A stretch of 64,000 nt of DNA from an uncultured Candidatus Poseidoniales archaeon (lineage in GTDB: Archaea; Thermoplasmatota; Poseidoniia; Poseidoniales; Poseidoniaceae). The stretch covers positions 1-64,000 of the forward strand of contig CAZPME010000008.1 in the NCBI GenBank assembly GCA_964587885.1, given 5' to 3'. Within the stretch, counting starts at the first letter, position 1. The number at the start of each line of letters is the position of its first letter. The position numbers and the translations under genes were made by a program. Below, piece by piece: positions 1 through 64,000 of the stretch. Below the pieces are notes generated by a model. The model was given only the letters and a program-made list of their open reading frames with translations. It did no database searches and was not told where the DNA came from.

Positions 1-3000
1 CAAGGACATCGCACAAAGTTCAGCAACAGGTTCCGCTCTTTACATCGGTGCCAACGCAATCTTGAAGATGACTAATGGTGGAGTCGTATATGGATTAGCA
101 GCAACATCTGTTGATATGGCAACTGTCAAAATTAACGGCGGAACCCTAACAGGAGATAATGGTTCAATAATCAATAGTGGTGGAACCGGTATTTGGTTTG
201 AAAATACTCAGTCGGCAATGGCTAACCTAAAGGTTTCTGGCGCTGATGTTGGAATCAAGTCGCACAATGCTGCACCTCAGTTAGATGGCTTCGAAGTCAC
301 CGGCAGTGATGTTGGTGTGGATGTTTACGGTGGAATGAGTCTACCTATGCTCTATCGCTCGACCAGTCTATCTGGAATGAATGCTGGATGGAATACCTAC
401 TCATTCGATATCAGTCAGTTCATGGACAAGGACTACTTGCAATTAGGATACAACAGTGTTTGGGCTGGCGGTAACGCTCACCCTCGCTACAACTATGCTA
501 CATCCAAGTATTACATGATGACCGACCGAATGTGGGTTGAATTCGACCTAGACACAACTGGCGATGGGGTAGCTGATACCACATACAACCAATCCTCTCG
601 AACCGCAGCTATGCGAACTTCGGCTGGCTTCTACAATGGCCACGATGGAGCTGGTGGACAGCTTGGTGGTGGTGGTTCAGATACCAGCGGTGAATATGCC
701 GGCTACAACTACTGGGATTGTAACTTGTATGCCTATAATCAAAATCCTTCTTACCAAGACTATGGTTACTGGTATTACTTGGTTAATGCCAATTACCAGA
801 ATCAACAGGGTATATCAGGAGCTTACTCCCAAAACGGAAATTACTACGGCGCCGGTGCTGAACCGACTAATTTCGGCTACCGTGTTGAGCCTGTAGATGG
901 TTTGTCTACATCTTCATCATTGTACTATCCTTACCATTATTGGGGTTACTACTACAATGCATTCAATGCATATAACAACCCTGCATTCTACCCGCCTGAG
1001 GGCTTTAATGGATTGTTCGGTGGTTACAACATCTGTATGGATTATGTTTACACCTACTATACTACACCAGGTAAGCTAGAGGGTTACAGAATCGCTATGC
1101 CGATTATTGATACCACCAATAATGGTGACGGTGCTTCTAACCCTGGAGTTGACGGAACAGTTGTCGGAGCAACGATGAATATCGATTTCTTCCACAACCG
1201 TGCAGATAATTATCAAGACCGCATTGAATTAGTCATGCGATCAAGCAATGATGTCACAGACATGGGTAGTTGGGCTCGTGAAGCCGGTACCCCTCTGTTA
1301 AAGGATGGATTCATCAACGGTTCAGATACTGGAATTGAAATCGGCGGAAGTTATGCCGCTGCATCATTTGAAAACGTGGATGTAAAATCACCGACCTCGA
1401 CCGGCTTTGAAGTGACTGGATCAGCGTTCGTTGATGTTGATGGTTTGGAAGTTACTGGCGGAAACTATTGTGTGAAGGCAGGACTGACCGCGGCAGGACG
1501 AATGGATCTCAGCAACTTAAATTGTCAAAGTCAATTAGTTGCAGGAGTTTCTTACCTACGTGATATTTCTGGAGATTTCTCCGGAGTGATTACAGGAAGT
1601 GCTGGATCAGCAGTAGAATATGGTTCAGCGACAAGTGCTAACCATGAATATGCAAATTTGAATTTGAATGCGAATGGAGTTGGTATGACTTTGGGAGGTA
1701 AGGGTCATTTCACCTTTACCGACTGTACTTTCACCAATACTCTCGATCTTTCGGTAACGGGTTCAAGCTCAGCATTATTCATTGATGGAACTATTGATGA
1801 CAACTTGACTTCGGTTACTGGTAGTGGTGTTATTAAGCGTGCCCGCTCGTTGGACATGTCATTAACCGAAACTACTGCTTCAACGACAGGTGCAGTAGCC
1901 AATGCCAAGATTATGTTGATGGATCCAGAAGGCCAAGTTACCGGTAGTTCAACTACTGATTCTAGTGGCGATGCCAGCGGACTACTCTACCACACAATGG
2001 TAAGGGATAATACAGGAGCAACATGGCCAGACCTATCCGGTTATACCGTGGCGACTACTGCAAAGATAGCATATACATCTTCAAAAATGGATTTCCGTTA
2101 CAAGTCTGGATCGGTAACTCTTGATCCAGATGCCTCTTCCACGGGCTCTCTAGATTTGGCTGAAAGTGACATTATTCCGAATCGGATTTGTTATTCTTTC
2201 TCTTCAGCATCATATCTGATGCTAGCATCCTGTCGAGGGTCAATGAGTACTGGTGGCAGCAGGTCATATGATAACAACGGCGATGGAACAGATGACGCAT
2301 GGGAATATGGTTACTATGGTGCGACTCCGAGAGATATGTCGGGCAAAACTATAATGGTTGATGTACCCTTTAACTATGTCCCCTCCGACAGCAATTCAAA
2401 CACCAAAAATAATTGGAACGATACCACAATATTAGTTACAGGTATTTACACATTCAATATGTATCAGCGCTGGACCTCTACAAGTCCATATAACTCACAC
2501 TTGTACATGAATAACACCACCATTTTGACAATGGCTGAAGATGACGGTGAATTAGGTGGACTAATGCTTGGATACTATGCATGGTCTGATATCAACCCGT
2601 GGGTTACTAATAGTACCATCACTGGTTTGACGAGCATCGCTGCAGGTCGTGAAAACCCTAACTGGGATCCCGATCACTTCGTCGTCGCAGACAACACTCT
2701 AATCTACTCTGGTGGACTACAAGATCCTAAGAACAGTTTCGCAATTCATGAAATGTGTATCAGTACCGCTGGCATCCATAATTCGATTATTACCAATAAC
2801 GATATTGTTGGTTGCCCAATTGGTGTAATGATGCGTAATATTGTCTATACCTACTATTTTAATCAAAATGTATGGGGTCCTGATGACTCGGTCATCTCTG
2901 GAAATAACTTTACAGATACAGGATCAATATCAACTTGGTTCTATTTCTCCTATGGCGATGATATCGTAGTGTCTGACAACAAGTTCAGTGGTTCTACCGC

Positions 3001-6000
3001 GCCGAATTACCAAATTTATGGACAGAGTCCATGGACCACCAGATTGACGATAGATAACAATGAAATTACCTCAGGTTCCCAGCCGATTTATTTGCGAGGA
3101 ACATTGGATTATGATGTCAAGAATAACAACATCACCGGTGACCGCAATCAAGCACACCCAGGAATTTACACCTTGAATGGATATGGTTCGATTTCTGATA
3201 ACACCTTGACTGACGCCGATGGCGGAATTATGGTCGATGGTGTACGCAGTGGTCAATCCTTGTCGGTAACCGGCAATACCATCGCTCCTTCTGCTGGCCG
3301 CACTGCACCTGGTGCAGTCGGAATTTGGGCTGAAGACTGTGGTTCATCCACACTTGAGACCGGCGGAAACGATGTCTCGACCATCATGAATGGTCTAGTA
3401 ATCGATGGTTGTTCGGTTTACGATACTGGTTCCAAGTTTACTGGCTCCGGTGGAGTAGGTGGAGCATCTTGGTCTGTTGACGTTATGGCGTCATACTACT
3501 CTCCAGAAAACGTAACCATCAATGATGGCGATTCGATACGATGGAGAGCCAAGGAGTACTACAACAACTCCGGTACTGGTGAGACTCACACAGTTACCTC
3601 AGACGATACCGACGGATCTGGTTCACCACTCTTCGATAGTGGTACTATGAACTTAGGCAGTACATTCGCCTACACGTTCACTTCACCAGGAACCTACGGT
3701 TACCATTGCAGTCAGCACAACTGGATGTTCGGTAACGTGACGGTTTCCTCAACGGGTTCAGCTTCGTTTACTGCCAATGGAATCAATGTTTTGTCCTCGG
3801 GCAACAGAGTTCTCACTTTGAATGGAACTGAAGTAACTGGATACAGTACCGGTCTAAGTATGTCCGGCGGTTCACTAGACCTAACCGGCGATGCAAGCAT
3901 CGGCGGTGTCGGCTATGGACTTGACCTCGACGATGTCGATGTCTCTTCAAGTGGAGCCTCAGTCAGTGCTAACGCAAATAGCGGAGTCGGCCTATACCTA
4001 ACTAATGGTGGAAGCCTAGACCTAGGTGATTTCAGTACCAACGCCGCATACGGTGTCTACACCGACGGAGTTGACTTCAATTGGAATGGCGGAGAAGTAT
4101 CGGGTGGAACAGCCCTCTACGTGGATAACCGCGCTGAAGGTGATTTCCAGAACATCAGTTTCGCTACTGATTTGAACCAGCAAATTTACGCTGGAGCAAA
4201 CACCATAATTACCAGCGTAGGTAACAGTTTGGATGACACCAAAATTGGAATCCATTCAACTGCAATTATTCATGAGGCTAACCTCTTGACTTTGAACACC
4301 GATCGTAATGAGGATTACACTGATCTAACGCCACCAACCGCATCTGCGGACCTTGGTTTGATGATTACATCAACCGATGGTAGTAAGGCAGCATACGTCA
4401 GTTCAACACTACGAGATACCTCGCCGGATATTGACGGAGATATGGCTGAGTGGCTAGCAAACCCACTCAATCCATCTGACGATATGATGCCTGGATTAAT
4501 GTCAGGTGATGCGAATGATGGAATGTCGGTAACTTGGGATGCACAGAATCTGTATCTTGGAATTACCGGAGCAGACATGGATGCGAGCGACTTAGTTGTT
4601 TACATCGGTCACGGCTCCTCGGGAACCTCTAATACCCTACTTTGGGATAACCAGCAACATACAATGCCATTCTTGGCTAACTATGCTTTCTGGGCTGAGG
4701 ATGGAAGCAACCCGCCAAAGGATGGCGACACGACTTTCACATGGGGATTGAAGAGCTGGTCGACCGGTACCAATACTTGGTCGGATACCTCTGAAGGATG
4801 TGGATGGAATAAGGACAGTGCCTATATCGGTTGGTCAAGTAATAACGTAACTGAAGTAGCTATACCATTGTCTTGTATCGGTTCGCCAAATGGCGAAGTC
4901 CGAATGCTTGCAACTGTGTTGAACGAGAGCGATGGTGAAGTAAACACCGTGCACCCAAGCCCTGAAGGATTTACTCTTGCTGGTGGTAACGAAACCTTTA
5001 CTGGTTCGTTATCTATCACCACAGGACAACTCAATCTTGGCGACGGTCAACTCAATGACTACCGTCTAATTTACCGCAGTTATCTCGGTACAACTACCGC
5101 AGAAGAAGGCAAGAATTACGACGTAATGGTTGTCGGTGATGCACCATGTGCAGAAGATTGGGGAACAGCAATGAACATCTCAATGGCAGCAAATGCAGAA
5201 GAGGACATTACAATTCATCGTGCGTGTCCATTTATCGCGGCACCATCGTTCGTAACTGTAACTACTACAGGAAACAACCTAACCGGAACTGGATTTATGA
5301 TTGGATTCGAAGATATGCCAATGCAGACGATTCCATTGACGCCTTACGGTGTTGATGAACAAACTTCCGCTGTTGATATCAATTGGGAAATTACTGACCA
5401 TCCTAACCCAGCGTTCGCACCGACGAGCCTACTATCCTACTACCAATGGGGAGAAAAGGGAGTAACCACTTTCGAGACTGGTGTGACCGTTGACCACGAT
5501 GGTGATGACCCTGATGGCGACGGGTTCTCCGATTCCAGCGACGGAAGCGGTTCAGTAGCTGCGACACCAGAGATACTTGAATGGTATGACCACGATGGCA
5601 ATGCATCTACACCTCCTGTGGCACACTTCATGCCCGCTGGTGACAATCAGCTGGTTAATCTCACGGTTAATGCGAATCAATTCTCTGCCCCACCTACGGG
5701 TACAGGATACAACGTCAAGTTGGTAATCACTGATGAGCATGGATTGACGGATACCGGTTACCTAACTGTTATCATCTTGCCAATTAACGACGCTCCAGTC
5801 ATCTGGAATTTCGGTCACCCGACCAATGCTGACCTAACACAAGCGTTCAACCCACTTACCGGTGCACCTACCGCATACTGGGTTGGCAATGAGCCGATCT
5901 TCGTTACCGACAGTAGCGCTAATGCTAACATCGTCGATGAGGGTCACGGAACTGTGCCTTATCCATTAGGTAGTAAGCCATATGGCCTTACCGCAGATAC

Positions 6001-8131
6001 AACATACATCTTCGACCAAATGAATGAGCAACCGCAAACCTACACATGGGGAGCGAGCGTTCCAGCAGCTTGTGAAGCCTTTGGAGTATCAATTTCGAAC
6101 AACTCGGAATTGTTAATTGCAGAGAATATCGAAAACCAAGAAGGTGGCGAGTGTGCTATCACACTAACACTGTCGGATGACGGAACTGATGCGTTCCCGA
6201 TATCTTACATACACCCGTTATTGGGAGTAGATATCTATGGATGGACATTCAACGACGCACAGCCTAAGTCGGTTAATTTCCGCATAAACCCTGTTAACGA
6301 TGCCCCGTCAATCCACAGCTCTTTTGATGCTGCAATTGGCCGTGAAATCGTCGATGGAACTGGAGAAGCAATCGATCTAGAATGGGCAATTACCGTTCAA
6401 GAAGATACCACTGATGTTGATTTGTTGACATTCAACCTATCACAGATGAAGGCGGATGTTGACCATAATGCGGATGATGTTTATTGGACCTTTGAGCGTA
6501 ATTATGTTGAGCAAACAGACGGCAGCGCACCACAACTACAATGTGAGTATGACAACTACTTCAGCGACATTTCTATCGACGGTGACGAGATGTCTTTCAC
6601 CTTGATTCCTGACGCGACCACCAATGCTCCACCAGAGCAGGTCGACATGATGGATGATGGTGGAATTCACCAATTACGTCCAGACAGCGCAGAAGGATAT
6701 TGTTTCATCGAGATGTATGTGCACGATTCAGCAATCGCACCAGCGTACATCCCGAACTACAACACCTTTGATACTGCTAACTACGTGCAAGAGAGTTCTT
6801 CGACACCTCAACTATTGAAGATTAAGGTCAACAACGTACTAGAGCCTGTACCAGACTACTACTTCGATGCTGATGCATCAGGTTCAATGTTCAACTTCCA
6901 TGGCGTAAGTCACGTTATATCTGGAACTGAAGTACCTGTCTCAGTCGATATCGTAGCAGGTGGCTCAGCGCCACCTAACGCAGATGGCACTTACAAGTAC
7001 GACCATGTTCTCGAAGTTACGTTCAAGTCGGACGGTCACTCTGAGGGTGACAAGACCGCAGGACGAACCATCTTCGTCGACCCACCAGCGCACGGTGAGA
7101 GAATCACTGTTACGCACCCTGGTGTCGAGATTTTGGATTCATCGAGAAAGGTTTCAGTCTACGTGGATGTTAAGACTTGCACAGCTGAATCATGTCCAGC
7201 ACCAACAAATGTGACCAAGGACGATTTCGTCAATGACGATCCAGAGGCTCACGTTTGTGCTGGCAAGAATCAATCTTGGAGTTGTCCTGGACTGTTCCAA
7301 GAGTTGGCTGACAGGCGAACTGCGCTTGAGGACCAAAACTTCACCAACAACATCATGACCAATATGGCTCCACCAACTGATCTTGCAGCAGGTGCAAAGT
7401 GTTCAAGCGATCACCCATACCTATGTCTCTCGACCGGGCAGTCCTTGCCTGAAGTCGTAGACACCAAGGGACTTGCTTCAGTACCATCGTTTGCTCCAAG
7501 TATCATGATGGTCAGCCTAGTAGGAATGTTCGTAGGAGCATTGTTGAGCATGGGTCGCCGTGATGAAGAAGACGACTATGAAGAGATTGTAGACGATGAT
7601 TCTGCAGTCAGCCCAGTAATTGCCACCATCTTGATGGTAGCAATTACAGTTGTTTTGAGCGGTGTAATCTACGTGTGGGCATCATCACTTGCCAACACAG
7701 ATGCGAAGACAGTTCCACGACTTGGAATGAAGGTCGTTGATGTCAACCCAGAATCGCCTGATGGCTACTGGAGACTTGACGTAACTGACGCAAAGACCGA
7801 GTTGTCGAGCCAAGGAGTAATCGTTCAACTAGAGTGGGGTGGCGGTGTATATCAGACCAGTCTGACTAACACTACCAACTACGGATTCGTTCCGACTAAT
7901 GTCCCTGATAAGTTGAGAGCAAATGCTCCGGTCGTTGTTACGTTTGCCGACAAGGTTGAGTGTGATGCTAATGGAAACAATTGTTTCACCACCTTCGGTG
8001 TTGGTGACTCGATTCTAATCGGCACCCACGATACCAATGGCGACAAGATGAACGATGTCAAGGTGACGCTAAGATATGAGCCAGGTGCAGGCGCTGCAAC
8101 AGTATTGCAGACCTTTACCGGCTTGAACTGA
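1..8131 (+). CDS. Giant secreted/cell-surface protein, 5'-partial (reading frame open to window edge, so longer than 2689 aa). Modules seen: parallel beta-helix (PbH1-like) repeats, Tyr/Asn-rich low-complexity insert, amicyanin-like cupredoxin domain, cadherin-like (NDAP) modules, CBM9/DOMON-like module, C-terminal TM helix followed by an archaeal pilin-like hydrophobic segment plus a small globular domain.
   Basis: ORF track 62..8131 has no in-frame stop upstream to nt 2. Repetitive 'NNxITG/SGNxF/DNxI' beta-helix turns; 'HTV...YGYHCSQHNWMFGNV' type-1 Cu ligand set; 'INDAPVI' and 'VNDAPSI' cadherin-like motifs; N-x-S/T sequon-rich; C-terminal 'SIMMVSLVGMFVGALLSMGRR' TM, then 'VSPVIATILMVAITVVLSGVIYVW'. 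Confidence 0.85.
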   Translation, partial: KDIAQSSATGSALYIGANAILKMTNGGVVYGLAATSVDMATVKINGGTLTGDNGSIINSGGTGIWFENTQSAMANLKVSGADVGIKSHNAAPQLDGFEVTGSDVGVDVYGGMSLPMLYRSTSLSGMNAGWNTYSFDISQFMDKDYLQLGYNSVWAGGNAHPRYNYATSKYYMMTDRMWVEFDLDTTGDGVADTTYNQSSRTAAMRTSAGFYNGHDGAGGQLGGGGSDTSGEYAGYNYWDCNLYAYNQNPSYQDYGYWYYLVNANYQNQQGISGAYSQNGNYYGAGAEPTNFGYRVEPVDGLSTSSSLYYPYHYWGYYYNAFNAYNNPAFYPPEGFNGLFGGYNICMDYVYTYYTTPGKLEGYRIAMPIIDTTNNGDGASNPGVDGTVVGATMNIDFFHNRADNYQDRIELVMRSSNDVTDMGSWAREAGTPLLKDGFINGSDTGIEIGGSYAAASFENVDVKSPTSTGFEVTGSAFVDVDGLEVTGGNYCVKAGLTAAGRMDLSNLNCQSQLVAGVSYLRDISGDFSGVITGSAGSAVEYGSATSANHEYANLNLNANGVGMTLGGKGHFTFTDCTFTNTLDLSVTGSSSALFIDGTIDDNLTSVTGSGVIKRARSLDMSLTETTASTTGAVANAKIMLMDPEGQVTGSSTTDSSGDASGLLYHTMVRDNTGATWPDLSGYTVATTAKIAYTSSKMDFRYKSGSVTLDPDASSTGSLDLAESDIIPNRICYSFSSASYLMLASCRGSMSTGGSRSYDNNGDGTDDAWEYGYYGATPRDMSGKTIMVDVPFNYVPSDSNSNTKNNWNDTTILVTGIYTFNMYQRWTSTSPYNSHLYMNNTTILTMAEDDGELGGLMLGYYAWSDINPWVTNSTITGLTSIAAGRENPNWDPDHFVVADNTLIYSGGLQDPKNSFAIHEMCISTAGIHNSIITNNDIVGCPIGVMMRNIVYTYYFNQNVWGPDDSVISGNNFTDTGSISTWFYFSYGDDIVVSDNKFSGSTAPNYQIYGQSPWTTRLTIDNNEITSGSQPIYLRGTLDYDVKNNNITGDRNQAHPGIYTLNGYGSISDNTLTDADGGIMVDGVRSGQSLSVTGNTIAPSAGRTAPGAVGIWAEDCGSSTLETGGNDVSTIMNGLVIDGCSVYDTGSKFTGSGGVGGASWSVDVMASYYSPENVTINDGDSIRWRAKEYYNNSGTGETHTVTSDDTDGSGSPLFDSGTMNLGSTFAYTFTSPGTYGYHCSQHNWMFGNVTVSSTGSASFTANGINVLSSGNRVLTLNGTEVTGYSTGLSMSGGSLDLTGDASIGGVGYGLDLDDVDVSSSGASVSANANSGVGLYLTNGGSLDLGDFSTNAAYGVYTDGVDFNWNGGEVSGGTALYVDNRAEGDFQNISFATDLNQQIYAGANTIITSVGNSLDDTKIGIHSTAIIHEANLLTLNTDRNEDYTDLTPPTASADLGLMITSTDGSKAAYVSSTLRDTSPDIDGDMAEWLANPLNPSDDMMPGLMSGDANDGMSVTWDAQNLYLGITGADMDASDLVVYIGHGSSGTSNTLLWDNQQHTMPFLANYAFWAEDGSNPPKDGDTTFTWGLKSWSTGTNTWSDTSEGCGWNKDSAYIGWSSNNVTEVAIPLSCIGSPNGEVRMLATVLNESDGEVNTVHPSPEGFTLAGGNETFTGSLSITTGQLNLGDGQLNDYRLIYRSYLGTTTAEEGKNYDVMVVGDAPCAEDWGTAMNISMAANAEEDITIHRACPFIAAPSFVTVTTTGNNLTGTGFMIGFEDMPMQTIPLTPYGVDEQTSAVDINWEITDHPNPAFAPTSLLSYYQWGEKGVTTFETGVTVDHDGDDPDGDGFSDSSDGSGSVAATPEILEWYDHDGNASTPPVAHFMPAGDNQLVNLTVNANQFSAPPTGTGYNVKLVITDEHGLTDTGYLTVIILPINDAPVIWNFGHPTNADLTQAFNPLTGAPTAYWVGNEPIFVTDSSANANIVDEGHGTVPYPLGSKPYGLTADTTYIFDQMNEQPQTYTWGASVPAACEAFGVSISNNSELLIAENIENQEGGECAITLTLSDDGTDAFPISYIHPLLGVDIYGWTFNDAQPKSVNFRINPVNDAPSIHSSFDAAIGREIVDGTGEAIDLEWAITVQEDTTDVDLLTFNLSQMKADVDHNADDVYWTFERNYVEQTDGSAPQLQCEYDNYFSDISIDGDEMSFTLIPDATTNAPPEQVDMMDDGGIHQLRPDSAEGYCFIEMYVHDSAIAPAYIPNYNTFDTANYVQESSSTPQLLKIKVNNVLEPVPDYYFDADASGSMFNFHGVSHVISGTEVPVSVDIVAGGSAPPNADGTYKYDHVLEVTFKSDGHSEGDKTAGRTIFVDPPAHGERITVTHPGVEILDSSRKVSVYVDVKTCTAESCPAPTNVTKDDFVNDDPEAHVCAGKNQSWSCPGLFQELADRRTALEDQNFTNNIMTNMAPPTDLAAGAKCSSDHPYLCLSTGQSLPEVVDTKGLASVPSFAPSIMMVSLVGMFVGALLSMGRRDEEDDYEEIVDDDSAVSPVIATILMVAITVVLSGVIYVWASSLANTDAKTVPRLGMKVVDVNPESPDGYWRLDVTDAKTELSSQGVIVQLEWGGGVYQTSLTNTTNYGFVPTNVPDKLRANAPVVVTFADKVECDANGNNCFTTFGVGDSILIGTHDTNGDKMNDVKVTLRYEPGAGAATVLQTFTGLN

Positions 8132-8162
8132 GCAAAATAACAGGCGCTAGCCGCTTGTAAAT

Positions 8163-8226
8163 GGAGGCGTGGGCTTCCGAGACCTGCGGGTCTCGGAAGC
8201 CCATACCCCTCCACTTTTTTCTTTTC
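8163..8226 (+). terminator. Long GC-rich hairpin (GGAGGCGTGGGCTTCCGAGACC-TGCG-GGTCTCGGAAGCCCATACCCCTCC) followed by a T7/T4 tract. Putative intrinsic terminator of the giant gene.
   Basis: Near-perfect inverted repeat read directly in the sequence, immediately 3' of the stop at 8131, followed by 'CACTTTTTTTCTTTTCT'. Confidence 0.5.
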
Positions 8227-8336
8227 TAAGTGGTTATTTTGGTGATCACGTTCTTCCCATTTCAAGAGACTAAGAGCCTGACTAATCTGTGGTGAAGTAT
8301 TCATAGCGGGCCGTCTTGGTCCGGTTGGGTCAATCA

Positions 8337-9017
8337 ATGTTGAAGTGTGTCGCCTTTGATTGCGATGGCGTACTTGTCGATGCCGTATCCTCATGGCGTA
8401 CATTGCACGACCATTTTGGCACCAATAGCGATGAGGCCTTTGCTGCCTTCTTACGCGGTGAAATCGATGATCAAGAATTCATGCGTATCGATATTAAATT
8501 GTGGAAAGCAGTTTCACCACGTATCCATCGCGATGAAATATTTCGTGCCTTTGCAGGGGTGAAATTGATGAGTGGAGCCAGAGCAGTTGTCGAGGCCCTT
8601 AAGGAAAGAGGAATCTATGTGGCGATAGTTTCAGCTGGAGTAGATGTATTCGTCTCGTCGATTGCAGCAATGCTTAGTGCGGATGACTGGATTGCCAATG
8701 GCTTCGAATTTGATGACGATGGTTGGCTTGGTGACGAAGGTATTGCGAGGGTTAGTGGTTCAAGGAAGGATTTGGTGATTGCCAAATTATTGGAACAAAA
8801 TGGCTTTACTGCAAACGAAGTAATCTCTGTTGGCGATAGTGATATTGATTTATCGATGCGTATTGACGGTAGCAAATTTATCGGCTTCAATCCCTCACGC
8901 CAGCGTAGTATCGATATGTTCACCTCTGCCGGTGTACCAATAATCAATGACAAGGACTTGCGAGCGATTTGGCCGGAATTATTTCAAGGTGAAGAATTTC
9001 CAGAAGGTGAGTTGTGA
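8337..9017 (+). CDS. HAD-superfamily hydrolase (phosphoserine-phosphatase-like, HAD-IB).
   Basis: Motif I 'FDCDGVLVD'; 'SAG' motif II; Lys-containing motif III; 'GDSDID' motif IV. ATG at 8337 preferred over the TTG at 8316 used by the track. The stop lies 3 nt before the start of the next gene. Confidence 0.75.
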   Translation: MLKCVAFDCDGVLVDAVSSWRTLHDHFGTNSDEAFAAFLRGEIDDQEFMRIDIKLWKAVSPRIHRDEIFRAFAGVKLMSGARAVVEALKERGIYVAIVSAGVDVFVSSIAAMLSADDWIANGFEFDDDGWLGDEGIARVSGSRKDLVIAKLLEQNGFTANEVISVGDSDIDLSMRIDGSKFIGFNPSRQRSIDMFTSAGVPIINDKDLRAIWPELFQGEEFPEGEL

Positions 9018-9020
9018 TTT

Positions 9021-10304
9021 ATGTCGATTAGGCCTTTCCTTTCTATGCTTCTAGTGTTTATGCTAGTGTTGTCAGGTTGCATTGGTGGAGATGGAGTTAG
9101 TGCGCGTGACTCAGTTTCAAGTGTAGATGGGGGTACAATCACTTTGGTAGTTTGGTCTACCTTCGAGGCAGATTCACTTGAAGATGAGGTTTTTCTCGAT
9201 GCAGTGGAATTGTTTGAAAATGAGCATCCAAATATTGTTGTCGATGTATCAAATCGCCCATTTATGCAGGCTACAGATTCTTTTCGAGTGGCTGCACAGG
9301 GTGGAGAGGCTCCAGATTTGATGCGTTTTGCCAGTGACCAGTTGGGGCAAATTGGAGCAATGCGGGTAAATGGTTATCCTCTACTTGAGGACCTAAGACC
9401 ACATCTTACCCCAAGCGACCGAGCGGTATATGATGCACAAGCACTTTCTTCTATGCGGATTGGGGATGAGTTGTATGCATTACCGGCTAGCCTTGATTGT
9501 GTTAGTTTAATTTACAATGCAGATATTTTTGCCGCCGAAGACATCGCTCTACCCGATAGCAATACTACGTGGGAAGAATTGTTGGAAAAGGCAGATCAAT
9601 TGACTCACGGAAAGCAAGTAGGACTTTCGGTTCCTGTCAAAGACCCATATCGCTGGTTGGCGATGCAGCGCGGTTGGGGTGGTGAATTATTTGACCAAAA
9701 CGGACTACCTACGCTAAACTCAAATGGTTCGGCAGAGGGGCTTTCAGCATGGATTTCCTTAGATGAGTCTCACGGGGGAGTGGTTCCTACTGGTACCAGT
9801 ATTGATGCCATGAAGGCCCAGTTTCGTGAGCGTCAAGCCGCGATGATAATCGACGGACCTTGGAATTGGGCAACTTATACTCAAGCTCGTATTAATGTCG
9901 GTCAAGCACCATTGCCTTTGGTTAATTCTAGTGGTGAAAGAATTTCTCCGATGGTTACCTACAAAGGATGGTCAGTGAGTAAACAAAGCCAGCACAAAGA
10001 GGCTGCGGTAGAACTTGCAATGTGGCTTTCTAGTGAATCGGTGCAGAAGCGTTTTGCACTAGAAACTTGGACAATGCCCACCGCTTTCAATGTGCAAAAT
10101 GACCAACAAGTTCGGGATGATGTCGTACTGACGGGCTTCCTAGAGCAAGCCGAATATGGTTTCCCAGCCCCTACCAGCCAGACGATGGGAATGGTGTGGG
10201 ACCCCCTTTCAGCAGCAATCGAAAATGTATATGCCGAACAATTGAGCGCTGAAGATGCGTTGAATCAAGCAAACCAGCAATTGTTAGAAGAGGTGAATGG
10301 ATGA
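9021..10304 (+). CDS. ABC transporter solute-binding lipoprotein, maltose/maltodextrin (MalE)-like.
   Basis: N-terminal signal with lipobox-like 'VLSGCIGG'; family-1 SBP fold signatures; first gene of an SBP-permease-permease-ATPase operon next to amylolytic enzymes. Confidence 0.8.
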   Translation: MSIRPFLSMLLVFMLVLSGCIGGDGVSARDSVSSVDGGTITLVVWSTFEADSLEDEVFLDAVELFENEHPNIVVDVSNRPFMQATDSFRVAAQGGEAPDLMRFASDQLGQIGAMRVNGYPLLEDLRPHLTPSDRAVYDAQALSSMRIGDELYALPASLDCVSLIYNADIFAAEDIALPDSNTTWEELLEKADQLTHGKQVGLSVPVKDPYRWLAMQRGWGGELFDQNGLPTLNSNGSAEGLSAWISLDESHGGVVPTGTSIDAMKAQFRERQAAMIIDGPWNWATYTQARINVGQAPLPLVNSSGERISPMVTYKGWSVSKQSQHKEAAVELAMWLSSESVQKRFALETWTMPTAFNVQNDQQVRDDVVLTGFLEQAEYGFPAPTSQTMGMVWDPLSAAIENVYAEQLSAEDALNQANQQLLEEVNG

Positions 10305-11788
10305 GACATTGCCTGTTGCTTCCATTCTGGTGTCTATCATTGGTGCTGACTCTTTCCCTTGCTGCGAATGAGGTTGGGGCGGCCCCAGTTGAACAAATCA
10401 GCGCCGATGGCAATGCTGGATACCGTCAGGTGAATTTGACTTGGCATCTACAAAGCCCATCCCAAGATGGTGACGGATTCCAAGTGATGTTTGCGGCGTC
10501 AGATTTCAATGTTTCAGATCAAGCCGAATTGCATTCTATCATTTGGACAGGTGCGACTGAAGATTTGTCTCAACCAGCCGCCGGTGAATGGTATGATGAT
10601 TGTATCAGTCGAAGCGGAACAGGTGAGTGGAATGCAGTCCATCGATCAGTCAATGGCAGTGCGGTTGTACCCGTGGGTGTTGATGAAATCCAATGCACAT
10701 TAACAGGAATGCCGGCTGGCGAAGAGATATTTGTGGCGGTAATTCCAATTGATTGGCAATGGGCTCACGGTGAGTTGAGTGAAACTGTTGCAGTCACCTC
10801 TTCGGCAGTAGATGAATTGCCTCCAAGTTCTGATTCAAGTCCAGTATGGTTTGCAATCGGGAGTATTGCATTATCATTGATCATTCTGCTTTCGTTTATT
10901 GGTTGGAAAGAACGCAGTGCCCAAGGTCGCTCGGCGATGTTTTATGTCGCTCCAGCCTTAATGGCGTTGGCATTGTTGACATTTTATCCGGTTGGATATG
11001 GCATCGTATTATCATTTACCGATGCTAATCAAGGGGCGTTAGGCGAGGAGTCGTTCAATGGTTTGGATAATTATCTCACAGTATTTACCAGCGCCGGATT
11101 CATCCGAGTTCTTGGATTCACACTGCTTTGGACAGTGGTCAACGTTAGCGCCCACATCGGAATTGGCTTGGCTTTAGCTATGGCTTTGCAGGGCAAGATA
11201 AGAGGCAAGGTTGCGTACCGAACGATCCTCCTCTTGCCGTGGGCGATTCCTTCATACATTTCCGTCTTGGTATGGCGTGGGATTTTCCAAAATGACGGAT
11301 TGCTGAATGGGTTACTGGGTACTGAAATCGATATCTTGGGTCTGCCAGCAACCGCGGCAGCGGCTGTAATTTTGGTTAATATTTGGCTCGGTTTCCCTTT
11401 CATGATGATGACGATTTCAGGTGCACTTCAGACTATACCTCGTGATATCTATGAGGCGGCTGAAGTGGACGGAGTATCAGCCATTTCTCAGTTCAGACAT
11501 CTTACTTTACCGATGTTAAAACCGGCGATTGTACCGGTTTCTTTGCTCGGATTTATCTGGACATTCAATATGTTTAACGTGATTTATCTAATGACAGATG
11601 GTGGCCCAAATCTTTGGTTTGGTCAGCCTGGTTCGACAGACATTTTGGTGACCTACGTCTATGATGTCGCATTTAGAAGAGGATTGTATGGTGTGGCAGC
11701 GGCTTGGTCGGTAGTGATTTTCTTGATGCTGTTATGGTTCTCTTATGTCTATATGCGCAAGACCAATGCAACGGAGTCGGTAGTGTGA
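10301..11788 (+). CDS. ABC sugar permease (MalF-like) with an N-terminal signal peptide and an extracellular extension of about 170 aa.
   Basis: Multi-TM MalF/MalG-type permease core with an EAA-like loop; 4-nt overlap with the upstream SBP gene; N-terminal secreted domain 'AAPVEQISADGNAGYRQVNLTWHLQ...'. Confidence 0.8.
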   Translation: MRHCLLLPFWCLSLVLTLSLAANEVGAAPVEQISADGNAGYRQVNLTWHLQSPSQDGDGFQVMFAASDFNVSDQAELHSIIWTGATEDLSQPAAGEWYDDCISRSGTGEWNAVHRSVNGSAVVPVGVDEIQCTLTGMPAGEEIFVAVIPIDWQWAHGELSETVAVTSSAVDELPPSSDSSPVWFAIGSIALSLIILLSFIGWKERSAQGRSAMFYVAPALMALALLTFYPVGYGIVLSFTDANQGALGEESFNGLDNYLTVFTSAGFIRVLGFTLLWTVVNVSAHIGIGLALAMALQGKIRGKVAYRTILLLPWAIPSYISVLVWRGIFQNDGLLNGLLGTEIDILGLPATAAAAVILVNIWLGFPFMMMTISGALQTIPRDIYEAAEVDGVSAISQFRHLTLPMLKPAIVPVSLLGFIWTFNMFNVIYLMTDGGPNLWFGQPGSTDILVTYVYDVAFRRGLYGVAAAWSVVIFLMLLWFSYVYMRKTNATESVV

Positions 11789-13053
11789 GTAATTCCGAAA
11801 GCATTGCAGTACGTTGGTTTGTTCCTCTAGAGTTGAGCATTGTACGCGGTGCAGCAATGTTGTCGAGTTCATTTTTGGCCTTTGTTATGGCGGTAGATTA
11901 TTTGCGCCAAGACGTTGAATCATTGTGGCTTCATGGCCTTGGAATCATCTGTTTATTGGTGATGATTTGGGCCGTATCTAACCATTCTGTGGAAGGAAGA
12001 TTGAGACGCCGAGATATCTCATTACTTGTTAGTGGAGTGGGAATGTCCGTGGGTGTGCTAGGCCTTGCACTACGCAGCCCAGAATACTTGCTAGTGGATA
12101 TTTGGGCGGTGATGTTACTGATTTTTCCTTCGGCATTGTGCCTCTATTCGGCCTCATCACCTGTGGTTTCACGTTGGGCTAAACAGAAACTGTCGCAAGA
12201 TGAAGCCGAATCCGGATTAGTGCGCAATAAGCGTTTATTGCCGCGTTGGAAATCAGCTCTCAAACATGCAGTATTGGCTCATATCCTCATTGTCGTTATC
12301 GTTCCAGTTTTATGGATTATTGATGTTGCAACTTCAAGCGGAAATAGCCTGTTTGGAGGCGAGATGTTTGCCGCCCCAACCGGCGAGCATTTCGCTAATA
12401 TTTTGGGCGGAGATGATTTTTGGATCTGGGCCCGCAACTCAATCATCGTTAGTATCGGCACCACTCTACTGGGGTTATGTCTAGCAATTCCAGCCGGCTA
12501 TGCCTTCTCTCGCTTCCGCTTCAAAGGTCGTGGTGCGATGATGTTTGCATTTTTATTGGTGCAGATGTTTCCAGGCATTATCATCTTGGTTCCATATTTC
12601 ATGGTGATGAAATCACTCGGTCTACTGAACTCGGCTCTAGGGCTGATTCTCGCATATTCTGTTACTGCCTTACCGCTGTGTGTTTGGATGTTAAAGGGTT
12701 TCTTTGATACTGTGCCTAAAGAGTTGGAAGAGGCCGCATTATTGGATGGTTGTAGTCAGTTTGGGGTGTTTTACAGGATAATTTTACCTCTAAGTCTCCC
12801 CGCAATTGCAGTTACAGCACTATTTTCATTCCTCGCTGCTTGGAATGAATTTCTCCTAGCCCTAACCTTCAATACCAGCGATGAAATGTTCACTTTACCC
12901 GTTGGGCTAGCCTCGTATATTTCTGAAACTAATTCGGCTTGGGGTGATTTTGCTGCTATGTCTTTATTGGTTGCAATTCCCGTAGTATTGCTATTCATCG
13001 TCTTCCAGAAATTCCTCATTGAGGGATTGACGGCGGGAAGCGTAAAAGGTTGA
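11785..13053 (+). CDS. ABC sugar permease (MalG-like) with an N-terminal multi-TM extension of about 160 aa. The start is uncertain: GTG 11785 overlapping the upstream stop as GTGA, or ATG 11857.
   Basis: C-terminal 280 aa is a typical MalG-type permease ('FLLVQMFPGIIILVPYF', EAA loop 'ALLDGCSQFGVFYRIILPLS'). Confidence 0.7.
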   Translation: MSNSESIAVRWFVPLELSIVRGAAMLSSSFLAFVMAVDYLRQDVESLWLHGLGIICLLVMIWAVSNHSVEGRLRRRDISLLVSGVGMSVGVLGLALRSPEYLLVDIWAVMLLIFPSALCLYSASSPVVSRWAKQKLSQDEAESGLVRNKRLLPRWKSALKHAVLAHILIVVIVPVLWIIDVATSSGNSLFGGEMFAAPTGEHFANILGGDDFWIWARNSIIVSIGTTLLGLCLAIPAGYAFSRFRFKGRGAMMFAFLLVQMFPGIIILVPYFMVMKSLGLLNSALGLILAYSVTALPLCVWMLKGFFDTVPKELEEAALLDGCSQFGVFYRIILPLSLPAIAVTALFSFLAAWNEFLLALTFNTSDEMFTLPVGLASYISETNSAWGDFAAMSLLVAIPVVLLFIVFQKFLIEGLTAGSVKG

Positions 13054-13064
13054 GAGTGGAAAAA

Positions 13065-13838
13065 ATGAGCAGTGTAAGTTTTGTTGAAGCAGTAAAGACA
13101 TATCCCGATGGTACGACCGCGGTAAAAGGGCTAAATATTGAGGTCAAATCTGGCGAATTTCTAGTATTAGTGGGACCTTCCGGTTGTGGTAAATCGACCA
13201 CATTACGAATGTTGGCTGGGCTTGAGGACATCAGTGGCGGCGAGATCCGGATTGATGGAGCAAGGGTCAACGATTTACCACCCAAAGCACGTGACATTGG
13301 CATGGTTTTCCAGTCTTATGCGTTGTATCCACACATGACCGTAGAGGAAAATCTAACTTTTGGATTACGGATGCTGAAAGGGGATGAGCGATTATCTAGT
13401 GATGAAATCGAGACTAGATTGAAAGAGACCGGTGATTTATTGGGAATTAGTGAATTACTCAGCAAGCGACCTAAGGAACTCTCTGGTGGTCAACGCCAAA
13501 GGGTGGCATTAGGGCGAGCGTTAATTCGAAGGCCGAAGGTATTACTGATGGATGAGCCGCTTTCAAATCTCGATGCAGAATTGCGTAATCAAATGCGCAT
13601 TGAGTTGCGTCGTCTACACGATGAATTGGGAACTACTACGGTTTACGTTACCCACGACCAAATTGAGGCAATGACCTTGGCCGACAGAATCGCCATCTTG
13701 AACGATGGTGAATTGCAGCAACTTGCCCCACCACTAGAGGCCTATAACCAACCAGCGAACGATTTCGTCCGAGGTTTCTTGTGCAAGCATATCGACGAAA
13801 TTGTTTCGACAGCAACTGAGATTTTTTCCAGCAAGTGA
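13065..13838 (+). CDS. ABC transporter ATP-binding protein (MalK/UgpC-like nucleotide-binding domain only; the C-terminal regulatory TOBE domain is absent).
   Basis: Walker A 'GPSGCGKST'; signature 'LSGGQRQRVALGRAL'; Walker B 'LLMDEPLSNLD'; H-loop 'VTHDQ'. The protein ends about 25 aa after the H-loop region. Confidence 0.8.
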   Translation: MSSVSFVEAVKTYPDGTTAVKGLNIEVKSGEFLVLVGPSGCGKSTTLRMLAGLEDISGGEIRIDGARVNDLPPKARDIGMVFQSYALYPHMTVEENLTFGLRMLKGDERLSSDEIETRLKETGDLLGISELLSKRPKELSGGQRQRVALGRALIRRPKVLLMDEPLSNLDAELRNQMRIELRRLHDELGTTTVYVTHDQIEAMTLADRIAILNDGELQQLAPPLEAYNQPANDFVRGFLCKHIDEIVSTATEIFSSK

Positions 13839-13847
13839 GGTGAATTC

Positions 13848-16352
13848 ATGTATAGTCGGCAGAAATCAATGCTATTGGTAATACTGCTCGTCTTCCAGAC
13901 TTGGATGGTCATTCATGTTCAACCTATTGCATCGTCTGATGGCGAGGGTGTCAGTGCTCCTTTACGTGTTCGCAGCACGATGACTGAATTTTCTTGGCAA
14001 CCGCCGGTTGGTGATGAGATCCCGAACAATGTCAGCCTCGTTGGGGAATGGAATTGGGAGATTCCAGCAGAGATGTCTTTGAACTCGTCTACCGGAATCT
14101 GGTCGGTTGAGTTGGAGTTGGACGAAGGAATATATTGCTACAAGATCATTTTGGATGGCACCGATTATATCTTTGATGTCCACAATCCTGAGCGCATATA
14201 TTGCGATGGAATGGAAAATTCCCTTGCCCGAGTGAATAACCACACTCGCTCAACCTTCTCATTAGAGCTTGATTCAGTCACTGGCTTACCGGCACGAATA
14301 CTATTGCACTCAGGCTCTGATGGCTCAACGCTATTAACAGGGGGGCCAATTTTGAAGAGTGGCTTCTACCCTGGAGTTACCACTTTCAACCAGACAACTG
14401 AAGCATGGGATATCAACCTCAGTGTTTTGCCTGATGGGAAGCACACATTTCACGTCAATGGAGTCGATGATGATGGGTATCATGCCGAGGATATCCTAAT
14501 CCCTTTTTGGCTAGGAGAATCGGCTGATTTTGAATGGCAACAAGCGCTTATCTACATGGTTATGACCGACCGATTCGTCAATGGAAACTCCAGTAATGAT
14601 GGTGCAAATGCTCAATCAACCGCCGATGGAGCAGAATGGCAAGGCGGTGATTTTGCCGGAGTCACAGAAATGATTGAGTCGGGTTATTTCTCCAATCTTG
14701 GAGTAAATGCCCTTTGGCTCACCCCTTTCAATAGTGCAGCGCAAGGTAGTGAAATGGCCGGAGATGGAACTCATGAAGTAAGTTCTTATCACGGCTATTG
14801 GCCAATTGCACCGCGTTCTGTAGATGAGCGTTTGGGAACTGAGGCCGAATTGGAAGAGATGGTGGATGCTGCCCATGAAAATGGAATACGCGTGATGATG
14901 GATTTTGTAGTGAATCATGTGCATGAGGACCACCCATACTATTCCGAAAACCCGGACTGGTTCAATCAAGGATGCCTATGTGGAAGCACAGATTGTGATT
15001 GGACTGAGCATCGCCTCGATTGCTTATTTAGAAATTACATGCCTGATCTCGATTGGACCAACCGCAATGCTAGCGAACAGATGATTGCGGATGGTCTGTG
15101 GTGGTTAGAGCGCTTCGACCTTGATGGTGCTCGCATTGATGCGGTGAAACATGTTGATGATCTTGCAATTTACAATTTTGCTAGTCGAGTTAGTGAGAGG
15201 TTTGAATCTGGCGGCTTGGACTACTATCTCAAAGGTGAGACTGCTATGGGGTGGTCGGGCCATGAATTGAGTGATAATCTCGGTCAATACGAGATGATAA
15301 ATCGCTACATGAGTGAAGGGGGACTGGATGGGCAAGCCGATTTCGTACTCTATCATGCGGTAATTGACAATGTGTTTACAACCGGGCAAATGGATTACCA
15401 ACATCTCGATTATTGGACCAACCGCAGTAATGACCAATATGTTGATGATGCACTTATGGTCAATTTCATTGGTAGCCATGACTCTCCACGATTCATTAGC
15501 CGAGCCGACTCGGGTACTGCGGATGAGTGGAATCAGTGGTCTGAGCAAGGGCTACCGGGACAACCTGGAATTGACGAACCTTACTCGGCAGCGTTGCAAG
15601 CGTTTACCTGGCTGCTGACCTCTCCCAATGTGCCGATGATTTACATGGGTGATGAATATGGAGAATATGGGGGTGCTGACCCCGATAACCGCCACATGTA
15701 TCGCAATATGTCGCAATGGAATGACAGAGAGTCTTCATTGGCTGAAAATGTAAGCGCATTAGGTCGATTGCGCGCCGACCTGAAGGTGCTTCAATATGGT
15801 AATTATTCGACGATATATTCTGCTGCAGACACTTTGGCGATAGAACGTGGTGGTACTAATGTCTCGGCATTAGTGGTGCTGAATCGTGGCGATGAGGTAG
15901 TGGAATTTGCTTGCCCCGCGGGCGCTAACAACTCATATGACTTGCGTTTTGGTCAAGGTCAATGGCAAAATGACCTTGTAACAATAGCGGCCAATCAAGT
16001 AGCCATCTTCGCCTTGAACACCTCTATTGGGGAGGGAAGTGAAACTGACGAGGACAATAATTCGACCAATAACAATAGTGATAATGGTACAAATAATTCA
16101 ACTTCTCCGCTGGATGGCAACTCTACCCAGAATATGACTAATAGTTCAGATACTGGCCCAGATGTGGGAAATGGTAGCGGTAATACTAACGGGACTGACA
16201 TAAACAACACTGAGGATGGTGGGAATGGAGACCAAACTGAGGTTGACGAGCCGAATTCTAGCAGTAGTCAAATCACCGTAGTGAGAGCCATATTGTTAAT
16301 AATTCTTGGTCTACTGATAATACAAGTAGGTATTCACCGGTCCAAAGAATAA
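13848..16352 (+). CDS. Secreted GH13 alpha-amylase with a C-terminal Asn/Ser/Thr-rich stalk and a single C-terminal TM anchor.
   Basis: Signal peptide; GH13 conserved regions 'DFVVNHV', 'GARIDAVKHV', 'FIGSHDSPRF'; N/S/T-rich linker full of N-x-S/T sequons; C-terminal hydrophobic 'VVRAILLIILGLLIIQVGI' plus 'HRSKE'. Confidence 0.85.
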   Translation: MYSRQKSMLLVILLVFQTWMVIHVQPIASSDGEGVSAPLRVRSTMTEFSWQPPVGDEIPNNVSLVGEWNWEIPAEMSLNSSTGIWSVELELDEGIYCYKIILDGTDYIFDVHNPERIYCDGMENSLARVNNHTRSTFSLELDSVTGLPARILLHSGSDGSTLLTGGPILKSGFYPGVTTFNQTTEAWDINLSVLPDGKHTFHVNGVDDDGYHAEDILIPFWLGESADFEWQQALIYMVMTDRFVNGNSSNDGANAQSTADGAEWQGGDFAGVTEMIESGYFSNLGVNALWLTPFNSAAQGSEMAGDGTHEVSSYHGYWPIAPRSVDERLGTEAELEEMVDAAHENGIRVMMDFVVNHVHEDHPYYSENPDWFNQGCLCGSTDCDWTEHRLDCLFRNYMPDLDWTNRNASEQMIADGLWWLERFDLDGARIDAVKHVDDLAIYNFASRVSERFESGGLDYYLKGETAMGWSGHELSDNLGQYEMINRYMSEGGLDGQADFVLYHAVIDNVFTTGQMDYQHLDYWTNRSNDQYVDDALMVNFIGSHDSPRFISRADSGTADEWNQWSEQGLPGQPGIDEPYSAALQAFTWLLTSPNVPMIYMGDEYGEYGGADPDNRHMYRNMSQWNDRESSLAENVSALGRLRADLKVLQYGNYSTIYSAADTLAIERGGTNVSALVVLNRGDEVVEFACPAGANNSYDLRFGQGQWQNDLVTIAANQVAIFALNTSIGEGSETDEDNNSTNNNSDNGTNNSTSPLDGNSTQNMTNSSDTGPDVGNGSGNTNGTDINNTEDGGNGDQTEVDEPNSSSSQITVVRAILLIILGLLIIQVGIHRSKE

Positions 16353-16358
16353 TGGCGG

Positions 16359-19300
16359 TTATTCCTTACCGAATCGGGTATAAAATTCGCCATAATCATC
16401 GAGCATTCGTGCTGCACTAAATTTCGAACCAGCGGTAATTGCCCCGCGCACAATGGGCAACCATTTTTCCGCTCCGGCCTCCCATAATGGAATTACTTCA
16501 TGCTCTAACACATCGAGGATTGCTTCACCATCGCGCTCATCATCTCTATCCATCTCATCATTGCCAATCGCCCAGCCATTGATTCCGTGGGCACAAGCCT
16601 CTGGCCACCATCCGTCGAGGATTGAGCAGTTAGGCACTCCACTCATACTTGCCTTCATTCCGCTGGTACCACTAGCTTCCATTGGTCGGACCGGATTATT
16701 GAGCCAAATATCGACACCATTGGTCATCACACGACCGGTTTCCATCGAGTAATCTTCCAAGAAAGCAACTGGAATCTTGCCTTGCAATTCAGTTGCAGCC
16801 TCAAAGACATTGCTGATCAATTGCTTACCACCCTCATCCCGAGGATGAGCCTTTCCTGCGAATACAAATTGGATTTTACCGGCTCCAATACGCTCTAATC
16901 TTTTGAGGTTGCGAAATACTAAGTCTGCACGCTTGTAGGTGGCAAAGCGGCGAGCAAATCCTATGGTTAGTGCATTTGACTCAAATTCGACACCGGTGCA
17001 GACTTTGACCAAGTCGTGTAATATTGAACGGGAGGTATTCCTCGCCGCCATTAAGGCATCATCCGGTGCTAGATGGTTGTCTACTAATTTAGCAGGATCT
17101 TTTCTCCATTCTGGTAGATGAACGTCAAATAATTCCTGCATAGGTGGACCAACCCAAGTTAGGTGGTGCACGCCATTGGTTATGGGATGAACTTGGTATT
17201 CAGGAAACATTCCTGCTGCAACTTGTGCATTTAGTATGGATACTGCGTTTACTTGACCAGCGAAATAGGCTGCTAAATGTGACATTGAACAGGCATTACC
17301 ACCCAAATAATTCCGCACCTCAATTGGTAATAATTCGCCTAATATCGCTTCAACATCTTCCCATGCAAAGTAGTCGTGTCCTGCTGGAACTGGAGTGTGG
17401 GTGGTGAATAGACTGCGCTGAGATAATTCCTCACGACTCCAACCTTGAGACAACATTTCCAGTGCTGCGAAGGCACAATGGCCTTCATTCATGTGAATTC
17501 CCTGCAAGGGCCACCGTCCGAGAGCCTTCAGAGCCCTTACACCACCGACGCCGAGCAAATATTCTTGGCGAATACGTGTTTCATCACCTCCTCCATAGAG
17601 GCGCTCACCTAACGAGGAATGAATGGAGTCATTATCCGGATGCATGGTGTCGAGAAATAAGACGTCGATTTCGTTACCGAATTCCGACTTTATGGTATAT
17701 TTCCAAATTCTACTAATCAGAGATTTTCCGTCGAGTGGAATGGCGATGTCGACGCCGGTATCGTCGAGAATAGTGCGTGGGTCAAAAGCGGGAAAGGTTT
17801 CGGTTTGTTTGCCTTTTTCATCGAGGTGTTGGCGTCCGTAACCGTGGCGGTATAGTAAGGTGACAGCGATAAAATTGAGCCCCTTGTCGGCGGCGGCTTT
17901 GATATGGTCGCCGGCTAGAACTCCTAGGCCACCTGAATAGGTAGGTAGGTCACTACGCAATCCTATTTCAGCACTGAAATAGGCGATTATATTCGTCCCA
18001 CTCTTGGAATCTTTTGGCTCATTGATAATACTCCGACCACTCTCAATGGTTTTGTTGGCGAGCCAAGAAAAATCACTTGGTTCAATATCATCCCATTCAA
18101 ATTGCCACAGCCAGTTGCCGATTTTACTACCGGGTGTATTCATGCGCGCTGATGATTCTAACCCCATCACATCTTGCAAGGGTATAATCGTAGTTTGGGC
18201 ACGACTAAAAAGGGCTGAGCGCATTAGACGACGGTGGATTGGGCGGTCATTCTTATCGATGATGATTTCATCATCAAGGGTGTTAGCAACTTGATCACGA
18301 CCCTCTTGATTGAGATTAGAAAACCAACCGACTGTTGTGTTGTTATCGTGAGTTCCACTATAGCAAATCACATCTTCAGCAATATTAGTAGGTAGGTGAG
18401 GGTTGTCACTATTACCATCAAAAGCGAATTGTAAAACTGCCATTCCTTGCATTTCATGCCGTTGCCGTAATTCAATAACCTCTGGTGGGATGATGCCGAG
18501 GTCTTCAGCGATGAGGCGTCCTTCACCCGCGACATCCTTCAGTGCATCTAGCAATTCATCGCGCGGACCTGCGACCCATGCACCATCAGCAGCACTTTCA
18601 GACGAAGCAGGAATCGACCAATAGTCGTGAATAGCGCGGAAGTGATCGATTCGCAGGCGATGAAAACGGCCAAGAGAAGTTGCGATTCTAGCCCGCCACC
18701 AAGCGAAACCTTCACTCTGATGGGCATTCCAATTGTAAAGTGGTGTACCCCAAAATTGACCCTGGTCACTGAATGCATCGGGTGGCACTCCAGATACATG
18801 TGTTGGCTCTCCATCTTCATTGAGTTGGAAGAGGTTCTGATTGGCCCATACGTCGGCGCTATCATAGGCGATGAAAAAAGGAATGTCGCCAATCAATTCA
18901 ATGTCTCTTTCTTCAGCAGCAGCACGCAATTCATCCCACTGTTTGGCAAAGGCCAACTGCTCGCCTATATGCCGCCAATAATCGTGAATATTTTCGGCCT
19001 TCAACGATTCCAAGGCGGCACGTTTACGGTTTCTTAATGGCTCATCCCACTGCGACCAAGGAGCCCAATCATTGAGTTGCTTGGCGATTTGATATAGTGC
19101 CCAATCATGTACCCAAGGATTTTGAAGACGAAATTCCATCAACCCGCCATGAGCAAAAACCCTAGTTGCGATTTCTTTGTCGAGTAGAGTAATATCTCCA
19201 GCGAAGGCAGATGTGCTAGCATAGGGCGAATCGTATTGGTCGGGGGGGTGGATTGGCAACATCTGCCACGCCGATTGTCCTGCACTCTGCAATAGGTCGA

Positions 19301-19418
19301 GAAAGCGCATGGCATGCTGACCTAATCCTCCCCTTGCCTTGTCATTAGGCAGGGAAGTTAAATGGCAAAGGAGGCCACTCTTGCGCATATTATCGTGGCG
19401 GCCGAGAAGGGGATTCAA
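16359..19418 (-). CDS. Fusion protein: N-terminal GH77 4-alpha-glucanotransferase (amylomaltase, MalQ-like) plus C-terminal GT35 alpha-glucan/maltodextrin phosphorylase (MalP-like).
   Basis: N-terminus 'RKSGLLCHLTSLPNDKARGGLGQHAMRFLDLLQSAGQSAWQMLPIHPP...DSPYASTSAFAGD' is the canonical GH77 signature; C-terminal half has the GT35 PLP-site 'EASGTSGMKA'. Single 1019-aa ORF, no internal stop. Confidence 0.8.
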   Translation of the reverse strand: MNPLLGRHDNMRKSGLLCHLTSLPNDKARGGLGQHAMRFLDLLQSAGQSAWQMLPIHPPDQYDSPYASTSAFAGDITLLDKEIATRVFAHGGLMEFRLQNPWVHDWALYQIAKQLNDWAPWSQWDEPLRNRKRAALESLKAENIHDYWRHIGEQLAFAKQWDELRAAAEERDIELIGDIPFFIAYDSADVWANQNLFQLNEDGEPTHVSGVPPDAFSDQGQFWGTPLYNWNAHQSEGFAWWRARIATSLGRFHRLRIDHFRAIHDYWSIPASSESAADGAWVAGPRDELLDALKDVAGEGRLIAEDLGIIPPEVIELRQRHEMQGMAVLQFAFDGNSDNPHLPTNIAEDVICYSGTHDNNTTVGWFSNLNQEGRDQVANTLDDEIIIDKNDRPIHRRLMRSALFSRAQTTIIPLQDVMGLESSARMNTPGSKIGNWLWQFEWDDIEPSDFSWLANKTIESGRSIINEPKDSKSGTNIIAYFSAEIGLRSDLPTYSGGLGVLAGDHIKAAADKGLNFIAVTLLYRHGYGRQHLDEKGKQTETFPAFDPRTILDDTGVDIAIPLDGKSLISRIWKYTIKSEFGNEIDVLFLDTMHPDNDSIHSSLGERLYGGGDETRIRQEYLLGVGGVRALKALGRWPLQGIHMNEGHCAFAALEMLSQGWSREELSQRSLFTTHTPVPAGHDYFAWEDVEAILGELLPIEVRNYLGGNACSMSHLAAYFAGQVNAVSILNAQVAAGMFPEYQVHPITNGVHHLTWVGPPMQELFDVHLPEWRKDPAKLVDNHLAPDDALMAARNTSRSILHDLVKVCTGVEFESNALTIGFARRFATYKRADLVFRNLKRLERIGAGKIQFVFAGKAHPRDEGGKQLISNVFEAATELQGKIPVAFLEDYSMETGRVMTNGVDIWLNNPVRPMEASGTSGMKASMSGVPNCSILDGWWPEACAHGINGWAIGNDEMDRDDERDGEAILDVLEHEVIPLWEAGAEKWLPIVRGAITAGSKFSAARMLDDYGEFYTRFGKE

Positions 19419-19476
19419 CTTACCCCTCCTCGCAAGTCAGAGAATCACTAATAGCGAAACCGGACTTAGACCTCAT

Positions 19477-22400
19477 ATGTCCGAGCACTGCGGCGTATTC
19501 ATGGTTCTTTCAGTGCTACTGATTATGCCTTGGAGCGGAGTTTACGCTGCCACACCTGACAACATTACCATTGATGGTGATATATCTGAATGGGATTCGG
19601 ACACCCTAATCGACACCTCCTCTCATTCTGTACCATCATTTAGGATAACTTGGGATGAAACATTCCTGTTTATTGCGTGGAGCGGGACTGATTGGTCAAG
19701 TACTAGTGAGGGGGCAGATTTCTTTGTTTATCTAAACACCACAAGTGGTGGCAGTCCGCTGTCAAAGGATTGGAATTCGGTTCACACACTACCATTTTCA
19801 GCCGATTTTGCTTTCATTCTTGAGGATTCATCCTATTATTCATTGCAGACCTACGATGGTGCGGAATGGGTTGATGCAGATCAAACCGGAGTGTCATCAT
19901 ATGTAGGCTGGTCAGGTAATCAAAACACAGAGATTGCAATTCCGTGGGCTAACATCGGTTCGCCTACCAGTTTCGCCTTCCTTGCTTGGGCACAATGGCA
20001 GGAAGATGGAAATGTATGGATATCATTCCCACCTGAAAATCCTGCTTCCAACGATGGTGCTGAGACCTTCACATTCGGCTATGTGGTTGCAGATCGAACC
20101 ATTGAACAGACTCCGGCATACACATGTTTAGCACAAGATTTTTCTGGTAGCGTAGACAAGTTAGATGATGCTCTCAATTTAGCAATAGTATTCCATCAAC
20201 ATCAGCCATATTACAAGAATAAATTGAGCGGGATGTACGAGATGCCATGGGTACGGGTTCACGCCATGACTGAATATGTCGATTCACCGGGAATATTGTC
20301 CAAATATCCCGAGACTAAGATTACCTACAATTTAGTTCCCTCATTCATAGAGCAATTGGTTGATTACCATACTAATTCAGCCCTCGATGTTCACAGTGAA
20401 TTTGCTCGTCGCGATTGGCCTGTAGATGAAAATGGAAGTTTGTCCGGTTATCCAAACGCTACCGCCTTAGAATTGCATACTATGCAATTCCAATCCTTTT
20501 GGAATTCTGGATGGATTTACAATGTTTCATCCGACGATAGCAAATTATCATGGTTGTATCCCTCGAGTCAAAGATATGCCGAAATCTATGACTTGACTTT
20601 ACATAATCTAAAACCGGCTACAATCATGAATGATGAATTGCTTGACCCGCAGGAATTTCTTGACCTGCAAGTTCTATGGTATCTCTATCAATTCTCTCCT
20701 GATTATGTTCTCGGCGATTACCAAGATTTGGATGACTCAATTGGAGATAGTCGGCCCGCACATGGAGATACTGGTTTACAGGCGCTTTTTGCCCAGAATG
20801 GAGGCTATTCAGTAAGTGACCTGACTTACGTTCTCGACGCTCAATATAGTCACATGGCTAATGTTCTACCGATGTATTCACAATTGGCTGCCCGTGGTCA
20901 AGTTGAATTAACAACCACGCCTTATTATCATCCAATAATGCCATTGTTGATGATGGATGGTTGGACTTTTGAAGACGGTATTGAAGTGCAAAAAGATTCG
21001 TGGCCAGAGGACACTCAAAATCATCTTGTCAACGGAATGAATCTGTTTGAGGATGAGTTGGGCTTCCGCCCTACAGGTATGTGGCCGAGTGAGCAATCAG
21101 TTAGTCCAGCAATGGTTGAGCCGGTAAGTGATGTTGGGATTCAATGGATGGTCACTGATGAAGTCAATCTTGCGGGCTCGACCGATTTATCCGGAAATTA
21201 TGTTGATACGAGTATAGCCAGTAATCTTGCAACACCTTGGATTGCTACTGGAGTTGACGGTGGTGAAGTAGCGACTATTTTCCGAGACCGAGTCATCAGT
21301 GACCGTATCGCCTTTGAGTATGGAGTGATGAGTCCTGAAGCAGCAGTTAGCGATTTTATTTCCTATGTTGATGGGATTAGAAATGAATTGAAGGCTGATG
21401 GATTAGACCCGAGCGAGTATATGCTAACTGTAGCTTTAGATGGTGAGAACTGGATGTTCATGTCAGAGTTTCAGCACCACGACAATGCTCGACCATTCAC
21501 CGATGAATGGTTCTCTCGCCTTGCCTTACACCCAAGTATCAAAACTACAACACCAAGCGAATTTTTGGCCAAGAATACAACCTTGCCGCGCATAGGTACA
21601 ATCTCTACCGGTTCGTGGATTGACGGCACGCTTTCGACTTGGGCTGGTGAGGCTGAGGAGAGCCTTGGTTGGCAAAGATTGGTCGAAGCGAGAAAGTCGC
21701 TGGTTGAATTTGAGCAAGATAATCCTCAACACGCGGGATTGGCCAATGCTTGGGAATCCCTTTACATCGCTGAAGGTAGTGATTGGTTTTGGTGGTATGG
21801 TCTTGACCAAGACAGTGGCTATGATGAATTGTGGGATACTCTTTTCAAAGTACATTTAGCCAATATTTACCGCGCTATTGAATTAGAATTACCGCCCTAT
21901 TTACAAGATTTATGGACCAGTGCGGCATTGCCTACTGTACCCTATTCGGGAATTGTCGAGCCACTGATTGACGGTGTCGCATTGGCCGGTGAGTGGGATG
22001 GGGCGGCAAAATATTCGGCTCCAAATAATGGGGATGTATTGGATATCACCTCGTTTCATTTTGGCTATGATGCCAGCAATGTGTACTTGCGAGTAGATAT
22101 GAGCGAAATTAACAACCTCATCAACACAACCGGACAAACCCCAGATCTTTCGGTCTATTTTATGCAACCAAACGCCATCAATTTCAATGAAGTCGAAACA
22201 AATTATCGCACTTATTTCGGCAACCAAATACTCGGTTTCCCATCAAAGAGTATGGTCTCACTTAACCTTGACGACCTGCGTAGTGATGGGCGATGTTCGT
22301 GGATATTATTTACAGCACAAGGCAAGATAGGGGATAAAGAATCGTGGGTTGGCAGCGTCCCTAGTGCACTAGGAACCGCCGCTGCTGCAGAAGTAATTGA

Positions 22401-23991
22401 GTTACAGATTCCCTGGGCTGAATTAGGTTTGGCACCACGGTATACAACTCGAATTAAAGTGGTGACGAGTTTGGCTAATTCCACCGCTTATGGTGATGGA
22501 ATAGACTTGGAAATGGCTCCCCCTGCCCCAGCCGAAGTCCAACTTCCTGACCTTGAATCGTGGATTGAGATGTTAGATATGTCCGACCCCACAGGTGATG
22601 AGAATGGATCTGGCGACGTGGTCTATGCCAACTCTGGGGATTTTGCTCCAGGGCATGGACTCTTTGATTTAACAAATGTGAAAATGATGCAATCATCATG
22701 GAATGTTCGTTTCGAATTCACCATGTCTCAGATGACAAATATCTGGGGGATGAGCAATGGATTCAGCCACCAAATCGTGCAGGTTTATGTTGATAAAGAC
22801 CGCATAAGCGGCTCTGGAAATATCGCCATGCTCGAAGGAGCAAACGCTGAAGCCCATCCTGACTGGGCTTGGGAAGTTGCACTTTCTGCAACCGGAGAAC
22901 CTGGAGCAGTCAAAGCCGTGCTCGCTGATACCGGGGAGACCACAGCCAAGGGAATTGAAGTCACAGCTGAAACTGCTTCCAAGAAGATAACTATGACCGT
23001 ATCAAAGAATTTGATTGGCGCATCACCACAAGATTATGGCTACATTATAGTCGTTGGAAGCCAAGATGGTTTTGGCCCCGGAAAATGGCGTGAAGTTGAT
23101 GCAACGGCAGGAACTTGGGTTCTTGGTGGTGGCGATAATGCTGCTGATGATGGCATAGACTACGACCCAAATATACTGGATATGTTATTGGATCCCGAAT
23201 CCGACCAAGCACAAATGCTGGCCGGATATAGCACTTCGAGCCATTCATTTGCCCAGTTACAGGGAATTGAAATCCCTGAAGTGCCGCAGCAAATATTTGG
23301 TTTAAGCGTGGGTGTTGTGACCGGAACTACTGCAGTAGTTACTTGGTCGACCACCCAAAGTGCAGTATCGGAAATAACTTATCATCCGCTTAACGATTCA
23401 GCAAATAGTTCTCAAGTTTTTAGCCAAAACTCGACCTCACATGGTTTAACTTTGACCGGATTGCTAACCAACACCTCCTATTTGGTCACAATAAATATCC
23501 AAGGAGTTACAGCGGCCAATATTGAATTGACTACCTCTGCTATCGCCGATATTACTGCCCCGGAAATCCTCAACTTTGCGGCCGAGATATTGGGTGCTGG
23601 GCAGGTACGAGTCTCATGGTTTACTTCTGAGGCGACGACTGAGCATTTGACTTGGGATGGTGGTGAGAAAGAAGGCGATACAATCGCACTTTCCAAATCA
23701 CATGAATTTATTATCACCCTGCCAAATGGAACGAATATTGTCACTTTGACTGCCAAAGATGCTGCTGGAAATAGCAATACTTCAAGCATTGAAGTGATAA
23801 TTACCGATGGATTGCCTACATCCGAGGATTGCCCTAATGGCAGCGATTGCGCAAACCTAAATGAGGGCGAAGAAACATCATCAAGCCTAAGCGTCATTGT
23901 CTCCGATCCGCTAATGCAGGTGGTATTGCTGGTGATTGCGATATTAGTAGTGACTGCATTTTGGCGAGTTGCCCGTGAAACCGATGTGTGA
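19477..23991 (+). CDS. Secreted GH57 amylopullulanase-like enzyme with an N-terminal CBM9/DOMON-like module, C-terminal FN3-like domains and a C-terminal TM anchor.
   Basis: Signal peptide from ATG 19477 (the track's 19339 start overlaps the divergent gene); GH57 hallmark 'AIVFHQHQPYY'; FN3-like 'VTGTTAVVTWSTTQSAV...YLVTINI'; C-terminal 'VVLLVIAILVVTAFWRVARETDV'. Confidence 0.8.
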   Translation: MSEHCGVFMVLSVLLIMPWSGVYAATPDNITIDGDISEWDSDTLIDTSSHSVPSFRITWDETFLFIAWSGTDWSSTSEGADFFVYLNTTSGGSPLSKDWNSVHTLPFSADFAFILEDSSYYSLQTYDGAEWVDADQTGVSSYVGWSGNQNTEIAIPWANIGSPTSFAFLAWAQWQEDGNVWISFPPENPASNDGAETFTFGYVVADRTIEQTPAYTCLAQDFSGSVDKLDDALNLAIVFHQHQPYYKNKLSGMYEMPWVRVHAMTEYVDSPGILSKYPETKITYNLVPSFIEQLVDYHTNSALDVHSEFARRDWPVDENGSLSGYPNATALELHTMQFQSFWNSGWIYNVSSDDSKLSWLYPSSQRYAEIYDLTLHNLKPATIMNDELLDPQEFLDLQVLWYLYQFSPDYVLGDYQDLDDSIGDSRPAHGDTGLQALFAQNGGYSVSDLTYVLDAQYSHMANVLPMYSQLAARGQVELTTTPYYHPIMPLLMMDGWTFEDGIEVQKDSWPEDTQNHLVNGMNLFEDELGFRPTGMWPSEQSVSPAMVEPVSDVGIQWMVTDEVNLAGSTDLSGNYVDTSIASNLATPWIATGVDGGEVATIFRDRVISDRIAFEYGVMSPEAAVSDFISYVDGIRNELKADGLDPSEYMLTVALDGENWMFMSEFQHHDNARPFTDEWFSRLALHPSIKTTTPSEFLAKNTTLPRIGTISTGSWIDGTLSTWAGEAEESLGWQRLVEARKSLVEFEQDNPQHAGLANAWESLYIAEGSDWFWWYGLDQDSGYDELWDTLFKVHLANIYRAIELELPPYLQDLWTSAALPTVPYSGIVEPLIDGVALAGEWDGAAKYSAPNNGDVLDITSFHFGYDASNVYLRVDMSEINNLINTTGQTPDLSVYFMQPNAINFNEVETNYRTYFGNQILGFPSKSMVSLNLDDLRSDGRCSWILFTAQGKIGDKESWVGSVPSALGTAAAAEVIELQIPWAELGLAPRYTTRIKVVTSLANSTAYGDGIDLEMAPPAPAEVQLPDLESWIEMLDMSDPTGDENGSGDVVYANSGDFAPGHGLFDLTNVKMMQSSWNVRFEFTMSQMTNIWGMSNGFSHQIVQVYVDKDRISGSGNIAMLEGANAEAHPDWAWEVALSATGEPGAVKAVLADTGETTAKGIEVTAETASKKITMTVSKNLIGASPQDYGYIIVVGSQDGFGPGKWREVDATAGTWVLGGGDNAADDGIDYDPNILDMLLDPESDQAQMLAGYSTSSHSFAQLQGIEIPEVPQQIFGLSVGVVTGTTAVVTWSTTQSAVSEITYHPLNDSANSSQVFSQNSTSHGLTLTGLLTNTSYLVTINIQGVTAANIELTTSAIADITAPEILNFAAEILGAGQVRVSWFTSEATTEHLTWDGGEKEGDTIALSKSHEFIITLPNGTNIVTLTAKDAAGNSNTSSIEVIITDGLPTSEDCPNGSDCANLNEGEETSSSLSVIVSDPLMQVVLLVIAILVVTAFWRVARETDV

Positions 23992-24161
23992 AACTCGACC
24001 ATTATTGTCAATCGAGAGTACGTGGAAGAGCAGAGTTTCCCAGCAAGAAGTTTCATCATTTGGCCGTGACTTCATAATTGTGATTATTTGCAGATGATTT
24101 GGTTTAAGTCGTTATTACAAAACAAATCTAGAATAATGACAAATATTCGCCCCTACTTTTC

Positions 24162-25790
24162 TCAAGCGAACGGAATTGAAGCGGTTTTGTGGGTTCCTAG
24201 ATTAACTACTGTTAGGATGCATGGTTTAGGCTGAAATCCTAGCATTTTTTGGTATGAAGTTTGGTCCTGCCAAGTTGAGGAACACACCAATGTTGTACCT
24301 TTGAAATCAGTGCAAGCGTGTCCATGCACGTGGCCGGTGACAAAAATATCGGGAATAGTAGTAATGACTAGATTATCCTCAGGCTCAGGAGAAAGAGGGG
24401 TCTTTCCACCCCATTGAGGGGCGAGATGACGTCTTGTCATCATCTCCCGCATCGCTTGAACCGGATTGGAATAGGTGACATTGCGCATCCCCGCCACATA
24501 GTCGTCGATGCTCTTGCCGTGATAGGATAGAAGGCGGACTCCATGCAAGGAAAAATCACAGGGATTGCCAACAAAGGTCGTAGTATTGTAGGCTTGCTGA
24601 ATTTCTGCTTCAAGGGCGGGTTGCGGTTCAGCCGGTCGTACTGCATCGTGATTACCAGGCAACATGATGCACTCAACCCAATCAGGCAATAGGTGCAGTA
24701 GGCGAGCGAATTCATCGTATTGGTCGAATAGGTCAGGGATTGCCAATTCTTTGTCTTGATTGGGATATATTCCCACTCCATCGACGCAGTCACCAGAGAG
24801 GATGAGATATTTGATGGTTCGAGCCAAAGGATCTGTATGGAACCACTGCACCATTTTGTGCCATTGTGCAGTCAAGAAGGTCTTGCTACCAACGTGAATA
24901 TCGGATAAGAATGCAACACTTACCGCAGCCTCAGTAGCGCTGGTTTTTTGGCGCCTCAATAATGGTGGGAAGTGTAAATCATCGACATAAAACAAATCAC
25001 CGGATTGGCTGAAAGTACCCGAGACACCGACCACATCATCGGGCATTAATCCATGCTGAATGTAGGGATTAGGGTCATCCTCACTTTTGCGTACCAAGCA
25101 GGTCATTGCTCCACTTTCATCTTCAAGTTCAAAGATTAGGTGGCCATTTTTCGTATTGCGCGGCTCGTTGATAAGGCCGATGGCGCAAGCGAGGTTTTCA
25201 AAGCCAGTATATGAACGTCGATTAGCTTGAAGTTTGCCAATTTCACTGCACCGAGAGGGTAATCGGCCGGCAATTATCATTCGCCTAATCCTCTCAAGCC
25301 GGCTGTTGAAGAGAGAACTAATGTCGTGCATTTTTCCTTCAGTGATACTATTTCCGGTAATATCAAAATGAACTTTGATGTCATTATCTACATCAGTTGC
25401 ATTTACTGGGAAATCATTGATGTCATAATCGGGTAGGCCATGTAGTCGAATTGGTGCTACAGGTTCGGGGGGGTTAATTGGGGCAATAATGCGCCCAATG
25501 GGCTTGCTAGATTCTTTCGGAGCCTGTGGCGAAGGAGTTGGCGAAATATGTGAGGTTTGAGATGTTGATTCCATGGGTGTTGTTTCTGAGCCGGAACTGT
25601 TGTGTTGTTTTACTAGGGCATCGAGTTTCGCTGCATCAAGAGTGCCCTTGGAGATTCCAATATGTGGGGCGTGAGATAATACAGCCAATGGGTCATCCAA
25701 ATCGAGTAGTTTCTGCTTGATTTCTTTGCCGACCAACAGGCCTAGACTCATGCACTCGGCGAATACTGCCGGCCACTTCTCTTCGACCAT
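24162..25790 (-). CDS. DNA polymerase II (PolD) small subunit DP1.
   Basis: Calcineurin-like phosphoesterase motifs 'LSGDCVDGVGIYPNQ' and 'MLPGNHDAVRP'; archaeal PolD DP1 length and architecture. Confidence 0.85.
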   Translation of the reverse strand: MVEEKWPAVFAECMSLGLLVGKEIKQKLLDLDDPLAVLSHAPHIGISKGTLDAAKLDALVKQHNSSGSETTPMESTSQTSHISPTPSPQAPKESSKPIGRIIAPINPPEPVAPIRLHGLPDYDINDFPVNATDVDNDIKVHFDITGNSITEGKMHDISSLFNSRLERIRRMIIAGRLPSRCSEIGKLQANRRSYTGFENLACAIGLINEPRNTKNGHLIFELEDESGAMTCLVRKSEDDPNPYIQHGLMPDDVVGVSGTFSQSGDLFYVDDLHFPPLLRRQKTSATEAAVSVAFLSDIHVGSKTFLTAQWHKMVQWFHTDPLARTIKYLILSGDCVDGVGIYPNQDKELAIPDLFDQYDEFARLLHLLPDWVECIMLPGNHDAVRPAEPQPALEAEIQQAYNTTTFVGNPCDFSLHGVRLLSYHGKSIDDYVAGMRNVTYSNPVQAMREMMTRRHLAPQWGGKTPLSPEPEDNLVITTIPDIFVTGHVHGHACTDFKGTTLVCSSTWQDQTSYQKMLGFQPKPCILTVVNLGTHKTASIPFA

Positions 25791-25844
25791 AGCAGGTGTC
25801 TTAGTGCGACCGTCCTTGAAGGTGACGACTGTTTATGATGCGAC

Positions 25845-26555
25845 TTATTCTTGCTCAATTGGAGCAGGACTACCGTCTTCACTCCACTCAACTTCGTCGC
25901 CGACCGCTGAATCATCATCTGATGCTGACCAAACATCTCCTTGCCAAGGACCTCTAGTCGCAGCCATGGCATCTTTGACAGCCTTCTCACGGGCTCGGTG
26001 AATCTTGTCTTCTAACTCAATTGCATCCTGTTTGCGTTTTTCATCATCCGCCTTTGTGTCTCGGTCACGTAATTTATCCCACTGCTTTATCGCTGTAAGT
26101 AATGCAAATGTAACAAAGGCATCTTTGTTTTCAGCCCTTGTGCCACCGAATAATGCCTGCTTTACACGGCGGCCATCGGCGGTCGAGACTCCAACGTGTA
26201 CAGTCCCCACTTCCTTATCTGAATCATCAGCACGAGGTCCTGCGATACCTGTGACTGAGATTGCTAAGTCAGCACCCGATGCTAAGCGGGCTCCTTCAGC
26301 CATGGCCGCGGCGATGGTAGTGCTTACAGCCCCATGTTTTTCGATTAGGTCAAGAGGGATACCCAATTCACTGGCTTTGGACTCATTTGAGTAAGTTACC
26401 CAACCATGGGAGAACCATTTGCTGGCCCCACTGAGATCGGTTAGTGTGCTTGCAAGGAGGCCGCCAGTGCACGATTCGGCGACTGCAACGGTATAACCAC
26501 CTTTGATTAGACGACGTGAAAGACGGGTGGCGAGGACCGCGGTCGGTTCTTCCAT
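25845..26555 (-). CDS. CinA C-terminal-domain protein (PncC-like nicotinamide-nucleotide amidohydrolase family) with a C-terminal charged (K/E/D-rich) extension of about 90 aa.
   Basis: 'GYTVAVAESCTGGLLAS' CinA_C signature. ATG at 26555 preferred: the track's GTG start at 26636 would run over the tRNA-Val promoter region. Confidence 0.7.
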   Translation of the reverse strand: MEEPTAVLATRLSRRLIKGGYTVAVAESCTGGLLASTLTDLSGASKWFSHGWVTYSNESKASELGIPLDLIEKHGAVSTTIAAAMAEGARLASGADLAISVTGIAGPRADDSDKEVGTVHVGVSTADGRRVKQALFGGTRAENKDAFVTFALLTAIKQWDKLRDRDTKADDEKRKQDAIELEDKIHRAREKAVKDAMAATRGPWQGDVWSASDDDSAVGDEVEWSEDGSPAPIEQE

Positions 26556-26615
26556 CAACAATACGCGTGTCGCTAAGGGTTTTGAGTTTTGACCCTCAAG
26601 AGCCAACCGTTGCGG

Positions 26616-26622
26616 TATTAAA
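26616..26622 (+). promoter_or_regulatory. Putative archaeal TATA box (TATTAAA) centred about 28 bp upstream of the tRNA-Val 5' end.
   Basis: AT-rich heptamer at the spacing expected for archaeal promoters; preceded by a G/C-rich 'GCGG' that could act as a BRE. Confidence 0.35.
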
Positions 26623-26647
26623 CCAAATCCCCCCACGAAGGTTTGGC

Positions 26648-26720
26648 GGGCTTGTGGTCTAGCGGTTATGACGTCACCCTTACAAGGTGAATATCACCAG
26701 TTCAAATCTGGTCAAGCCCA
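26648..26720 (+). tRNA. tRNA-Val (anticodon TAC), 73 nt, no encoded CCA.
   Basis: Manual fold: acceptor GGGCTTG/CAAGCCC; D-arm GTCT-AGCGGTTA-TGAC; anticodon stem TCACC/GGTGA with loop CTTACAA; T-arm ACCAG-TTCAAAT-CTGGT; discriminator A. Confidence 0.85.
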
Positions 26721-26731
26721 CTCTAACTTAT

Positions 26732-26757
26732 CTTGCAAAGCGTGTAGGTTTTGCAAG
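26732..26757. terminator. Hairpin CTTGCAAA-(9 nt)-TTTGCAAG lying between the tRNA-Val 3' end and the convergent kdgK-eda stop. Possible bidirectional terminator.
   Basis: 8-bp perfect inverted repeat 11 nt downstream of the tRNA; flanked by T-rich tracts on the opposite strand. Confidence 0.3.
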
Positions 26758-26810
26758 AATCAATCTCACAAAATACTCATTCCAATAGTAAACTTGCGAG
26801 TATATCATCA

Positions 26811-28346
26811 TCAACTACGAGTGGAAAGTTGTGCTAATTTTTCCCCCATACCGAGTAAAATGAAGCCAAAATCTTCCCAATATTGCCGGTCATCTGGACC
26901 TATTCCACCGACTGGAACCATTGTGGTTGCGGGAAATTTATCCTGAACAGAACGTAATTCTGCTTCATTCCAGTCTGTTCCAGCATGGAATAATTTGACC
27001 GCTTGGGCTCCTAATTCGACTGCCTTGGAAACTTCAACAATGTTTTTTGCCCCCACTATTGGCACCATATTCAACTTCTTGGCAATTTCAATCATACCTT
27101 TAGGGTGGTTGGGTGCGAGACAGAAGGTCGCTCCAAGCGCATTGGCTTTGGGAAGTTGCCCTTCTGGGTCACTTACAGTACCTACTCCAATGCATATATC
27201 GGGTGGTGAATCAGCTCTTATTTGCGCGAGTGCGAGAAATGCATCACGGCTATCGAGGGTAACTTCGAGATTTGAGTATCCCATGTTGATTAATTCCTTG
27301 GCCCGTTGACGCATTGCTATTGGGTCATCACCGCGCAGAATAGCGATTGTCTGGTTGTCAACCAATTTGCTTAGGGTTGCAGAGGTAAACTCTCCATCGA
27401 GTTGTTCGGCAGTAATAGTGGATAAATCTCCGGGGCAAGTTTGGACCAATATCGCATAGCGGTCAGCACGTATTATCGCATCACTAATTTGCATATTTGC
27501 CATCATCCCATCTAGTAGTGCCGCTACCCATGCATCACCTCCTCCTAATGCTTCGACCGGGCATTGGGGTAGCGGAGTGGACCTTGTCGATTCAACTCCA
27601 CTCGGTCCAGAAATGGCTGACCAGCGTAGTTGTGAACCGTCTGATAGTTGTTCTTTGACACTACATGCTACCCAGGTCACCAGCCATTTCCGCCGCACCA
27701 AATTTAGAAGTTCTTCAATAGGAGTTTCATTCGGAGCGAGTGAATAACGAAGATTGATATTTTTCAAGTCTGTAACTGAAAGGGTGAGGAGGTGGACCTT
27801 TCGCAAGTGGGGCTCGACAATTTCCCACAGCCCATCCCATTCTCCAAGTTTGGTGCGGTGATTGAAATCAAGACTAATATTGATTCCATCTAGTTCTGCC
27901 ATTGCAAGTGCACTCGACCATAATCCACGCGGTGAATCTCCAAGCATTGGTGTGATTCCGGTAAGATGTAGCCATTTGGATCCTCTAAGAGAATTACGTA
28001 AATCTTGGGCTAAATCTAGACTTGATAAATTAGCAAATGCAGAATTTTCCCGTTGATAGGTCACTTGCTTAGCCGCGAAATCTACTCGATACTCCCCGGT
28101 CGGATAGATGGGAGAAAAACTGACTGCGGAAGTATCAATTCCGAGCCTTTTGGATTCATTGATGATTCTCTGACCTGATTGGTCATCGCCAAGTGCAGAA
28201 ATCCATTTACTTGAGCGATTTAGTTGGGATAGGGCAGCACATAGATTCAATTCAGATCCGCCGACAGTTTGCAATATTCCATATGGACTTTCAACTGAGC
28301 GCATCATTGCCTCGCCAATAGTTACGACTTCAGCCATGCTACTCAA
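26811..28346 (-). CDS. Fusion protein: N-terminal PfkB-family sugar kinase (2-keto-3-deoxygluconate kinase-like) plus C-terminal KDPG/KHG aldolase (Eda-like).
   Basis: N-terminal 'VVTIGEAMMR...' ribokinase-like fold with 'GGGDAWVAALLDG' (GAGDAF-type) motif; C-terminal ~190 aa 'GVGTVSDPEGQLPKANALGATFCLAPN...IVGAKNIVEVSKAVELGAQAVKLFHAG' TIM-barrel aldolase-like. Confidence 0.7.
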   Translation of the reverse strand: MSSMAEVVTIGEAMMRSVESPYGILQTVGGSELNLCAALSQLNRSSKWISALGDDQSGQRIINESKRLGIDTSAVSFSPIYPTGEYRVDFAAKQVTYQRENSAFANLSSLDLAQDLRNSLRGSKWLHLTGITPMLGDSPRGLWSSALAMAELDGINISLDFNHRTKLGEWDGLWEIVEPHLRKVHLLTLSVTDLKNINLRYSLAPNETPIEELLNLVRRKWLVTWVACSVKEQLSDGSQLRWSAISGPSGVESTRSTPLPQCPVEALGGGDAWVAALLDGMMANMQISDAIIRADRYAILVQTCPGDLSTITAEQLDGEFTSATLSKLVDNQTIAILRGDDPIAMRQRAKELINMGYSNLEVTLDSRDAFLALAQIRADSPPDICIGVGTVSDPEGQLPKANALGATFCLAPNHPKGMIEIAKKLNMVPIVGAKNIVEVSKAVELGAQAVKLFHAGTDWNEAELRSVQDKFPATTMVPVGGIGPDDRQYWEDFGFILLGMGEKLAQLSTRS

Positions 28347-28361
28347 GTCGGGGATAGGCCA

Positions 28362-29423
28362 TTAGACTTTGAACCTTAGAAGGGCGACCGCTCCTCCAAA
28401 TGCCGCCAATTGCTGGCCTGCATCGTGTTCGGTTGAGCATTGATACCATTCACCCCTAATATCCTCTAACTCAATCAGCCATTCAGGCCAAGTGCGACCG
28501 CCGATTACAGCTTCTTCATCACGCAATAGATCGGCGGTGATGAGCAATACTTCGATTGCACCTTGCTGCATCGCGGCTAGCAAGTCAGTTTCGCCATATG
28601 CGATTGCGCCATCAGTTCCTAGTCGCTGCCAAGCCTTTTCTAGAAGATTGATTTCTTTGACCAAAGCATGTCCTGCCATGGTATTCTCGGCAAGACCTTC
28701 GCGTAAAACTTCGTTAGCGCCTGAGCGCCCACCGATTGAGGTAGCGACACTTGTTACCGGACGAGTTACCCCCTCTTGACGCATTAAGTCGAGAAGTTGG
28801 TCTCGGGCCAGTCCAGGGCCAGCCAAAACTACAGGCACATCGTCAGCGAGTTGCAAATCAATATCCTTGCCAAGATTACGGAGAAAACTAGTGCGAACAT
28901 CAGTATTTGCCTTGCCGGTGTATTTCCCCCCACCTCGCATTGTCCATTGATGAATTTCACGAATACCGTGACTGGCTACTTCGTAAAGTGTAACTTCATC
29001 ACTTTCAACTGCCGCTATCGCGACGCGGGGTTTTCCTCCCGCAGCGACAGCATCTTGCAGTAATCGGCGGTCCTCACTAGGAAAGCCATTGGCAGCTAAC
29101 AATTCGACTTCATCACCACATGAGACGATATGAGAATGGTGACTACCTTTGTCGAAATTTGCCTCCTCAATAATTCCATGAACTCGCAAATTATCCGAGA
29201 ATGATTGATATTCACACGATTCAATATTGAGCAAGATCCACATTTTCTTGCGCTCAGCAGATTTTGCCCGCCCCCCTTCCACGCTACCAGTAGTTTGGTC
29301 TCGTCGTTCTCCAAACATTCCAAATTGACGCCCTTTACGGCAAAAGCGAGCTAGTGCCCATAGGTCATCGGCTGAACGTATGCGCAAACGCCACCGGTCA
29401 TGCTCACGCTGTTTTATTTCCAT
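28362..29423 (-). CDS. Pelota/Dom34-like mRNA surveillance protein.
   Basis: N-terminus 'MEIKQREHDRWRLRIRSADDLWALARF' matches the Pelota N-domain; length of about 350 aa; eRF1-like central and C-terminal domains without GGQ. Confidence 0.7.
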   Translation of the reverse strand: MEIKQREHDRWRLRIRSADDLWALARFCRKGRQFGMFGERRDQTTGSVEGGRAKSAERKKMWILLNIESCEYQSFSDNLRVHGIIEEANFDKGSHHSHIVSCGDEVELLAANGFPSEDRRLLQDAVAAGGKPRVAIAAVESDEVTLYEVASHGIREIHQWTMRGGGKYTGKANTDVRTSFLRNLGKDIDLQLADDVPVVLAGPGLARDQLLDLMRQEGVTRPVTSVATSIGGRSGANEVLREGLAENTMAGHALVKEINLLEKAWQRLGTDGAIAYGETDLLAAMQQGAIEVLLITADLLRDEEAVIGGRTWPEWLIELEDIRGEWYQCSTEHDAGQQLAAFGGAVALLRFKV

Positions 29424-29432
29424 ACCCCTACC

Positions 29433-31178
29433 TCAACTAAACATTCCAGTTAGATGGCCACGCGCATCAATGTCCATGTCGTTGGCGGCTGGCACCTTAG
29501 GCAGACCTGGCATCGTCATCATTTCACCGAGAACGGCGACGATGAAACCAGCTCCTGCATTCAATCTAAATTCACGAATTGGTAAGTCAAATCCTTGCGG
29601 CGCTCCGAGTAAATTGGGGTCATGAGAAAAAGAATACTGAGTTTTTGCCATGCAAATTGGGAGGTGTGAATAGCCCCAATCTTCAATTTGCTTCCATTGT
29701 CGATTTGCTTTGCCGTGAATATTCAATCCTGCAGCACGATACAGATTTGTGGCGATTCGCAGTGCTTTTTCAGTAGCATCTTGGTCATGCTCAAATAGCG
29801 GAGTAAAAGGCCGACCTGCAGCCAAGTGTTCTTCGCATGCGACGACTACAGATTTAGCTAAATCCTTGCCGCCAGCACCACCTTCAGCATGGACATTGGT
29901 ACGAACCACAGCGCGTGCTCCAGATTCACGGGCACAATCCTCAAGTGCAGCGAGTTCTGATTCTGTATCGGTTGAAAATTGATTGATACTAACTATGACC
30001 GGGATTCCAAACATCATCATGTTACGAATATGACGGTCGAGATTGCTCTTTGCCCCTTCACGAATAGCGGGAACATTCTTGGCCGCAATCTCTTCAGGAG
30101 TTGGACGATATCCACCTCGTTCACCGAATGCTCCACCATGTAGTTTCATCGAACGAATAGTCACATTTATGACAACACAATCCGGTCCTCGTCCAAGTAA
30201 TGGTGCCTTAATGTGCATGAATTTCTCCGCCCCCATATCTGAACCGAATCCGGCTTCAGTAATGACAAAATCACTAGTGGTTAAGGCTAGACGGTCGGCG
30301 ATAATACTAGAATTTCCATGAGCAATATTTGCAAACGGGCCACCATGAATGAATGCTGTATCATTTTCTAGAGTCTGGACAATATTGGGTAGGAAAGCAT
30401 TGCGTAGCAGTAGAGCCATCGCTCCTGCGGCACCGATATCTTCGGCTTTAACTGGAAATCCATCACGGCGTTGGCCGATAACGATTTGGCCTAGTCGGTG
30501 ACGAAGGTCAGAATAATCCTTGGACAGGGTGAGAATAGCCATCACTTCGCTGGCTGCAGTAATATCGAAGCGATCTTCCCGAGCCATCCCATTGGCGGGT
30601 CCCCCTAGACCGATTGCAACCTGGCGTAAACTTCTATCATTTAGGTCGATTACCCGCGGCCAAGAAATCCGCGTTGGGTCAATATCTAACGCATTGCCGT
30701 GCTTCAGATGATTATCGAGCATGTTGGAAAGCAAGTTGTGAGCGCTAGTGACTGCGTGTAGGTCGCCGGTGAAATGCAAGTTGATATCTTCCATCGGGAT
30801 GACCTGTGAATATCCTCCACCTGCAGCACCACCCTTGATTCCGAATACTGGGCCCATGCTGGGTTCACGAATAGTACAGACAGCATTTCTGCCAATTCGG
30901 TTAATTGCTTGGGTTAATCCAATGGTTGTCACCGTTTTTCCTTCGCCGAATGGAGTAGGGTTGACCGAGGTTACTAGAACAAGAAATCCCTGCGGTTTAG
31001 AAAAGCGCTTTTCAAGAGCAGTCCAACGAATCTTAGCAATGCCATCTCCGACCGGAATCAATTCTTCGACTCCGATTCCCTGTTTCCATGCGATTTCTTC
31101 AATCGGAAGTGGTGTTGCAGCATTTGCGATATCGATATCCGATTGCATAGCATTGGGGCGTTGTTGGGCGGTATTCAA
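29433..31178 (-). CDS. fhs: Formate--tetrahydrofolate ligase (FTHFS).
   Basis: Hallmark 'PTPFGEGKTVTTIGL' nucleotide-binding motif; full-length (581 aa) collinear similarity to Fhs. Confidence 0.9.
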   Translation of the reverse strand: MNTAQQRPNAMQSDIDIANAATPLPIEEIAWKQGIGVEELIPVGDGIAKIRWTALEKRFSKPQGFLVLVTSVNPTPFGEGKTVTTIGLTQAINRIGRNAVCTIREPSMGPVFGIKGGAAGGGYSQVIPMEDINLHFTGDLHAVTSAHNLLSNMLDNHLKHGNALDIDPTRISWPRVIDLNDRSLRQVAIGLGGPANGMAREDRFDITAASEVMAILTLSKDYSDLRHRLGQIVIGQRRDGFPVKAEDIGAAGAMALLLRNAFLPNIVQTLENDTAFIHGGPFANIAHGNSSIIADRLALTTSDFVITEAGFGSDMGAEKFMHIKAPLLGRGPDCVVINVTIRSMKLHGGAFGERGGYRPTPEEIAAKNVPAIREGAKSNLDRHIRNMMMFGIPVIVSINQFSTDTESELAALEDCARESGARAVVRTNVHAEGGAGGKDLAKSVVVACEEHLAAGRPFTPLFEHDQDATEKALRIATNLYRAAGLNIHGKANRQWKQIEDWGYSHLPICMAKTQYSFSHDPNLLGAPQGFDLPIREFRLNAGAGFIVAVLGEMMTMPGLPKVPAANDMDIDARGHLTGMFS

Positions 31179-31214
31179 GTCTTGACCTTTGCAAAGTCTA
31201 GTTCACCTTCATTT

Positions 31215-31235
31215 CGCACCCCCTTAAGGGGTGCG
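31215..31235. other. GC-rich perfect hairpin CGCACCCC-CTTAA-GGGGTGCG in the flotillin-fhs intergenic region.
   Basis: 8-bp inverted repeat read directly; no adjacent T-tract. Confidence 0.3.
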
Positions 31236-31293
31236 GTGGAATAGATGAGTGCCACGGCTGATGGTATCAATTAGCGGCTGATGGGGCGAGATT

Positions 31294-32694
31294 TCATGCT
31301 TCGCTATTATCTTCCTTGACTGAACCGAGATAATCCGGCAATTCAACGCCAGCCATCTTGGCGACATCGTGTACCGGTGGAAGGCTTTGGATTAGACTTG
31401 AGACGAAGTTAGCAGTACTACCTCCGTCTCCACTACTACCTGAATCCCAAACGGTAATCTTGTCGATTTGCAGATTTGAAATAGCCTCGACCTGTCGGGC
31501 GACAATTGGTTCCAATTGTTCGACCATGAGTAAAGTGGCAGCAGCATTGCTATCGCCACCAGCGGCGGTAATTAGGCGCTCATATCCAGCTGCTTTAGCA
31601 CTTAGAACTTCGTTGATTCCTTCGGCTTCGGCCTTTTTGACTGAGAGAATAGCATCGGCTTCACCACGGGCTATTCGGCGAAGGCGTTCTGCTTCTGCTT
31701 CTGCAGCGATTTCCATTTGTTGCTTGGCGATTTCTTCACGGACTATTTCCTCGGCACGGAGGCGTTCTTGTTCCAAATCGTATTGTGCGGATTGAATTTC
31801 TGCTTCGGCCTTGCGCTGAGCAACCTCGGCACGGCGCATTGCTTCAGCTTCTTTTTCGGCCAACATTGCATTCGTATCAGCGATTTGTACCTTGGCGAGA
31901 TTTTCACCTTCAACGGCTAATGCTTCTTGTTCAGTGATGTAGACACGGCGGTCACGTTCAGCACTTTTCTGACCCTTCTCAGATTGGGCGACATTCTCAG
32001 CGACTTGGATTTCACGGTCGCGGTCAGCATTTGCCTTACCGATTGCACCATCGCGCTCAGCGCTGGCGACGTCGACTAGAGCCTTGTTCACGGCCCCTGC
32101 GGCGGCCTTCTTACCGATACTATCGATGTAATTAGATTCATCAGTAATGTCGGTGATATTGACGTTGATTAGGTATAATCCCAATTTGTGGAGTTCGGCT
32201 CCAACGTTATTGCGGATTAATTCAAGGAAGTTATCGCGGTCCTGATTGATTTGTTCAATTGTAAGACTGGCAACTGTAAGGCGAAGTTGCCCGAAAATAA
32301 TCTCCTGTGCCATTTCTTCAATTTGCGGTGTTGAAAGATGCAATAAACGCTCTGCGGCATTATTCATAATCAGTGGATCAGTACTCACACCAATTGTAAA
32401 CGTCGAAGGGACGTGGATGCGGATATTTTGTAGTGAAAGTGCATTAGTAAGAGGAATCTGAATCGTCATAGGTACTAATGAGATTTTCTTGTAATCCTGA
32501 AATAACGGCCACACCAAACGCGCACCACCGTGTATGCAGGCCGAAGCTTGGTTCTTTCCAACCTTACCAAAAACCACTAGAATTTCGTCAGATGCACAGC
32601 GCTTATAGCGTGTAATAAGTAATACTACTCCAAAAAATCCAACCAATATTGCTCCGCCAAAAATCGCTATTAACCAACCTGATGCATCCGCCAT
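31294..32694 (-). CDS. Flotillin-like SPFH/band-7 protein with an EA-rich coiled coil.
   Basis: N-terminal TM; SPFH domain; long 'AEKEAEAMRRAEVAQRKAEAEI...' Glu/Ala repeat typical of flotillins (YqiK/FloA-like). Confidence 0.85.
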   Translation of the reverse strand: MADASGWLIAIFGGAILVGFFGVVLLITRYKRCASDEILVVFGKVGKNQASACIHGGARLVWPLFQDYKKISLVPMTIQIPLTNALSLQNIRIHVPSTFTIGVSTDPLIMNNAAERLLHLSTPQIEEMAQEIIFGQLRLTVASLTIEQINQDRDNFLELIRNNVGAELHKLGLYLINVNITDITDESNYIDSIGKKAAAGAVNKALVDVASAERDGAIGKANADRDREIQVAENVAQSEKGQKSAERDRRVYITEQEALAVEGENLAKVQIADTNAMLAEKEAEAMRRAEVAQRKAEAEIQSAQYDLEQERLRAEEIVREEIAKQQMEIAAEAEAERLRRIARGEADAILSVKKAEAEGINEVLSAKAAGYERLITAAGGDSNAAATLLMVEQLEPIVARQVEAISNLQIDKITVWDSGSSGDGGSTANFVSSLIQSLPPVHDVAKMAGVELPDYLGSVKEDNSEA

Positions 32695-32703
32695 TATTTC
32701 ACC

Positions 32704-33327
32704 TCATTCTTCTTCAATTTCACCTAGTTCTTCGACAATTAGAATCGATCCGATTGAATCGACAACCTTGATGAATGTGCCACTTTGAATTAGTGCAGTT
32801 TTGTCCTTGGCGCGTGCTGACAAAGTCCGCAGACCCCCGTGTACAGGAACTTGCACCTCGCCGGTTTCACCAGGCTTGATGCGCGAGTAAACCGACCCTC
32901 TAGAGCCAACAGCATCGCTGGTATGCATAGTGCCATCGGTTTGCAAATTGTAAATCCCCTGCATCATTACTTTCATCGCGTAAAGCGAGCCTATGGCGGC
33001 AATACCACCTGCAAAGACTGCGAGCACTTCTGTTTGAGTCGACTTTATTGCATACATTCCAACCAAACCGAACATCATTATCGCGGCAGAGATACCCTGT
33101 AGAGTGAATAATTCGAATGACAGATCTGTATCAAGAGTTACATCGGCGTCAAAAACTGTATCAATAGCGCCACCGACAATACCTCCTAGAAGCATCATAG
33201 TCATCATGACGATAAAAAACCCTGCTCCAAAAATCGCACAGGATAAGAAAATTATCTCAAGGGTTGAAGGAGCATCAATACCAAGAATGTCCAGTATCCA
33301 CATCCTTCTCCCTACACCCTCACTCAT
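32704..33327 (-). CDS. NfeD-like membrane protein (partner of the SPFH protein).
   Basis: Multi-TM N-terminal part plus C-terminal OB-fold-like 'GETGEVQVPVHGGLRTLSARAKD...FIKVVDSIGSILIVEE'. Lies immediately upstream of flotillin, the conserved operon arrangement. Confidence 0.7.
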   Translation of the reverse strand: MSEGVGRRMWILDILGIDAPSTLEIIFLSCAIFGAGFFIVMMTMMLLGGIVGGAIDTVFDADVTLDTDLSFELFTLQGISAAIMMFGLVGMYAIKSTQTEVLAVFAGGIAAIGSLYAMKVMMQGIYNLQTDGTMHTSDAVGSRGSVYSRIKPGETGEVQVPVHGGLRTLSARAKDKTALIQSGTFIKVVDSIGSILIVEELGEIEEE

Positions 33328-33566
33328 CGTTGGGGCTTTGACTGTTCCGCCTTAGTCATCTCATCTTGCATATATTGTTTTAGCATTAATTTTTCATATA
33401 CAATCACTGGAGCCAAAGATAATCCAGCAAGAGTTGAGGCTACCCAAAGTGGTGTATTGGCGGCAAAGGCCAGTAAGAAAATCCATATCGGTAATAATAA
33501 CATGACTACGCGTTTAACGATTGGCCACATCCCCTCAAGTAGGTTATCAGACGGATCTTCCATCAT
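33324..33566 (-). CDS. Small 2-TM membrane protein (hypothetical); 4-nt overlap with nfeD.
   Basis: ORF with two hydrophobic helices; operonic position. Confidence 0.4.
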   Translation of the reverse strand: MMEDPSDNLLEGMWPIVKRVVMLLLPIWIFLLAFAANTPLWVASTLAGLSLAPVIVYEKLMLKQYMQDEMTKAEQSKPQR

Positions 33567-33575
33567 CGTAAGACC

Positions 33576-33881
33576 TCAGAAGAAATAGGTTGAAGCGCTC
33601 ATTACTATGAACCATAAGAGAATTATCCACCAAAATCCACGGCCTTGTTGCTTTTGCATGTCTTCATGAACTTCCTTGCTTACCTTGTTGGGATTATTGA
33701 GTAAGTCTACTTGTTCCTTTTTGAATACAAATAGACCTAGGACGAAACATGCCGCGGCCGAAGTCCCGAACAACGTTTCGACTGCTGCAGTAGTTTCGTC
33801 TAGAATCATGACAGTAATCCACATTTGTGTTGCGGCCATCAAGAACCAAACAAAGGAGCCTCGCTCAACAACGTTAGCCAT
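33576..33881 (-). CDS. Small 3-TM membrane protein (hypothetical), first gene of the nfeD-flotillin operon.
   Basis: ORF with three hydrophobic helices; 9-nt gap to the next gene. Confidence 0.4.
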   Translation of the reverse strand: MANVVERGSFVWFLMAATQMWITVMILDETTAAVETLFGTSAAACFVLGLFVFKKEQVDLLNNPNKVSKEVHEDMQKQQGRGFWWIILLWFIVMSASTYFF

Positions 33882-33990
33882 TGTATTGAGGAACGTACAC
33901 TCGCTTTTCCAAGTTTCCCTTCATTGTTCATCAATGCATACACTAATTACGCGTCGCTTGGTTCATTTACGTCCTTGCACATGGGTTGCC

Positions 33991-35019
33991 ATGACACAGG
34001 TTCGTTACGGCGTAGGCGGTGAGCCAGTGACTCATTCTCTTTCACCAATGTTGATGGGATTAATCGTTAGGCATCTTAGTGAAAATGCCATCGATATCAA
34101 ATCACGGCAGTTGCACGAAATCAATCTTGAAAGAATGGACGTAATACCTGCAACTAGGATTGAAGATGCCCTCGCATGGGGTTACGTAGGTGAATTACCA
34201 GGTCAGATTGTAAATTGGGAATCCACTGCTTCTCCGTTATCTGCATTTAGGGCACGAACTTTGATAGAGAGAATTTCCAAGTCAGTAACCGAAATAGTGC
34301 AAGAGCCCGACTCCCGCCTTGAACCCCTCGGAACCGCTGAATTACCTGTCAAAAATAAGAGAATACCAGGTGCTCCTAACGAACGCTGGCTATCGATAAC
34401 ATCACCGCTAAAACATCAGTTGTCAGGAGCGGCCATGAAATTTGTCGATGCAGGCAAGGATGCTGACTGCATCAATGCTCTGCGCTGGAATACACGGGAA
34501 TGGTGGGTGGCTTCGACCGATGGGATTGGTCTTGTTCACGTTGCTAATCATCGCGGAATTGATATTGCCGCAGGTGCGGTTTTAGATTTGCATGGTGGTG
34601 GTGGTGCGGCCCGTTCATGCGCTGCAGCATGGTCCAAAGCTGGGGGGAAAATTCGTTGGAGTGGTGGCCGTCGGGAATTGGCCGAAGATGGACCGTGGGC
34701 TAAATCGCTCTTGCCTGCCGAAAATCATTATGACGCAGACCTGAGTATCAATTTTGATGTCTCACCAGCGGTCAAGGATGACGTTACAGGACAGGGTTTG
34801 GTGATGATGGCCAATTATTCATTAAATGAACTGGAACTAGAAGCTAAATTCGAGGCACTTGCCAGTGAACCTCTAGATGGAAGGTGGCTTCTGTGTGCCC
34901 AACATTTGGCATCATGGAGCACACTTTGGTGCCCTAATCGTGCTCAGGATTTACCATCATTGGAATTATTGTTGACACGTCTTTTACATGCTGAAAACCA
35001 ATTGGCGGATTACCGATAA
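33991..35019 (+). CDS. aroE: Shikimate 5-dehydrogenase (AroE)-like.
   Basis: N-terminal 'YGVGGEPVTHSLSPMLMG' substrate-binding motif; Gly-rich Rossmann 'HGGGGAARS'. ATG 33991 chosen: the track's 33676 start overlaps the divergent upstream gene. Confidence 0.65.
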   Translation: MTQVRYGVGGEPVTHSLSPMLMGLIVRHLSENAIDIKSRQLHEINLERMDVIPATRIEDALAWGYVGELPGQIVNWESTASPLSAFRARTLIERISKSVTEIVQEPDSRLEPLGTAELPVKNKRIPGAPNERWLSITSPLKHQLSGAAMKFVDAGKDADCINALRWNTREWWVASTDGIGLVHVANHRGIDIAAGAVLDLHGGGGAARSCAAAWSKAGGKIRWSGGRRELAEDGPWAKSLLPAENHYDADLSINFDVSPAVKDDVTGQGLVMMANYSLNELELEAKFEALASEPLDGRWLLCAQHLASWSTLWCPNRAQDLPSLELLLTRLLHAENQLADYR

Positions 35020-35071
35020 CCGCTTATCAGCGACGCGAGAGATTCAAGGCCGTCCAATATTAGGCAAGTCT

Positions 35072-37870
35072 ATGGCGGACGCATCAAGATTTGCACCGAA
35101 TGGTTTTCCAATCGGTTCGTTTTTGGTGCTGCTAGTGTTACTAATCGGACCGCTGAACACCTTGGTAAGTGCTGAACCGAATGAATCCAGTGCCTTTTCT
35201 ACATCGCAAGATATCTCGTACTATAATACCGGTTTCCTCGAGGGAAACGTGAATATTGGTGAAGGAACTTCATTCTCGATTCGAATTGATTACCCGAGCG
35301 CTAATGGAAGTGGTGAGATGGCAGAAATGGCTTGGGATGGTGGACCTTTTCCGGTAGTTGTTTTCTTTGTTGATGAAGGCGAGGATACCGATAATTATGG
35401 CTGGATCACTCAATCTATTGCCAGCGCAGGCTTCATTGTAGCGACCCCCGAAGACCGCTGGGATAGTGACGAAACCGAGGATATTCTCGACGAGATGTGG
35501 GGTCTGTACACAGCCCTTACCAGCGTCAATCAATCTGGTTTTGAAGATGGCAATGAACCCGACAATTTCATTGGAGGATTTGACCTTGACCATTGGGGAG
35601 TTGGTGGACATGGTGTGGGTGGAGCATTGGCCGCTATTACCCAAGTAGGATGGGATTTTCGCATTGAAAATGATTCCTTCCCACCGCCCCGTGCACTCTT
35701 CGGCTTAGGGCTGGAAAAAGCTGATATGCCGTCAATTTCATCGCTGATGCCTCATGTTCCTAAACCATCCTATTCACTTTTTTTGACTGGAACGGTAGAT
35801 GATATCGCTCCAGCCCATCAAAATGTCCAAGTGATGTTGCAAAATTGGCCTGGCGGATGGCATTTTATGGAAGTCCTAGGTGCAAATCACTTACAATATC
35901 AGGATGATAGCACCTTCATCGAACGGTTATCTGATGGTAGTGCAACGATGAGCAAATCAGAACAACAGATCCACGCACTTGACCATGTAACCCCATATCT
36001 CAATCTTATCTTGAAGGGCGACCACAGCGCTTGGTTGGCGGCGAGTAATCGTGAGTCCAATGCCTCAGAACCATCTGACGTTGCTTCTTATTTGGAAGAG
36101 GATTTGTCTTTGGCTTCACTTCTTCATGTCGCCGATGCAGAAGGTCCAGGTGAGCCGGTAGAACTAGGTGAAGTGGCGAATTTTTCAATGGTGACGATGT
36201 ATAGAAATGGTGTTTTCATCTCCGCAAATGAAACTGGCTATTCCTTCACATGTAGTGTAATTGGGCATGAATATATCACAGTTAGCGGACAAATTGATCC
36301 ATCCACCGCTCGCTCAAAATGTTCCTTGGATTTGGATTCATTGCCACCAAATATGTACACTGTTCTACTGTCTGTGTCGATAAATGGAATGCCTGCCTCA
36401 CTTCAAATACCCGTGTTACGCGGCAATACAGGTATGGTTTTGTCCGACCCAATTCCAGCAATATTAATTGCTCAGCATTCGCAGACGATAGTTTCAGCCA
36501 GTGAATTTGCCAGCGACCCAGATGGCCAACCTATCAACTTTCACAATGCAACTTGGATGGGGGAAGAAGGGTCGAAATTTAACTTCAGTATCGCTGGGGA
36601 AAATATGACAATCGCCCATACCAGTGATCCGGAGTGGTTTGGATCGGCCTTGTTAGCGATAAATTTGATTGAAGCCAATACCGCCAATCCGGATATTCGT
36701 GGGATTGTAGTCCAAGTGAGCGTTAGCCCAGTAGATGACCAAGTGGTATCTCTAGGACAAATACCAAGCCATCAGATGGCTGAAGATGGGGAGCCCTTGG
36801 TGGTAGATGCTGGGATCTGGTTTTCCGACCCTGAAGGCGCAGAAATTGTTGTCGAAGCATATTCTAGTGATGCTAATCTTATTGTCGTGGTAACAGGCAG
36901 TAACCTAACTCTAACTTCAGTAACCGATTGGTTTGGTGCTGCAGTGGTTTTCTTGAATGTTAGTGATGGTACAACTGCGCCGATTTCTCAGACTTTTCCT
37001 GTACAAATTACTGCTACCGATGATGAGCCGAAATACAATTCAACGGCTTGGAATATTTCGATGGTGGAAGATGTGAATTCAATCATTGACTTAGCGACTT
37101 TGGTTTGGGACCCAGATGGAGTGGAAATGGATTATATTTTCACCGCTGATGAGGGGATTGGGGAGTTTGGCCTCCTAATTGAAGAAGGTATCCTAACCCT
37201 TCAGCCACCGGCGAATTGGTATGGTGAGTTAGTCCTAGGCTGGTTGAATGCTAGTGATGGGAATACCACGATTGGTTTTCCCTTACAAGTTAATGTCACC
37301 CCTGTGAATGATATTCCACAAGTTCAATGGGAGAGCGGGCAAGTCGAATTAAAGCAACTAAATATTGTCTATTCTTATCTAGACGCAGATGATGTCTCTG
37401 AGCATATCCTCCGCTTCCGAATAGATGATAGTCAATGGTTAGAATTACCTTCTAACTGTGAGCCAATGACCAATAAAATGAGTCAATGCACCTTTGAGTA
37501 TAATGCTAGTGAATTATCCCATGGAGGTCATTCAATTGAACTAAGCATCAGTGATGGCGGCCACATAAGTGAAGTCGAGAGGCAAATATTTACCATTGCA
37601 GAAGATGAATCTCAAGCTAGTGATGGTTTGGCTTCAATGGTTAGTAATCCAAGTACTTGGGCAGCAATAGTTGGGATATTAGTAGTCTTATTACTTAGTA
37701 AAACCTTGTTTTCAAGTAACCGCCGCCCCACTTTGGCAGGTGCAATCCAAGACGAATCTTCCGCAGCTCAAACGCAAAGTAAGGAAGTCATTGATATCGA
37801 TGAGCAACCATCGTCAAGTAGTGGCTCAGGATTGCTCGCCCGAGCCGAAAATTTGCAAGGCAAATCATAG
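35072..37870 (+). CDS. Membrane-anchored surface protein: N-terminal alpha/beta-hydrolase (dienelactone hydrolase/chlorophyllase-like) fold with the nucleophile Ser replaced by Gly, followed by cadherin-like modules, a C-terminal TM and a cytoplasmic tail.
   Basis: Signal/TM 'FPIGSFLVLLVLLIGPL'; 'PVVVFFVDEGE...AGFIVATPE' and 'GVGGHGVGGALAA' (a GxSxG elbow reading G-H-G-V-G); 'VTPVNDIPQVQW' cadherin-like; C-terminal 'WAAIVGILVVLLLS' TM. Confidence 0.7.
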   Translation: MADASRFAPNGFPIGSFLVLLVLLIGPLNTLVSAEPNESSAFSTSQDISYYNTGFLEGNVNIGEGTSFSIRIDYPSANGSGEMAEMAWDGGPFPVVVFFVDEGEDTDNYGWITQSIASAGFIVATPEDRWDSDETEDILDEMWGLYTALTSVNQSGFEDGNEPDNFIGGFDLDHWGVGGHGVGGALAAITQVGWDFRIENDSFPPPRALFGLGLEKADMPSISSLMPHVPKPSYSLFLTGTVDDIAPAHQNVQVMLQNWPGGWHFMEVLGANHLQYQDDSTFIERLSDGSATMSKSEQQIHALDHVTPYLNLILKGDHSAWLAASNRESNASEPSDVASYLEEDLSLASLLHVADAEGPGEPVELGEVANFSMVTMYRNGVFISANETGYSFTCSVIGHEYITVSGQIDPSTARSKCSLDLDSLPPNMYTVLLSVSINGMPASLQIPVLRGNTGMVLSDPIPAILIAQHSQTIVSASEFASDPDGQPINFHNATWMGEEGSKFNFSIAGENMTIAHTSDPEWFGSALLAINLIEANTANPDIRGIVVQVSVSPVDDQVVSLGQIPSHQMAEDGEPLVVDAGIWFSDPEGAEIVVEAYSSDANLIVVVTGSNLTLTSVTDWFGAAVVFLNVSDGTTAPISQTFPVQITATDDEPKYNSTAWNISMVEDVNSIIDLATLVWDPDGVEMDYIFTADEGIGEFGLLIEEGILTLQPPANWYGELVLGWLNASDGNTTIGFPLQVNVTPVNDIPQVQWESGQVELKQLNIVYSYLDADDVSEHILRFRIDDSQWLELPSNCEPMTNKMSQCTFEYNASELSHGGHSIELSISDGGHISEVERQIFTIAEDESQASDGLASMVSNPSTWAAIVGILVVLLLSKTLFSSNRRPTLAGAIQDESSAAQTQSKEVIDIDEQPSSSSGSGLLARAENLQGKS

Positions 37871-39451
37871 TGGAATATTGCCGTGTTTTTTACTCGGAAC
37901 GTGCTCTTTTTTGCTACGATACATGCGGAGAGCACGGCATAATCGAAGTCGGGATTCTTCCGGTTCAATAACATCATCAAGCCAACCATTTCGAGCCGCC
38001 ACATACGGGTCGCCGAATTTACGCTTGTATTCGGCGACTAATTCAGCGCGTACAGATTCACGCTCTTCATCACTAGCGGCATTTATTTCACGCCGGTGAA
38101 TGATGTTGACCGCGCCTTCTGCCCCCATTACTGCTAATTCAGCAGTCGGCCATGCGATGTTATAATCGGATTGTAAGTGCTTACAAGACATTGCCAAATA
38201 TGCTCCACCGTAGGCTTTACGAGTAACCATCGTTAATTTTGGTACCGTGGCTTCGGCATAAGCATAGAGTAGTTTAGCACCGTGGCGGATTATCCCGCCC
38301 CATTCCTGCACAACCCCTGGTAAAAATCCGGGAACATCCTCAAGAGTTACCAATGGAATGTTGAAAGCATCGCAAGTTCGAATGAAGCGGGCCGCTTTTC
38401 TCGATGCATCAATATCCAAACAACCGGCTAGAACTTTGGGTTGATTGGCAATAATTCCTACCGACATGCCATCCATTCGTGCTAGGCCGACGATGATATT
38501 GTCGGCATAAGATTCAAACAATTCCAAAAAGTCACCATCGTCGGATATCAACTCAATAATTTTCACCATATCGTAGGGTCTATTGGGGTTGTCTGGAACT
38601 ATTGTGGCTAATTCAGGAATCAATCGGTCGTTAGGATCACCGCTTGGTAATTCCGGAGCCATCGCCATATTGTGGTCGGGGAAAAACGACAAGAGGTCGG
38701 CGGCCATGAACATGGCTTCTTCTTCATCTTCAGCAATTTGGCATGCAATACCTGAACGCGAGGCGTGTAAATCAGCACCGCCAAGGCCATCGGCATCCAA
38801 CTCGCCAGCGACAAACTCAGGAGTCTGAAGTGGACTTGAGAGGAATAGTTGACCATGTTCTCGGCCCAAAATTGTGAAATCAGCCAATCCGGCAGCCAGC
38901 GCACTTACACCAACAACTGGCCCGAGTACAATACTGATGAGGGGAATCCGGCCACTACACCTTACCATATGGTCGAGCATTTCTCCAGTTCCACCCATTG
39001 CAGGGATTCCGTCATGAGCGCGTTGACCTCCACCATCCCAAATACCGATGAGTGGGATTCTCGCCCGCTCGGCCATCTCTACAGCCTTGGTAATTTTCTT
39101 GGCATGCATTTCTCCCATACTTCCTCCATGAATACTGAAATCTTGGGCAAAGCAAAACACTCTGCGGCCATTTATTGTTCCGTGGCCGGCGACGACGCCA
39201 TCACCTAGATGTTTGAGGACATGCAAGTTGTATTCGGTAACTCGGTGAGTTACCAAAGTATCGACCTCAATGAAGGAATCTGGATCGAGCAGCCAGCGAA
39301 CTCGGTCGCGAGCAGTCCCACGTCCACTGGCTCGTAACGCCTCAAGTCGCTTCATTCCGCCGCCCATTTCGGCTTCCTTGCGAAGTTGTCCGAGTTCATC
39401 CAACTTTGATTGGGTAGTTCCACCCGAAGGGGAGTTGGCCATACCCCTCAC
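37865..39451 (-). CDS. Acyl-CoA carboxylase carboxyltransferase subunit (propionyl-CoA carboxylase beta / methylmalonyl-CoA carboxyltransferase family).
   Basis: 528-aa protein with two crotonase-like halves; N-terminal 'LDELGQLRKEAEMGGGMKRLEALRASGRGTARDRV' typical of PccB-family proteins. Confidence 0.85.
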   Translation of the reverse strand: MRGMANSPSGGTTQSKLDELGQLRKEAEMGGGMKRLEALRASGRGTARDRVRWLLDPDSFIEVDTLVTHRVTEYNLHVLKHLGDGVVAGHGTINGRRVFCFAQDFSIHGGSMGEMHAKKITKAVEMAERARIPLIGIWDGGGQRAHDGIPAMGGTGEMLDHMVRCSGRIPLISIVLGPVVGVSALAAGLADFTILGREHGQLFLSSPLQTPEFVAGELDADGLGGADLHASRSGIACQIAEDEEEAMFMAADLLSFFPDHNMAMAPELPSGDPNDRLIPELATIVPDNPNRPYDMVKIIELISDDGDFLELFESYADNIIVGLARMDGMSVGIIANQPKVLAGCLDIDASRKAARFIRTCDAFNIPLVTLEDVPGFLPGVVQEWGGIIRHGAKLLYAYAEATVPKLTMVTRKAYGGAYLAMSCKHLQSDYNIAWPTAELAVMGAEGAVNIIHRREINAASDEERESVRAELVAEYKRKFGDPYVAARNGWLDDVIEPEESRLRLCRALRMYRSKKEHVPSKKHGNIPL

Positions 39452-39478
39452 ATGAGGAACGGGTTATTTGCCCTTAGC

Positions 39479-40837
39479 CTACTCTTTGATGCTACTGGGA
39501 TTCTCACCAACCAAGTTTTGCATCATATCTTGACTTAGGTTTCGTCCTTGTGAAAGTGACCAATGGCACTTCACAATAACCGCCTCTGGCGAGGAATTAT
39601 TGGCCTGACCGAGAATACCGAGTTCCTGTTGAATCCTACCTTTTGAGTACACATTCATGTTAACTGGACCGTGAATACACTGGTTGGCAATAACAACTGG
39701 CATTCCATTCTTGATAACTGCGCCAATTGCTTGCCCTAATTCCTCATTTTCAGGTGCATTAGCATTGGGATTCTCAATTGGAAGGTGGCCCAATCCTGTT
39801 CCGTGAATTACCAAGGCTGAATATCCAGCTGCTGCGGTTGCATTGACCATATCTGCATGAAGGTGGGCACCTGATATCAGTTGACCAATGCGAATATTTT
39901 CAGAAAATTCGGTCGGCGGTGCTTGTCCTCGACTTGGAGTATTGGCTAAGGCGTTGGCATATTCATCGCTTAGAGTATGGCTAATTCCTCCACGAGTAAG
40001 GTGAACATGCCCAAGGGGTGTGGAATTTATTGCTTGGAAAGCATCGCGTCGAGTAGAGTGAAGTTTCCTTGCCGAGCACCCTGGTAATACGGCTATTTCC
40101 CCATCATCTGCTGACGAGTGTAGCATGACTACTGTTGAATCACCCAAACCCCCATTTGGACTTGGACCATTTGCGGCCCAATAGACTGAAGCCAGCAGGT
40201 TTTCGTTGGCATCGGATGAACCTCGGTCCGATGATCGCTGTGAACCGGTGAAGACTATTCGCCCAGGTGGGCAGTTTCCGGCTCCTGCCCAAGAGAATGA
40301 AAGTGCACAGGCGCTAATGGCCAATGTGTCTGTACCATGGGTAACTACGACTCCTGCGACACCATCGGCAAAAGCATCTGCACTAGCTTTGGCAATGGTG
40401 TTCCAATGCTGGGGGCGCATATCATCCGACCACATATTTCCTATTTTTACCGCATCAATGCGAGCAACCTTAGATAATTCTGGAATTGAAGCCAGCAATT
40501 CCTCGGGTTCAAATCTAGCGACTACAGCACCGGTGGCGTAATCAACTTTGGAGGCGATAGTACCTCCGGTGTGAATTATTCTAACCCTCGGTAAATCTTC
40601 CTTCTGCTTGGCTGGCTCGCCACTAGAGGAAGGCGTGGTTGCTGATTCGGGCTTAGCCAGAACTTCGCATCCCAGAATCGCTTCACTTGGGTGACTGATA
40701 TTGTAACCATTCACTAATTTCATAGTTACATGATTTGCTGCTGCAGGAGGCATGATAATGCCCTGCTCTTCAATTTCTCCAGACCATGTGCGCAATCGTA
40801 AGAGAACGGTTGAACCTGCTGGAGGCAGTTCTGCCAT
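39479..40837 (-). CDS. gatD: Glutamyl-tRNA(Gln) amidotransferase subunit D (archaeal GatD).
   Basis: L-asparaginase-like domain 'RVRIIHTGGTIASKVDYATGAV'; about 450 aa with an N-terminal AnsA-N-like domain, as in GatD. Confidence 0.85.
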   Translation of the reverse strand: MAELPPAGSTVLLRLRTWSGEIEEQGIIMPPAAANHVTMKLVNGYNISHPSEAILGCEVLAKPESATTPSSSGEPAKQKEDLPRVRIIHTGGTIASKVDYATGAVVARFEPEELLASIPELSKVARIDAVKIGNMWSDDMRPQHWNTIAKASADAFADGVAGVVVTHGTDTLAISACALSFSWAGAGNCPPGRIVFTGSQRSSDRGSSDANENLLASVYWAANGPSPNGGLGDSTVVMLHSSADDGEIAVLPGCSARKLHSTRRDAFQAINSTPLGHVHLTRGGISHTLSDEYANALANTPSRGQAPPTEFSENIRIGQLISGAHLHADMVNATAAAGYSALVIHGTGLGHLPIENPNANAPENEELGQAIGAVIKNGMPVVIANQCIHGPVNMNVYSKGRIQQELGILGQANNSSPEAVIVKCHWSLSQGRNLSQDMMQNLVGENPSSIKE

Positions 40838-40939
40838 GTTTCCCCCACCACCGAGAGGCTCATGAACGCTACGTCACCATATTGCTGCAAGTATTGATGA
40901 GCGCACGTTTCAAAGAGGGGTGGCGAGTCGGCGGAATAA

Positions 40940-41067
40940 GCCGGGGTGGCGTAGTTGGTAGCGCGTCGGACTCATAGGGTAGCAATAATTGCAGAGTCGC
41001 GCTGAAAGTCAGCCTCAGCGATGTCTGAGACATCCGAAGGCCGCGGGTTCGAGTCCCGCTCCCGGCA
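40940..41067 (+). tRNA. tRNA-Met/Ile2 (anticodon CAT) containing a 55-nt intron at the canonical 37/38 position (exon 1 40940-40976, intron 40977-41031, exon 2 41032-41067); no encoded CCA.
   Basis: Manual fold: acceptor GCCGGGG/TCCCGGC; D-arm GCGT-AGTTGGTA-GCGC; anticodon stem TCGGA ... TCCGA interrupted after CTCATA by 'GGGTAGCAAT...TCTGAGAC'; T-arm GCGGG-TTCGAGT-CCCGC. G1-C72 argues against an initiator. Confidence 0.8.
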
Positions 41068-41223
41068 CTAGAAAATTGGTACATGAGTATGCGTAGTGAT
41101 GATTCTATTGGTTGATAGAGAAAACCCTTGGTAGTATAATTCCTTTAATCTTGCAGTAAATGCGACAATCTAAGATAAAAATGGTAAAATGATTGCTCTT
41201 CTATTTGTTTTTGATGATTTTCA

Positions 41224-42195
41224 ATGCAAATATTGCAATTGGACAAAGCGCAGACTTCAATTGATGAGTGCTACCCGAAGGGGACAATGGTCGACATCTC
41301 TACCGCAATGGCTGCTGCCAGTGTTGACGGGAAAAAGCGGGACAAAAAAGATGGAGATAAGAAGGGAAAATCAGGTCGGAATCATGGGATTGAGCCCTTT
41401 GATCCGCAGAAGTATGTGTACAAGGAAAAAGCCGATACAGCTTCAATGTGGTTGATATTGTCATTTTCATTAAGCGTAGCAATTATTTCTCGATATTTGA
41501 TAATGCCGAAAATGGACCCAACTGAGAATCATGATATTTTGTGGTTTGGCCCGATGGCTCTACTCTTAGTAATTCCATCCTTGCACAGATTGGTAATGCC
41601 GGAGAGATTTGTTGAACATTATACCAAGGGTACCTGGTTCAAGGCTGGTTTCCTACACGTATTCGCTTGGCTCGCATTCACTTTCTTGCTCATCAATCCA
41701 CCATTAGGAGACATCGGTTCGCCAGAGCCCAGTGCTGGATGGACGATAATTGTCGAGCAAGATGATGGTTGGTTATTGGCCAATGATTCTACCTCTGGCT
41801 CAAGTGAAATTGGATGGCAGTTAGAAGATGGAGAGGACAAGGTTGCTGGAACTGCGTGGTTGATGTTTGCTTTGGCCGATAATTCTGATCCAAATGATGC
41901 CGATCTCGAAATCACAATCACCCCTGCTGAAGGTGAAGCACGTACTCTAACTCTCGCTTCTGAGGAGTGGCTACGCTTGGAGTCTGCCCGAGCCGAAGGA
42001 TTTGCCAATCAAACCTATGCACATGATGTTACATTGAGTGATCATGAGAGTGATCGTGTTGTTGCAGTTCAACTTGGTGATGATTTTGCGGCGGGAGAAT
42101 ACACTATTACCATTCATGTGACAGAAGAAGCAGAACCATGGACTAATTCCGCTGAATGGGATTGGACTTTCACTGTAATTGCTCCTCTTGAGTAA
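41224..42195 (+). CDS. Hypothetical membrane protein: Lys-rich cytoplasmic N-terminus, three TM helices, C-terminal acidic extracellular domain of about 170 aa. Start uncertain.
   Basis: Long ORF with clear hydrophobic helices ('MWLILSFSLSVAIISRYLI', 'ILWFGPMALLLVIPSL', 'FLHVFAWLAFTFLLI'); no recognisable family. Confidence 0.5.
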   Translation: MQILQLDKAQTSIDECYPKGTMVDISTAMAAASVDGKKRDKKDGDKKGKSGRNHGIEPFDPQKYVYKEKADTASMWLILSFSLSVAIISRYLIMPKMDPTENHDILWFGPMALLLVIPSLHRLVMPERFVEHYTKGTWFKAGFLHVFAWLAFTFLLINPPLGDIGSPEPSAGWTIIVEQDDGWLLANDSTSGSSEIGWQLEDGEDKVAGTAWLMFALADNSDPNDADLEITITPAEGEARTLTLASEEWLRLESARAEGFANQTYAHDVTLSDHESDRVVAVQLGDDFAAGEYTITIHVTEEAEPWTNSAEWDWTFTVIAPLE

Positions 42196-42441
42196 TCACC
42201 ACGAAGGGGTAATTATTTCGTGATATTCGTGGGCCATCTTTCGACATAATGATTCGGTTTTTCGCTTAAGTTGCAAATCACGAGCTGCTGAGTCGATTCT
42301 TGCTCTCCGGTATACCCTCACCAAACCAGCCAAAGGAGTCCAACAGAATAAATCGAGGAATTTCCAATCACTTATTGGATCTTGTATGTGGCGAAGGGCT
42401 GCGGTTTTAGCAATCTTATTCTGGGTCATCAATTTGGGCAA
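42196..42441 (-). CDS. Small basic hypothetical protein (81 aa).
   Basis: ORF only; abuts the neighbouring genes; no family recognised. Confidence 0.25.
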   Translation of the reverse strand: MPKLMTQNKIAKTAALRHIQDPISDWKFLDLFCWTPLAGLVRVYRRARIDSAARDLQLKRKTESLCRKMAHEYHEIITPSW

Positions 42442-42497
42442 GGTCTTTCTAAAGAGGTGATTTTAGTAGAGACTCTGAGTCAAAGTGAAAGTGAACC

Positions 42498-43463
42498 TCA
42501 CTTCGTCAAACTAGCGCAAATTTTGGCTGTCATTGCATCGAGTTGTAATTGCTCTCCACCACCTTCAACAAGGCGAAAATCAACTTCGGCCATCAGTTCG
42601 GTTAAGTCAAGTTTGGCCGCTTCGGTAAGGAAATCAGCATTGTACAATTCGCGGTGTAGTTGGTTGATAAAATCAGTTCCAGCTAAGCCAAATTTATCGA
42701 GCAATTCGCGTAATCGCCGCCGGGCGGCGTGAAATCCATCTTCGCGACAAGCCAACAGATATTGTTGCAAAACCTCAGGGGGAGCGGTCGCGGTAGTCTC
42801 GTAAATTAATGCGCGACCGACATTATTGTCTATGGCCGCGGCAACCTGCAATGCGGTCAAGGCCTTACGCATGTCGCCGAGGCTAATGTCGACAATTGCC
42901 GTACAGGCATCATCGTCGAGATTGACATCTTCTGATTTGGCGACGTGCTTGACTTGTTTTTCGACATCATCATCTCCCAAGGGACGAAAACGGAATACAG
43001 CACAGCGTGATTGGATTGGCTCGATGATTTTTGAAGAGTAATTGCAGGACAAAATAAATCGGCAAGTCTCAGCATATTGCTCCATGATTCGGCGTAGTGC
43101 ACCTTGAGCGTCATTGGTTAGCGCGTCGGCTTCATCGAGGAAGATGATTTTGAAGGTCGCATCGCCGTAGGGCCTAGTACGTGCAAATTGCTTTACTTTA
43201 GTGCGAATATTTTCTAGTTTCCGCTCGTCGCTAGCGTTCATTTCTAATAGATTGTTGCGAAATTCTTCGCCAAAGATGTCTCGAGTCAGCGCCATAGCCG
43301 CAGTCGTCTTTCCAGTGCCAGGCGGACCGGCAAAAAGTAGATGTGGAAAAGTGCATTTATCGGCATATATTCTCAATCGGTCAACTACGGTGGCCTGCCC
43401 CCGAATATCAACAACTGAGCGGGGCCTATGTTTTTCCACCCACATCTCGTTCATGCGACTCAA
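42498..43463 (-). CDS. rfcS: Replication factor C small subunit (clamp loader).
   Basis: 'MWVEKHRP', Walker A 'FAGPPGTGKTT', DEAD-type 'IIFLDEADALT', SRC motif 'IQSRCAVFRF'. No intein. Confidence 0.9.
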   Translation of the reverse strand: MSRMNEMWVEKHRPRSVVDIRGQATVVDRLRIYADKCTFPHLLFAGPPGTGKTTAAMALTRDIFGEEFRNNLLEMNASDERKLENIRTKVKQFARTRPYGDATFKIIFLDEADALTNDAQGALRRIMEQYAETCRFILSCNYSSKIIEPIQSRCAVFRFRPLGDDDVEKQVKHVAKSEDVNLDDDACTAIVDISLGDMRKALTALQVAAAIDNNVGRALIYETTATAPPEVLQQYLLACREDGFHAARRRLRELLDKFGLAGTDFINQLHRELYNADFLTEAAKLDLTELMAEVDFRLVEGGGEQLQLDAMTAKICASLTK

Positions 43464-43528
43464 CCTTGGTTGCCGGCGATGGCCAAAGAACGTTATGTTT
43501 ACCCCTACTCCATTTTACATGTTTCGCC

Positions 43529-43547
43529 GGCCTCCCTACGGGAGGCC
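43529..43547. other. Perfect 8-bp GC hairpin GGCCTCCC-TAC-GGGAGGCC in the divergent rfcS / giant-gene intergenic region.
   Basis: Inverted repeat read directly; lies about 40 nt upstream of the giant-gene start codon. Confidence 0.3.
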
Positions 43548-43588
43548 TTAGGGAAGTATGATTATCTCTTATCACTTCCCGCAGAGTT

Positions 43589-46500
43589 GTGAGCCCTATG
43601 TCGACCGCGTCTAATTACCGAAACCGCCGACGTCAAGCATTGACGATTGTATTGCTATTTTTGCTAGCAGACTTGATTTCGCCATCAGCGATTCCAAGTT
43701 ATGAACTCGACCAAATCAATTCGCCGTCATTCGTTCAAATGAGTGATAACGCTAGTGCAGACAGTCAAATTTACAGTCTCAGTCAAAACACAAATTATGG
43801 TAACGAAGTTAGCGCGAGTATCGGCCCTGATGAAGTTGGACCAGGGGTGTCCAAAATGGTAATTTCATTCCCATTGAATTTTTCAGGTGCGGTGGATGTA
43901 GCCAGTGCAACAATGTATTTGGTGTGTACGACAGCTGCCGATGACAAAATTTCGACGCTTTTCGTAAGCGAATTAACAAATTCATTTGATGAAATGAATG
44001 TAACTTGGGTAAATTACAATGGTACAGCAACTTGGGCATCTCCCGGTGCAAGCGGCGCTAGTGATCATGGAGATTGGGAGCCACCACTTGTACAAACGAT
44101 GAATTCTACATTTAGTTTCAATATCACTTCCTTTGTACAATCTGCACTTTCCCGCGGCGCAAATTCAGTAGACTTGCTGATCGCAGCCCACGGTGCACAG
44201 TATTCCTGCTCGACCAAAGAGGAGTTGGTCCAAGCAAACCGTCCGCAAATTCTTTTTGTTTATGCTGCTAATTCACCGGCGGCAAGGGGTACTATCCTGC
44301 CTACTTTCGTCGAAGATGGTGACGCACTGATGACTGGTGATTTCATCTTAGCCGCTGAAACTCAGCCTACGATAACTTGGTCGAATCTATTAGGACAAAA
44401 TGTCGAAGTGCAATTGTCACTAGCGAGTGATTTCATGACTGATTCTGATTCATGGTGGTATTTTTCATCGCAGAATAATTTATCTTTCCAATTTTCCGGT
44501 ACTACGGGTCAAATGGAATTGCTAAGTGAAAATGAGCTTAGCAATGGTACGACGATGCATTATCGCATGCGTTCGACCAACTTGAACCAAGTTGGAGATT
44601 GGAGTTCCGGATATTTTCACCTTCCCGATTTGCAAGTTACCGATAATGGTAATCAAACTGCTTCGGTCAGCATTTACCCTGATGATTTGGGGTTGTCTGA
44701 AAAGGCAATAAGTGATACCTATTCCAATAATGCTCTTTCCGGCGGTAACGGTAATTACGGAGGTGATTCTACTGTATTGGTGGGAATGGACTCACCTTCA
44801 GAAGACCAATATGCCTATCACGGAATCAATCCGCATTTATGGGGTATGCACGATAATGCAACGATGTTCCAAGCTGATTTGGTACTTACCCGCAGCAGTT
44901 ACAATAACGATGCAGTAATATCATTCCATTCGTTTGACAATTCGGCATGGACCGAATCCGGTTTGACGATGAATAGTCAAGATGGCAGTACCGCTTGGAC
45001 TGATGGCGGCCGTTCAAATAAGGAAATGGCTGCAATAGATGCGATGTGGAGTAATCAAACCAACTCAGAATTCCGCGTAGATTTATTGACTCAAACTCAA
45101 GTGTGGCTCGACACTTCTTCAAGTACACCACTCTCGATTTTCTCGACAGTACGTGGCGAATACGATCAATATTCTTCTTCAACCAATGTTGAGTTTTATT
45201 CAAGCGAGGATAGTTCTCAAAGCAATTTGCCCTATCTTGAATTAATGTATGGATGGGGTAGTGGTACTTCTCCAACTGCTGTAGAACTGATTGACCCTGC
45301 CGATGGTGTAGGAGTTTGGACCCTAAATGACCACAACCTTTCGGGAAATACCACCCCTACCCTCACTTGGAATGGGTCTGAGGCCACTTCTCAGAGTCAT
45401 GATATAATTTGGCAGTTGTCAGAAGGACCTGAATTCCGCAATATCACTGCCGAAGTAAATACAGTAGAAGATAACGATTTCACTCCTGGTTCAGGGAACT
45501 ATTCACTCACCGGATTAGATGAAGGTAAAACATACGCTTGGCGCATGCAGCACGTTTCTTTTGAAGGTCACCACGGAGAGTGGACAACAAATTCTTTCTT
45601 CGTCCCTAGTGTCACCTCTACATGGCTCGGAGGAAACGATTACCAATTGACTCTTAGTTCAGGTAATTCTTCAGTTTCGGGACCTGATATGCCATATTGT
45701 ACCGACACCTACATTGATAGTGGTTCGCCGAATGATACCTATCCTGATGAGGGGGAAATTCAAGTTTCATACAGTACTTTTTCAGAGACTGCAATCCTCT
45801 TTGGATGTGATATGAATTCGCATTTCTTGCCTAGTGGCTATGCAGTTTCATATGCCAATATGCGCATGAAGTTGTCATTCCACGGAGGTAATCCAATCGT
45901 TGGTGCGTGGGATAATACCCAATCGAACTGGGTTGCTGAATCTGCCAATTGGAATACATTTGACGGAGTAAATAATTGGAGTCAAAGTGGTGCTAAAGGT
46001 AGCGAGCGCGGCTCATTGTTATCTAGCAACACGCTAACGTCTTCCTTCTCAAGTGGAGATTGGGTCAACTGGAATATCACCCTTAATGCTCAAGATGCGA
46101 TGCGCAGTGATGGTTCACTTGATTTCATTATCGGCATTGTAGGTGCTGGATCAGGTGGGACTCGCCAAGCATTATTCGACAGTAGCGAACAATCAACTTC
46201 TTCACGGCCAGAAGTGATATTGGTATATTCACCAGGTTCTAATGCTAAACCGAATAACCCAATTCCCCTTTCTCCGGCCAATGGTTCATGGTCAATTATC
46301 GATGGCATTGAACCAGCACCTGATGCGCGCCCGGTACTCAACTGGAGTTATGGAACTGGTGTTGCCGTAGGCGGTTGGTCTCTACAATTAGATACAACAA
46401 GCACGTTTGATAGTGGTAATTTGTTGAGTTTTGCCTCATGGAATGATAACGGATTTGACCTAACCAATATGTCCTATACTCCTCAACAGGATTTGAGCGA

Positions 46501-49500
46501 TGGCCAGATTTGGCATTGGCGAGTACGAGCAGTTTCAACCACAAATCAACTCGGTGATTGGTCGGCATTTTCTCATTTCTTACTTCCAGATATCACTACT
46601 TGGTTAATTGATAGCAATACCTCAGCGGTTGAATATCATCATCATGATGCTCTGCCATCATTGCACATTCCCGAATTTGAAGATACTTGGGTGAAAAATT
46701 CTGGCGCCAATAATGGCACATCTCAGGGCACTGACACGGTACTCAAAGTTGGAACCCTGAGTGACGGAAGTCGCGCAACAGGAATGTTACGCGTTCCATT
46801 GAGCGCCTTACCAAACCCTGCTAACGCCCACGTGCTAAAGGCGACCTTGAATCTCTATCCTGAATGGGGCTCATCAGAATCGCAGCATATTTCAATTCAT
46901 TCTGCAATGCAAGCGTGGAATTCTAGTGCTAATGGCACGACATATGATGGCGTTAATAATTGGAGTAGCGCAGGTGGTTTAGGAGCTACAGACAGTGGTG
47001 AAATGGTTGACGTGAATACTATAGTAGGGGATTCTTGGGCACAATATGATGTTACTGAATTAGTTCAAAGTGCTACATTAACGGGTAATAATCACCTCTC
47101 TATAATGCTGATAGGCGACGATGCTAGCGGCTTGGTAACTTTCACTTCAGTCGATTCTTCTAGCAACCGCCCATGGTTGAATATAACTTGGGCTACTGGT
47201 AATTCAAGTCAAGTTACTACCACCGGAAGTCCGAATAGTCCAAGTGCTGGCTCAATTCTTTGGGACACATCATCTCATGCTTTGATTCCTACGACAACAC
47301 CTACACTAAATTGGACTCATCCGAATGCTGGTTCAGTTGATGATTGGCGACTTTTCATCTGGAATAATGGCAGTGATGAGCGTGAAGGTTGGACTATACA
47401 CGATACCCGTGAATCCACCACCGGATTCAATATTGGCGCGCTATCGTGGACATCAACTAGTGTCCAAGAGGCCGGACGCACTTATCGCTGGTTTGTACAG
47501 CCTATTATTGACGACATTTACGGTCCGCGTTCCGCGTCATTGCATTATCATCTGCCAGCAGTAATGAGTGGGGAATTGAATTCCACTGATGCTTGGCTAA
47601 ATGTTGTTGAGGGCTCAATGGTTAACGATATCGCTTACCCTGAGGTAATGAGTGACACTTGGATCAACGAAGGCGGGCAAAATTTGAATTACGGAAATGC
47701 TGCAAATTTCACCGTAGGAACAAGTCCATCTTCATCCTCTCTTAGGTCAAAAGCCTTATTGGAAATCGATCTAAGTAATCTTCCGATTCCGCAACCATTT
47801 GATGTGCTTGAAGCAGAGTTGAAACTATACCGAGATGGTGGGCAACAATCGCAAATGACGGTAAGTATTAGCGATTTATTCCTCGCCTTTGACGAAAACA
47901 ACGCTACTTGGAATCAAGCTGATAATGGTACAAATTGGTCGATTACTGGAGCCAGTGGGCAATTAGATTCGGGCCTGCCTGTAGATATTGAGACGATAAC
48001 AGGTAGTGGCTGGTTCTCTTGGGATGTCAGTCAACTCGCTCAAGCGGCATTGGCACGCGGAGACCAAACCATGACTCTCTTGATTCAATCTGAAGAGCCA
48101 TTGAATGCCAGCAACAGTTTCCATACCTTTGCTAGTAGCAATAATATGAATGTGGAATTGCGGCCACAACTGAATTTGACCCTGCGCTCGGTCAACCAGT
48201 GGCTTCCCACCGATTCTTCGTCTCTATATCCGACCAATACTCAAACCATGTGGAATATGTCGGCTGACCTGCCTTCGCCAATGCACGACATTGTATTCAG
48301 TTGGAACTCAACCGATACCAATGCTACAGCACAGCATTTCCAGATGTCTTCTAATCCACGTTTCATAAATCCAGAACTATTCGCCATGTCAAACGATTCT
48401 ACGACATTAGACAATGGTACCTTTACGAATACCGGACAACGCTACTCTTACAACCATAGTACTGATTTGATGCCTATTGACGAATGGATATTTTGGCGTG
48501 TTAGGACTGTACAAGACTATCGTATCGGTAATTGGTCAATGGTCAATAAATTCCGCATGCCGGACTTTGAAGGTGAAGATGATGGAACCGGAAACCTGAC
48601 ATTAAATCTCAACCGTGGAACTGTCTTCACCAATACTTCTGTTTTACCTTTGGTCCCTGACACTACCCTTGATTCAAGCTCGTTAAGCACCAATTATGGT
48701 TCTTCCACCGCACTGAAACTTGGTGCAGGAGCAAGTGGTTCAGGAGAAGCGAGAATCCTCATTGAATATGACCTCAATGAATTACCCTTCCCTGCTAATA
48801 TGATCCCAACTTCAACCATTCTTACGTTGTATAGGTATGGAATTACGGGTGGTCAATCACTCACAGTTGCCGCTTATCCATGTTCTTCATTCTCAGAGTC
48901 TGGGGCCAGTTGGAATAATGCTCCGACTTGCTCGAGTAGTGAAATCACTCGGACTACTCTAGGAGTTGTTCCCCCGACAGGATACATGGAATGGGATATT
49001 ACCTCTCTCGCCCAATCAAATATCGCGGCAGGAAATCGAACATTAACCGTAATGTTAGCAGTTATTGGCACCCCTGGGGCAACTCATGAATTCCGCTCAA
49101 GCGAATATTCGTCAGTTGATGAGCGACCAAATTTGATCTTTGATTATGTCGATAATTCTCAAGGGATCACCCCACCTGCACAACCAACATTGCTTAATCC
49201 AATTGATGGTGATGTATTGTATGATGATAGCAATTGGATTCTCCAGTCTGCAACCCGCCCAGTATTGGAGTGGAATGCGGTTGCTAATGCTACCGATTAT
49301 ATTCTAACTATAGCAAATGCGACTGGGCAAACCAAATATCGTTCGTGGTCGACTAGTGGTTTTGGTAATTCTAATTTCACCTTGAGTACAGATTTAGCGG
49401 CTGGTGAATCTTATGAATGGTGGGTTCAAGCTGTAAATGGAAGTATTCCTGGTCCGTCGAGTAGTCGCTGGACATTCGCGATTGGAAATCCGATAAACAA

Positions 49501-52500
49501 CACTTACAATTCTGATAATACTTACACCTACCAAATTCGTAATGGAGAAGAAGTTCCAACTATCGGCCATGCCAGTATGATTGATTCAGTCATTGATGCA
49601 GCCACTCCAAATTCAGCATTAGAAGATACTAATTTAATGATTGGAAATGACTCAAATGGAGATGAAAAGCGTTCGATAATCGTCCTCGACCCAAGCCAAT
49701 TTCCACTTCCATCAGCGGCTAAGATTCATTCTGCAAGTGTTGGGTTATACATAGAAAATGTAAGGATGAATTCAGGCGTCCTTGTTACTAACATGAACAT
49801 AAGTGTTCATCCGATTATTACCTCTGGTTATACTCCCTTGGGCTCAACTTGGAATGAAGTTGCTAGTGGTTCAAGTTGGTCAGCGGCTGGTTTGCAGCCG
49901 GGAGTTGATTACGGCGCGGCAACTGGAAGTACGACTCTAGTTGCAACAGTCGGATTTGAGGGGTGGATTTGGCTCGACCTCTCACATTCGGGATTGGATT
50001 TGAACAATGCCCATGAATTTATTCTCATCGCTACGGGTCAAGCTTATCTTGATATTTCTCACAGCCAAGATAGTGATGTGGCGCACCGTCCGATAATGTT
50101 ACTCAATTATACTCATATTGACCACGTTACAATAACTCCAGGAAATGGTGCTAGCACTGATGCTGATACCGATTTGCAATATTCATACACAATGTATGAT
50201 GGAAATGGCACTCCAATCTCTGGAGTTATTGAGTGGGGTTCTACCTCTGGAACAATCGACAGCACGGGATTATTTGCTCCTGATCAAGCTGGAATGTGGC
50301 AAGTAAGTGCATGTTTCGGTTTGGTTTGTGACATAGTCACATTGTCGGTAACTTCTGGTTCACCAACCACGTGGGCTAATGTTTTCACTACCGATAGTGG
50401 TAGTTATACCATAGATGCTGACCAAGGGGTCGACTTTACTTTCACAATTTATGACCAGCATGGCAACGTTGTTTCTGGTCAAACCGTAACTGCTACTGCA
50501 ACTAACGGCTCGCTAACTGAGACTTCATCAGGTAATACCCATTCTTGGCATTGGGATGCTTGGGCTGTTGGCGCTCAAACCATAGAAGTAAATTGGGGTG
50601 CGCAGACACATTACCAACAGATAACCGTAGTAGCAGGACAACCGGTCTTGGTGACCATAGGTAACTGTGGTGATGATGATTTGAACGTACCCGCTGGTAC
50701 GACTTGTGCCTTTGATTGGGATGTTTTCGACTCCAAGGGCAATGATGTTGCTAAATCTGTATTGGGGCTTGTCACTTGGACGGCTGAAGAGCATAGCGGT
50801 AATGTGAGTCAAGGAAACTTTACTGCTGACAAGATAGGAACTTGGCAAGTAAACTTGACCAGTGCCTTTGGGCTTGATGCCAACACGACAGTTACAGTTA
50901 TCCATGGAGAGATTGATTACCTTGAGATAATTCCAAGTTCATTATTCGTCACAGCAGATGACCTCCTCTATCTCAACACTACTCGAGTAGATATTCGCGG
51001 CAATCGCTTGATGGTTGATTTGCCGGCTGAAAATTGGACCGTCATCAATGGTTGGCTAACTCCAGGTAGTAATGGCAGTCCTGCAATTTGGGAGCCTGAA
51101 ACCGTCGGTTCTAAGATATTGCGAGGTAATTATGGTACTGAGCAGACCGAATTAATTATCGCGGTATCGCATGGAATAATTTCCCAAATGGAAATCGACA
51201 TCACAACTCCAACTAATATGACTGCTGACGACCAAAGTCTGCTCAAATCATACGGTGTAGACAATAAGGGCAACCGTTGGTCAGTAAATGTCGAGTGGAT
51301 GATTTCTCAAGATCCATCCAACACCAATGATTGGCTTCACGGATACATTTCTGGTGAGGAAGAATCTACAGTGATTTTCAAACCGACTTATGTAGGAGAA
51401 TATAGTATTAGGGCGATTTACACTGAGTCCTCATCAGCATTAAATTTCATGATTTCAACCAATTATTCAATCACCCATGGGCAACTAGCTGATATTTCCT
51501 TTACCGCACCAAATGCATGTACTAGTGGGCCAGATGACGATCCACATTGGACCAATGATTGTGTATGGGAGATGACGGCAGATGAAAACATTCCATTTGC
51601 GGTTGAACTAGTTGACCTAAATGGAAATCAAATATCCGATGAGATCTTAACATGGACAGAAAATGGTAATGATGTATCTTCAGATATGGTGGATGATTCA
51701 TTTGTCTGGAGTGGAGTGAGGGATGAAGGTGAATATGTTATTCGCATTGCAAATGGGACTATTTTTGAAGAAATCACGGTAAATATTAGACATGGTAGAG
51801 CTCTAGTGGTTAACCATGTGGCAAGCGCAAATAGTGTTGAGGCCGGGCAATCATTGACGATCAAATTGACTGGAACAGATGTTGCTGGCAATACTTTCGA
51901 CCAAGATGTTACTTGGTCACATCCAACTGAAACAGTCGACAAGATTGGTGTCGGCGAATACATCTACAATTCCACCATGCAAGGAACGTATGACTTGGTA
52001 TACGAATTGCCGGGCGCCCAAACCGATATGTGGACGATTACTGTTGCTCACACCGACTTGTCACGCTTCGTTTTAGAACTTGATAAAATTTCACTTGAGC
52101 AACAGGCTGAAGTCACAATTACAATTAGTGCATTTGACCGCTTCGGAAATCCGGTGGCGGTTCCTACAGGCGATGCACTAATCGTCGAAGCGACTGGGCG
52201 CGGAACTGTATCATCGGTATCGGATGATACTACAAAATACAAGATTGAAACTCTAGATGAAGGTGAGCATACCATCACTGTGACAACTTTGGTAGCAGGT
52301 ATTATGGTAACATCTCAATCCACATACAACGTTACTGGAACCTTACCTGGATTCTTTGCTTCAGGAGGTCCACTATACTACGTGGCAGGTGGGTTGGGAA
52401 CATTTGTCATACTGGTTCTCTTCGTATTGGTAGTCGTTCTATTCCGCCGTAGCACTACTGGTTATGATGATGAAGACGATTGGGATGGGGATGACGAAGA

Positions 52501-52702
52501 TGAAGATTATCTTGAAGAAGATAAAGAACAGCCAGAAATCCCCGAAACCGAGGAAACCTCAACTTCTGAATCTTCAGATGGTGTCGAAGGTGATGATAGT
52601 TACCGTGTTGACGATGATGGCACTGAATGGTGGGAAGATGAAGCGGGCGTTTGGTGGTTCAAGGAAACTGGCGCAGAAGATTGGCAAGAATGGAATGAGT
52701 GA
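43589..52702 (+). CDS. Giant (3037 aa) membrane-anchored surface protein: signal peptide; about 7 DNRLRE-like domains alternating with FN3/Ig-like spacers; about 8 Big_2-like Ig domains; Gly-zipper TM; acidic cytoplasmic tail ending in a Trp-rich motif.
   Basis: Start GTG 43589 / ATG 43598 then 'ALTIVLLFLLADLISPSA'. Repeated 'DTW(V/I)..G...NYG....L.VG...(R/S)xLLxxDLSxLP.P......A.LxLY' units; Big_2-like 'GxxxxVxWxSTxGTIDxxGLFxA'; C-terminal 'YYVAGGLGTFVILVLFVLVVVLFRR' plus 'EAGVWWFKETGAEDWQEWNE'. Confidence 0.85.
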   Translation: MSPMSTASNYRNRRRQALTIVLLFLLADLISPSAIPSYELDQINSPSFVQMSDNASADSQIYSLSQNTNYGNEVSASIGPDEVGPGVSKMVISFPLNFSGAVDVASATMYLVCTTAADDKISTLFVSELTNSFDEMNVTWVNYNGTATWASPGASGASDHGDWEPPLVQTMNSTFSFNITSFVQSALSRGANSVDLLIAAHGAQYSCSTKEELVQANRPQILFVYAANSPAARGTILPTFVEDGDALMTGDFILAAETQPTITWSNLLGQNVEVQLSLASDFMTDSDSWWYFSSQNNLSFQFSGTTGQMELLSENELSNGTTMHYRMRSTNLNQVGDWSSGYFHLPDLQVTDNGNQTASVSIYPDDLGLSEKAISDTYSNNALSGGNGNYGGDSTVLVGMDSPSEDQYAYHGINPHLWGMHDNATMFQADLVLTRSSYNNDAVISFHSFDNSAWTESGLTMNSQDGSTAWTDGGRSNKEMAAIDAMWSNQTNSEFRVDLLTQTQVWLDTSSSTPLSIFSTVRGEYDQYSSSTNVEFYSSEDSSQSNLPYLELMYGWGSGTSPTAVELIDPADGVGVWTLNDHNLSGNTTPTLTWNGSEATSQSHDIIWQLSEGPEFRNITAEVNTVEDNDFTPGSGNYSLTGLDEGKTYAWRMQHVSFEGHHGEWTTNSFFVPSVTSTWLGGNDYQLTLSSGNSSVSGPDMPYCTDTYIDSGSPNDTYPDEGEIQVSYSTFSETAILFGCDMNSHFLPSGYAVSYANMRMKLSFHGGNPIVGAWDNTQSNWVAESANWNTFDGVNNWSQSGAKGSERGSLLSSNTLTSSFSSGDWVNWNITLNAQDAMRSDGSLDFIIGIVGAGSGGTRQALFDSSEQSTSSRPEVILVYSPGSNAKPNNPIPLSPANGSWSIIDGIEPAPDARPVLNWSYGTGVAVGGWSLQLDTTSTFDSGNLLSFASWNDNGFDLTNMSYTPQQDLSDGQIWHWRVRAVSTTNQLGDWSAFSHFLLPDITTWLIDSNTSAVEYHHHDALPSLHIPEFEDTWVKNSGANNGTSQGTDTVLKVGTLSDGSRATGMLRVPLSALPNPANAHVLKATLNLYPEWGSSESQHISIHSAMQAWNSSANGTTYDGVNNWSSAGGLGATDSGEMVDVNTIVGDSWAQYDVTELVQSATLTGNNHLSIMLIGDDASGLVTFTSVDSSSNRPWLNITWATGNSSQVTTTGSPNSPSAGSILWDTSSHALIPTTTPTLNWTHPNAGSVDDWRLFIWNNGSDEREGWTIHDTRESTTGFNIGALSWTSTSVQEAGRTYRWFVQPIIDDIYGPRSASLHYHLPAVMSGELNSTDAWLNVVEGSMVNDIAYPEVMSDTWINEGGQNLNYGNAANFTVGTSPSSSSLRSKALLEIDLSNLPIPQPFDVLEAELKLYRDGGQQSQMTVSISDLFLAFDENNATWNQADNGTNWSITGASGQLDSGLPVDIETITGSGWFSWDVSQLAQAALARGDQTMTLLIQSEEPLNASNSFHTFASSNNMNVELRPQLNLTLRSVNQWLPTDSSSLYPTNTQTMWNMSADLPSPMHDIVFSWNSTDTNATAQHFQMSSNPRFINPELFAMSNDSTTLDNGTFTNTGQRYSYNHSTDLMPIDEWIFWRVRTVQDYRIGNWSMVNKFRMPDFEGEDDGTGNLTLNLNRGTVFTNTSVLPLVPDTTLDSSSLSTNYGSSTALKLGAGASGSGEARILIEYDLNELPFPANMIPTSTILTLYRYGITGGQSLTVAAYPCSSFSESGASWNNAPTCSSSEITRTTLGVVPPTGYMEWDITSLAQSNIAAGNRTLTVMLAVIGTPGATHEFRSSEYSSVDERPNLIFDYVDNSQGITPPAQPTLLNPIDGDVLYDDSNWILQSATRPVLEWNAVANATDYILTIANATGQTKYRSWSTSGFGNSNFTLSTDLAAGESYEWWVQAVNGSIPGPSSSRWTFAIGNPINNTYNSDNTYTYQIRNGEEVPTIGHASMIDSVIDAATPNSALEDTNLMIGNDSNGDEKRSIIVLDPSQFPLPSAAKIHSASVGLYIENVRMNSGVLVTNMNISVHPIITSGYTPLGSTWNEVASGSSWSAAGLQPGVDYGAATGSTTLVATVGFEGWIWLDLSHSGLDLNNAHEFILIATGQAYLDISHSQDSDVAHRPIMLLNYTHIDHVTITPGNGASTDADTDLQYSYTMYDGNGTPISGVIEWGSTSGTIDSTGLFAPDQAGMWQVSACFGLVCDIVTLSVTSGSPTTWANVFTTDSGSYTIDADQGVDFTFTIYDQHGNVVSGQTVTATATNGSLTETSSGNTHSWHWDAWAVGAQTIEVNWGAQTHYQQITVVAGQPVLVTIGNCGDDDLNVPAGTTCAFDWDVFDSKGNDVAKSVLGLVTWTAEEHSGNVSQGNFTADKIGTWQVNLTSAFGLDANTTVTVIHGEIDYLEIIPSSLFVTADDLLYLNTTRVDIRGNRLMVDLPAENWTVINGWLTPGSNGSPAIWEPETVGSKILRGNYGTEQTELIIAVSHGIISQMEIDITTPTNMTADDQSLLKSYGVDNKGNRWSVNVEWMISQDPSNTNDWLHGYISGEEESTVIFKPTYVGEYSIRAIYTESSSALNFMISTNYSITHGQLADISFTAPNACTSGPDDDPHWTNDCVWEMTADENIPFAVELVDLNGNQISDEILTWTENGNDVSSDMVDDSFVWSGVRDEGEYVIRIANGTIFEEITVNIRHGRALVVNHVASANSVEAGQSLTIKLTGTDVAGNTFDQDVTWSHPTETVDKIGVGEYIYNSTMQGTYDLVYELPGAQTDMWTITVAHTDLSRFVLELDKISLEQQAEVTITISAFDRFGNPVAVPTGDALIVEATGRGTVSSVSDDTTKYKIETLDEGEHTITVTTLVAGIMVTSQSTYNVTGTLPGFFASGGPLYYVAGGLGTFVILVLFVLVVVLFRRSTTGYDDEDDWDGDDEDEDYLEEDKEQPEIPETEETSTSESSDGVEGDDSYRVDDDGTEWWEDEAGVWWFKETGAEDWQEWNE

Positions 52703-52778
52703 TTTCCCCTCTTGTAAAGAGGGGAACTTTTCTGCGTCGACTTCATTTGTGATGCCTCCCCTCGTCGCGTTGGTCGAA

Positions 52779-55460
52779 ATGTCGTTTGCGAAAAAGCATC
52801 GAGTATTGCCGACTACAATTGTCGTGTTTTTACTACTCTCAACTCTAATTACTGTGGTCATTCCTTCCACTAGTGCTGGCACCGTAGACCGTATCGAAAT
52901 CGACCAACAGCCCCCCATAATGCTTTCAGCAGATAGTCAAATGCAATTTACTGCAACAATGTATGATTCTTCAAATAATACCCTTTCGGAAATTGTTGAG
53001 TGGAGTGCTACCAATGGGTCAATCGACGGAGCAGGTTTGTTTACCCCATGGGCAACAGGGAATGTGTCTATCAGCGCAAATTCTGGGGTGGCATCGACAT
53101 TTGTCAACATCAGTGTTGAAGCAGGATGGCCCAGTTCCCTTACCATAGAATCGAATCAATCTGAAATCGGTGTAGATTCAACCGCTCAATTGACTGCCTT
53201 ACTTGCCGATGCTCGCGGTAATGAAGTTCAAGGCCACGCCTTGACTTGGTCTCCTTCCCAAGGTACAGTAAATGAGACAGGAGTTTGGTTTCCCGCTAGT
53301 GTTGGTGTAGCAAGCATTGAAGTGCATTGGGGTGAACTCTCGGCGACAATGAACATCACGGTAATTACCGGTCAACCTGCAAATTTGATACTCCCAACTG
53401 GTCTATCGGTACGCTATGGCCAGAGCATTACTATCGTGCCAGAAATTTATGATTCGCATGGTAATCTATTGTCTCTCGAAGATGCTGGTAGTCTGCAGTG
53501 GGCTGCAGATAGTGGTGTGATTTCTCAAACTGGGTCATTTACGGGTAATGCCGTCGGGATTTGGAATATTTCATGTTCAACTGCAAATGGATTATTCGCT
53601 ACAGTTGAAATTTCTGTAATCTCCGCAGCAATTGAGAGTTTGGAATTAGTTGCAGAAAACCGAGTATTCCGGGCTGATGAAGCGGTTGAAATTAGAGTCA
53701 TTCGAAGCGATGTTTACGGAAACGTCGAGGATATTTCTACCCCACTTTCAAATTGGTCATACCAATCGGGAGCACTTAGGTATGGAGAAAATGCTACTGA
53801 ATGGCTACCCACCGTAGTCGGCAATTGGACTCTTAGTGTTGTTAGTGAAGGATTTACTGCGAGCATCACAATTGAAGTCGTACACGGTTATGCAATTGAA
53901 TTATTATTGGTTACAGAAAATCAGAGAGTTAGTGCTGATGACGATGCAGTAATCCATATGCAAGCCCGTGATATTCGCAATAATCGTTGGATAGTTACCG
54001 GCACATGGGAAGCAGAAAATAGCCTTGCAGAATCGTGGCTTGCCTCGTTTGGGACATGGGCAAACTTTGCCGCTACTAAGACGGGAGAATGGCAAATAAC
54101 TGGTAGTTGGTTTGATGAGGAACAACAACAAATATTCTCTGACAATGTCACAATTGAAGTTTATGCTGGTGAATTATCAACCATTATTTTGCAGGGAGAT
54201 GGCGCCACAGTTTCAGCCGACGAGGTGCTAGATTTAGCGCCGACAATGTTTGATTCAGATGGCAATCAAATCGGCACGGTCTTGCTAAACTGGACTGTTG
54301 ATGGAGAAGACAAAACTACTGATTTCAGACTTCATCGCGGTGTCTATTATCCTTATTCGGTTGGGTTGCACGAAATCCGCGCCCAAGCCGCCTCAGCCTA
54401 TGCCAGTGTGATGATTCAGGTAACTCATGGTCAGGCACGCACATTAAGCATCAGTGTAGCCAACAATCTGTCGATCAATTCAGGCGAGGAAGGAGAGATA
54501 ACATTCACAGTTTACGCTCAAGATTTATCCGGAAATTCCTTCTTAGTCGACGAATTGACTTGGGATATTCCTGAATATGCTGGTGAGATTAGGGCTGGAG
54601 GCGATAGTGGTGAATGGATATTAAGCGGAAAGAAAGCCGGTGATTGGCGTTTCACGCTATATTCGGGAGATGCTCAATTTGACCTTTTGGTCAAAGTTAA
54701 TGCTGGTTTAGCGGCACGTATTGAAGTTGTCATTTCTTCGGATTATTATCATCAAGGTGACGAGATGATACTCGATGTGAGGGTTTATGATTCATTCAAC
54801 AATTCTCTCAAAGTAATACCTTCTGATATGACGGTATCCTCTACTGCCGGCCCAGCAAGTCACGTCAGCGAGGGTAGTTGGAAAGTGATGATGGATACAG
54901 GCGGTAGTGACCACGCTGTAACCGTACGTTATGATGAGTTAACCGAACAGAAATTCTTCGATGTACAAGGGGCCCTCTTAGGGGGTGCATTAGGTTCCTC
55001 TGATGCCGTAGTCCTTGGCGGTACGATGTTCATGGCCTTGATTCTCATTTTTCTTGTTTTAGCAATACGACGCGGACGTCGAGATGAAAATGCCACCGAA
55101 GGAGAGAAGCACTCACCTATTCTAGGTGATTCTACCCTTTCATCACAACCACCTGCGTCTACAGTTTCAGCTCAGCCGCAGGAAAACCAGCCTGAGGCGA
55201 CTGAAACTTCACAACCGGGCCAGCCTCAATCTGGTTCAACCTCTCCAGCCTCCACTTCCTTAGATACTGCTTCGGCTGCTTTGGAAACTCCCGCGCCAGC
55301 CGACCCAGCCAAAGAGGCTGCTCAAAGGGCCAAAGCCACAGGCGTTATGGTTGCAGCCGAAGGTACAACTCAGGGTCAATCGGGATGGTATTACGACACT
55401 ACTGGAACGTTGACGAATTGGGAAGTCGATGCTGAAGGAAGGTGGAATAGGATACAATGA
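52779..55460 (+). CDS. Large (about 893 aa) membrane-anchored surface protein: signal peptide, about 9 Big_2-like Ig domains, Gly-zipper TM, P/Q/S/T-rich cytoplasmic tail ending 'GQSGWYYDTTGTLTNWEVDAEGRWNRIQ'.
   Basis: ATG 52779 ('MSFAKKHRVLPTTIVVFLLLSTLITVVIPSTSAG') chosen because the track's 52464 start overlaps the upstream gene; Big_2-like repeats; 'LLGGALGSSDAVVLGGTMFMALILIFLVLAIRRGRR'. Confidence 0.8.
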   Translation: MSFAKKHRVLPTTIVVFLLLSTLITVVIPSTSAGTVDRIEIDQQPPIMLSADSQMQFTATMYDSSNNTLSEIVEWSATNGSIDGAGLFTPWATGNVSISANSGVASTFVNISVEAGWPSSLTIESNQSEIGVDSTAQLTALLADARGNEVQGHALTWSPSQGTVNETGVWFPASVGVASIEVHWGELSATMNITVITGQPANLILPTGLSVRYGQSITIVPEIYDSHGNLLSLEDAGSLQWAADSGVISQTGSFTGNAVGIWNISCSTANGLFATVEISVISAAIESLELVAENRVFRADEAVEIRVIRSDVYGNVEDISTPLSNWSYQSGALRYGENATEWLPTVVGNWTLSVVSEGFTASITIEVVHGYAIELLLVTENQRVSADDDAVIHMQARDIRNNRWIVTGTWEAENSLAESWLASFGTWANFAATKTGEWQITGSWFDEEQQQIFSDNVTIEVYAGELSTIILQGDGATVSADEVLDLAPTMFDSDGNQIGTVLLNWTVDGEDKTTDFRLHRGVYYPYSVGLHEIRAQAASAYASVMIQVTHGQARTLSISVANNLSINSGEEGEITFTVYAQDLSGNSFLVDELTWDIPEYAGEIRAGGDSGEWILSGKKAGDWRFTLYSGDAQFDLLVKVNAGLAARIEVVISSDYYHQGDEMILDVRVYDSFNNSLKVIPSDMTVSSTAGPASHVSEGSWKVMMDTGGSDHAVTVRYDELTEQKFFDVQGALLGGALGSSDAVVLGGTMFMALILIFLVLAIRRGRRDENATEGEKHSPILGDSTLSSQPPASTVSAQPQENQPEATETSQPGQPQSGSTSPASTSLDTASAALETPAPADPAKEAAQRAKATGVMVAAEGTTQGQSGWYYDTTGTLTNWEVDAEGRWNRIQ

Positions 55461-55469
55461 GGTGCGAGA

Positions 55470-58304
55470 ATGCGCAGAATATGTATCATTATCATCGCCA
55501 TATTACTGTTGTCGGTATTTACTACGGACCCAAAATTATTACAATTGGAAAACCCAAGAGATTTTGCTTTGCCAGGTTGCCCTGAAGAGCCCGCTGCTGT
55601 GTCAATAGAAATCACGCATTCTGGTTCTGGTTCGGTTCCAGCCGACCAACATTTGCAATTGACTGCTATTGTCAAAGACTCCAGTTCCCAAACACTTGGC
55701 GTTTTTCCAACTTGGGGAGTATCGAATGGTTCAATCACCTCAGATGGATTATTCACACCATTAGCAACTGGAGAGGTAGAAGTGTGGGCGTGTATCGGTG
55801 AGGTCAATCAGTCGAAAACTCTCACAGTGTTACAAGGTGAGACGGTCTCCGCAGAATTACAATTGTCTGATTATCAGATTACTTCCGATGAAGTTGTGCA
55901 ACTCTTGCCCAAGAAAATCGATAGCAAAGGAAATCGGGCTGATACCTTTGTCCCGACTGAGAATTTTTCCTTACCAGTGGGTAGCAATATCTCAGGTGGT
56001 CAAATATTGAATTGGTTTCCTGGTCCAGTTGGAAATCATACAATTTCTGCAAATGTATTGGGCTATTCGGTAAGTGTTCAGGTCAACGTTTCTTTTGGGC
56101 AAGCGGTGGGGATTGGGATTGAATCATCGTCAAATGAAATAACCTCGGATCAATCGCTTGAATTAGCGCTATCAATTTTGGACGGCAAGGGAAATACTCA
56201 ACCAATTATTGGTGAATGGTACTCAAGAAATAATACCGAATTGCCGCTATCAATAACCAATACGAGTGCATTAGTCGAAGGAAATGTGGCTGGAATATGG
56301 CGTGTAATTGCCAATTATTCTGGTGCCGAGACCAATGGCTCGACCTGGACTACCTATCGCGATATTACCGTAATACATGGTGCCTTAACGGCGACAAGGA
56401 TTGACGGATTCATCATTAGTCGCAGTGGCCAAGGTAATGACCTTGGACAACTTAGCGGCACTCTCCAAATGAATTCAGATGATCAATTAGTTTTATCACC
56501 GCGCCTTGAAGATGCCGACGGGAACATTCTCCCAACTACTGGATTAACTTGGAAATTGGAATCCGACAACATCGCATTTCCCGAAACTTCGTCTAACAAC
56601 TCATTTACCTTCTCACCGGTGCAAACTGGAAATTATATTGTGACTCTAACTCCTGCAGAGGGCATCCCCGAGCGTTTGACTATTGAGGTTAGGCATGGAG
56701 AAGCTGAAGCGATTGAAGTGTATTCAGGGGCTAGTGAAAACCTCGTGGTTTCAGTAGGTCAAAATCTAAGTTTTGAGGTGTTTGGTGTCGATAGAGACGG
56801 CAATAATTTCCCCTTGGATGTCGAATGGTTTATTCCCGAACACACGGGAAATATCAGCAATGGTTCACTTGGAGTGGGAAATTATGTCTTTACTAGTTCG
56901 CGTGACACTCCAATTAGAATACACACATTAAAAGCAATAACAGCACTCGGAAAACACGATGTTCTTGTCGATGTTAGAATTGGCATATTGCATCATTTAC
57001 AGATTGATTATTCGCCATTGGAAGGTGTTCAGGGTGAAGAGTTACAGATTACTATCACCGGAAGAGACCTAAATGATAATCAAATTCCGATTGCCTTGGA
57101 TGATGTAATTTTGACCTCATCGGCGGGAACTGCCGAATATAGGAATGGCAAGCATTATCTTTACCTTGAGGAGAGTGGAGTACAACATCAGATAACCGCT
57201 GAATACGAAGAATTGCCGCCAGCAATGGTATTTATCGATATTCAAGCGACGATTTTTGGTGGAGTCCTAGGTTCGTCGGAAACGGTTATCATCGGGGGGA
57301 TTGCGATATTATCGGTGATATTACTCGCTCTCGCTGTGATGATTTACAAGATATCGGGCCGGCGAAAAAAGAGTGATGATGAATTAATTGAGGAGATGGT
57401 ACAAACTAATGAAACATCACAATCTCCAGAATTATCTTCACCTGAATCTATTGGAGATTCATCGGGACTTAGGCCTGAAACTGAAATTTCCTTGCCTGTA
57501 ATAATGCCATTGAATCTAGTACCACCACCACCCCTAGCAAATATGCCAGCAATCGCATCTGTACCACAATCAGCAATGGTCCCACCAGTTGCCCAGCCCT
57601 CTCAGCAAATATCTCATGGTGGATTGCCTCCTCCCCTACCTGCTCCAATGTTGGCTCATCCACCCGCACCCCAATCAGCAACCTCTCTTTTGCCACCAGT
57701 TGTTCCAACTTCCATGCCTGCAGGAAACATGTTTCAGCCTCACCCACAGGAATCACCTCAAGAGGTAATGGTAACCCAACCCCAAGCAGAAGTAGACCCA
57801 AACTCACATACTCCAGAACTTCAAGTTCCAACCCAATCACTATTGCCAACATCACAAGAATCCGATTTAGGTCAAGCAACGATTGATTTGTCAGATTCAC
57901 TTTCTGCGTTGGGGCCTATAGGCATGGTTGAGGTATTGGATGAACCAATTACTGAAGCAGAACTACCAATTGAAACTGAGCAACAAGCCCAAGAACAATC
58001 CGCGCTAGAAAATGAAAGTGAACCGGAAACTGAGCCTGAATCACCTGCTGTAGCCGATATTGAAGACCCTTTCCCAGCCCCTTTATTGGAAACCGATGGC
58101 GGCTGGGGTGATGATGACCCGTTCGGAGATTGGGGTAGTGGTGTGGCCAATTCACGGGCCCTTGGCTTGATTGATACCTTCAATGGGCCAATGTCGAATG
58201 ATGGAGTACTTCTAGAGCCGGAACAAGGTACCATTCGTGGTCAATCGGGTTGGTACCGAATGACTGATGGAACAAGGGTTGAATGGAAGTACCCAACTCA
58301 ATAA
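55470..58304 (+). CDS. Large (944 aa) membrane-anchored surface protein, a paralogue of the preceding gene: signal peptide, about 7 Big_2-like Ig domains, Gly-zipper TM, long proline-rich cytoplasmic tail ending '[21 protein letters not shown]'.
   Basis: '[17 protein letters not shown]' signal; '[25 protein letters not shown]' Big_2 motif; '[40 protein letters not shown]'; 10-nt gap to the upstream gene. Confidence 0.85.
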
Positions 58305-59122
58305 GATTCGTCTTGACTGGGGAAATCACCCGAACGCACATCAGTACAAAATTGATTCAAAGCCCCTTCGATTTGTTCCTCTAGATTTAGGTAGCGGCGC
58401 AGGAAACGTGGGCTGAAATCAGTTGTAATACCTAACATGTCGTGAAGTACGAGAACTTGACCGTCGCAATCGTTACCGGCGCCAATGCCGATAGTTGGAA
58501 TATTGATCGCTTCAGAAACTTGTTTCGCTAGCCCAGCGGGTATTTTTTCTAGTACAATAGCAAAACAACCAGCAGTTTCCAATGCCTTTGCATCGGCAAT
58601 TAATTTCTCAGCCTCTTCATCTTCCTTAGCCCGTACTGTGTAGGTACCAAATTTGTAAATTGACTGGGGGGTAAGGCCAAGATGCCCCATGACTGGTATG
58701 CCCGCAGATAATATTCTCTTTACAGACTCACCAACTTCAGAACCTCCTTCAAGTTTTACAGCATGTCCTGATGATTCTTTCATTATTCGAATTGCCGAAT
58801 CAAGAGCGATACGTGAATTCCCTTGGTAGGTGCCGAATGGCATATCTACGACGATAAGAGCCCGGTCGACAGCACGTTGAACACATTGAGCATGGTAGAT
58901 CATTTGGTCGAGAGTAATCGGTACAGTAGTGTCGTGACCAGCCATCACGTTTGCAGCCGAATCTCCAACCAAAATCACGTCCACACCTGAGCGGTCGACG
59001 AGTTTGGCTAGAGAGAAATCATAGGCTGTTAGCATGGTGATTTTTTCACCAGCCTGCTTCATCTCCTGCAGGGTTTGCGTAGTAACTTTACGGGCTGCGG
59101 AATGAACAGACACCTCTCTCAC
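58298..59122 (-). CDS. panB: 3-methyl-2-oxobutanoate hydroxymethyltransferase (ketopantoate hydroxymethyltransferase, PanB).
   Basis: '[53 protein letters not shown]' is collinear with the KPHMT family. Confidence 0.85.
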
Positions 59123-59173
59123 CGTAACTGCGGACTAACGAAATAGGTTTCAACCCCTCGCAGTGGCGAAATG

Positions 59174-60844
59174 CTACTCTGCTTCGGAAATAATGCCAAT
59201 GAAGTCGCAGAATTCGTCAACGTCAATGGCTCCATCATTATTTGCATCAGCTTCATGGAAGTACATTCTTATTGCAACATGTTCATCTGATTTTAATCCC
59301 AATCCAGCTATTGCTTTTGTGAATTCTCTCAAATTTATGCTTTTGTTATTATTTTTATCTGCGGCTTCGAATGCTTCATGTAGTCGCATTTTTTCGACTT
59401 TATCAGGTTCCGAAATCATCATTTTGAAAGTATCCCAAGGTGTTATTTCAGGATTAGCGTTCTTTTGACCATATGTTTTGTATATTGCAATGCCTAAAAC
59501 TACTGCTACACCTGCACCAATAAATGATTTTGAACCCATCAAAATAAGCAAAATAATACCAGATATAATTCCCATTATTTGGGTGAATGGGTAAAGCGGA
59601 GATTTCCATACTGGATTATACCATGAATGCGACTTTGCGGACCTACGTAGAACAATTACGCATGCATTGATAACGATGAAAATCATAATTTTGAAACCGG
59701 ATGCTAGTTCTGCTACATCATGAACTGGCAGAAAGATGATTGCTAAAGCCATAGCCAATCCAGTACCAATGATTGCGATATGGGGTGTTTGGAATTTAGG
59801 GTGCACGTTTTCCAGTGCTTCTGGGAGGAGATTGTCTCGAGCCATAGCAAAGGGAAAACGGGATGAGGCCATTATTCCTGCTAGTGCCATTGAAGTCATA
59901 GTCAAAACCGCTAGTAGTGCCGCAATGATTCCCATATTGCTGCCGCCTACAGCAGTTGCGAAAATGTAGATCGGGTCTTCTCTAGCATGCCCATCGCCTT
60001 TCATGAATCCACTCGGATCTACAGTGGCGGCCATTATGAGGGTAATGAAAACGTATAATGCGCAACTAATCAACAATGAGAGCAAAATTCCATACGGTAT
60101 GTTCCTACTTGGGTTCTTTATCTCTCCACCTACTGCCGCAATTTTTGTTACACCTGCATATGATACGAATACGAATGCTGAAGTTGTTGCTATTGCTTTC
60201 CAATCGGAACCAAATGCCTCTTTCGAACTGACTGCCTCCCAATTCATGTCCATAGTTAGTGCAGCATAAATTGAGATTGTGAAAAGAAAGGTAATGGCAA
60301 TCAACACAATTGGAGCTTGTATTTTCTTGATTCTCTTAACTCCCAATATGTTGATGACGACAATTAGTATCAAAAGAACCATTGCAGCAATTTCTATGTT
60401 TATGTTGACTCCAATAATTTCCTCTAGAACCCAAAGGTATGCTTTAAATCCAATTAGTGCGAAAGCAGATTTGAGCATGAAATTTGCCCACAAACCTAGG
60501 CCCGCAATAGTACCAAACATGGGTCCAAATGTCCTTTCTACATAGACATATGAACCACCCGATGACGGCATTGCTGTTGCTAGTTCTGCCTTTGAAATCG
60601 CTCCAGGCAGGACAACTATTGCTGCCAGCAGGTAGGCGATCCAAATGCCACCTACTGGTACAGTGTCACCTCCCATCTCCAGCATTGCCAGTGCAGGTAG
60701 TACGAATAGGCCAGAACCTAACATTGCCGAGAGTGAAATTATTACAACAGAAAATAGTCCTAATTTCCTCTCTAAAGTGTCCGATACTTTATCGATTGGT
60801 TTCAATAAAGTGTCAATAATATTGGAGACAGTTAATCTAGTCAT
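59174..60844 (-). CDS. APC-superfamily amino-acid permease carrying a C-terminal pair of EF-hand calcium-binding motifs.
   Basis: About 12 TM helices of APC type ('GSGLFVLPALAM...'); C-terminal 80 aa with two canonical EF loops 'DKNNNKSINLREF' and 'DANNDGAIDVDEF'. Confidence 0.8.
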   Translation of the reverse strand: MTRLTVSNIIDTLLKPIDKVSDTLERKLGLFSVVIISLSAMLGSGLFVLPALAMLEMGGDTVPVGGIWIAYLLAAIVVLPGAISKAELATAMPSSGGSYVYVERTFGPMFGTIAGLGLWANFMLKSAFALIGFKAYLWVLEEIIGVNINIEIAAMVLLILIVVINILGVKRIKKIQAPIVLIAITFLFTISIYAALTMDMNWEAVSSKEAFGSDWKAIATTSAFVFVSYAGVTKIAAVGGEIKNPSRNIPYGILLSLLISCALYVFITLIMAATVDPSGFMKGDGHAREDPIYIFATAVGGSNMGIIAALLAVLTMTSMALAGIMASSRFPFAMARDNLLPEALENVHPKFQTPHIAIIGTGLAMALAIIFLPVHDVAELASGFKIMIFIVINACVIVLRRSAKSHSWYNPVWKSPLYPFTQIMGIISGIILLILMGSKSFIGAGVAVVLGIAIYKTYGQKNANPEITPWDTFKMMISEPDKVEKMRLHEAFEAADKNNNKSINLREFTKAIAGLGLKSDEHVAIRMYFHEADANNDGAIDVDEFCDFIGIISEAE

Positions 60845-60894
60845 GACAACACTCTCTCAGCCTATTTCCGCTCAAGATTTTAGGGCTAATAATT

Positions 60895-62277
60895 CTAATT
60901 ACTGAATATTGCAATAACCTTCATTTCAACGGCGATAGGTGTTGGAAGGGAACTAATTTCCAATGTGGTCCTAGTTGGCTGAATTTCTCCAAAAAATTCT
61001 GCATATACTGAATTGTATTCTGCAAAATCTCTATCCATATTAATCAAGAATGATGTAACATCTACAACACTCTCAATACCCAATCCTGAATCTTCAAGTA
61101 TTCTTTTGATGTTTTCAATACATGCAATAGTTTGTGCTTTCATATCATAATCCAATAAGTCACCCGAAGAATCTCTTACAGGTCCACCTGGGATTTCATT
61201 TGAATGAGGTTGTCTAGGGCCCACTCCTGAGAGATAAAGCAAATCCCCAACTTTCCTTGCGTGAGGATATGCACCCACAGGTTTTGGTGCATTTTCAGAA
61301 TTCACTAGTCCATCATCTGTAACTTTGGAAATCTCATCGCTATTTTCTTCATCGGCATCTGCATTTTCGACATCAAGGACATCCCTATCACCAGAGTAAT
61401 ATTCTACATCATCTTCATCGTATTCCTTGTCTCCAGAACTGTTCGGGTTAGGGCTCAAGCAAACTACTGCTCCGCCAGCTCCGTGTAATGCCTCATAGGC
61501 TAGGACCTCACCTTGCAGATTATTGGTTTGACCATTTACTCCCGAAAGGAACCACATCGGTTTGAAAGAAACCACTTTTTGCACCCGGACTTGACTGTGA
61601 ATCTGACGTGATAATTGAGCTACATCCTCGACCCTTCCTTCGGATAAGAATTCAAGAATCTTCTGATTCCACTCATCATCTTTGAGTGAATGAATCTTGT
61701 CGTCTTGGGGAGAAATAGGTTCGGTAAACATTCGATTAGACAGGCTCATTGCACAGATGATGGCAACCTTGCGGCCAGTCTTTTCTATTGCATCGAGACA
61801 AGATTTCGCTAGAACAATTGTTTCAGCCCGATTGGAATATACATTGCTTGAAACGATGCTAACCGGCAAGCGATTATCTGGATTAAGTAAACTCACTGCT
61901 ACTACCGAACCGACATCGATAGGAAATCCGTAATAATTTACGCCGCGACTATCAAGTCCGCGTTCTCTATTGGAGACATTCCACGCTTCGGCTAATGCGA
62001 CATCGACATTGAAGTCATATGGCATTGACCCCAAGTCATGAAAATCTGCATCGACTAAAGTCCACTTTGGATTGGGGTCGGTAATCAATTGATGACCGAT
62101 AATACTTGGCCAGGTAGTTGAATAAATAATGATTGAATCTGCACCGCTGTCGATAATGCGTTGACGTAATTCTTCAAATCCCTGACGTAAACGCATCCAA
62201 CCTTCATTTTGCTCGGCTGCTAATAGTGGGTGGGGGTGGACTGGCACTATTGCTGACATTACTACTTCGCCACTCAT
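60895..62277 (-). CDS. Fusion protein: N-terminal LigB-type (class III) extradiol-dioxygenase-like domain, an acidic linker, and a C-terminal RidA/YjgF-family domain.
   Basis: N-terminal 'VMSAIVPVHPHP...SIIIYSTTWPS' LigB-like; C-terminal 'PVGAYPHARKVGDLLYLSGVG...TRTTLEISSLPTPIAVEMKVIAIF' RidA signature. ATG 62277 overlaps the upstream stop as ATGA. Confidence 0.65.
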   Translation of the reverse strand: MSGEVVMSAIVPVHPHPLLAAEQNEGWMRLRQGFEELRQRIIDSGADSIIIYSTTWPSIIGHQLITDPNPKWTLVDADFHDLGSMPYDFNVDVALAEAWNVSNRERGLDSRGVNYYGFPIDVGSVVAVSLLNPDNRLPVSIVSSNVYSNRAETIVLAKSCLDAIEKTGRKVAIICAMSLSNRMFTEPISPQDDKIHSLKDDEWNQKILEFLSEGRVEDVAQLSRQIHSQVRVQKVVSFKPMWFLSGVNGQTNNLQGEVLAYEALHGAGGAVVCLSPNPNSSGDKEYDEDDVEYYSGDRDVLDVENADADEENSDEISKVTDDGLVNSENAPKPVGAYPHARKVGDLLYLSGVGPRQPHSNEIPGGPVRDSSGDLLDYDMKAQTIACIENIKRILEDSGLGIESVVDVTSFLINMDRDFAEYNSVYAEFFGEIQPTRTTLEISSLPTPIAVEMKVIAIFSN

Positions 62278-63173
62278 ACAAATCCCTCCTGAGAATAACA
62301 AGGCCATTCAATGAGTACATTGCCGGTACCGATAATTGAACCATAACCGTGGACGATGGCTTCGTATTCAGGATAATCAAGGGCAGCCAGTAACCAAGTC
62401 AATGACCCACCATCGGTTTCACTGACCGCCTGTTCGGTAAACTCTGGCATCAGGTCATGGGCTTCTCTAGTCCGACCGGTACGGAGTAGTTCGATCATTT
62501 TCATATCCCACAGATAGAGATGATGGCTAGTAATGTGCTCTTTGCTCATATCCTCAGGTACTTCAGATTCGGTGGTGAAGTGGCGGTGTGATAGTGAATT
62601 GCTGGCAATGACCAAGGCACGCTTACCGGATTTTTCAATTGCTCTGGCTGTTGCACGACCGAGTTGTGCAGTCATCTCTTGCATCACTTCGACCGAGTAA
62701 TAATGACGTGAACGATTGCTGGAAATGCACACGATTGGCTTGTCCCAAGCTGGGCGAGTTAGGTGGCAAGAAGTGATGGTGCCATAATCAACACGGAAAT
62801 CAGGATTCTCCATCATTTTCACCGCCAAGCCATCGGCTGCGGCTTCATCGTGTATTGCTTTAGACAATTCTACATCGACTTCAATATCATAATTGTAGCG
62901 AAATAGGTTGGGGAATATAGGGTCTACAGATAGTGATTGAAAATTTGGTAAGCCGAGAAAATGAGTTCCAACATAGGTTTGCCAGTGGGGTGACATGATA
63001 ACGATGACATCGTAATCTTGGGCATCTAGATTGACCCGCATACGCTCATATGCCCAGCGTAGATTTTCCCATCCACATTCGGCAATTGGCTCGTTTTGGG
63101 GAGGGTTTTCAGCATAGACCAAATGAGGCGGATGTGGAGCAATTGCTCCTGCGACAATTTTACCTTCGGCCAT
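62274..63173 (-). CDS. LigB-type (class III) extradiol ring-cleavage dioxygenase subunit-like protein.
   Basis: 'GKIVAGAIAPHPPHLVYAENPPQNEP...VIVIMSPHWQTYVGTHFLGLPN' LigB-family pattern. Start ATG 63173 preferred over the track's upstream alternative start (63266). Confidence 0.65.
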   Translation of the reverse strand: MAEGKIVAGAIAPHPPHLVYAENPPQNEPIAECGWENLRWAYERMRVNLDAQDYDVIVIMSPHWQTYVGTHFLGLPNFQSLSVDPIFPNLFRYNYDIEVDVELSKAIHDEAAADGLAVKMMENPDFRVDYGTITSCHLTRPAWDKPIVCISSNRSRHYYSVEVMQEMTAQLGRATARAIEKSGKRALVIASNSLSHRHFTTESEVPEDMSKEHITSHHLYLWDMKMIELLRTGRTREAHDLMPEFTEQAVSETDGGSLTWLLAALDYPEYEAIVHGYGSIIGTGNVLIEWPCYSQEGFV

Positions 63174-63280
63174 GTGATTCAGTCTCTCGAAAGGGCGACC
63201 ACCCTTGAGCCTGCCCCCTCCCATACAAGCCAAAGTCATCTCAGCGAAGTGCCTAAACCAAACCACTTTGAGCGTGTCTC

Positions 63281-63838
63281 ATGGCCGAGAAAGGTGAGAC
63301 GGTCGAACTAGATGCAAAGATACCTATAGGCGGCGAGGGTGCTACTCTTCCTTCAAATCAAATAGCACTCGCGCATGATCGTGAGCAAGCGCGAAAATCT
63401 TCATCTGAAAAGTTTGTCTTGGTAGTGCAACCAGCAATACTCGGAGCAATACTCGGTGTGACTGGACAGTTAGCCATCATTAAGGATTATATCGACACTC
63501 CATACGCTGAAGAGACTTACTTGGGTGGTTTACTAGATTTGCTGGTAATTCTTGCCCTATCCCTTCCGGCAATTCTCATCAATGTGTTTTTGCAGGGGCC
63601 ACAATCCGAGCGTAAAGAAATGCTTAGTGGCGGATTATTGGTACTATTTTTCTGCTCAGTATTCGGGCTGTTATTTTCATATTGCTTGCTACCAGTTACA
63701 ATCATGATGTGGTTTTATGCAACTATGTCATGGTCGTCACAAGAATTGCAGGATTTCCGGCTCGGATTTTGGGCCGGCTTAAGTTGCATCGTTGGCTCAC
63801 TTTCAGGCTCGGTAGCGATATCGATGTTTTTGGCCTAA
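63281..63838 (+). CDS. Hypothetical membrane protein (185 aa, about 4 TM helices).
   Basis: ORF with hydrophobic helices; no family recognised. Confidence 0.45.
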   Translation: MAEKGETVELDAKIPIGGEGATLPSNQIALAHDREQARKSSSEKFVLVVQPAILGAILGVTGQLAIIKDYIDTPYAEETYLGGLLDLLVILALSLPAILINVFLQGPQSERKEMLSGGLLVLFFCSVFGLLFSYCLLPVTIMMWFYATMSWSSQELQDFRLGFWAGLSCIVGSLSGSVAISMFLA

Positions 63839-64000
63839 TCAAGCCGGCGGCTCTACTAGATTTCCGATTAATTCATCCATTGCATCATCGATATTATCGT
63901 ATTCAAGAATCGCCTGACGTGCCCAAGGATCATGAACCAATACACTAGCAATACGCCATAGTGCTCCAGCATCAGCCTGCGCTACAGTTGCCGATTGAGC
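63839..64000 (-). CDS. 3'-terminal fragment (53 codons plus stop) of a gene that continues beyond the window end; product unknown.
   Basis: Open frame from the window edge to a TGA at 63839-63841 on the minus strand ('...DNIDDAMDELIGNLVEPPA*'); absent from the ORF track because there is no start codon inside the window. Confidence 0.3.
   Translation of the reverse strand, partial: AQSATVAQADAGALWRIASVLVHDPWARQAILEYDNIDDAMDELIGNLVEPPA

What the first reader, a model, noticed from the sequence alone, without database searches (positions are those of the whole stretch)
16359..19418. Single-polypeptide fusion of GH77 amylomaltase (MalQ) and GT35 maltodextrin phosphorylase (MalP)
A 1019-aa ORF with an unmistakable GH77 N-terminal half and a GT35 C-terminal half (PLP motif 'EASGTSGMKA'). 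MalQ and MalP act sequentially in maltodextrin catabolism, but the genes are normally separate. A covalent fusion would channel glucans from disproportionation to phosphorolysis. The fusion is divergently paired with the GH57 gene across a gap of about 60 bp.
Basis: partly seen in the sequence, partly recalled or inferred. Interest (0 to 1): 0.55.

Follow-up and report, generated by a model that had tools for sequence, protein, structure and literature searches.

The report
Fused amylomaltase–glucan phosphorylase in marine archaeon
A marine Group II archaeon encodes the two enzymes that finish off imported starch fragments (a chain-shuffling GH77 glucanotransferase and a GT35 phosphorylase) as one intact 1009-residue protein. 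The fusion is real and conserved, arose from neighbouring genes, and is an uncharacterised but unsurprising variant of a well-known two-enzyme pathway.

Summary
A continuous minus-strand ORF (16359-19418) encodes an N-terminal GH77 4-alpha-glucanotransferase and a C-terminal GT35 alpha-glucan phosphorylase, and all catalytic residues are intact in both halves.

- The real start is most likely ATG 19388, giving 1009 aa. This is 100% identical to NCBI MDP6639809.1 from a Ca. Poseidoniaceae MAG.
- The phosphorylase is not E. coli-type MalP. It is a compact (~545 aa) member of the "alpha-glucan family phosphorylase" clade (TIGR02094). It lacks the N-terminal helical and C-terminal beta domains of its closest solved relative, Segatella copri GP.
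- The fusion is not an artefact. It recurs in at least 9 full-length near-identical sequences from four data sources, and in orthologues at 69% and 51% identity with the same gene neighbourhood.

Related archaeal contigs carry the same two genes unfused, adjacent and in the same order, 33 nt or 1 nt apart. One fused clade keeps the old initiator Met inside its linker, so this looks like a Rosetta-stone fusion of neighbouring genes.

GH77-GT35 fusions arose independently in Myxococcota (GH57-GH77-GT35) and in Coprococcus/Lachnospiraceae. I found no paper describing any of them.

The locus (secreted GH57 and GH13, a sugar ABC importer) points to cytoplasmic maltodextrin catabolism. True substrate channelling is untested.

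The parts
16359..19388 (-). Most likely CDS of the fusion protein (1009 aa plus TAA stop at 16359-16361). The maximal ORF extends to a TTG at 19418.
   Evidence: The product is 100% identical to NCBI MDP6639809.1. The TTG extension is not conserved in frame in the L021 orthologue.
18024..19388 (-). GH77 4-alpha-glucanotransferase (amylomaltase / D-enzyme type) domain, residues 1-455. Catalytic residues: D248 (18645-18647), E295 (18504-18506), D348 (18345-18347). No signal peptide.
   Evidence: Pfam and NCBIfam matches. Alignment to Thermus amylomaltase 1CWY places these residues on D293/E340/D395. All three are invariant in 12 fusion proteins. Foldseek TM 0.85-0.87 to GH77 structures. Coordinates.
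17991..18023 (-). Inter-domain linker, residues ~456-466 (NEPKDSKSGTN). It contains no Met, so there is no internal start for the phosphorylase half.
   Evidence: AlphaFold2 pLDDT < 50 for residues 456-464. Linker length varies from ~12 to ~50 residues among orthologues.
16362..17990 (-). Compact GT35 alpha-glucan phosphorylase domain (TIGR02094 clade), residues 467-1009. Key residues: PLP lysine K912 (16653-16655) in EASGTSGMKA; R813/R814 (16947-16952); K819 (16932-16934); H664 (17397-17399).
   Evidence: NCBIfam TIGR02094 at 484 bits against a cut-off of 191.7. Alignment to Segatella copri GP 9L6I residues 109-712. The ScGP catalytic residues H316, R507, R508, K513 and K609 are named in PMC12912991. 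These residues are invariant. Foldseek E=1.9e-44 to 9L6I.
19389..19476 (.). Divergent intergenic (promoter / 5'-UTR) region between the fusion gene and the GH57 gene. It holds two DNA blocks conserved with a 68%-identical orthologue locus: ...CTATTAGTGATT... and an imperfect palindrome with arms at 19404-19412 and 19423-19431.
   Evidence: A regulatory role is inferred, not shown. No Rfam family matches here.
19477..23991 (+). Divergently transcribed ~1504-aa GH57 enzyme with a signal-peptide-like N-terminus, a Glucodextran_C (SLH-like) module and an fn3 domain. It is the presumed cell-surface alpha-glucan depolymerase.
   Evidence: Pfam matches. N-terminal sequence. The same gene is the divergent neighbour in the orthologous loci L021-L024 and L033.
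13848..16352 (+). Convergent 834-aa GH13 alpha-amylase-family enzyme with a CBM48-like N-terminal module and a signal-peptide-like N-terminus.
   Evidence: Syntenic in L024, L030 and L037.
8316..13838 (+). HAD hydrolase (8316-9017) and a carbohydrate ABC importer: solute-binding protein 9021-10304, two permeases 10301-11788 and ~11704-13053, and ATPase 13050-13838.
   Evidence: Pfam matches. The SBP resembles MalE/GanS-type sugar-binding proteins, below the curated cut-offs. The same gene order is seen in L021-L023.

Best explanation
This is a real, expressed-as-one bifunctional cytoplasmic enzyme of a Marine Group II (Ca. Poseidoniaceae) archaeon. It is the terminal step of an alpha-glucan utilisation locus.

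**Proposed pathway**
1. Secreted or surface GH57 and GH13 enzymes cut starch- or glycogen-like glucans.
2. An ABC importer brings the maltodextrins into the cell.
3. The N-terminal GH77 domain disproportionates short maltodextrins, releasing glucose and building longer chains.
4. The C-terminal PLP-dependent GT35 domain phosphorolyses those chains from the non-reducing end to glucose-1-phosphate.
5. The phosphorylase's limit dextrin is handed back to the GH77 domain.

**Origin.** The fusion arose from two adjacent, co-directional genes by loss of the stop codon and short spacer.

**Likely benefit.** The fusion most probably gives obligatory 1:1 co-expression and tethered proximity of two enzymes that feed each other. 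A rigid tunnel is not required.

**Shown:** the domain identities, intact catalytic residues, conservation of the fusion, the existence of unfused adjacent orthologues, and the locus composition.

**Inferred:** the activities, the catabolic direction, the cytoplasmic location, and any kinetic benefit.
For: **Domain assignment and curated cut-offs passed**.

**GH77 catalytic centre.** The Asp/Glu/Asp triad aligns to 1CWY D293/E340/D395.

**GT35 catalytic centre.** H664, R813, R814, K819 and K912 align to the ScGP catalytic residues. All are invariant across 12 fusion proteins.

**Structure prediction.** The AlphaFold2 model has mean pLDDT 90 and pTM 0.72, with only the linker disordered. Both folds are recovered by Foldseek.

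**The fusion is reproducible.**
- The 90%-identity cluster has 17 members, including at least 9 full-length sequences from ENA, JGI, Logan and NCBI, on contigs up to 130 kb.
- Orthologues at 69% and 51% identity have the same architecture and synteny.

**Unfused state in the same locus.**
- L033, L034 and L035 (three independent contigs) carry GH77 of 422 aa, a 33-nt in-frame spacer with three stop codons, then GT35 of 539 aa.
- L036 carries the two genes 1 nt apart.
- The P0005 fused clade has ...HRMGLVGYFTAEIG, with the Met exactly where the L033 and P0193 GT35 proteins start.

**Location and context.**
- No signal peptide on the fusion, but signal-like N-termini on GH13 and GH57.
- ABC importer genes lie adjacent.

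**Convergence.** Independent GH77-GT35 fusions exist in Myxococcota and Lachnospiraceae.

**Literature.**
- The MalQ/MalP cycle is the established route (quoted in PMC5814915).
- GH57 and GH77 transcripts are reported as abundant in MG-II (PMC4660358).
Against: - No biochemical or expression data exist for this protein.
- No member of the compact ~550-aa GT35 subgroup has, to my knowledge, been characterised. Chain-length preference and oligomeric state are therefore unknown.
- The GT35 half lacks the helical domain that mediates oligomerisation in the nearest solved relative.
- The GH77 domain is ~45 residues shorter than Thermus amylomaltase. Query residues 76-86 align against 1CWY residues 80-130.
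- Phosphoglucomutase and glucokinase were not found in the window.
- GT35 reactions are reversible, so the direction is inferred from context only.
- Closely related lineages do well with unfused genes, or with GT35 alone. The selective advantage of fusion may therefore be small.
Confidence: 0.8

Rival explanations
1. Dedicated substrate channelling. The two domains pack in a fixed geometry, or into an oligomer, that passes malto-oligosaccharide intermediates directly between active sites. This would be a covalent counterpart of the plant plastidial PHS1-DPE1 complex.
For: - Rice PHS1 (GT35) and DPE1 (GH77) form a complex with a proposed substrate tunnel and higher catalytic efficiency (PMC13342499).
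- The fusion evolved independently at least three times.
- AlphaFold2 pTM of 0.72 for a two-domain protein hints at a preferred mutual arrangement.
Against: - The linker is predicted disordered, and its length and sequence vary ~12-50 residues among orthologues.
- Unfused and GT35-only relatives are interleaved with fused ones in the tree.
- No inter-domain confidence (PAE) or coordinates were available to locate the active sites.
- The plant complex involves a different GT35 clade and works mainly in the synthetic direction.
Confidence: 0.2
2. The enzyme works mainly in the synthetic or remodelling direction. It would build or prime storage alpha-glucan from G1P and short maltodextrins, as PHS1-DPE1 does in rice endosperm.
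For: - GT35 and GH77 reactions are reversible.
- The plant PHS1-DPE1 pair produces long malto-oligosaccharide primers.
- A short GT35 relative is found fused to a glycogen-synthase domain (P0282).
Against: - The gene sits between secreted amylolytic enzymes and a sugar ABC importer.
- No glycogen synthase, branching enzyme or nucleotide-sugar pyrophosphorylase is present in the 64-kb window.
- The same catabolic-looking synteny holds in all orthologous loci.
Confidence: 0.08
3. Only one half is catalytically relevant. The other would be a degenerate glucan-binding or regulatory module.
For: - The GH77 half is shortened relative to characterised amylomaltases.
- The GT35 half is truncated at both ends relative to ScGP.
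Against: - Every catalytic residue checked is conserved and invariant across fusion proteins that are 38-71% identical to the window protein.
- Both halves exceed the curated family cut-offs.
- Standalone proteins of the same compact sizes exist.
Confidence: 0.05
4. Assembly error or frameshift artefact that joins two separate genes.
For: Related contigs do have the two genes separate, only 1-33 nt apart. A single indel or base error could in principle create or destroy the fusion.
Against: - The identical 1009-aa protein is on an independent NCBI contig.
- At least 9 full-length members at >=90% identity come from four sources.
- Fused orthologues at 69% and 51% identity have different linkers.
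- The unfused spacer carries three stop codons, not one.
Confidence: 0.02

Closest known systems
E. coli MalQ (amylomaltase) + MalP (maltodextrin phosphorylase) cycle, and the equivalent linked malQ/malP genes of Firmicutes
   Same: It uses the same two chemistries acting on each other's products to turn imported maltodextrins into glucose + G1P. The genes are commonly adjacent (quoted in PMC5814915). The GH77 half passes the malQ equivalog cut-off.
   Different: - Here the two enzymes are one polypeptide.
- The phosphorylase belongs to a different GT35 clade (TIGR02094, not TIGR02093/MalP) and is ~250 residues shorter.
- The host is an archaeon.
Segatella copri glycogen phosphorylase ScGP (PDB 9L6I; clade-2 GT35; PMC12912991)
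   Same: It is the closest solved relative of the C-terminal half (E=4e-86). It shares the catalytic His, Arg-Arg, Lys and PLP-Lys and the GT-B core.
   Different: - ScGP is 852 aa. It has an N-terminal loop and helical domain that build a pentamer, and a C-terminal beta-sheet domain.
- The window protein aligns only to ScGP residues 109-712. It carries GH77 where the helical domain would be, and it has no beta domain.
Rice plastidial PHS1-DPE1 complex (GT35 + GH77, non-covalent; PMC13342499)
   Same: The same two CAZy families are physically associated. That paper proposes transfer of malto-oligosaccharide intermediates between them.
   Different: - It is a non-covalent hetero-oligomer of a classical long GT35 with an L80 insert.
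- It acts in starch synthesis and priming.
- Here the link is a covalent tether, the GT35 is of the compact clade-2 type, and the context is catabolic.
Other GH77-GT35 fusions in databases: Myxococcota GH57-DUF3536-GH77-GT35 (~1535 aa, e.g. MEE2755220.1) and Coprococcus/Lachnospiraceae GH77 + classical GT35 (~1258 aa, WP_082431303.1)
   Same: They have the same domain order (GH77 N-terminal to GT35) and the same presumed pathway logic.
   Different: - They have independent origins. In NJ trees the myxobacterial GT35 groups with long DUF3417-type phosphorylases (bootstrap 99-100) and its GH77 groups with plant-DPE1-like sequences.
- The Lachnospiraceae form uses a classical ~750-aa GT35.
- The archaeal fusions nest among standalone compact GT35s.
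Known MalQ fusions: GlgX-MalQ, TreY-MalQ, GlgB-MalQ (Neisseria)
   Same: GH77 is often fused to another alpha-glucan enzyme (NCBIfam models; hits; GlgB-MalQ mentioned in PMC11046441).
   Different: In those fusions the partner is a GH13 enzyme, not a phosphorylase. The window protein fails those equivalog cut-offs.

Membership tests
GH77 4-alpha-glucanotransferase (amylomaltase/MalQ/DPE1) | Sequence profile match above curated thresholds | tested here: met
   - PF02446: 425.7 bits against a cut-off of 25.
- TIGR00217 malQ: 240.9 bits against a cut-off of 205.65.
- NF011080: 490.7 bits against a cut-off of 477.
GH77 4-alpha-glucanotransferase (amylomaltase/MalQ/DPE1) | Catalytic Asp nucleophile / Glu acid-base / Asp transition-state stabiliser (D293/E340/D395 in Thermus aquaticus; the residue roles are from my own knowledge of the family) | tested here: met
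   D248, E295 and D348 align to those positions of 1CWY. They are invariant in 12 fusion proteins.
GH77 4-alpha-glucanotransferase (amylomaltase/MalQ/DPE1) | GH77 fold | tested here: met
   The AlphaFold2 model matches 2X1I, 1CWY and 1TZ7 with target-normalised TM 0.85-0.87 and E~1e-43. A ~45-residue segment present in Thermus is missing.
GH77 4-alpha-glucanotransferase (amylomaltase/MalQ/DPE1) | Disproportionating activity on maltodextrins | not testable with these tools
   This needs an enzyme assay.
GT35, 'alpha-glucan family phosphorylase' clade (TIGR02094; clade 2 of PMC12912991) | Profile match above the curated threshold over the full core | tested here: met
   TIGR02094: 484.2 bits against a cut-off of 191.7, profile positions 1-595 of 600.
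GT35, 'alpha-glucan family phosphorylase' clade (TIGR02094; clade 2 of PMC12912991) | PLP-binding Lys and the substrate/phosphate residues (ScGP K609, R507, R508, K513, H316) | tested here: met
   K912, R813, R814, K819 and H664 align to them. All are invariant.
GT35, 'alpha-glucan family phosphorylase' clade (TIGR02094; clade 2 of PMC12912991) | N-terminal helical domain (DUF3417) and C-terminal beta domain of the long members such as ScGP | tested here: not met
   The alignment covers only ScGP residues 109-712 of 852, and there is no PF11897 hit. Many standalone ~550-aa members also lack these domains. This marks a compact subgroup rather than exclusion from the clade.
Classical glycogen/maltodextrin phosphorylase (TIGR02093; E. 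coli MalP NF011561) | Equivalog or subfamily score above the curated cut-off | tested here: not met
   - TIGR02093: 51.1 bits against a cut-off of 552.9.
- NF011561 (MalP): 39.6 bits against a cut-off of 1273.
- NF011562 (GlgP): 20.2 bits against a cut-off of 1546.

The protein works like MalP but is not a member of that subfamily.
Thermococcales maltodextrin phosphorylase (NF041129) | Equivalog cut-off | tested here: not met
   405.5 bits against a cut-off of 1500. The match covers profile positions 98-684 of 816.
Rosetta-stone fusion of adjacent operon genes | Orthologous domains encoded as separate, adjacent, co-directional genes in related genomes at the same locus | tested here: met
   - L033, L034, L035: GH77 | 33-nt spacer with 3 stop codons | GT35, next to the same GH57 gene.
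- L036: the two genes are 1 nt apart.
- In both domain trees the unfused pair is sister to a fused clade.

The most novel reading that the evidence does not exclude
The covalent GH77-GT35 tether is a repeatedly selected solution for true intermediate hand-over. It was invented at least three times, possibly twice within Marine Group II alone. The fusion would behave as a self-contained maltodextrin-to-G1P machine, in which the phosphorylase's limit dextrins never leave the enzyme. That would make it a minimal, monomeric counterpart of the plant PHS1-DPE1 channelling complex. The naturally fused and unfused orthologue pairs in sister lineages would then offer a ready-made experimental system for measuring what gene fusion buys.
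Probability: 0.2. Interest if true: 0.55.

Novelty: new variant of a known kind. Interest (0 to 1): 0.4.

Why it matters
Marine Group II archaea are abundant and uncultured, and their carbohydrate use is inferred only from genomes. This locus gives a complete and conserved route for alpha-glucan use:
- surface GH57 and GH13 enzymes,
- an ABC importer,
- a fused GH77-GT35 finishing enzyme.

Current annotations hide half of that enzyme's function. It is labelled either '4-alpha-glucanotransferase' or 'starch phosphorylase', never both.

For enzymologists, the compact ~545-aa GT35 and the natural fused/unfused orthologue pairs offer a clean test of whether tethering two mutually feeding glucan enzymes improves flux. 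That question was made topical by the 2026 PHS1-DPE1 complex structure. It also bears on cell-free starch-to-G1P conversion, which uses these two enzyme activities.

The find is incremental, not a new principle.

Tried and rejected
- **Genome-contig scan** with the window protein. It returned only standalone GT35 genes of Desulfobacterota, Rhodothermales and similar, through one conserved peptide pattern. There were no Poseidoniales loci, so it said nothing about species-level distribution.
- **Exact look-up of the 1019-aa TTG-start product**. It found nothing, while the 1009-aa product was found. I therefore rejected the TTG start.
- **Foldseek against afdb50** was unavailable. UniProt-level architecture and organism names could not be obtained that way.
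- **Literature searches** for GH77/GT35 fusion, MalQ-GlgP/MalQ-MalP fusion, Coprococcus + GH77 + GT35, and Marine Group II + GH77. None found a description of a natural GH77-GT35 fusion. The library excludes most subscription journals, so absence is not proof.
- **First Biopython bootstrap run** timed out. I replaced it with a numpy NJ bootstrap. These are distance trees with midpoint rooting, not ML.
- **Single origin of the archaeal and myxobacterial fusions.** I considered this because the triple fusions were the next-best full-length hits. I rejected it because both domain trees separate them.
- **Internal translation start for the GT35 half.** I considered this and rejected it for the window, because there is no Met between residues 416 and 582.
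- **Rfam** found no known RNA in the conserved intergenic block.


Full report
**1. Observation**

The window carries an uninterrupted minus-strand ORF at 16359..19418, 1019 codons from a TTG.
- Pfam places Glyco_hydro_77 (E=3e-127) in the N-terminal half and Phosphorylase PF00343 (E=9e-17) in the C-terminal half.
- NCBIfam is more informative. TIGR00217 malQ and NF011080 pass their curated cut-offs for the N-half.
- TIGR02094 'alpha-glucan family phosphorylase' matches residues 478-1011 over essentially the whole profile (484 bits, cut-off 191.7).
Its lysine is K912 of the 1009-aa protein.

The observation therefore stands.

**2. Start codon**

The real start is most likely the ATG at 19388, giving 1009 aa.
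- That product is 100% identical to NCBI MDP6639809.1, a Ca. Poseidoniaceae MAG protein on an independent 6.3-kb contig.
- Orthologues start at the equivalent position.
- In the 68%-identical orthologue locus L021, the DNA equivalent to the TTG extension is conserved as DNA but is out of frame with GH77.

**3. Not an artefact**

- The 90%-identity cluster around this protein has 17 members. At least nine are full length, they come from ENA, JGI, Logan and NCBI, and they sit on contigs up to 130 kb.
- Fused orthologues exist at 69% identity (P0002-P0004, named Ca. Poseidoniales / Euryarchaeota by NCBI) and at 51% identity (P0005-P0011). Their linkers differ in length and sequence.
- The gene neighbourhood is the same in those loci.
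- The window also encodes an archaeal PolD small subunit, RFC and aRF1/Pelota-type proteins, consistent with an archaeon.

**4. Both halves look catalytically competent**

- Alignment to Thermus amylomaltase 1CWY puts D248/E295/D348 on the catalytic D293/E340/D395.
- Alignment to the closest solved phosphorylase, Segatella copri GP (9L6I), puts H664, R813, R814, K819 and K912 on H316, R507, R508, K513 and the PLP-bearing K609. The authors identify these as the catalytic residues.
- All of them are invariant in an alignment of 12 fusion proteins whose identity to the window protein ranges from 38% to 71%.
- An AlphaFold2 model built on 74 sequences has mean pLDDT 90 and pTM 0.72. Residues with pLDDT below 50 fall in two segments, 375-381 and the linker 456-464.
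- Foldseek recovers GH77 structures (TM 0.85-0.87) and ScGP (E=2e-44). No solved chain contains both domains.

**5. What kind of phosphorylase**

- The protein fails the classical GT35 models: TIGR02093 at 51 vs 553 bits, and E. coli MalP at 40 vs 1273 bits. 'MalP' therefore describes the role, not the family.
- It aligns to ScGP residues 109-712 of 852. It lacks the N-terminal helical domain, which builds the pentamer in ScGP, and it lacks the C-terminal beta domain.
- Many standalone proteins of ~550 aa have the same compact form.
- The GH77 half is also compact, about 45 residues shorter than the Thermus enzyme.

**6. Context**

- Upstream on the plus strand lie a HAD hydrolase, a sugar-binding protein, two permeases and an ABC ATPase.
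- Next comes an 834-aa GH13 enzyme with a CBM48-like module. It ends 6 nt from the fusion gene's stop, in convergent orientation.
- Divergent from the fusion gene is a ~1504-aa GH57 protein with Glucodextran_C (SLH-like) and fn3 modules.
- GH13 and GH57 both start with signal-peptide-like hydrophobic segments. The fusion starts directly with the GH77 core.
- The locus therefore reads as extracellular depolymerisation, import, then cytoplasmic processing.
- Li et al. 2015 reported abundant GH57 amylopullulanase and GH77 transcripts in MG-II (PMC4660358). Orellana et al. 2019 mention GH13, GH57 and GH77 as reported for one MGIIa genus (PMC6864105). Neither passage mentions a fusion.

**7. Origin of the fusion**

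A HMMER scan of 1.84 billion 50%-identity representatives returned only two two-domain representatives among the top 150: the archaeal clade and the myxobacterial triple fusion. It also returned close standalone halves. Their contigs are informative.
- L033, L034 and L035 are three independent contigs, one from Tara. They carry the same divergent GH57 gene, then a 422-aa GH77 gene, then a 33-nt spacer, then a 539-aa GT35 gene starting MGIVGYFTAEVG.
- The L033 spacer is in frame and contains three stop codons.
- L036 has GH77 TAG-C-ATG GT35, a 1-nt spacer. That GT35 is 60% identical to the window's C-half.
- L030-L032 have a standalone GT35 (62% identical) convergent with the same GH13-ABC genes and no GH77 upstream.
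- The 983-aa fused clade reads ...SRLHRMGLVGYFTAEIG. It keeps a Met exactly where the unfused GT35s initiate.

NJ bootstrap trees of each half agree with one another.
- The window clade (fused) is sister to a group in which the L033 unfused pair, the GT35-only P0193 and the 983-aa fused clade are nested.
- Standalone compact GT35s form the outgroups.

So fusion and fission are labile within this archaeal group. Two independent fusions, or one fusion plus reversals, both fit. I could not decide between them with distance trees.

**8. Recurrence elsewhere**

- Myxococcota and 'Deltaproteobacteria' MAGs encode a GH57-DUF3536-GH77-GT35 protein of ~1535 aa.
  - Its GT35 groups with long DUF3417-type phosphorylases (bootstrap 99-100).
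  - Its GH77 groups with plant-DPE1-like sequences.
  - Both are away from the archaeal clade.
- A ~1258-aa GH77 + classical GT35 protein is very common in gut metagenomes, with clusters of 2736, 1613, 639 and 396 members.
  - One of these is RefSeq WP_082431303.1 of Coprococcus / Lachnospiraceae.
  - It sits next to a two-component system and a sugar ABC importer.
- The compact GT35 is also found fused to GH57 modules and to a glycogen-synthase domain.

The architecture as such is therefore already in databases, under single-function names. Eight full-text searches found no paper describing it. The 2024 Chem Rev survey of prokaryotic alpha-glucan enzymes lists TreS-Mak, GlgA-GlgB and GlgB-MalQ fusions in the part held, but not this one.

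**9. Mechanism**

The best-supported reading is the classical glucanotransferase/phosphorylase cycle on one chain. This cycle is Boos & Shuman's MalQ/MalP scheme, quoted in PMC5814915. From my own knowledge, the analogous 4-alpha-glucanotransferase + maltodextrin phosphorylase route has been described in Thermococcus litoralis.
- GH77 turns short imported dextrins into glucose plus longer chains.
- GT35 converts the longer chains to G1P and returns its limit dextrin to GH77.

Whether the tether does more than guarantee stoichiometry and proximity is open.
- The rice PHS1-DPE1 complex shows that these two families can cooperate physically, with proposed intermediate transfer (PMC13342499).
- Repeated independent fusion suggests a selective benefit.
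- Against a fixed channel: the linker is disordered and variable, and sister lineages manage unfused.

**10. Verdict**

This is a real, conserved, database-visible but undescribed bifunctional enzyme. It is a new variant of a well-understood two-enzyme system.
- It is of moderate interest. It improves annotation of MGII carbohydrate metabolism.
- Together with its unfused orthologues, it offers a neat natural system for testing the value of enzyme fusion.

Noticed in passing
window 19389-19476 (blocks at ~19404-19431 and ~19440-19451); L021 9848-9950: The divergent intergenic region between the fusion gene and the GH57 gene holds two DNA blocks that are almost invariant between the window and a locus whose proteins are only 68-71% identical. 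The blocks are CTATTAGTGATT and the imperfect palindrome GGAGGGGTAAGTTGAAyCCCCTTCTCG. A GTGAT(A) element also occurs in the intergenic regions of the more distant L024 and L033 loci. This may be an operator or a 5'-UTR hairpin (GTGATA recalls half of the Thermococcales TGM motif; that comparison is from memory only). No Rfam family matches here.
   Followed up: partly
window 26811-28346 (-): A second two-enzyme fusion lies in the same neighbourhood. A PfkB-type 2-keto-3-deoxygluconate kinase domain is fused to a KDPG/KHG aldolase domain in one 511-aa ORF. It is conserved as a 508-aa gene in L021-L023. These are consecutive steps of a semi-phosphorylative Entner-Doudoroff route.
   Followed up: partly
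L033 6001-8922; L034; L035; L036 1093-3394: Related archaeal contigs encode the GH77 and GT35 as separate adjacent genes. In one lineage they are separated by a 33-nt in-frame spacer with three stop codons. In another the spacing is 1 nt. These are natural unfused controls for the fusion.
   Followed up: yes
L030 6009-8507: In the relative that has a standalone GT35 and no GH77 upstream, the sugar-binding protein and one ABC permease are fused into a single 832-aa product.
   Followed up: no
P0196, P0021, P0282 (proteins): The compact TIGR02094-type GT35 is also fused to other glucan enzymes: GH57+DUF3536 (1092 aa), a GH57 amylase/4-alpha-glucanotransferase C-terminal domain (776 aa, possibly partial), and a glycogen-synthase domain plus DUF3417 (1167 aa).
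   Followed up: partly
window 62-8131 (+), 43589-52702 (+), 52464-58304 (+): There are giant ORFs of 2689 aa and 3037 aa. The first has only an archaeal type IV pilin N-terminal-like motif near residue 2514. The second has three CBM96 modules. Two further ~950-1000-aa ORFs have no Pfam match. They are probably surface proteins.
   Followed up: no
window 40940-41067 (+) and 26648-26720 (+): Two tRNA genes are present. The one at 40940-41067 spans 128 nt against a 71-position model, which suggests an intron-containing archaeal tRNA.
   Followed up: no
window 59174-60844 (-): An amino-acid permease carries a C-terminal EF-hand pair, an unusual combination for an archaeal transporter.
   Followed up: no

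What the first reader, a model, noticed from the sequence alone, without database searches (positions are those of the whole stretch)
43589..58304. Three consecutive giant surface-protein genes sharing a common anchor architecture
Genes 43589-52702 (3037 aa), 52779-55460 and 55470-58304 lie head-to-tail with gaps of 77 and 10 nt, so they are probably co-transcribed. All three are built from Big_2-like Ig repeats; the first also has about 7 DNRLRE-like domains. All three end with the same module set: a glycine-zipper TM ('GGxLGSSxxVxxGG...' or 'AGGLGTFVIL...'), an Arg/Lys stop-transfer, a low-complexity cytoplasmic tail of 100-330 aa, and a short Trp-rich terminal motif. This is neither a PGF-CTERM nor an LPXTG-type anchor. 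The cytoplasmic tails are long and carry a conserved end-motif, which suggests the proteins are docked from inside the cell (to a cytoskeletal or envelope partner, or as a sorting signal) rather than only tethered. This would be an undescribed surface-display system in an uncultivated archaeon.
Basis: partly seen in the sequence, partly recalled or inferred. Interest (0 to 1): 0.8.

Follow-up and report, generated by a model that had tools for sequence, protein, structure and literature searches.

The report
Surface adhesins with conserved cytoplasmic end-domains
Three neighbouring genes of a marine group II archaeon (Poseidoniales) encode giant membrane-anchored surface proteins whose inner ends are small, highly conserved folded domains of a family not found in Pfam, NCBIfam or the PDB; the same domain occurs in cytoplasmic proteins of marine eukaryotes, so these surface proteins are probably held or organised from inside the cell.

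Summary
Genes g1 (43589-52702), g2 (52779-55460) and g3 (55470-58304) are type I membrane proteins. Each has a signal peptide, a paralogous Ig-like stalk, one TM helix, Arg/Lys after the helix, a disordered tail of 85, 130 or 319 aa, and a Trp-rich end. g1 also carries 7 DNRLRE/CBM96 domains.

The "end motif" is a folded mini-domain of two sequence types.
- Type A (g2, shortened in g3): a helix plus a 3-stranded sheet, AF2 pLDDT 96.
- Type B (g1): a small beta-meander.

The g1-g2 pair lies next to RFC in about 70-80 Poseidoniales species. The type A end domain is the best conserved part of g2: 59% mean identity, against 40% for the ectodomain and 24% for the linker.

Pfam, NCBIfam and PDB searches found no family and no known sorting signal. 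Type A also occurs in tandem copies in TM-less eukaryote-type proteins with IQ, EF-hand, PH, PDZ and EML-propeller domains. This fits a cytoplasmic interaction role.

The shared architecture comes mostly from paralogy. Only one non-homologous carrier turned up, an S8 protease. No partner is known, so docking is inferred. I rate it a new variant of a known kind, with moderately high interest.

The parts
43589..52702 (+). g1: giant type I surface protein (3037 aa). Order: signal peptide, 7 x (spacer + DNRLRE/CBM96) head, Ig-like stalk, TM helix, acidic tail, type B end-domain.
   Evidence: ORF, translation, NCBIfam DNRLRE x7 at E 6e-95, Pfam CBM96. Orthologs hold the same position in about 66 species loci.
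43637..43693 (+). g1 signal-peptide hydrophobic core (aa 17-35), preceded by RNRRRQ.
   Evidence: Hydropathy scan.
43700..50104 (+). g1 head: seven repeat units of about 325 aa, each ending in a DNRLRE/CBM96 domain. Unit ends fall at aa 217, 546, 872, 1193, 1524, 1845 and 2166. Boundaries are approximate.
   Evidence: The founding CBM96 member binds alginate (PMC9971899).
50117..52378 (+). g1 membrane-proximal stalk (aa 2177-2930), collinear and homologous with the whole g2 ectodomain.
   Evidence: BLASTP E 2e-64, 27% identity over 803 aa, running into the TM helix.
52388..52444 (+). g1 TM helix core (aa 2934-2952), preceded by the conserved GFFxxGGxLYYxG juxtamembrane motif and followed by RR.
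52445..52594 (+). g1 cytoplasmic linker (aa 2953-3002), extremely acidic (YDDEDDWDGDDEDEDY...).
52595..52699 (+). Type B end-domain of g1 (DSYRVDDDGTEWWEDEAGVWWFKETGAEDWQEWNE).
   Evidence: 58 distinct type B ends were extracted from related loci and sit at the C-terminus of the g1 orthologs. The HMM hits only g1 in the window, E 4e-15. AF2 gives pLDDT above 90 for the last 35 aa, with 4 short strands.
52704..52733 (+). Hairpin (10-bp stem TTCCCCTCTT/AAGAGGGGAA) plus CTTTTCT, 2 nt after the g1 stop. Possible terminator, attenuator or RNA-stability element.
   Evidence: It is not conserved in 70 related loci.
52779..55460 (+). g2: 893-aa type I surface protein. Order: signal peptide, Ig-like stalk, TM helix, linker, type A end-domain. 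It has one ortholog per Poseidoniales species.
54957..55010 (+). g2 conserved extracellular juxtamembrane motif FDVQGALLGGALGSSDAV.
   Evidence: Invariant or near-invariant columns in A3. Conserved across 69 distinct orthologs. Shared with g3.
55011..55067 (+). g2 TM helix core (aa 745-763), followed by RRGRR.
55068..55301 (+). g2 cytoplasmic linker (aa 764-841), rich in P/Q/S/T/E and hypervariable among orthologs.
   Evidence: Linker mean pairwise identity is 0.24 and its length ranges from 42 to 216 aa.
55302..55457 (+). Type A end-domain of g2 (DPAKEAAQRAKATGVMVAAEGTTQGQSGWYYDTTGTLTNWEVDAEGRWNRIQ).
   Evidence: AF2 pLDDT 96: a helix plus a 3-stranded sheet. It is the most conserved part of the protein, 0.59 identity. 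It sits at the extreme C-terminus in 79 of 80 loci.
55470..58304 (+). g3: 944-aa paralog of g2, with a long Pro-rich tail and a shortened type A end-domain. It is present in only about 15-17 of 80 related species loci.
   Evidence: BLASTP against g2 E 2e-42.
57288..57344 (+). g3 TM helix core (aa 607-625), preceded by [12 protein letters not shown] and followed by YKISGRRKK.
57345..58199 (+). g3 cytoplasmic linker (aa 626-910): 47 Pro in the 319-aa tail, with acidic stretches.
   Evidence: The ortholog in L005 is also Pro-rich.
58200..58301 (+). Shortened type A end-domain of g3 ([34 protein letters not shown]); the last strand is missing.
   Evidence: hhalign of the g3 family against type A: probability 97%, E 2e-11. 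HMM hit E 2e-3 within the window.

Best explanation
The locus encodes three paralogous type I membrane proteins of a Poseidoniales (marine group II) archaeon.

Outside the cell, each has a stalk of bacterial-Ig-like repeats. g1 adds a head of seven DNRLRE/CBM96 modules, so it is most likely a glycan- or particle-binding adhesin. A single helix crosses the membrane.

Inside the cell, a flexible, acidic or Pro-rich linker of variable length ends in a small, autonomously folding domain. This is type A in g2 and g3, and type B in g1. I propose that these end-domains are cytoplasmic protein-protein interaction modules. Held on a flexible leash under the membrane, they would dock the surface proteins to an internal partner or scaffold, or to each other, and so position, cluster or mechanically couple them.

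Shown: the gene structure, the paralogy, the conservation pattern, the predicted fold, the absence of known sorting signals, and homology of type A to domains in TM-less eukaryote-type proteins.

Inferred: the inside topology (from sequence rules), the glycan-binding role (from family membership), and the docking function (from anatomy and domain context; no partner is known).
For: Architecture and topology:
- Signal peptide, one TM helix, Arg/Lys directly after it, and tails of 85, 130 and 319 aa.
- N-glycosylation sequons are about 1.6-2.4 times enriched in the ectodomains and at expectation in the tails.

The end-domain is the selected part:
- Among 70 g2 orthologs, mean pairwise identity is 0.59 for the module, 0.48 for the TM region, 0.40 for the ectodomain and 0.24 for the linker. 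Linker length runs from 42 to 216 aa.
- The module always ends the protein, 31-35 aa from 'GT' to the stop.

The modules are predicted to fold:
- Type A has pLDDT 96 from only 24 sequences.
- Type B has pLDDT above 90 over 35 aa.

Conserved locus:
- RFC(-) | g1 | g2 is found across both Poseidoniales families.

Cytoplasmic context elsewhere:

The tail domains are exchangeable:
- A full-length g1 ortholog in the same synteny (32% identity over 2939 aa) carries type A instead of type B.
- An unrelated S8-protease/PA14 surface protein carries type A.

No known signal or family:
-.
Against: - No binding partner was identified, and no experiment exists.
- Topology rests on hydropathy and the positive-inside rule, not on a dedicated predictor or on data.
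- Nearly all archaeal carriers share the same stalk. Conservation of the tail could therefore reflect any function tied to this one family, such as assembly or turnover, rather than docking.
- The window's g3 lacks the last strand of type A, and some g3 orthologs end in a different motif. The requirement is therefore relaxed for g3.
- The eukaryotic origin of the TM-less carriers is inferred from their domain content and exon-like gene fragments. No taxon was assigned.
Confidence: 0.55

Rival explanations
1. Self-assembly modules. The end-domains bind each other (A-A, B-B, A-B, or several single 'blades' closing into a propeller-like ring). This would cluster g1, g2 and g3 into one multi-subunit surface complex, with no separate cytoplasmic partner.
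For: - g1 (type B) and g2 (type A) are an almost invariant gene pair.
- The type B model is a 4-stranded meander. Its only weak structural and sequence neighbours are single beta-propeller blades, including designed self-assembling propellers. Type A weakly resembles WD40 blades.
- In eukaryote-type proteins, type A occurs in tandem arrays of 2-7 copies.
- The Pro-rich g3 tail could be a ligand for Trp-rich sheets.
Against: - A lineage exists in which the g1 ortholog carries type A and no g2 follows. An obligatory A-B pair is therefore unlikely.
- No multimer prediction could be run.
Confidence: 0.22
2. C-terminal sorting or processing signal, in the manner of PGF-CTERM/archaeosortase, LPXTG/sortase or rhombosortase substrates. 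The TM helix and tail would be recognised and removed, and the protein re-anchored or released.
For: - The module sits at the C-terminus.
- A conserved small-residue motif lies just outside the TM helix: GG.LGSS in g2 and g3, GFFxxGG in g1. It could be a protease site.
- The window's g1 contains a literal PGF.
Against: - The known tripartite signals end within a few basic residues of the TM helix (my own knowledge of these families). Here 85-319 aa follow, ending in a confidently folded domain.
- NCBIfam gave no sorting-signal model hit at E up to 0.01.
- The Pro of PGF is present in 1 of 66 distinct orthologs. There is no LPxTG near any C-terminus.
- The same domain occurs in TM-less proteins.
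- The tail is the best-conserved part of the protein, which is unexpected for a discarded peptide.
Confidence: 0.06
3. Signalling or regulatory tail. The end-domain binds a small ligand or ion, or a calmodulin-like protein. It would transmit or gate information between substrate binding outside and the cytoplasm, rather than tether the protein mechanically.
For: - The Gly-rich loop GT.QG.SGWY is nearly invariant from archaea to eukaryote-type proteins.
- The eukaryote-type carriers combine it with IQ motifs and EF-hands.
- An amino-acid permease with a C-terminal EF-hand pair is a conserved neighbour of the locus.
Against: - Purely contextual: no ligand site has been identified.
- There is no enzymatic or output domain in the tails.
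- Neighbourhood with the EF-hand permease may be simple conserved gene order, and it is lost in L087.
Confidence: 0.12
4. The tail is extracellular, because of reversed or re-entrant topology, and the Trp-rich end is a cell-surface or glycan-binding repeat similar to choline-binding or GW modules.
For: There is superficial sequence resemblance of G-W-Y-Y-D..G to cell-wall-binding repeats, and a weak hit to the staphylococcal amidase GW repeat (E 0.44).
Against: - An N-terminal signal peptide plus one TM helix puts the C-terminus inside.
- Arg/Lys clusters lie on the tail side.
- Sequons are not enriched in the tails.
- The homologous domains sit in TM-less proteins with IQ/PH/PDZ architectures typical of cytosol.
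- The PDB hit is not significant.
Confidence: 0.03

Closest known systems
Archaeal C-terminal anchor signals (PGF-CTERM/archaeosortase A) and bacterial LPXTG/sortase, PEP-CTERM and GlyGly-CTERM signals
   Same: C-terminal location. A conserved short motif lies just outside a single TM helix, and basic residues follow the helix. All are found on large surface proteins.
   Different: Those signals end a few residues after the helix and are removed (my own knowledge of the families). Here 85-319 residues follow, ending in a conserved folded domain. No NCBIfam model hit was found and PGF is not conserved.
Eukaryotic adhesion receptors such as integrins and cadherins (functional analogy only)
   Same: Type I single-pass topology, a repetitive Ig-like or cadherin-like ectodomain, and a flexible cytoplasmic tail whose conserved end is proposed to bind an internal adaptor.
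   Different: No sequence or fold relationship. The partner is unknown. The archaeal tail ends in a folded mini-domain rather than short linear motifs.
DNRLRE/CBM96 surface proteins (archaeal disaggregatase and S-layer-type proteins; alginate-binding CBM96 of an alginate lyase, PMC9971899)
   Same: The g1 head has seven bona fide DNRLRE/CBM96 domains.
   Different: The described members are enzymes or wall proteins. No TM-plus-tail-domain cassette was reported in the CBM96 paper read here. Glycan specificity of the g1 modules is untested.
Bacterial Ig-like (Big_2 / LigB / intimin-type) adhesin stalks
   Same: The g2 ortholog profile matches LigB-like and Hoc-like Ig domains, and distant homologs carry Big_1/Big_2.
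   Different: Pfam scores for the window proteins are below threshold. Anchoring here is by a C-terminal TM helix plus a cytoplasmic domain.
WW domains, DUF2510-like 'GWY' motifs and single beta-propeller blades (small Trp-rich beta-meanders)
   Same: Size, a 3-4 stranded antiparallel sheet, conserved Trp/Gly spacing and a cytoplasmic setting. The weak structural neighbours are propeller blades.
Pfam LPD23 (PF18838)
   Same: A sub-threshold match over about 20 residues around G.SGWY in g3 and in one eukaryote-type protein.
   Different: Only 1 of 24 modules matches, at E 0.11. It never reaches the gathering score.

Membership tests
PGF-CTERM / archaeosortase substrates | Conserved Pro-Gly-Phe motif immediately before the C-terminal TM helix | tested here: not met
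   g1 has a literal PGF at aa 2920, but only 1 of 66 distinct g1 orthologs keeps the Pro (most have MGF, GGF or AGF). g2 and g3 have none.
PGF-CTERM / archaeosortase substrates | The protein ends within a few basic residues after the TM helix, and matches the NCBIfam/TIGRFAM signal model | tested here: not met
   Tails of 85, 130 and 319 aa follow the helix. No NCBIfam sorting-signal hit at E up to 0.01.
PGF-CTERM / archaeosortase substrates | An archaeosortase gene is present in the genome | not tested
   Only a 64-kb window is held, and no such gene was looked for in Poseidoniales genomes.
LPXTG / sortase substrates | LPXTG motif followed by a TM helix and a short positively charged C-terminus | tested here: not met
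   The only LPxTG is at g3 aa 354, about 250 aa before the TM helix. There is none near any C-terminus.
DNRLRE / CBM96 domain proteins (g1 head) | Significant match to NF033679 / PF24517 above the curated cut-off | tested here: met
   NF033679 E 6e-95, 315.9 bits against cut-off 34, 7 stretches. PF24517 E 3e-54, 183.6 bits against cut-off 26.
DNRLRE / CBM96 domain proteins (g1 head) | Carbohydrate (alginate-type) binding | not testable with these tools
   Binding was shown only for the founding member (PMC9971899).
Bacterial Ig-like domain, group 2 (Big_2) | Pfam PF02368 match above the gathering score | tested here: inconclusive
   g2 scores 18.1 bits and g3 17.1 bits against cut-off 22.8. 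Ortholog P0004 carries a precomputed PF02368 hit. The ortholog profile hits LigB-like Ig structures at E 4e-4.
WW domain | Pfam PF00397 match, or structural superposition on solved WW domains | tested here: not met
Type A end-domain family (defined here) | Core ..G[VI][ML].A..GT.QG..GWY..(loop)..W.V...G.W.. with a preceding helix; profile match | tested here: met
   g2 E 1.6e-23 and g3 E 2e-3 against the Poseidoniales HMM. g3-family against type A hhalign probability 97%.
Type A end-domain family (defined here) | g1's end (type B) belongs to the same family | tested here: not met
   hhalign A against B: probability 1.5%, E 0.035 for a single comparison. The predicted secondary structures differ: helix plus 3 strands against 4 strands.

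The most novel reading that the evidence does not exclude
The type A domain is a membrane-cytoskeleton or scaffold adaptor module shared between Poseidoniales and marine eukaryotes, by ancient descent or horizontal transfer. In the eukaryotes it sits in proteins with IQ, EF-hand, PH, PDZ and EML domains. Through it, and through the analogous type B, the giant glycan-binding adhesins g1 and g2 would be physically coupled to an intracellular structure. That would be an integrin- or cadherin-like outside-inside linkage in a planktonic archaeon, possibly Ca2+/calmodulin-regulated.
Probability: 0.15. Interest if true: 0.85.

Novelty: new variant of a known kind. Interest (0 to 1): 0.62.

Why it matters
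Poseidoniales are among the most abundant planktonic archaea, and none has been cultured to my knowledge. How they attach to algal particles and what their cell envelope looks like is unknown; the two MGII genome surveys I checked did not mention this locus.

This locus is an order-wide, syntenic pair of very large surface proteins. Its best-conserved part is a cytoplasmic mini-domain. That points to an internal organiser of surface adhesins, a kind of transmembrane coupling that I did not find described for archaea.

The work also defines a compact, confidently folding domain family that Pfam, NCBIfam and the PDB searches did not cover. The family links these archaea with calmodulin- and cytoskeleton-type proteins of marine eukaryotes. 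This gives concrete reagents, two domains of about 40-50 aa, for partner fishing.

Tried and rejected
- **WW domain / DUF2510 idea (from memory).** No Pfam hit at E up to 10, and no WW domain among the structural matches.
- **GW/SH3b cell-wall repeat.** Only one non-significant PDB sequence hit, E 0.44.
- **LPD23.** Only 1 of 24 modules matches, at E 0.11.
- **Type A and type B as one family.** hhalign probability 1.5%.
- **PGF-CTERM.** Rejected because the Pro is not conserved and the tails are long.
- **A general sorting tag on many surface proteins.** Four other TM-anchored proteins in the window lack the modules. 13 of 14 archaeal carriers tested share the g2 stalk.
- **Viral carriers.** None in IMG/VR.
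- **Conserved terminator between g1 and g2.** The hairpin is specific to this genome; 11 of 70 relatives show any stable fold.
- **Searches that gave little.** The search for homologous proteins with the short profiles returned only short gene fragments, so it said little about architectures. The afdb50 library was not available. Cluster look-up gave no organism names for the eukaryote-type proteins. A literature search for the motif strings found nothing relevant.

Full report
**1. What is in the sequence**

Three head-to-tail ORFs on the + strand occupy 43589-52702 (g1, 3037 aa), 52779-55460 (g2, 893 aa) and 55470-58304 (g3, 944 aa). The mechanical ORF of g2 reaches back to 52464. The spacers are 76 nt and 9 nt.

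A hydropathy scan finds exactly two hydrophobic segments in each protein:
- an N-terminal signal-peptide core;
- one helix near the C-terminus, at g1 aa 2934-2952, g2 aa 745-763 and g3 aa 607-625.

Each helix is followed directly by RR, RRGRR or GRRKK, and then by a tail of 85, 130 or 319 aa. The tails are acidic or Pro-rich and contain no Cys. N-glycosylation sequons are enriched in the ectodomains (71 against 45 expected, 15 against 6, 14 against 6) and are at expectation in the tails. All of this fits an N-out, C-in type I topology. It rests on sequence rules, not on a dedicated predictor.

**2. The ectodomains**

- The g1 head has seven DNRLRE/CBM96 domains: NCBIfam NF033679 gives E 6e-95 with 7 stretches, and Pfam CBM96 gives E 3e-54.
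- These sit in seven units of about 325 aa, each ending in an '..RP.L..' motif.
- The founding CBM96 binds alginate. DNRLRE domains were first noted in archaeal disaggregatase and S-layer-type proteins (PMC9971899).

Pfam Big_2/Big_1 hits in all three proteins are below threshold. Other evidence supports Ig-like repeats: a profile of g2 orthologs matches solved LigB-like and Hoc-like Ig domains, and distant homologs are Big_1/Big_2 proteins.

The three proteins are paralogs in their membrane-proximal part:
- g2 against g3: E 2e-42.
- The last 937 aa of g1 against all of g2: E 2e-64, collinear into the TM helix.

The shared "anchor architecture" is therefore, in the first place, a duplicated stalk-TM-tail cassette.

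**3. The end "motif" is a folded domain of two kinds**

Orthologs of g2 down to 30% identity keep a block of about 45-52 aa at the very C-terminus. The linker before it is unalignable. The block reads ...A..AK.tGVMqAapGT.QG.sGWY.D..g.l..W.V...G.W.R...

AlphaFold2, using only 24 sequences, gives pLDDT 96: a helix (residues 2-13) plus a three-stranded sheet. I call this type A.

g3 carries a shortened type A, ending [33 protein letters not shown]. The g3 family aligns to type A with hhalign probability 97%.

g1 ends differently: DSYRVDDDGTEWWEDEAGVWWFKETGAEDWQEWNE. This is type B. One search extracted 58 distinct type B ends from the related loci, and they are conserved at the C-terminus of the g1 orthologs. 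AF2 predicts it as a four-stranded meander, with pLDDT above 90 over the last 35 residues. Types A and B show no detectable sequence relationship.

Within the window, only g2 and g3 match the type A HMM and only g1 matches the type B HMM. Four other surface proteins in the window have C-terminal TM helices but short or unrelated tails.

**4. Distribution in archaea**

A scan of one genome per GTDB species with the type A profile found 98 relatives, and 80 loci were kept. All are from Poseidoniales MAGs of both families. The single exception is a contig binned as a "Yoonia" (bacterial) MAG, which is probably mis-binned.

- In 79 of 80 loci the module is the extreme C-terminus of a g2 ortholog, after a TM helix and a 93-268 aa tail.
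- In about 66-70 loci the upstream gene is the g1 ortholog ending in type B.
- A g3-like gene follows in only about 15-17 loci. In one lineage it ends in a third Trp motif, LPQGWTMAQWsHYGEEWLKNQS.
- Synteny with the RFC small subunit upstream, and with panB, an EF-hand amino-acid permease and LigB genes downstream, is conserved.

Among 70 g2 orthologs, mean pairwise identity by region is:

| Region | Mean pairwise identity |
|---|---|
| End module | 0.59 |
| TM region | 0.48 |
| Ectodomain | 0.40 |
| Linker (42-216 aa, 30% Asp+Glu) | 0.24 |

The end-domain is thus the most constrained part of the protein, carried on a leash that is free to vary.

**5. Wider distribution**

An exhaustive HMMER search of 1.84 billion representative proteins found 340 proteins at E up to 1e-3 and 106 at E up to 1e-10. 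They fall into two classes.

*Archaeal type.* These have a signal peptide, an ectodomain, a TM helix, a tail and one terminal module.
- 13 of 14 such proteins tested share the g2 stalk.
- The exception is a 2738-aa Peptidase_S8/PA14/Laminin_G_3 protein.
- A full-length g1 ortholog (32% identity over 2939 aa) sits in the same RFC/GatD/carboxyltransferase synteny on a 68%-GC, 3.0-Mb contig. It carries type A instead of type B, and no g2 follows it. The tail domains are therefore exchangeable.

*Eukaryote type.* These have no TM helix and 2-7 tandem modules, often each preceded by an IQ-like helix. They combine the module with:
- IQ motifs, up to 16 in one protein;
- a PH domain;
- PDZ plus EF-hand domains;
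- EF-hands;
- an EML-like WD40 propeller.

Some lie on contigs with exon-like fragmentation.

My search profile contained four such sequences, so I repeated the test with an HMM built from the 69 archaeal modules only, scored at the full library size. The eukaryote-type proteins still score E 5e-32 to 1e-10 for multi-copy proteins and about 1e-6 for single-copy ones. The homology is therefore not an artefact of the seed alignment.

The organisms behind these sequences could not be named. No viral contig carries the module.

**6. Comparison with known families**

- No Pfam family matches type A, type B, the third motif, the linkers or the eukaryote-type repeat, even at E 10. LPD23 appears once, at E 0.11.
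- NCBIfam gave no sorting-signal model hit for the three proteins at E up to 0.01.
- PDB sequence searches are empty or non-significant.
- g1's literal PGF is not conserved: 1 of 66 distinct orthologs keeps the Pro. There is no LPxTG near a C-terminus.

The conserved Gly-rich segments lie just outside the hydrophobic core and contain charged residues. They are FDV..LLGG.LGSS in g2 and g3, and GFFxxGGxLYYxG in g1. They are juxtamembrane motifs rather than a glycine-zipper TM helix.

**7. Transcription**

g2 and g3 are separated by 9 nt with a GGTG just upstream of the ATG, so they are very probably co-transcribed.

Two nucleotides after the g1 stop lies the strongest terminator-like element of the region, a 10-bp stem followed by CTTTTCT. 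It is not conserved in relatives; most of them have short spacers. Co-transcription of g1 with g2 is plausible for the order but uncertain in this genome.

**8. Interpretation**

The best-supported reading has four parts:
- g1, g2 and g3 are type I surface proteins.
- g1 is a multivalent glycan or particle adhesin.
- g2 is an order-wide companion of g1.
- g3 is an accessory paralog.

In this reading, their cytoplasmic end-domains act as protein-protein interaction modules on flexible leashes. Five observations support it:
- the topology;
- the conservation pattern;
- the confident fold predictions;
- the exchangeability of types A and B;
- the occurrence of type A in TM-less eukaryote-type proteins with calmodulin- and scaffold-type domains.

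Whether the partner is a separate cytoplasmic protein, the tails themselves (self-assembly) or a regulatory ligand cannot be decided with the tools at hand. A cleaved sorting signal and an extracellular tail are both unlikely.

Its claim of a general surface-display system is too broad.

Noticed in passing
window 59174-60844 (- strand): An amino-acid permease with a C-terminal EF-hand pair (Pfam). The same fusion is a conserved neighbour of the g1/g2 locus in L005 and L006. EF-hands on an archaeal transporter are unusual. It is also curious because the eukaryote-type relatives of the tail domain carry IQ and EF-hand motifs.
   Followed up: partly
window 52704-52733: A 10-bp hairpin plus CTTTTCT lies 2 nt after the g1 stop and is the strongest terminator-like site in 43300-58600. 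It is specific to this genome and is not conserved in 70 related loci.
   Followed up: yes
L016-L086 (g2 orthologs), first ~30 aa after the TM helix; window g1 aa 2953-2975: Many Poseidoniaceae g2 orthologs carry an acidic-aromatic juxtamembrane motif, roughly D(Y)W(E/D)DE(F/Y)E(E/D), 8-12 residues after the TM helix. The window's g2 lacks it, and g1 has YDDEDDWDGDDEDEDY. This may be a second conserved cytoplasmic feature.
   Followed up: partly
L005 12700-15210; L013, L014; P0013 and P0158 tails: g3 orthologs of one deep-water lineage end in a different Trp motif, LPQGWTMAQWsHYGEEWLKNQS, instead of type A. A similar GW(S/D)DEQI..YE element sits in the middle of Thalassarchaeaceae-type g2 tails. 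No Pfam match was found.
   Followed up: partly
L087 8001-17132 (3.0-Mb, 68% GC contig): A full-length g1 ortholog (P0166) sits in the same RFC/GatD/carboxyltransferase synteny. It has a type A rather than type B end-domain, and no g2 gene follows it. This suggests tail-domain swapping and a possible ancestral one-gene state.
   Followed up: partly
L088 8001-16217: A 2738-aa Peptidase_S8 + PA14 + Laminin_G_3 + GH115_C surface protein with a TM helix, a tail and a type A end-domain. It was the only carrier tested whose ectodomain is unrelated to g1-g3.
   Followed up: partly
L089 3-6183; L001; L002-L004; P0083-P0100: Eukaryote-type proteins with 2-7 tandem type A modules, combined with IQ motifs, PH, PDZ plus EF-hand, or an EML-like WD40 propeller. 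Some lie on intron-like fragmented contigs, and the organisms are unknown.
   Followed up: partly
window 62-8131, 13848-16352, 19339-23991, 34988-37870: Four further large predicted surface proteins. Three have a C-terminal TM helix and short tails, and one has Cadherin_5/Big_9 hits. None carries a type A or type B module. The window is unusually rich in giant envelope proteins.
   Followed up: partly
window 60895-62307 and 62274-63266 (- strand): Two adjacent LigB-type extradiol dioxygenase subunit genes, one of them fused to a RidA/L-PSP domain. The pair is conserved beside the locus in L005 and L006.
   Followed up: no
window 41224-42195 (+ strand); L087 5836-6756: A conserved 306-323 aa protein with no Pfam family lies between GatD and RFC, just upstream of the locus. 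It ends in a Trp-rich stretch, PWTNSAEWDWTF. Any relation to the tails is unknown.
   Followed up: no

Follow-up and report, generated by a model that had tools for sequence, protein, structure and literature searches.

In the window analysed here, a stretch of 64,000 nucleotides from an uncultured Poseidoniales archaeon, the reverse strand carries a gene (59174..60844, stop codon at 59174-59176; open reading frame list and Pfam) for a 556-residue permease of the APC fold that ends in a pair of EF-hands. The best explanation of this architecture, to which we assign a probability of about one half, would be that a cytoplasmic Ca2+ sensor joined to the transporter modulates uptake. The fusion is a conserved and syntenic Poseidoniales gene, and not a rarity inside the lineage: 98 relatives occur in GTDB species representatives, and the 80 of them fetched for analysis are nearly all labelled Poseidoniales or Thalassarchaeaceae.

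The Poseidoniales, or Marine Group II, are uncultured and among the most abundant planktonic archaea, and they are thought to feed on proteins, peptides and amino acids. To our knowledge, there is very little molecular evidence on Ca2+ signalling in archaea, and a conserved Ca2+-sensor domain, if this is what the tail represents, would offer a concrete and testable entry to this field. The regulation of nutrient uptake would also become approachable without cultivation, as expression and reconstitution of the protein are feasible. The fusion is already on record as an “amino acid permease”, with its EF-hand Pfam matches included, and no published description of an EF-hand/amino acid permease fusion was found in the full-text literature on archaea, Poseidoniales/Marine Group II, the APC superfamily and prokaryotes. 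The only related remark found is that Poseidoniales-specific gene modules include families with calcium-binding domains (PMC9258230).

The transporter core

The core of the protein (residues 23-462; 59459..60778, reverse strand), as delimited by Pfam, phmmer, AlphaFold2 (AF2), Foldseek and hydropathy, shows 12 transmembrane (TM) segments both in its hydropathy profile and in the AF2 model, whose full-length version (pLDDT 81.8, pTM 0.77) displays the 12 TM helices of a LeuT-type fold. In Pfam, the protein matches AA_permease_2 (PF13520) over residues 28-444 (E=5.7e-41, 141 bits against a cut-off of 27), passes AA_permease (PF00324; E=8e-36, 124 bits, cut-off 24.6) and matches AA_permease_C over residues 413-462 (30 bits, cut-off 27). 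The best solved relative of this core is GkApcT from Geobacillus kaustophilus (6F34/5OQT; phmmer against the PDB, E=5e-34, residues 11-463), itself homologous to the cationic amino acid transporters of the SLC7 family, and Foldseek retrieves 6f34_A (TM 0.86, target-normalised) together with AdiC, LAT1, ApcT and others. The profiles, the hydropathy and the model bear out the first-pass annotation, which had described an EF-hand pair at the C-terminus of a 12-TM APC permease, and the gene product is a predicted APC-superfamily secondary transporter for an amino acid or a related organocation.

A closer assignment is discouraged by the NCBIfam models. The permease scores 210 bits with TIGR00909 (2A0306 amino acid transporter), whose cut-off is 556.8, and 187 with the BcaP model, whose cut-off is 690, so it should be considered a relative and not a member, and a substrate name is not transferable. 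It resembles GkApcT in its LeuT/APC fold of 12 TMs and in keeping the GxG motif of TM1, where T43 corresponds to S44. Residues identified as functional in GkApcT include the proton-coupling Glu115 in TM3, Lys191, Asp237 and the selectivity residue Met321, and Asp237, in TM6B, is highly conserved in SLC7 and strictly conserved in mammalian CATs (PMC5803215). In the permease, Glu115 is replaced by Asn121, which leaves this position without the proton-coupling glutamate, Lys191 by Ala183 (a Ser in most clade members), the SLC7 aspartate by Thr233, inside an invariant V-T-K stretch, and Met321 by an invariant Gly323. Since these residues are not kept, the coupling ion and the substrate cannot be transferred either, and H+ coupling by the GkApcT mechanism is not to be assumed. 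Carrying over a substrate or a coupling mode from GkApcT, CAT or BcaP was consequently rejected, with NCBIfam scores far under the cut-offs and key residues that differ. GkApcT, unlike the permease, stops past TM12 and has no EF-hand tail.

The EF-hand tail

The tail of the permease comprises about 90 amino acids, the last ~75 of which form the EF-hand pair. The C-terminus that bears this pair lies six residues past TM12, and the pair is tethered straight to this helix by a short linker (residues 463-468) and an amphipathic helix (residues 469-478), which together occupy 59408..59458 on the reverse strand and were delimited from the conservation in 121 homologues and from the two AF2 models, in both of which the helix is present. 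This tether bears the motif T468-P469-W470, where P469 and W470 never vary among the 121 homologues and T468 occurs in 120 of them; T472 is nearly invariant as well.

EF-hand 1 spans residues 480-514 (59303..59407, reverse strand; PS00018 and EF-hand_1/6 stretches), with its loop DKNNNKSINLRE at residues 496-507 (59324-59359, reverse strand), and EF-hand 2 spans residues 522-555 (59180..59281, reverse strand; PS00018, with the best Pfam EF-hand_1 stretch at 525-549), with its loop DANNDGAIDVDE at residues 533-544 (59213-59248, reverse strand). The first-pass annotation had reported these loops as DKNNNKSINLREF (residues 496-508, window 59321-59359) and DANNDGAIDVDEF (residues 533-545, window 59210-59248), within a span, 59174-59420, that corresponds to residues ~476-556 plus the stop codon. 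The two Pfam profiles that it had named as a check both exceed their cut-offs: EF-hand_7 (PF13499) matches residues 486-549 (E=6e-12, 46.2 bits against 30) and EF-hand_1 (PF00036) matches two stretches (43.9 bits against 25.4), to which PF13405 can be added (38.7 bits against 25).

Both loops fit the PROSITE pattern PS00018. The EF2 loop (D1, N3, D5, G6, I8, D9, E12) is fully canonical, with every position satisfied, and the EF1 loop (D1, N3, N5, K6, I8, N9, E12) satisfies all the EF-hand positions except for position 6, where a Lys takes the place of Gly, an atypical residue that PS00018 permits. Six-frame translation of the 64-kb window yields no other match to the pattern, and since these two loops are the only ones in the whole window, chance resemblance is excluded. 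We infer that EF2 would bind cytoplasmic Ca2+, and that EF1 of this particular protein probably does so too.

The AF2 models show the two helix-loop-helix units of an EF-hand fold, with helices at residues 480-495, 505-514, 522-532 and 542-555 (DSSP) and a short antiparallel beta bridge, of moderate confidence, between the loops at 502-503 and 540-541. The tail as a whole is also modelled with moderate confidence (pLDDT 64-84 in the full-length model and 67 when modelled alone). Its model superposes on the lobes of centrin, CaM and TnC (Foldseek), and a profile of the tail family detects calmodulin, centrin and calcineurin B with E-values from 1e-14 to 4e-24. With calmodulin, centrin and troponin C the tail has in common the two-EF-hand lobe, made of two helix-loop-helix units and a beta bridge, but here a single lobe is fused to a 12-TM protein, one of the sites is usually degenerate, and there is an additional conserved N-terminal helix with an invariant Trp. 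The permease therefore falls outside the calmodulin/centrin class of stand-alone proteins with four EF-hands in two lobes.

Conservation of the fusion

The fusion occurs as a single open reading frame in at least 80 species-level Poseidoniales genomes and in many metagenomes, and the genomes with a family name belong to the Thalassarchaeaceae (MGIIb). Exactly the same permease protein, with the same neighbours, is encoded in an independent contig of the JGI metagenome 3300035204, and a fusion or frameshift artefact was rejected on these grounds. The best 120 homologues are 64-97% identical and of near-equal length, with EF-hand matches in almost all of them. Values of dN/dS are 0.095 for the tail, 0.091 for the EF pair and 0.056 for the core, and the tail is thus under purifying selection. 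When the open reading frames of related loci were scanned for PS00018 (311,000 residues), 75 of them matched, only two of which lie outside the permease family.

The two hands are conserved to different degrees. EF2 is canonical in 69 of 71 species-level sequences, and its columns are almost fixed among the 121 homologues (D533 in 121, G538 in 120 and E544 in 119), with D or N in all 121 at each of positions 3 and 5, and with loop positions 2 and 4 varying freely. EF1, degenerate in most homologues, is canonical in only 6 of the 71 species-level sequences, the present gene among them. The earlier description of two canonical loops consequently holds for this gene, where both match PS00018, but does not extend to the family. 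The conserved device is, as predicted from these columns, one Ca2+ site (EF2) plus a mostly degenerate partner hand, and given this degeneracy of EF1, a cooperative CaM-like switching is not conserved.

A reading in which the motifs resemble EF-hands by chance, stem from a faulty assembly or fusion, or survive as a functionless decaying remnant has a negligible probability, and could invoke the shortness of the motifs and nothing more. It is refuted by Pfam scores above the gathering cut-offs, by the uniqueness of the PS00018 matches in the window, by the single open reading frame in 70+ independent genomes and in many metagenomes, by a dN/dS of ~0.09 and by the almost universally canonical EF2. 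The first-pass annotation had named loop residues that break the EF-hand rules and absence from all homologues as the grounds that would count against it; as the loops obey those rules and the tail does occur in homologues, neither of them applies.

Genomic context

At 51 bp downstream of the permease gene, on the same strand, lies panB (58298..59122, reverse strand; Pantoate_transf E=7e-116), which encodes ketopantoate hydroxymethyltransferase and is found immediately downstream in 72 of 80 related loci. Upstream, also on the same strand, there are two genes for LigB-type extradiol dioxygenase subunits (60895..63266, reverse strand; Pfam LigB and Ribonuc_L-PSP), the proximal of which (60895-62307) carries a fused RidA/L-PSP domain, and LigB-type genes occupy the upstream position in 61-65 of the 80 loci. 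No Ca2+-handling genes were found near the permease among the window open reading frames scanned.

This conserved synteny with panB and the two LigB-type genes, together with the resemblance of the tail to the lobes of calmodulin and centrin, which clamp helical target peptides, would suit an EF pair that acts as a docking site, recruiting a separate cytoplasmic enzyme or regulator, either in a Ca2+-dependent manner or not, and without gating the transporter. We regard such a role as improbable, however, since a candidate partner did not emerge, the synteny could be no more than common descent within one order, and the very short tether with its invariant TPW helix fits an intramolecular contact at least as well.

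Topology and origin of the tail

The predicted inside loops and the N-terminus bear ~20 K/R residues, compared with ~6 outside. Together with the homology to GkApcT and with the Usp and PTS-EIIA2 tails that bacterial relatives have at the same position, this positive-inside evidence places the predicted C-terminal tail in the cytoplasm, the side on which the first-pass annotation had expected it. An extracellular tail, for which seawater Ca2+ (~10 mM) would be a stabilising cofactor, could be conceived in a marine habitat, but it is highly improbable and was rejected on topology: the number of TM segments is even (12) with the N-terminus inside by the positive-inside rule, the homology with GkApcT spans all 12 TMs, and sister proteins carry cytoplasmic Usp or PTS-EIIA2 domains at the same position.

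Outside the archaeal clade, the closest sequence relatives are precisely these bacterial Usp/PTS-EIIA2 permeases (Bacteroidota and others), whose cores are 40-50% identical to that of the permease, with motifs such as SYAGVTK in common, and which, like the permease, continue straight past TM12 into a cytoplasmic extension of regulatory type. Usp and PTS_EIIA_2 are cytoplasmic domain families, and they occur directly past the same TM12 in 25 and 29, respectively, of the 66 closest non-EF relatives; four bacterial relatives also match the model of the prokaryotic CCC C-terminal domain. Their tails are formed by 250-480 amino acids of Usp and/or PTS_EIIA_2, compared with the ~90-residue EF-hand tail described here. 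Among the best 150 cluster representatives at 50% identity, the EF tail is present in five, three of which have a source name, in all three cases Poseidoniales/Thermoplasmatota, and none of the 145 non-archaeal representatives of the permease subfamily in this set matches it. Within the permease subfamily the tail is found in archaeal clusters only, and it is common inside the Poseidoniales, as the 98 relatives indicate. With an EF pair at the site of the bacterial Usp/PTS-EIIA2 domains, the lineage appears to have replaced a regulatory tail on the cytoplasmic side by one that senses Ca2+. This would be a natural case of tail swapping on one scaffold, from Usp/EIIA to EF-hand, which would inform on the control of LeuT-fold transporters from the cytoplasmic side.

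The position of the tail also bears on a different role, in which the EF pair would be a structural or oligomerisation module that dimerises or stabilises the cytoplasmic face, with any metal permanently bound and no Ca2+ signal involved. Such a role, which we consider unlikely but deserving of attention, would agree with a mostly degenerate EF1 that leaves one conserved site, with the location of the pair directly past TM12 in the AF2 model, and with the typically dimeric Usp that bacterial relatives carry at the same position. Dimerisation is common among EF-hand pairs, with S100 and penta-EF proteins as examples, and some APC transporters, AdiC among them, have TM12 at their dimer interface. 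On the other hand, the Ca2+-coordinating positions of EF2 are strictly kept, Gly6 and Glu12 included, as expected where metal occupancy matters, and at sub-micromolar free Ca2+, a value that comes from knowledge of bacteria and not of MGII, a typical single EF site would not stay filled at all times.

A putative calcium-modulated permease

If the tail is instead a Ca2+ sensor that modulates uptake, occupancy by Ca2+ would shift the conformation of the EF pair, whose very short tether contains the invariant Trp-bearing amphipathic helix, and the shifted pair would pack differently on the cytoplasmic face or gate, or on a neighbouring protomer, so that the altered packing would raise or lower transport. 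The presence of the fusion across an abundant ocean lineage suggests that calcium may control nutrient uptake there. A more specific and more tentative proposal, somewhat doubtful in its entirety, is that in Marine Group II cytoplasmic Ca2+ would act as a second messenger gating amino-acid/organocation uptake through one conserved EF site, in a tail swapped from Usp/EIIA. If the gating reading is true, the APC/LeuT-fold transporter superfamily would gain in the permease its first EF-hand-gated member, and the Ca2+-regulated mitochondrial carriers a counterpart in prokaryotes that arose by convergence, whereas a merely structural tail would make the permease an ordinary domain fusion. A single EF site could also be constitutively occupied, with a structural and not a sensing role, and the sensor reading is further weakened by the degenerate EF1 of most homologues, by the moderate AF2 confidence for the tail and by the lack of a Ca2+-handling gene beside the permease gene.

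The N-terminal cytoplasmic segment (residues 1-22; 60779..60844, reverse strand), delimited from column frequencies, AF2 and the GkApcT alignment, is moderately conserved inside the EF-hand clade (P6, L9, V13, L14, P16 and I17). As an intramolecular target of the EF pair this segment is unsupported: its pLDDT is below 50 in AF2, and the alignment with GkApcT pairs residues 11-28 with the N-terminal region of that protein.

EF-hand domains covalently fused to a solute transporter are also found in two kinds of mitochondrial carrier, the ATP-Mg/Pi carrier SCaMC/SLC25A24 and the aspartate/glutamate carriers aralar/citrin, where Ca2+ controls transport from one side of the membrane. The tail model aligns with the regulatory domain of the human ATP-Mg/Pi carrier in its Ca2+-bound form (4ZCU; TM ~0.54, E~4e-3). 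These eukaryotic carriers, however, have another fold, with three Mito_carr repeats, and four to eight EF-hands at the N-terminus, in contrast to the APC fold and the one C-terminal pair of the permease, which has no match to Mito_carr in Pfam and hence does not belong among them, although it may operate in a similar way. The first-pass annotation had likened the permease to EF-hand carriers of eukaryotes; as fold, terminus and hand number are not the same, this stands as a functional analogy only, and the likeness is one by convergence, with fusions that are not homologous. A cytoplasmic element past the last TM that controls access or activity is likewise known elsewhere in the APC superfamily, where GadC has its C-plug and the cation-chloride cotransporters (CCC) have their C-terminal domains. 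There, a peptide plug or Usp-like domains are under the control of pH or phosphorylation, and the tail of the permease is an EF-hand pair.

An amino acid permease with a cytoplasmic EF-hand tail

The minus-strand ORF 59174..60844 encodes a protein of 556 aa that belongs to both the APC and the EF-hand superfamilies. Its core matches AA_permease_2 (residues 28-444, Pfam E=5.7e-41), AA_permease (Pfam E=8e-36) and AA_permease_C (residues 413-462, 30 bits for a cut-off of 27), and is followed by an EF-hand pair (PF13499, residues 486-549, E=6e-12, 46.2 bits for a cut-off of 30), with EF-hand_1 also matching two stretches of the protein. The fusion of an APC permease to C-terminal EF-hands, proposed by the first-pass annotation, is therefore borne out by the profile search, and it is real, conserved and under selection. 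The two loops claimed near the C-terminus are likewise present, and both fit PROSITE PS00018: EF1, the first hand, at residues 496-508 (window 59321-59359, minus strand), and EF2, the second, at residues 533-545 (59210-59248, minus strand). Because PS00018 matched nowhere else in the six reading frames of the 64 kb, a chance resemblance to EF-hands is excluded. An artefactual origin of the tail is effectively excluded as well. The EF2 loop (D-A-N-N-D-G-A-I-D-V-D-E) is canonical at every position, and the EF1 loop (D-K-N-N-N-K-S-I-N-L-R-E) has a complete set of oxygen ligands, its position 6 being Lys where Gly is usual. These proteins appear in public databases under the plain name “amino acid permease”, and in the full-text literature we found no description of an EF-hand on an APC-type transporter, nor of this Poseidoniales protein. 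Families bearing domains that bind calcium have been reported among Poseidoniales-specific modules (PMC9258230).

The transporter core

Hydropathy analysis yields 12 TM segments, as first claimed, in agreement with the homology to the 12-TM GkApcT of Geobacillus kaustophilus, a CAT homologue (6F34/5OQT) and the best solved relative of the core (E=5e-34 over residues 11-463). A full-length AlphaFold2 model that draws on 120 homologues (pLDDT 81.8, pTM 0.77) superposes on 6f34_A with a TM of 0.86 (target-normalised), and on other APC transporters too. The permease does not belong to a named family: the best NCBIfam models, TIGR00909 and BcaP, both score far under their cut-offs. Orthology with CAT/SLC7 or BcaP cannot be demonstrated. 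When the alignment is read against the roles published for GkApcT (PMC5803215), the proton-coupling Glu115 is replaced by Asn121, Lys191 by Ala183 (the clade mostly has Ser), the SLC7-conserved Asp237 by Thr233, inside an invariant V-T-K, and the selectivity residue Met321 by an invariant Gly323. The substrate and coupling ion of GkApcT can therefore not be assumed for this protein, and the glycine at the Met321 position would presumably make the pocket roomy.

A lineage-specific tail

The 120 best matches in a collection of 5.8 billion proteins are 64-97% identical to the query and 548-590 aa long, save one of 500 aa, and come from sources named as Poseidoniales, Thalassarchaeaceae or Thermoplasmatota. 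Almost all carry EF-hand Pfam matches, so that the prospect of a tail absent from all homologues falls away. Among GTDB species representatives we found 98 relatives and fetched 80, and all those named to family are Thalassarchaeaceae (Marine Group IIb). When 1.84 billion cluster representatives (50% identity) were searched exhaustively with HMMER, the alignment extended through the tail in only five of the best 150, a figure with which a local tail HMM agrees; three of these clusters are named Poseidoniales/Thermoplasmatota, and the other two have no source name. The next-closest proteins share a core of 40-50% identity, measure 700-950 aa and, where named, are bacterial (Lewinellaceae, Saprospiraceae, Chitinophagales). 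Within this permease subfamily the tail is therefore a lineage-specific replacement of, or alternative to, tails of the Usp/EIIA type.

Some individual loci deserve mention. Two MAGs labelled Alphaproteobacteria and Micrococcales (L046, CAYMQD010000208.1, and L070, NZLD01000051.1) carry the gene at 60-66% identity, broken into two ORFs in the former; these are probably archaeal contigs placed in the wrong bins, not signs of gene transfer. The MAG of Euryarchaeota archaeon UBA462 has two copies, each on its own contig and sharing 62% and 60% identity with the query, which may be paralogues within a genome or reflect a mixed bin. The best match among GTDB species representatives is only 70% identical (76% for panB, the adjacent ketopantoate hydroxymethyltransferase gene), and identical and 97%-identical copies come solely from contigs of JGI metagenomes (3300035204, 3300009104); the lineage of the window seems to lack a close representative genome.

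Tail structure, conservation and proposed role

A profile from 32 diverse tails matches calmodulin, centrin, radial spoke protein and calcineurin B (E=1e-14 to 4e-24). AlphaFold2 models, of moderate confidence in this region (pLDDT 64-84 within the full-length model, 67 when the tail is modelled by itself), show a helix at 469-478 followed by two helix-loop-helix units (480-495/505-514 and 522-532/542-555), whose loops are joined by a short beta bridge. The tail model superposes on lobes of centrin, calmodulin and troponin C, and on the human ATP-Mg/Pi carrier's regulatory domain in its Ca2+-bound form (TM 0.5-0.6, E ~1e-3). Between the end of TM12 (~462) and a T468-P469-W470 motif that opens the first tail helix (P469 and W470 are invariant, T468 occurs in 120/121 homologues) lie just six residues, so the EF domain must sit near the cytoplasmic face of the transporter. 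Three independent lines place the tail in the cytoplasm: the homology to GkApcT; the count of Lys/Arg, about 20 on predicted inner loops and the N-terminus versus about 6 on outer loops; and the nearest relatives beyond the EF-hand clade, in which Usp (25/66 scanned) and PTS_EIIA_2 (29/66), both cytoplasmic domain families, immediately follow the same TM12. An external location is effectively excluded by these arguments.

The two hands have fared differently. Among 121 close homologues, EF2 keeps D533 and D/N at positions 3 and 5 in all, G538 in 120, E544 in 119 and Ile/Val/Leu/Met at position 8 in all (I540 itself in 107), and loop positions 2 and 4 vary freely. EF1, in contrast, has Asp at position 1 in just 86 and Ala in 31, mainly Glu or Ser at position 3, Thr, Pro or Asn at position 5, and Gln at position 12 in 17. 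Thus, the claim of two canonical loops holds for this gene, Lys6 of EF1 aside, but not for the family, where EF2 is canonical in 69 of 71 full-length species-level sequences and EF1 in six; the window's protein is in the minority having two good loops. EF1 loops recur as D-T-E-G-T-G-x-L-N-L-x-E, as D-I-D-G-N-G-E-L-N-V-E-Q and in a clearly dead form, A-A-A-K-x-S-H-P-D. In 22 of the 71 (L025, L026, L028, L041 and L044 among them) an insert of ~19 residues separates the hands, with a conserved motif G-G-G-P-N-I-P-D-D-[AS]-I-V in this subclade. What the family conserves is thus one predicted Ca2+ site, paired with a hand whose role is mostly structural. Purifying selection acts on the tail, with a median dN/dS of 0.095 (EF pair 0.091, core 0.056; 115 pairs), values that are approximate because dS is ~0.9 with the Nei-Gojobori method.

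We consider it about an even bet (roughly 0.5) that EF2 would bind cytoplasmic Ca2+, that binding would shift the conformation of both the EF pair and the neighbouring amphipathic helix with its Trp, and that the tail, being so shortly tethered, would repack against the cytoplasmic gate or a second protomer, tuning transport. The main rival, a constitutive structural or dimerisation role of the EF pair, would suit the degenerate EF1, and the ligand-by-ligand retention of EF2 makes us regard it as rather unlikely. A docking site for a partner appears improbable. In the neighbouring ORFs and the six-frame PS00018 scan, no Ca2+ transporter or other EF-hand gene was found near the permease.

By analogy, the arrangement would work like that of the EF-hand-regulated mitochondrial carriers, which differ in having another fold, more EF-hands and these at the opposite terminus; the permease is not a member of that family. 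Regulatory C-terminal elements exist elsewhere in the APC superfamily, such as the GadC plug and the CCC C-terminal domains, and the closest bacterial relatives also bear elements of this type. The permease extends two kinds that are already known, APC transporters under regulation and carriers controlled through EF-hands. Ca2+-dependent gating, if true, would be direct molecular evidence that Ca2+ signalling controls nutrient uptake in dominant marine archaea.

Gene neighbourhood and other features of the window

The window is archaeal, encoding a PolD small subunit, RFC and a Pelota-like protein. On the minus strand, two adjacent LigB-type extradiol dioxygenase subunit genes (60895-63266), overlapping by 34 bp, lie upstream of the permease, which gaps of ~50 bp separate from the second of them and from panB downstream. 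panB is directly downstream in 72/80 related loci and LigB genes upstream in 61-65/80, an order that may be inherited rather than a functional operon. These neighbours could hint, by association, at an aromatic or amino-aromatic substrate. The permease-proximal LigB gene is fused to a RidA/L-PSP (deaminase-type) domain (470 aa in total); at many of the related loci the match to LigB spans just ~310 aa, and the RidA part is therefore separate or absent there.

Elsewhere, a 511-aa ORF (26811-28346, minus strand), with an N-terminal PfkB-family sugar kinase and a C-terminal KDPG/KHG aldolase domain, appears to be a kinase-aldolase fusion for two consecutive Entner-Doudoroff-type steps. A 1019-aa ORF (16359-19418, minus strand) joins a GH77 4-alpha-glucanotransferase domain to a glycogen/starch phosphorylase-like region; it adjoins a gene of the alpha-amylase family (13848-16352), an operon for ABC sugar uptake (9021-13838) and a GH57 protein of 1550 aa that has fn3 and a C-terminal glucodextranase module (19339-23991), and the ensemble looks like an alpha-glucan utilisation island. 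Two ABC permease genes (10301-13053, plus strand) are unusually long (495 and 449 aa), with BPD_transp_1 confined to the last ~190 residues and Pfam matching nothing in the N-terminal ~260-280. Giant plus-strand ORFs within 62-8131, 43589-52702 and 52464-58304 probably encode surface proteins: one of 2689 aa combines a plastocyanin-like domain with the N-terminal motif of an archaeal type IV pilin, the motif lying near residue 2514, one of 3037 aa has four CBM96 modules, and two, of 998 and 944 aa, have almost no Pfam matches, the latter showing a TM segment followed by a long low-complexity region rich in Pro/Gln/Ser.
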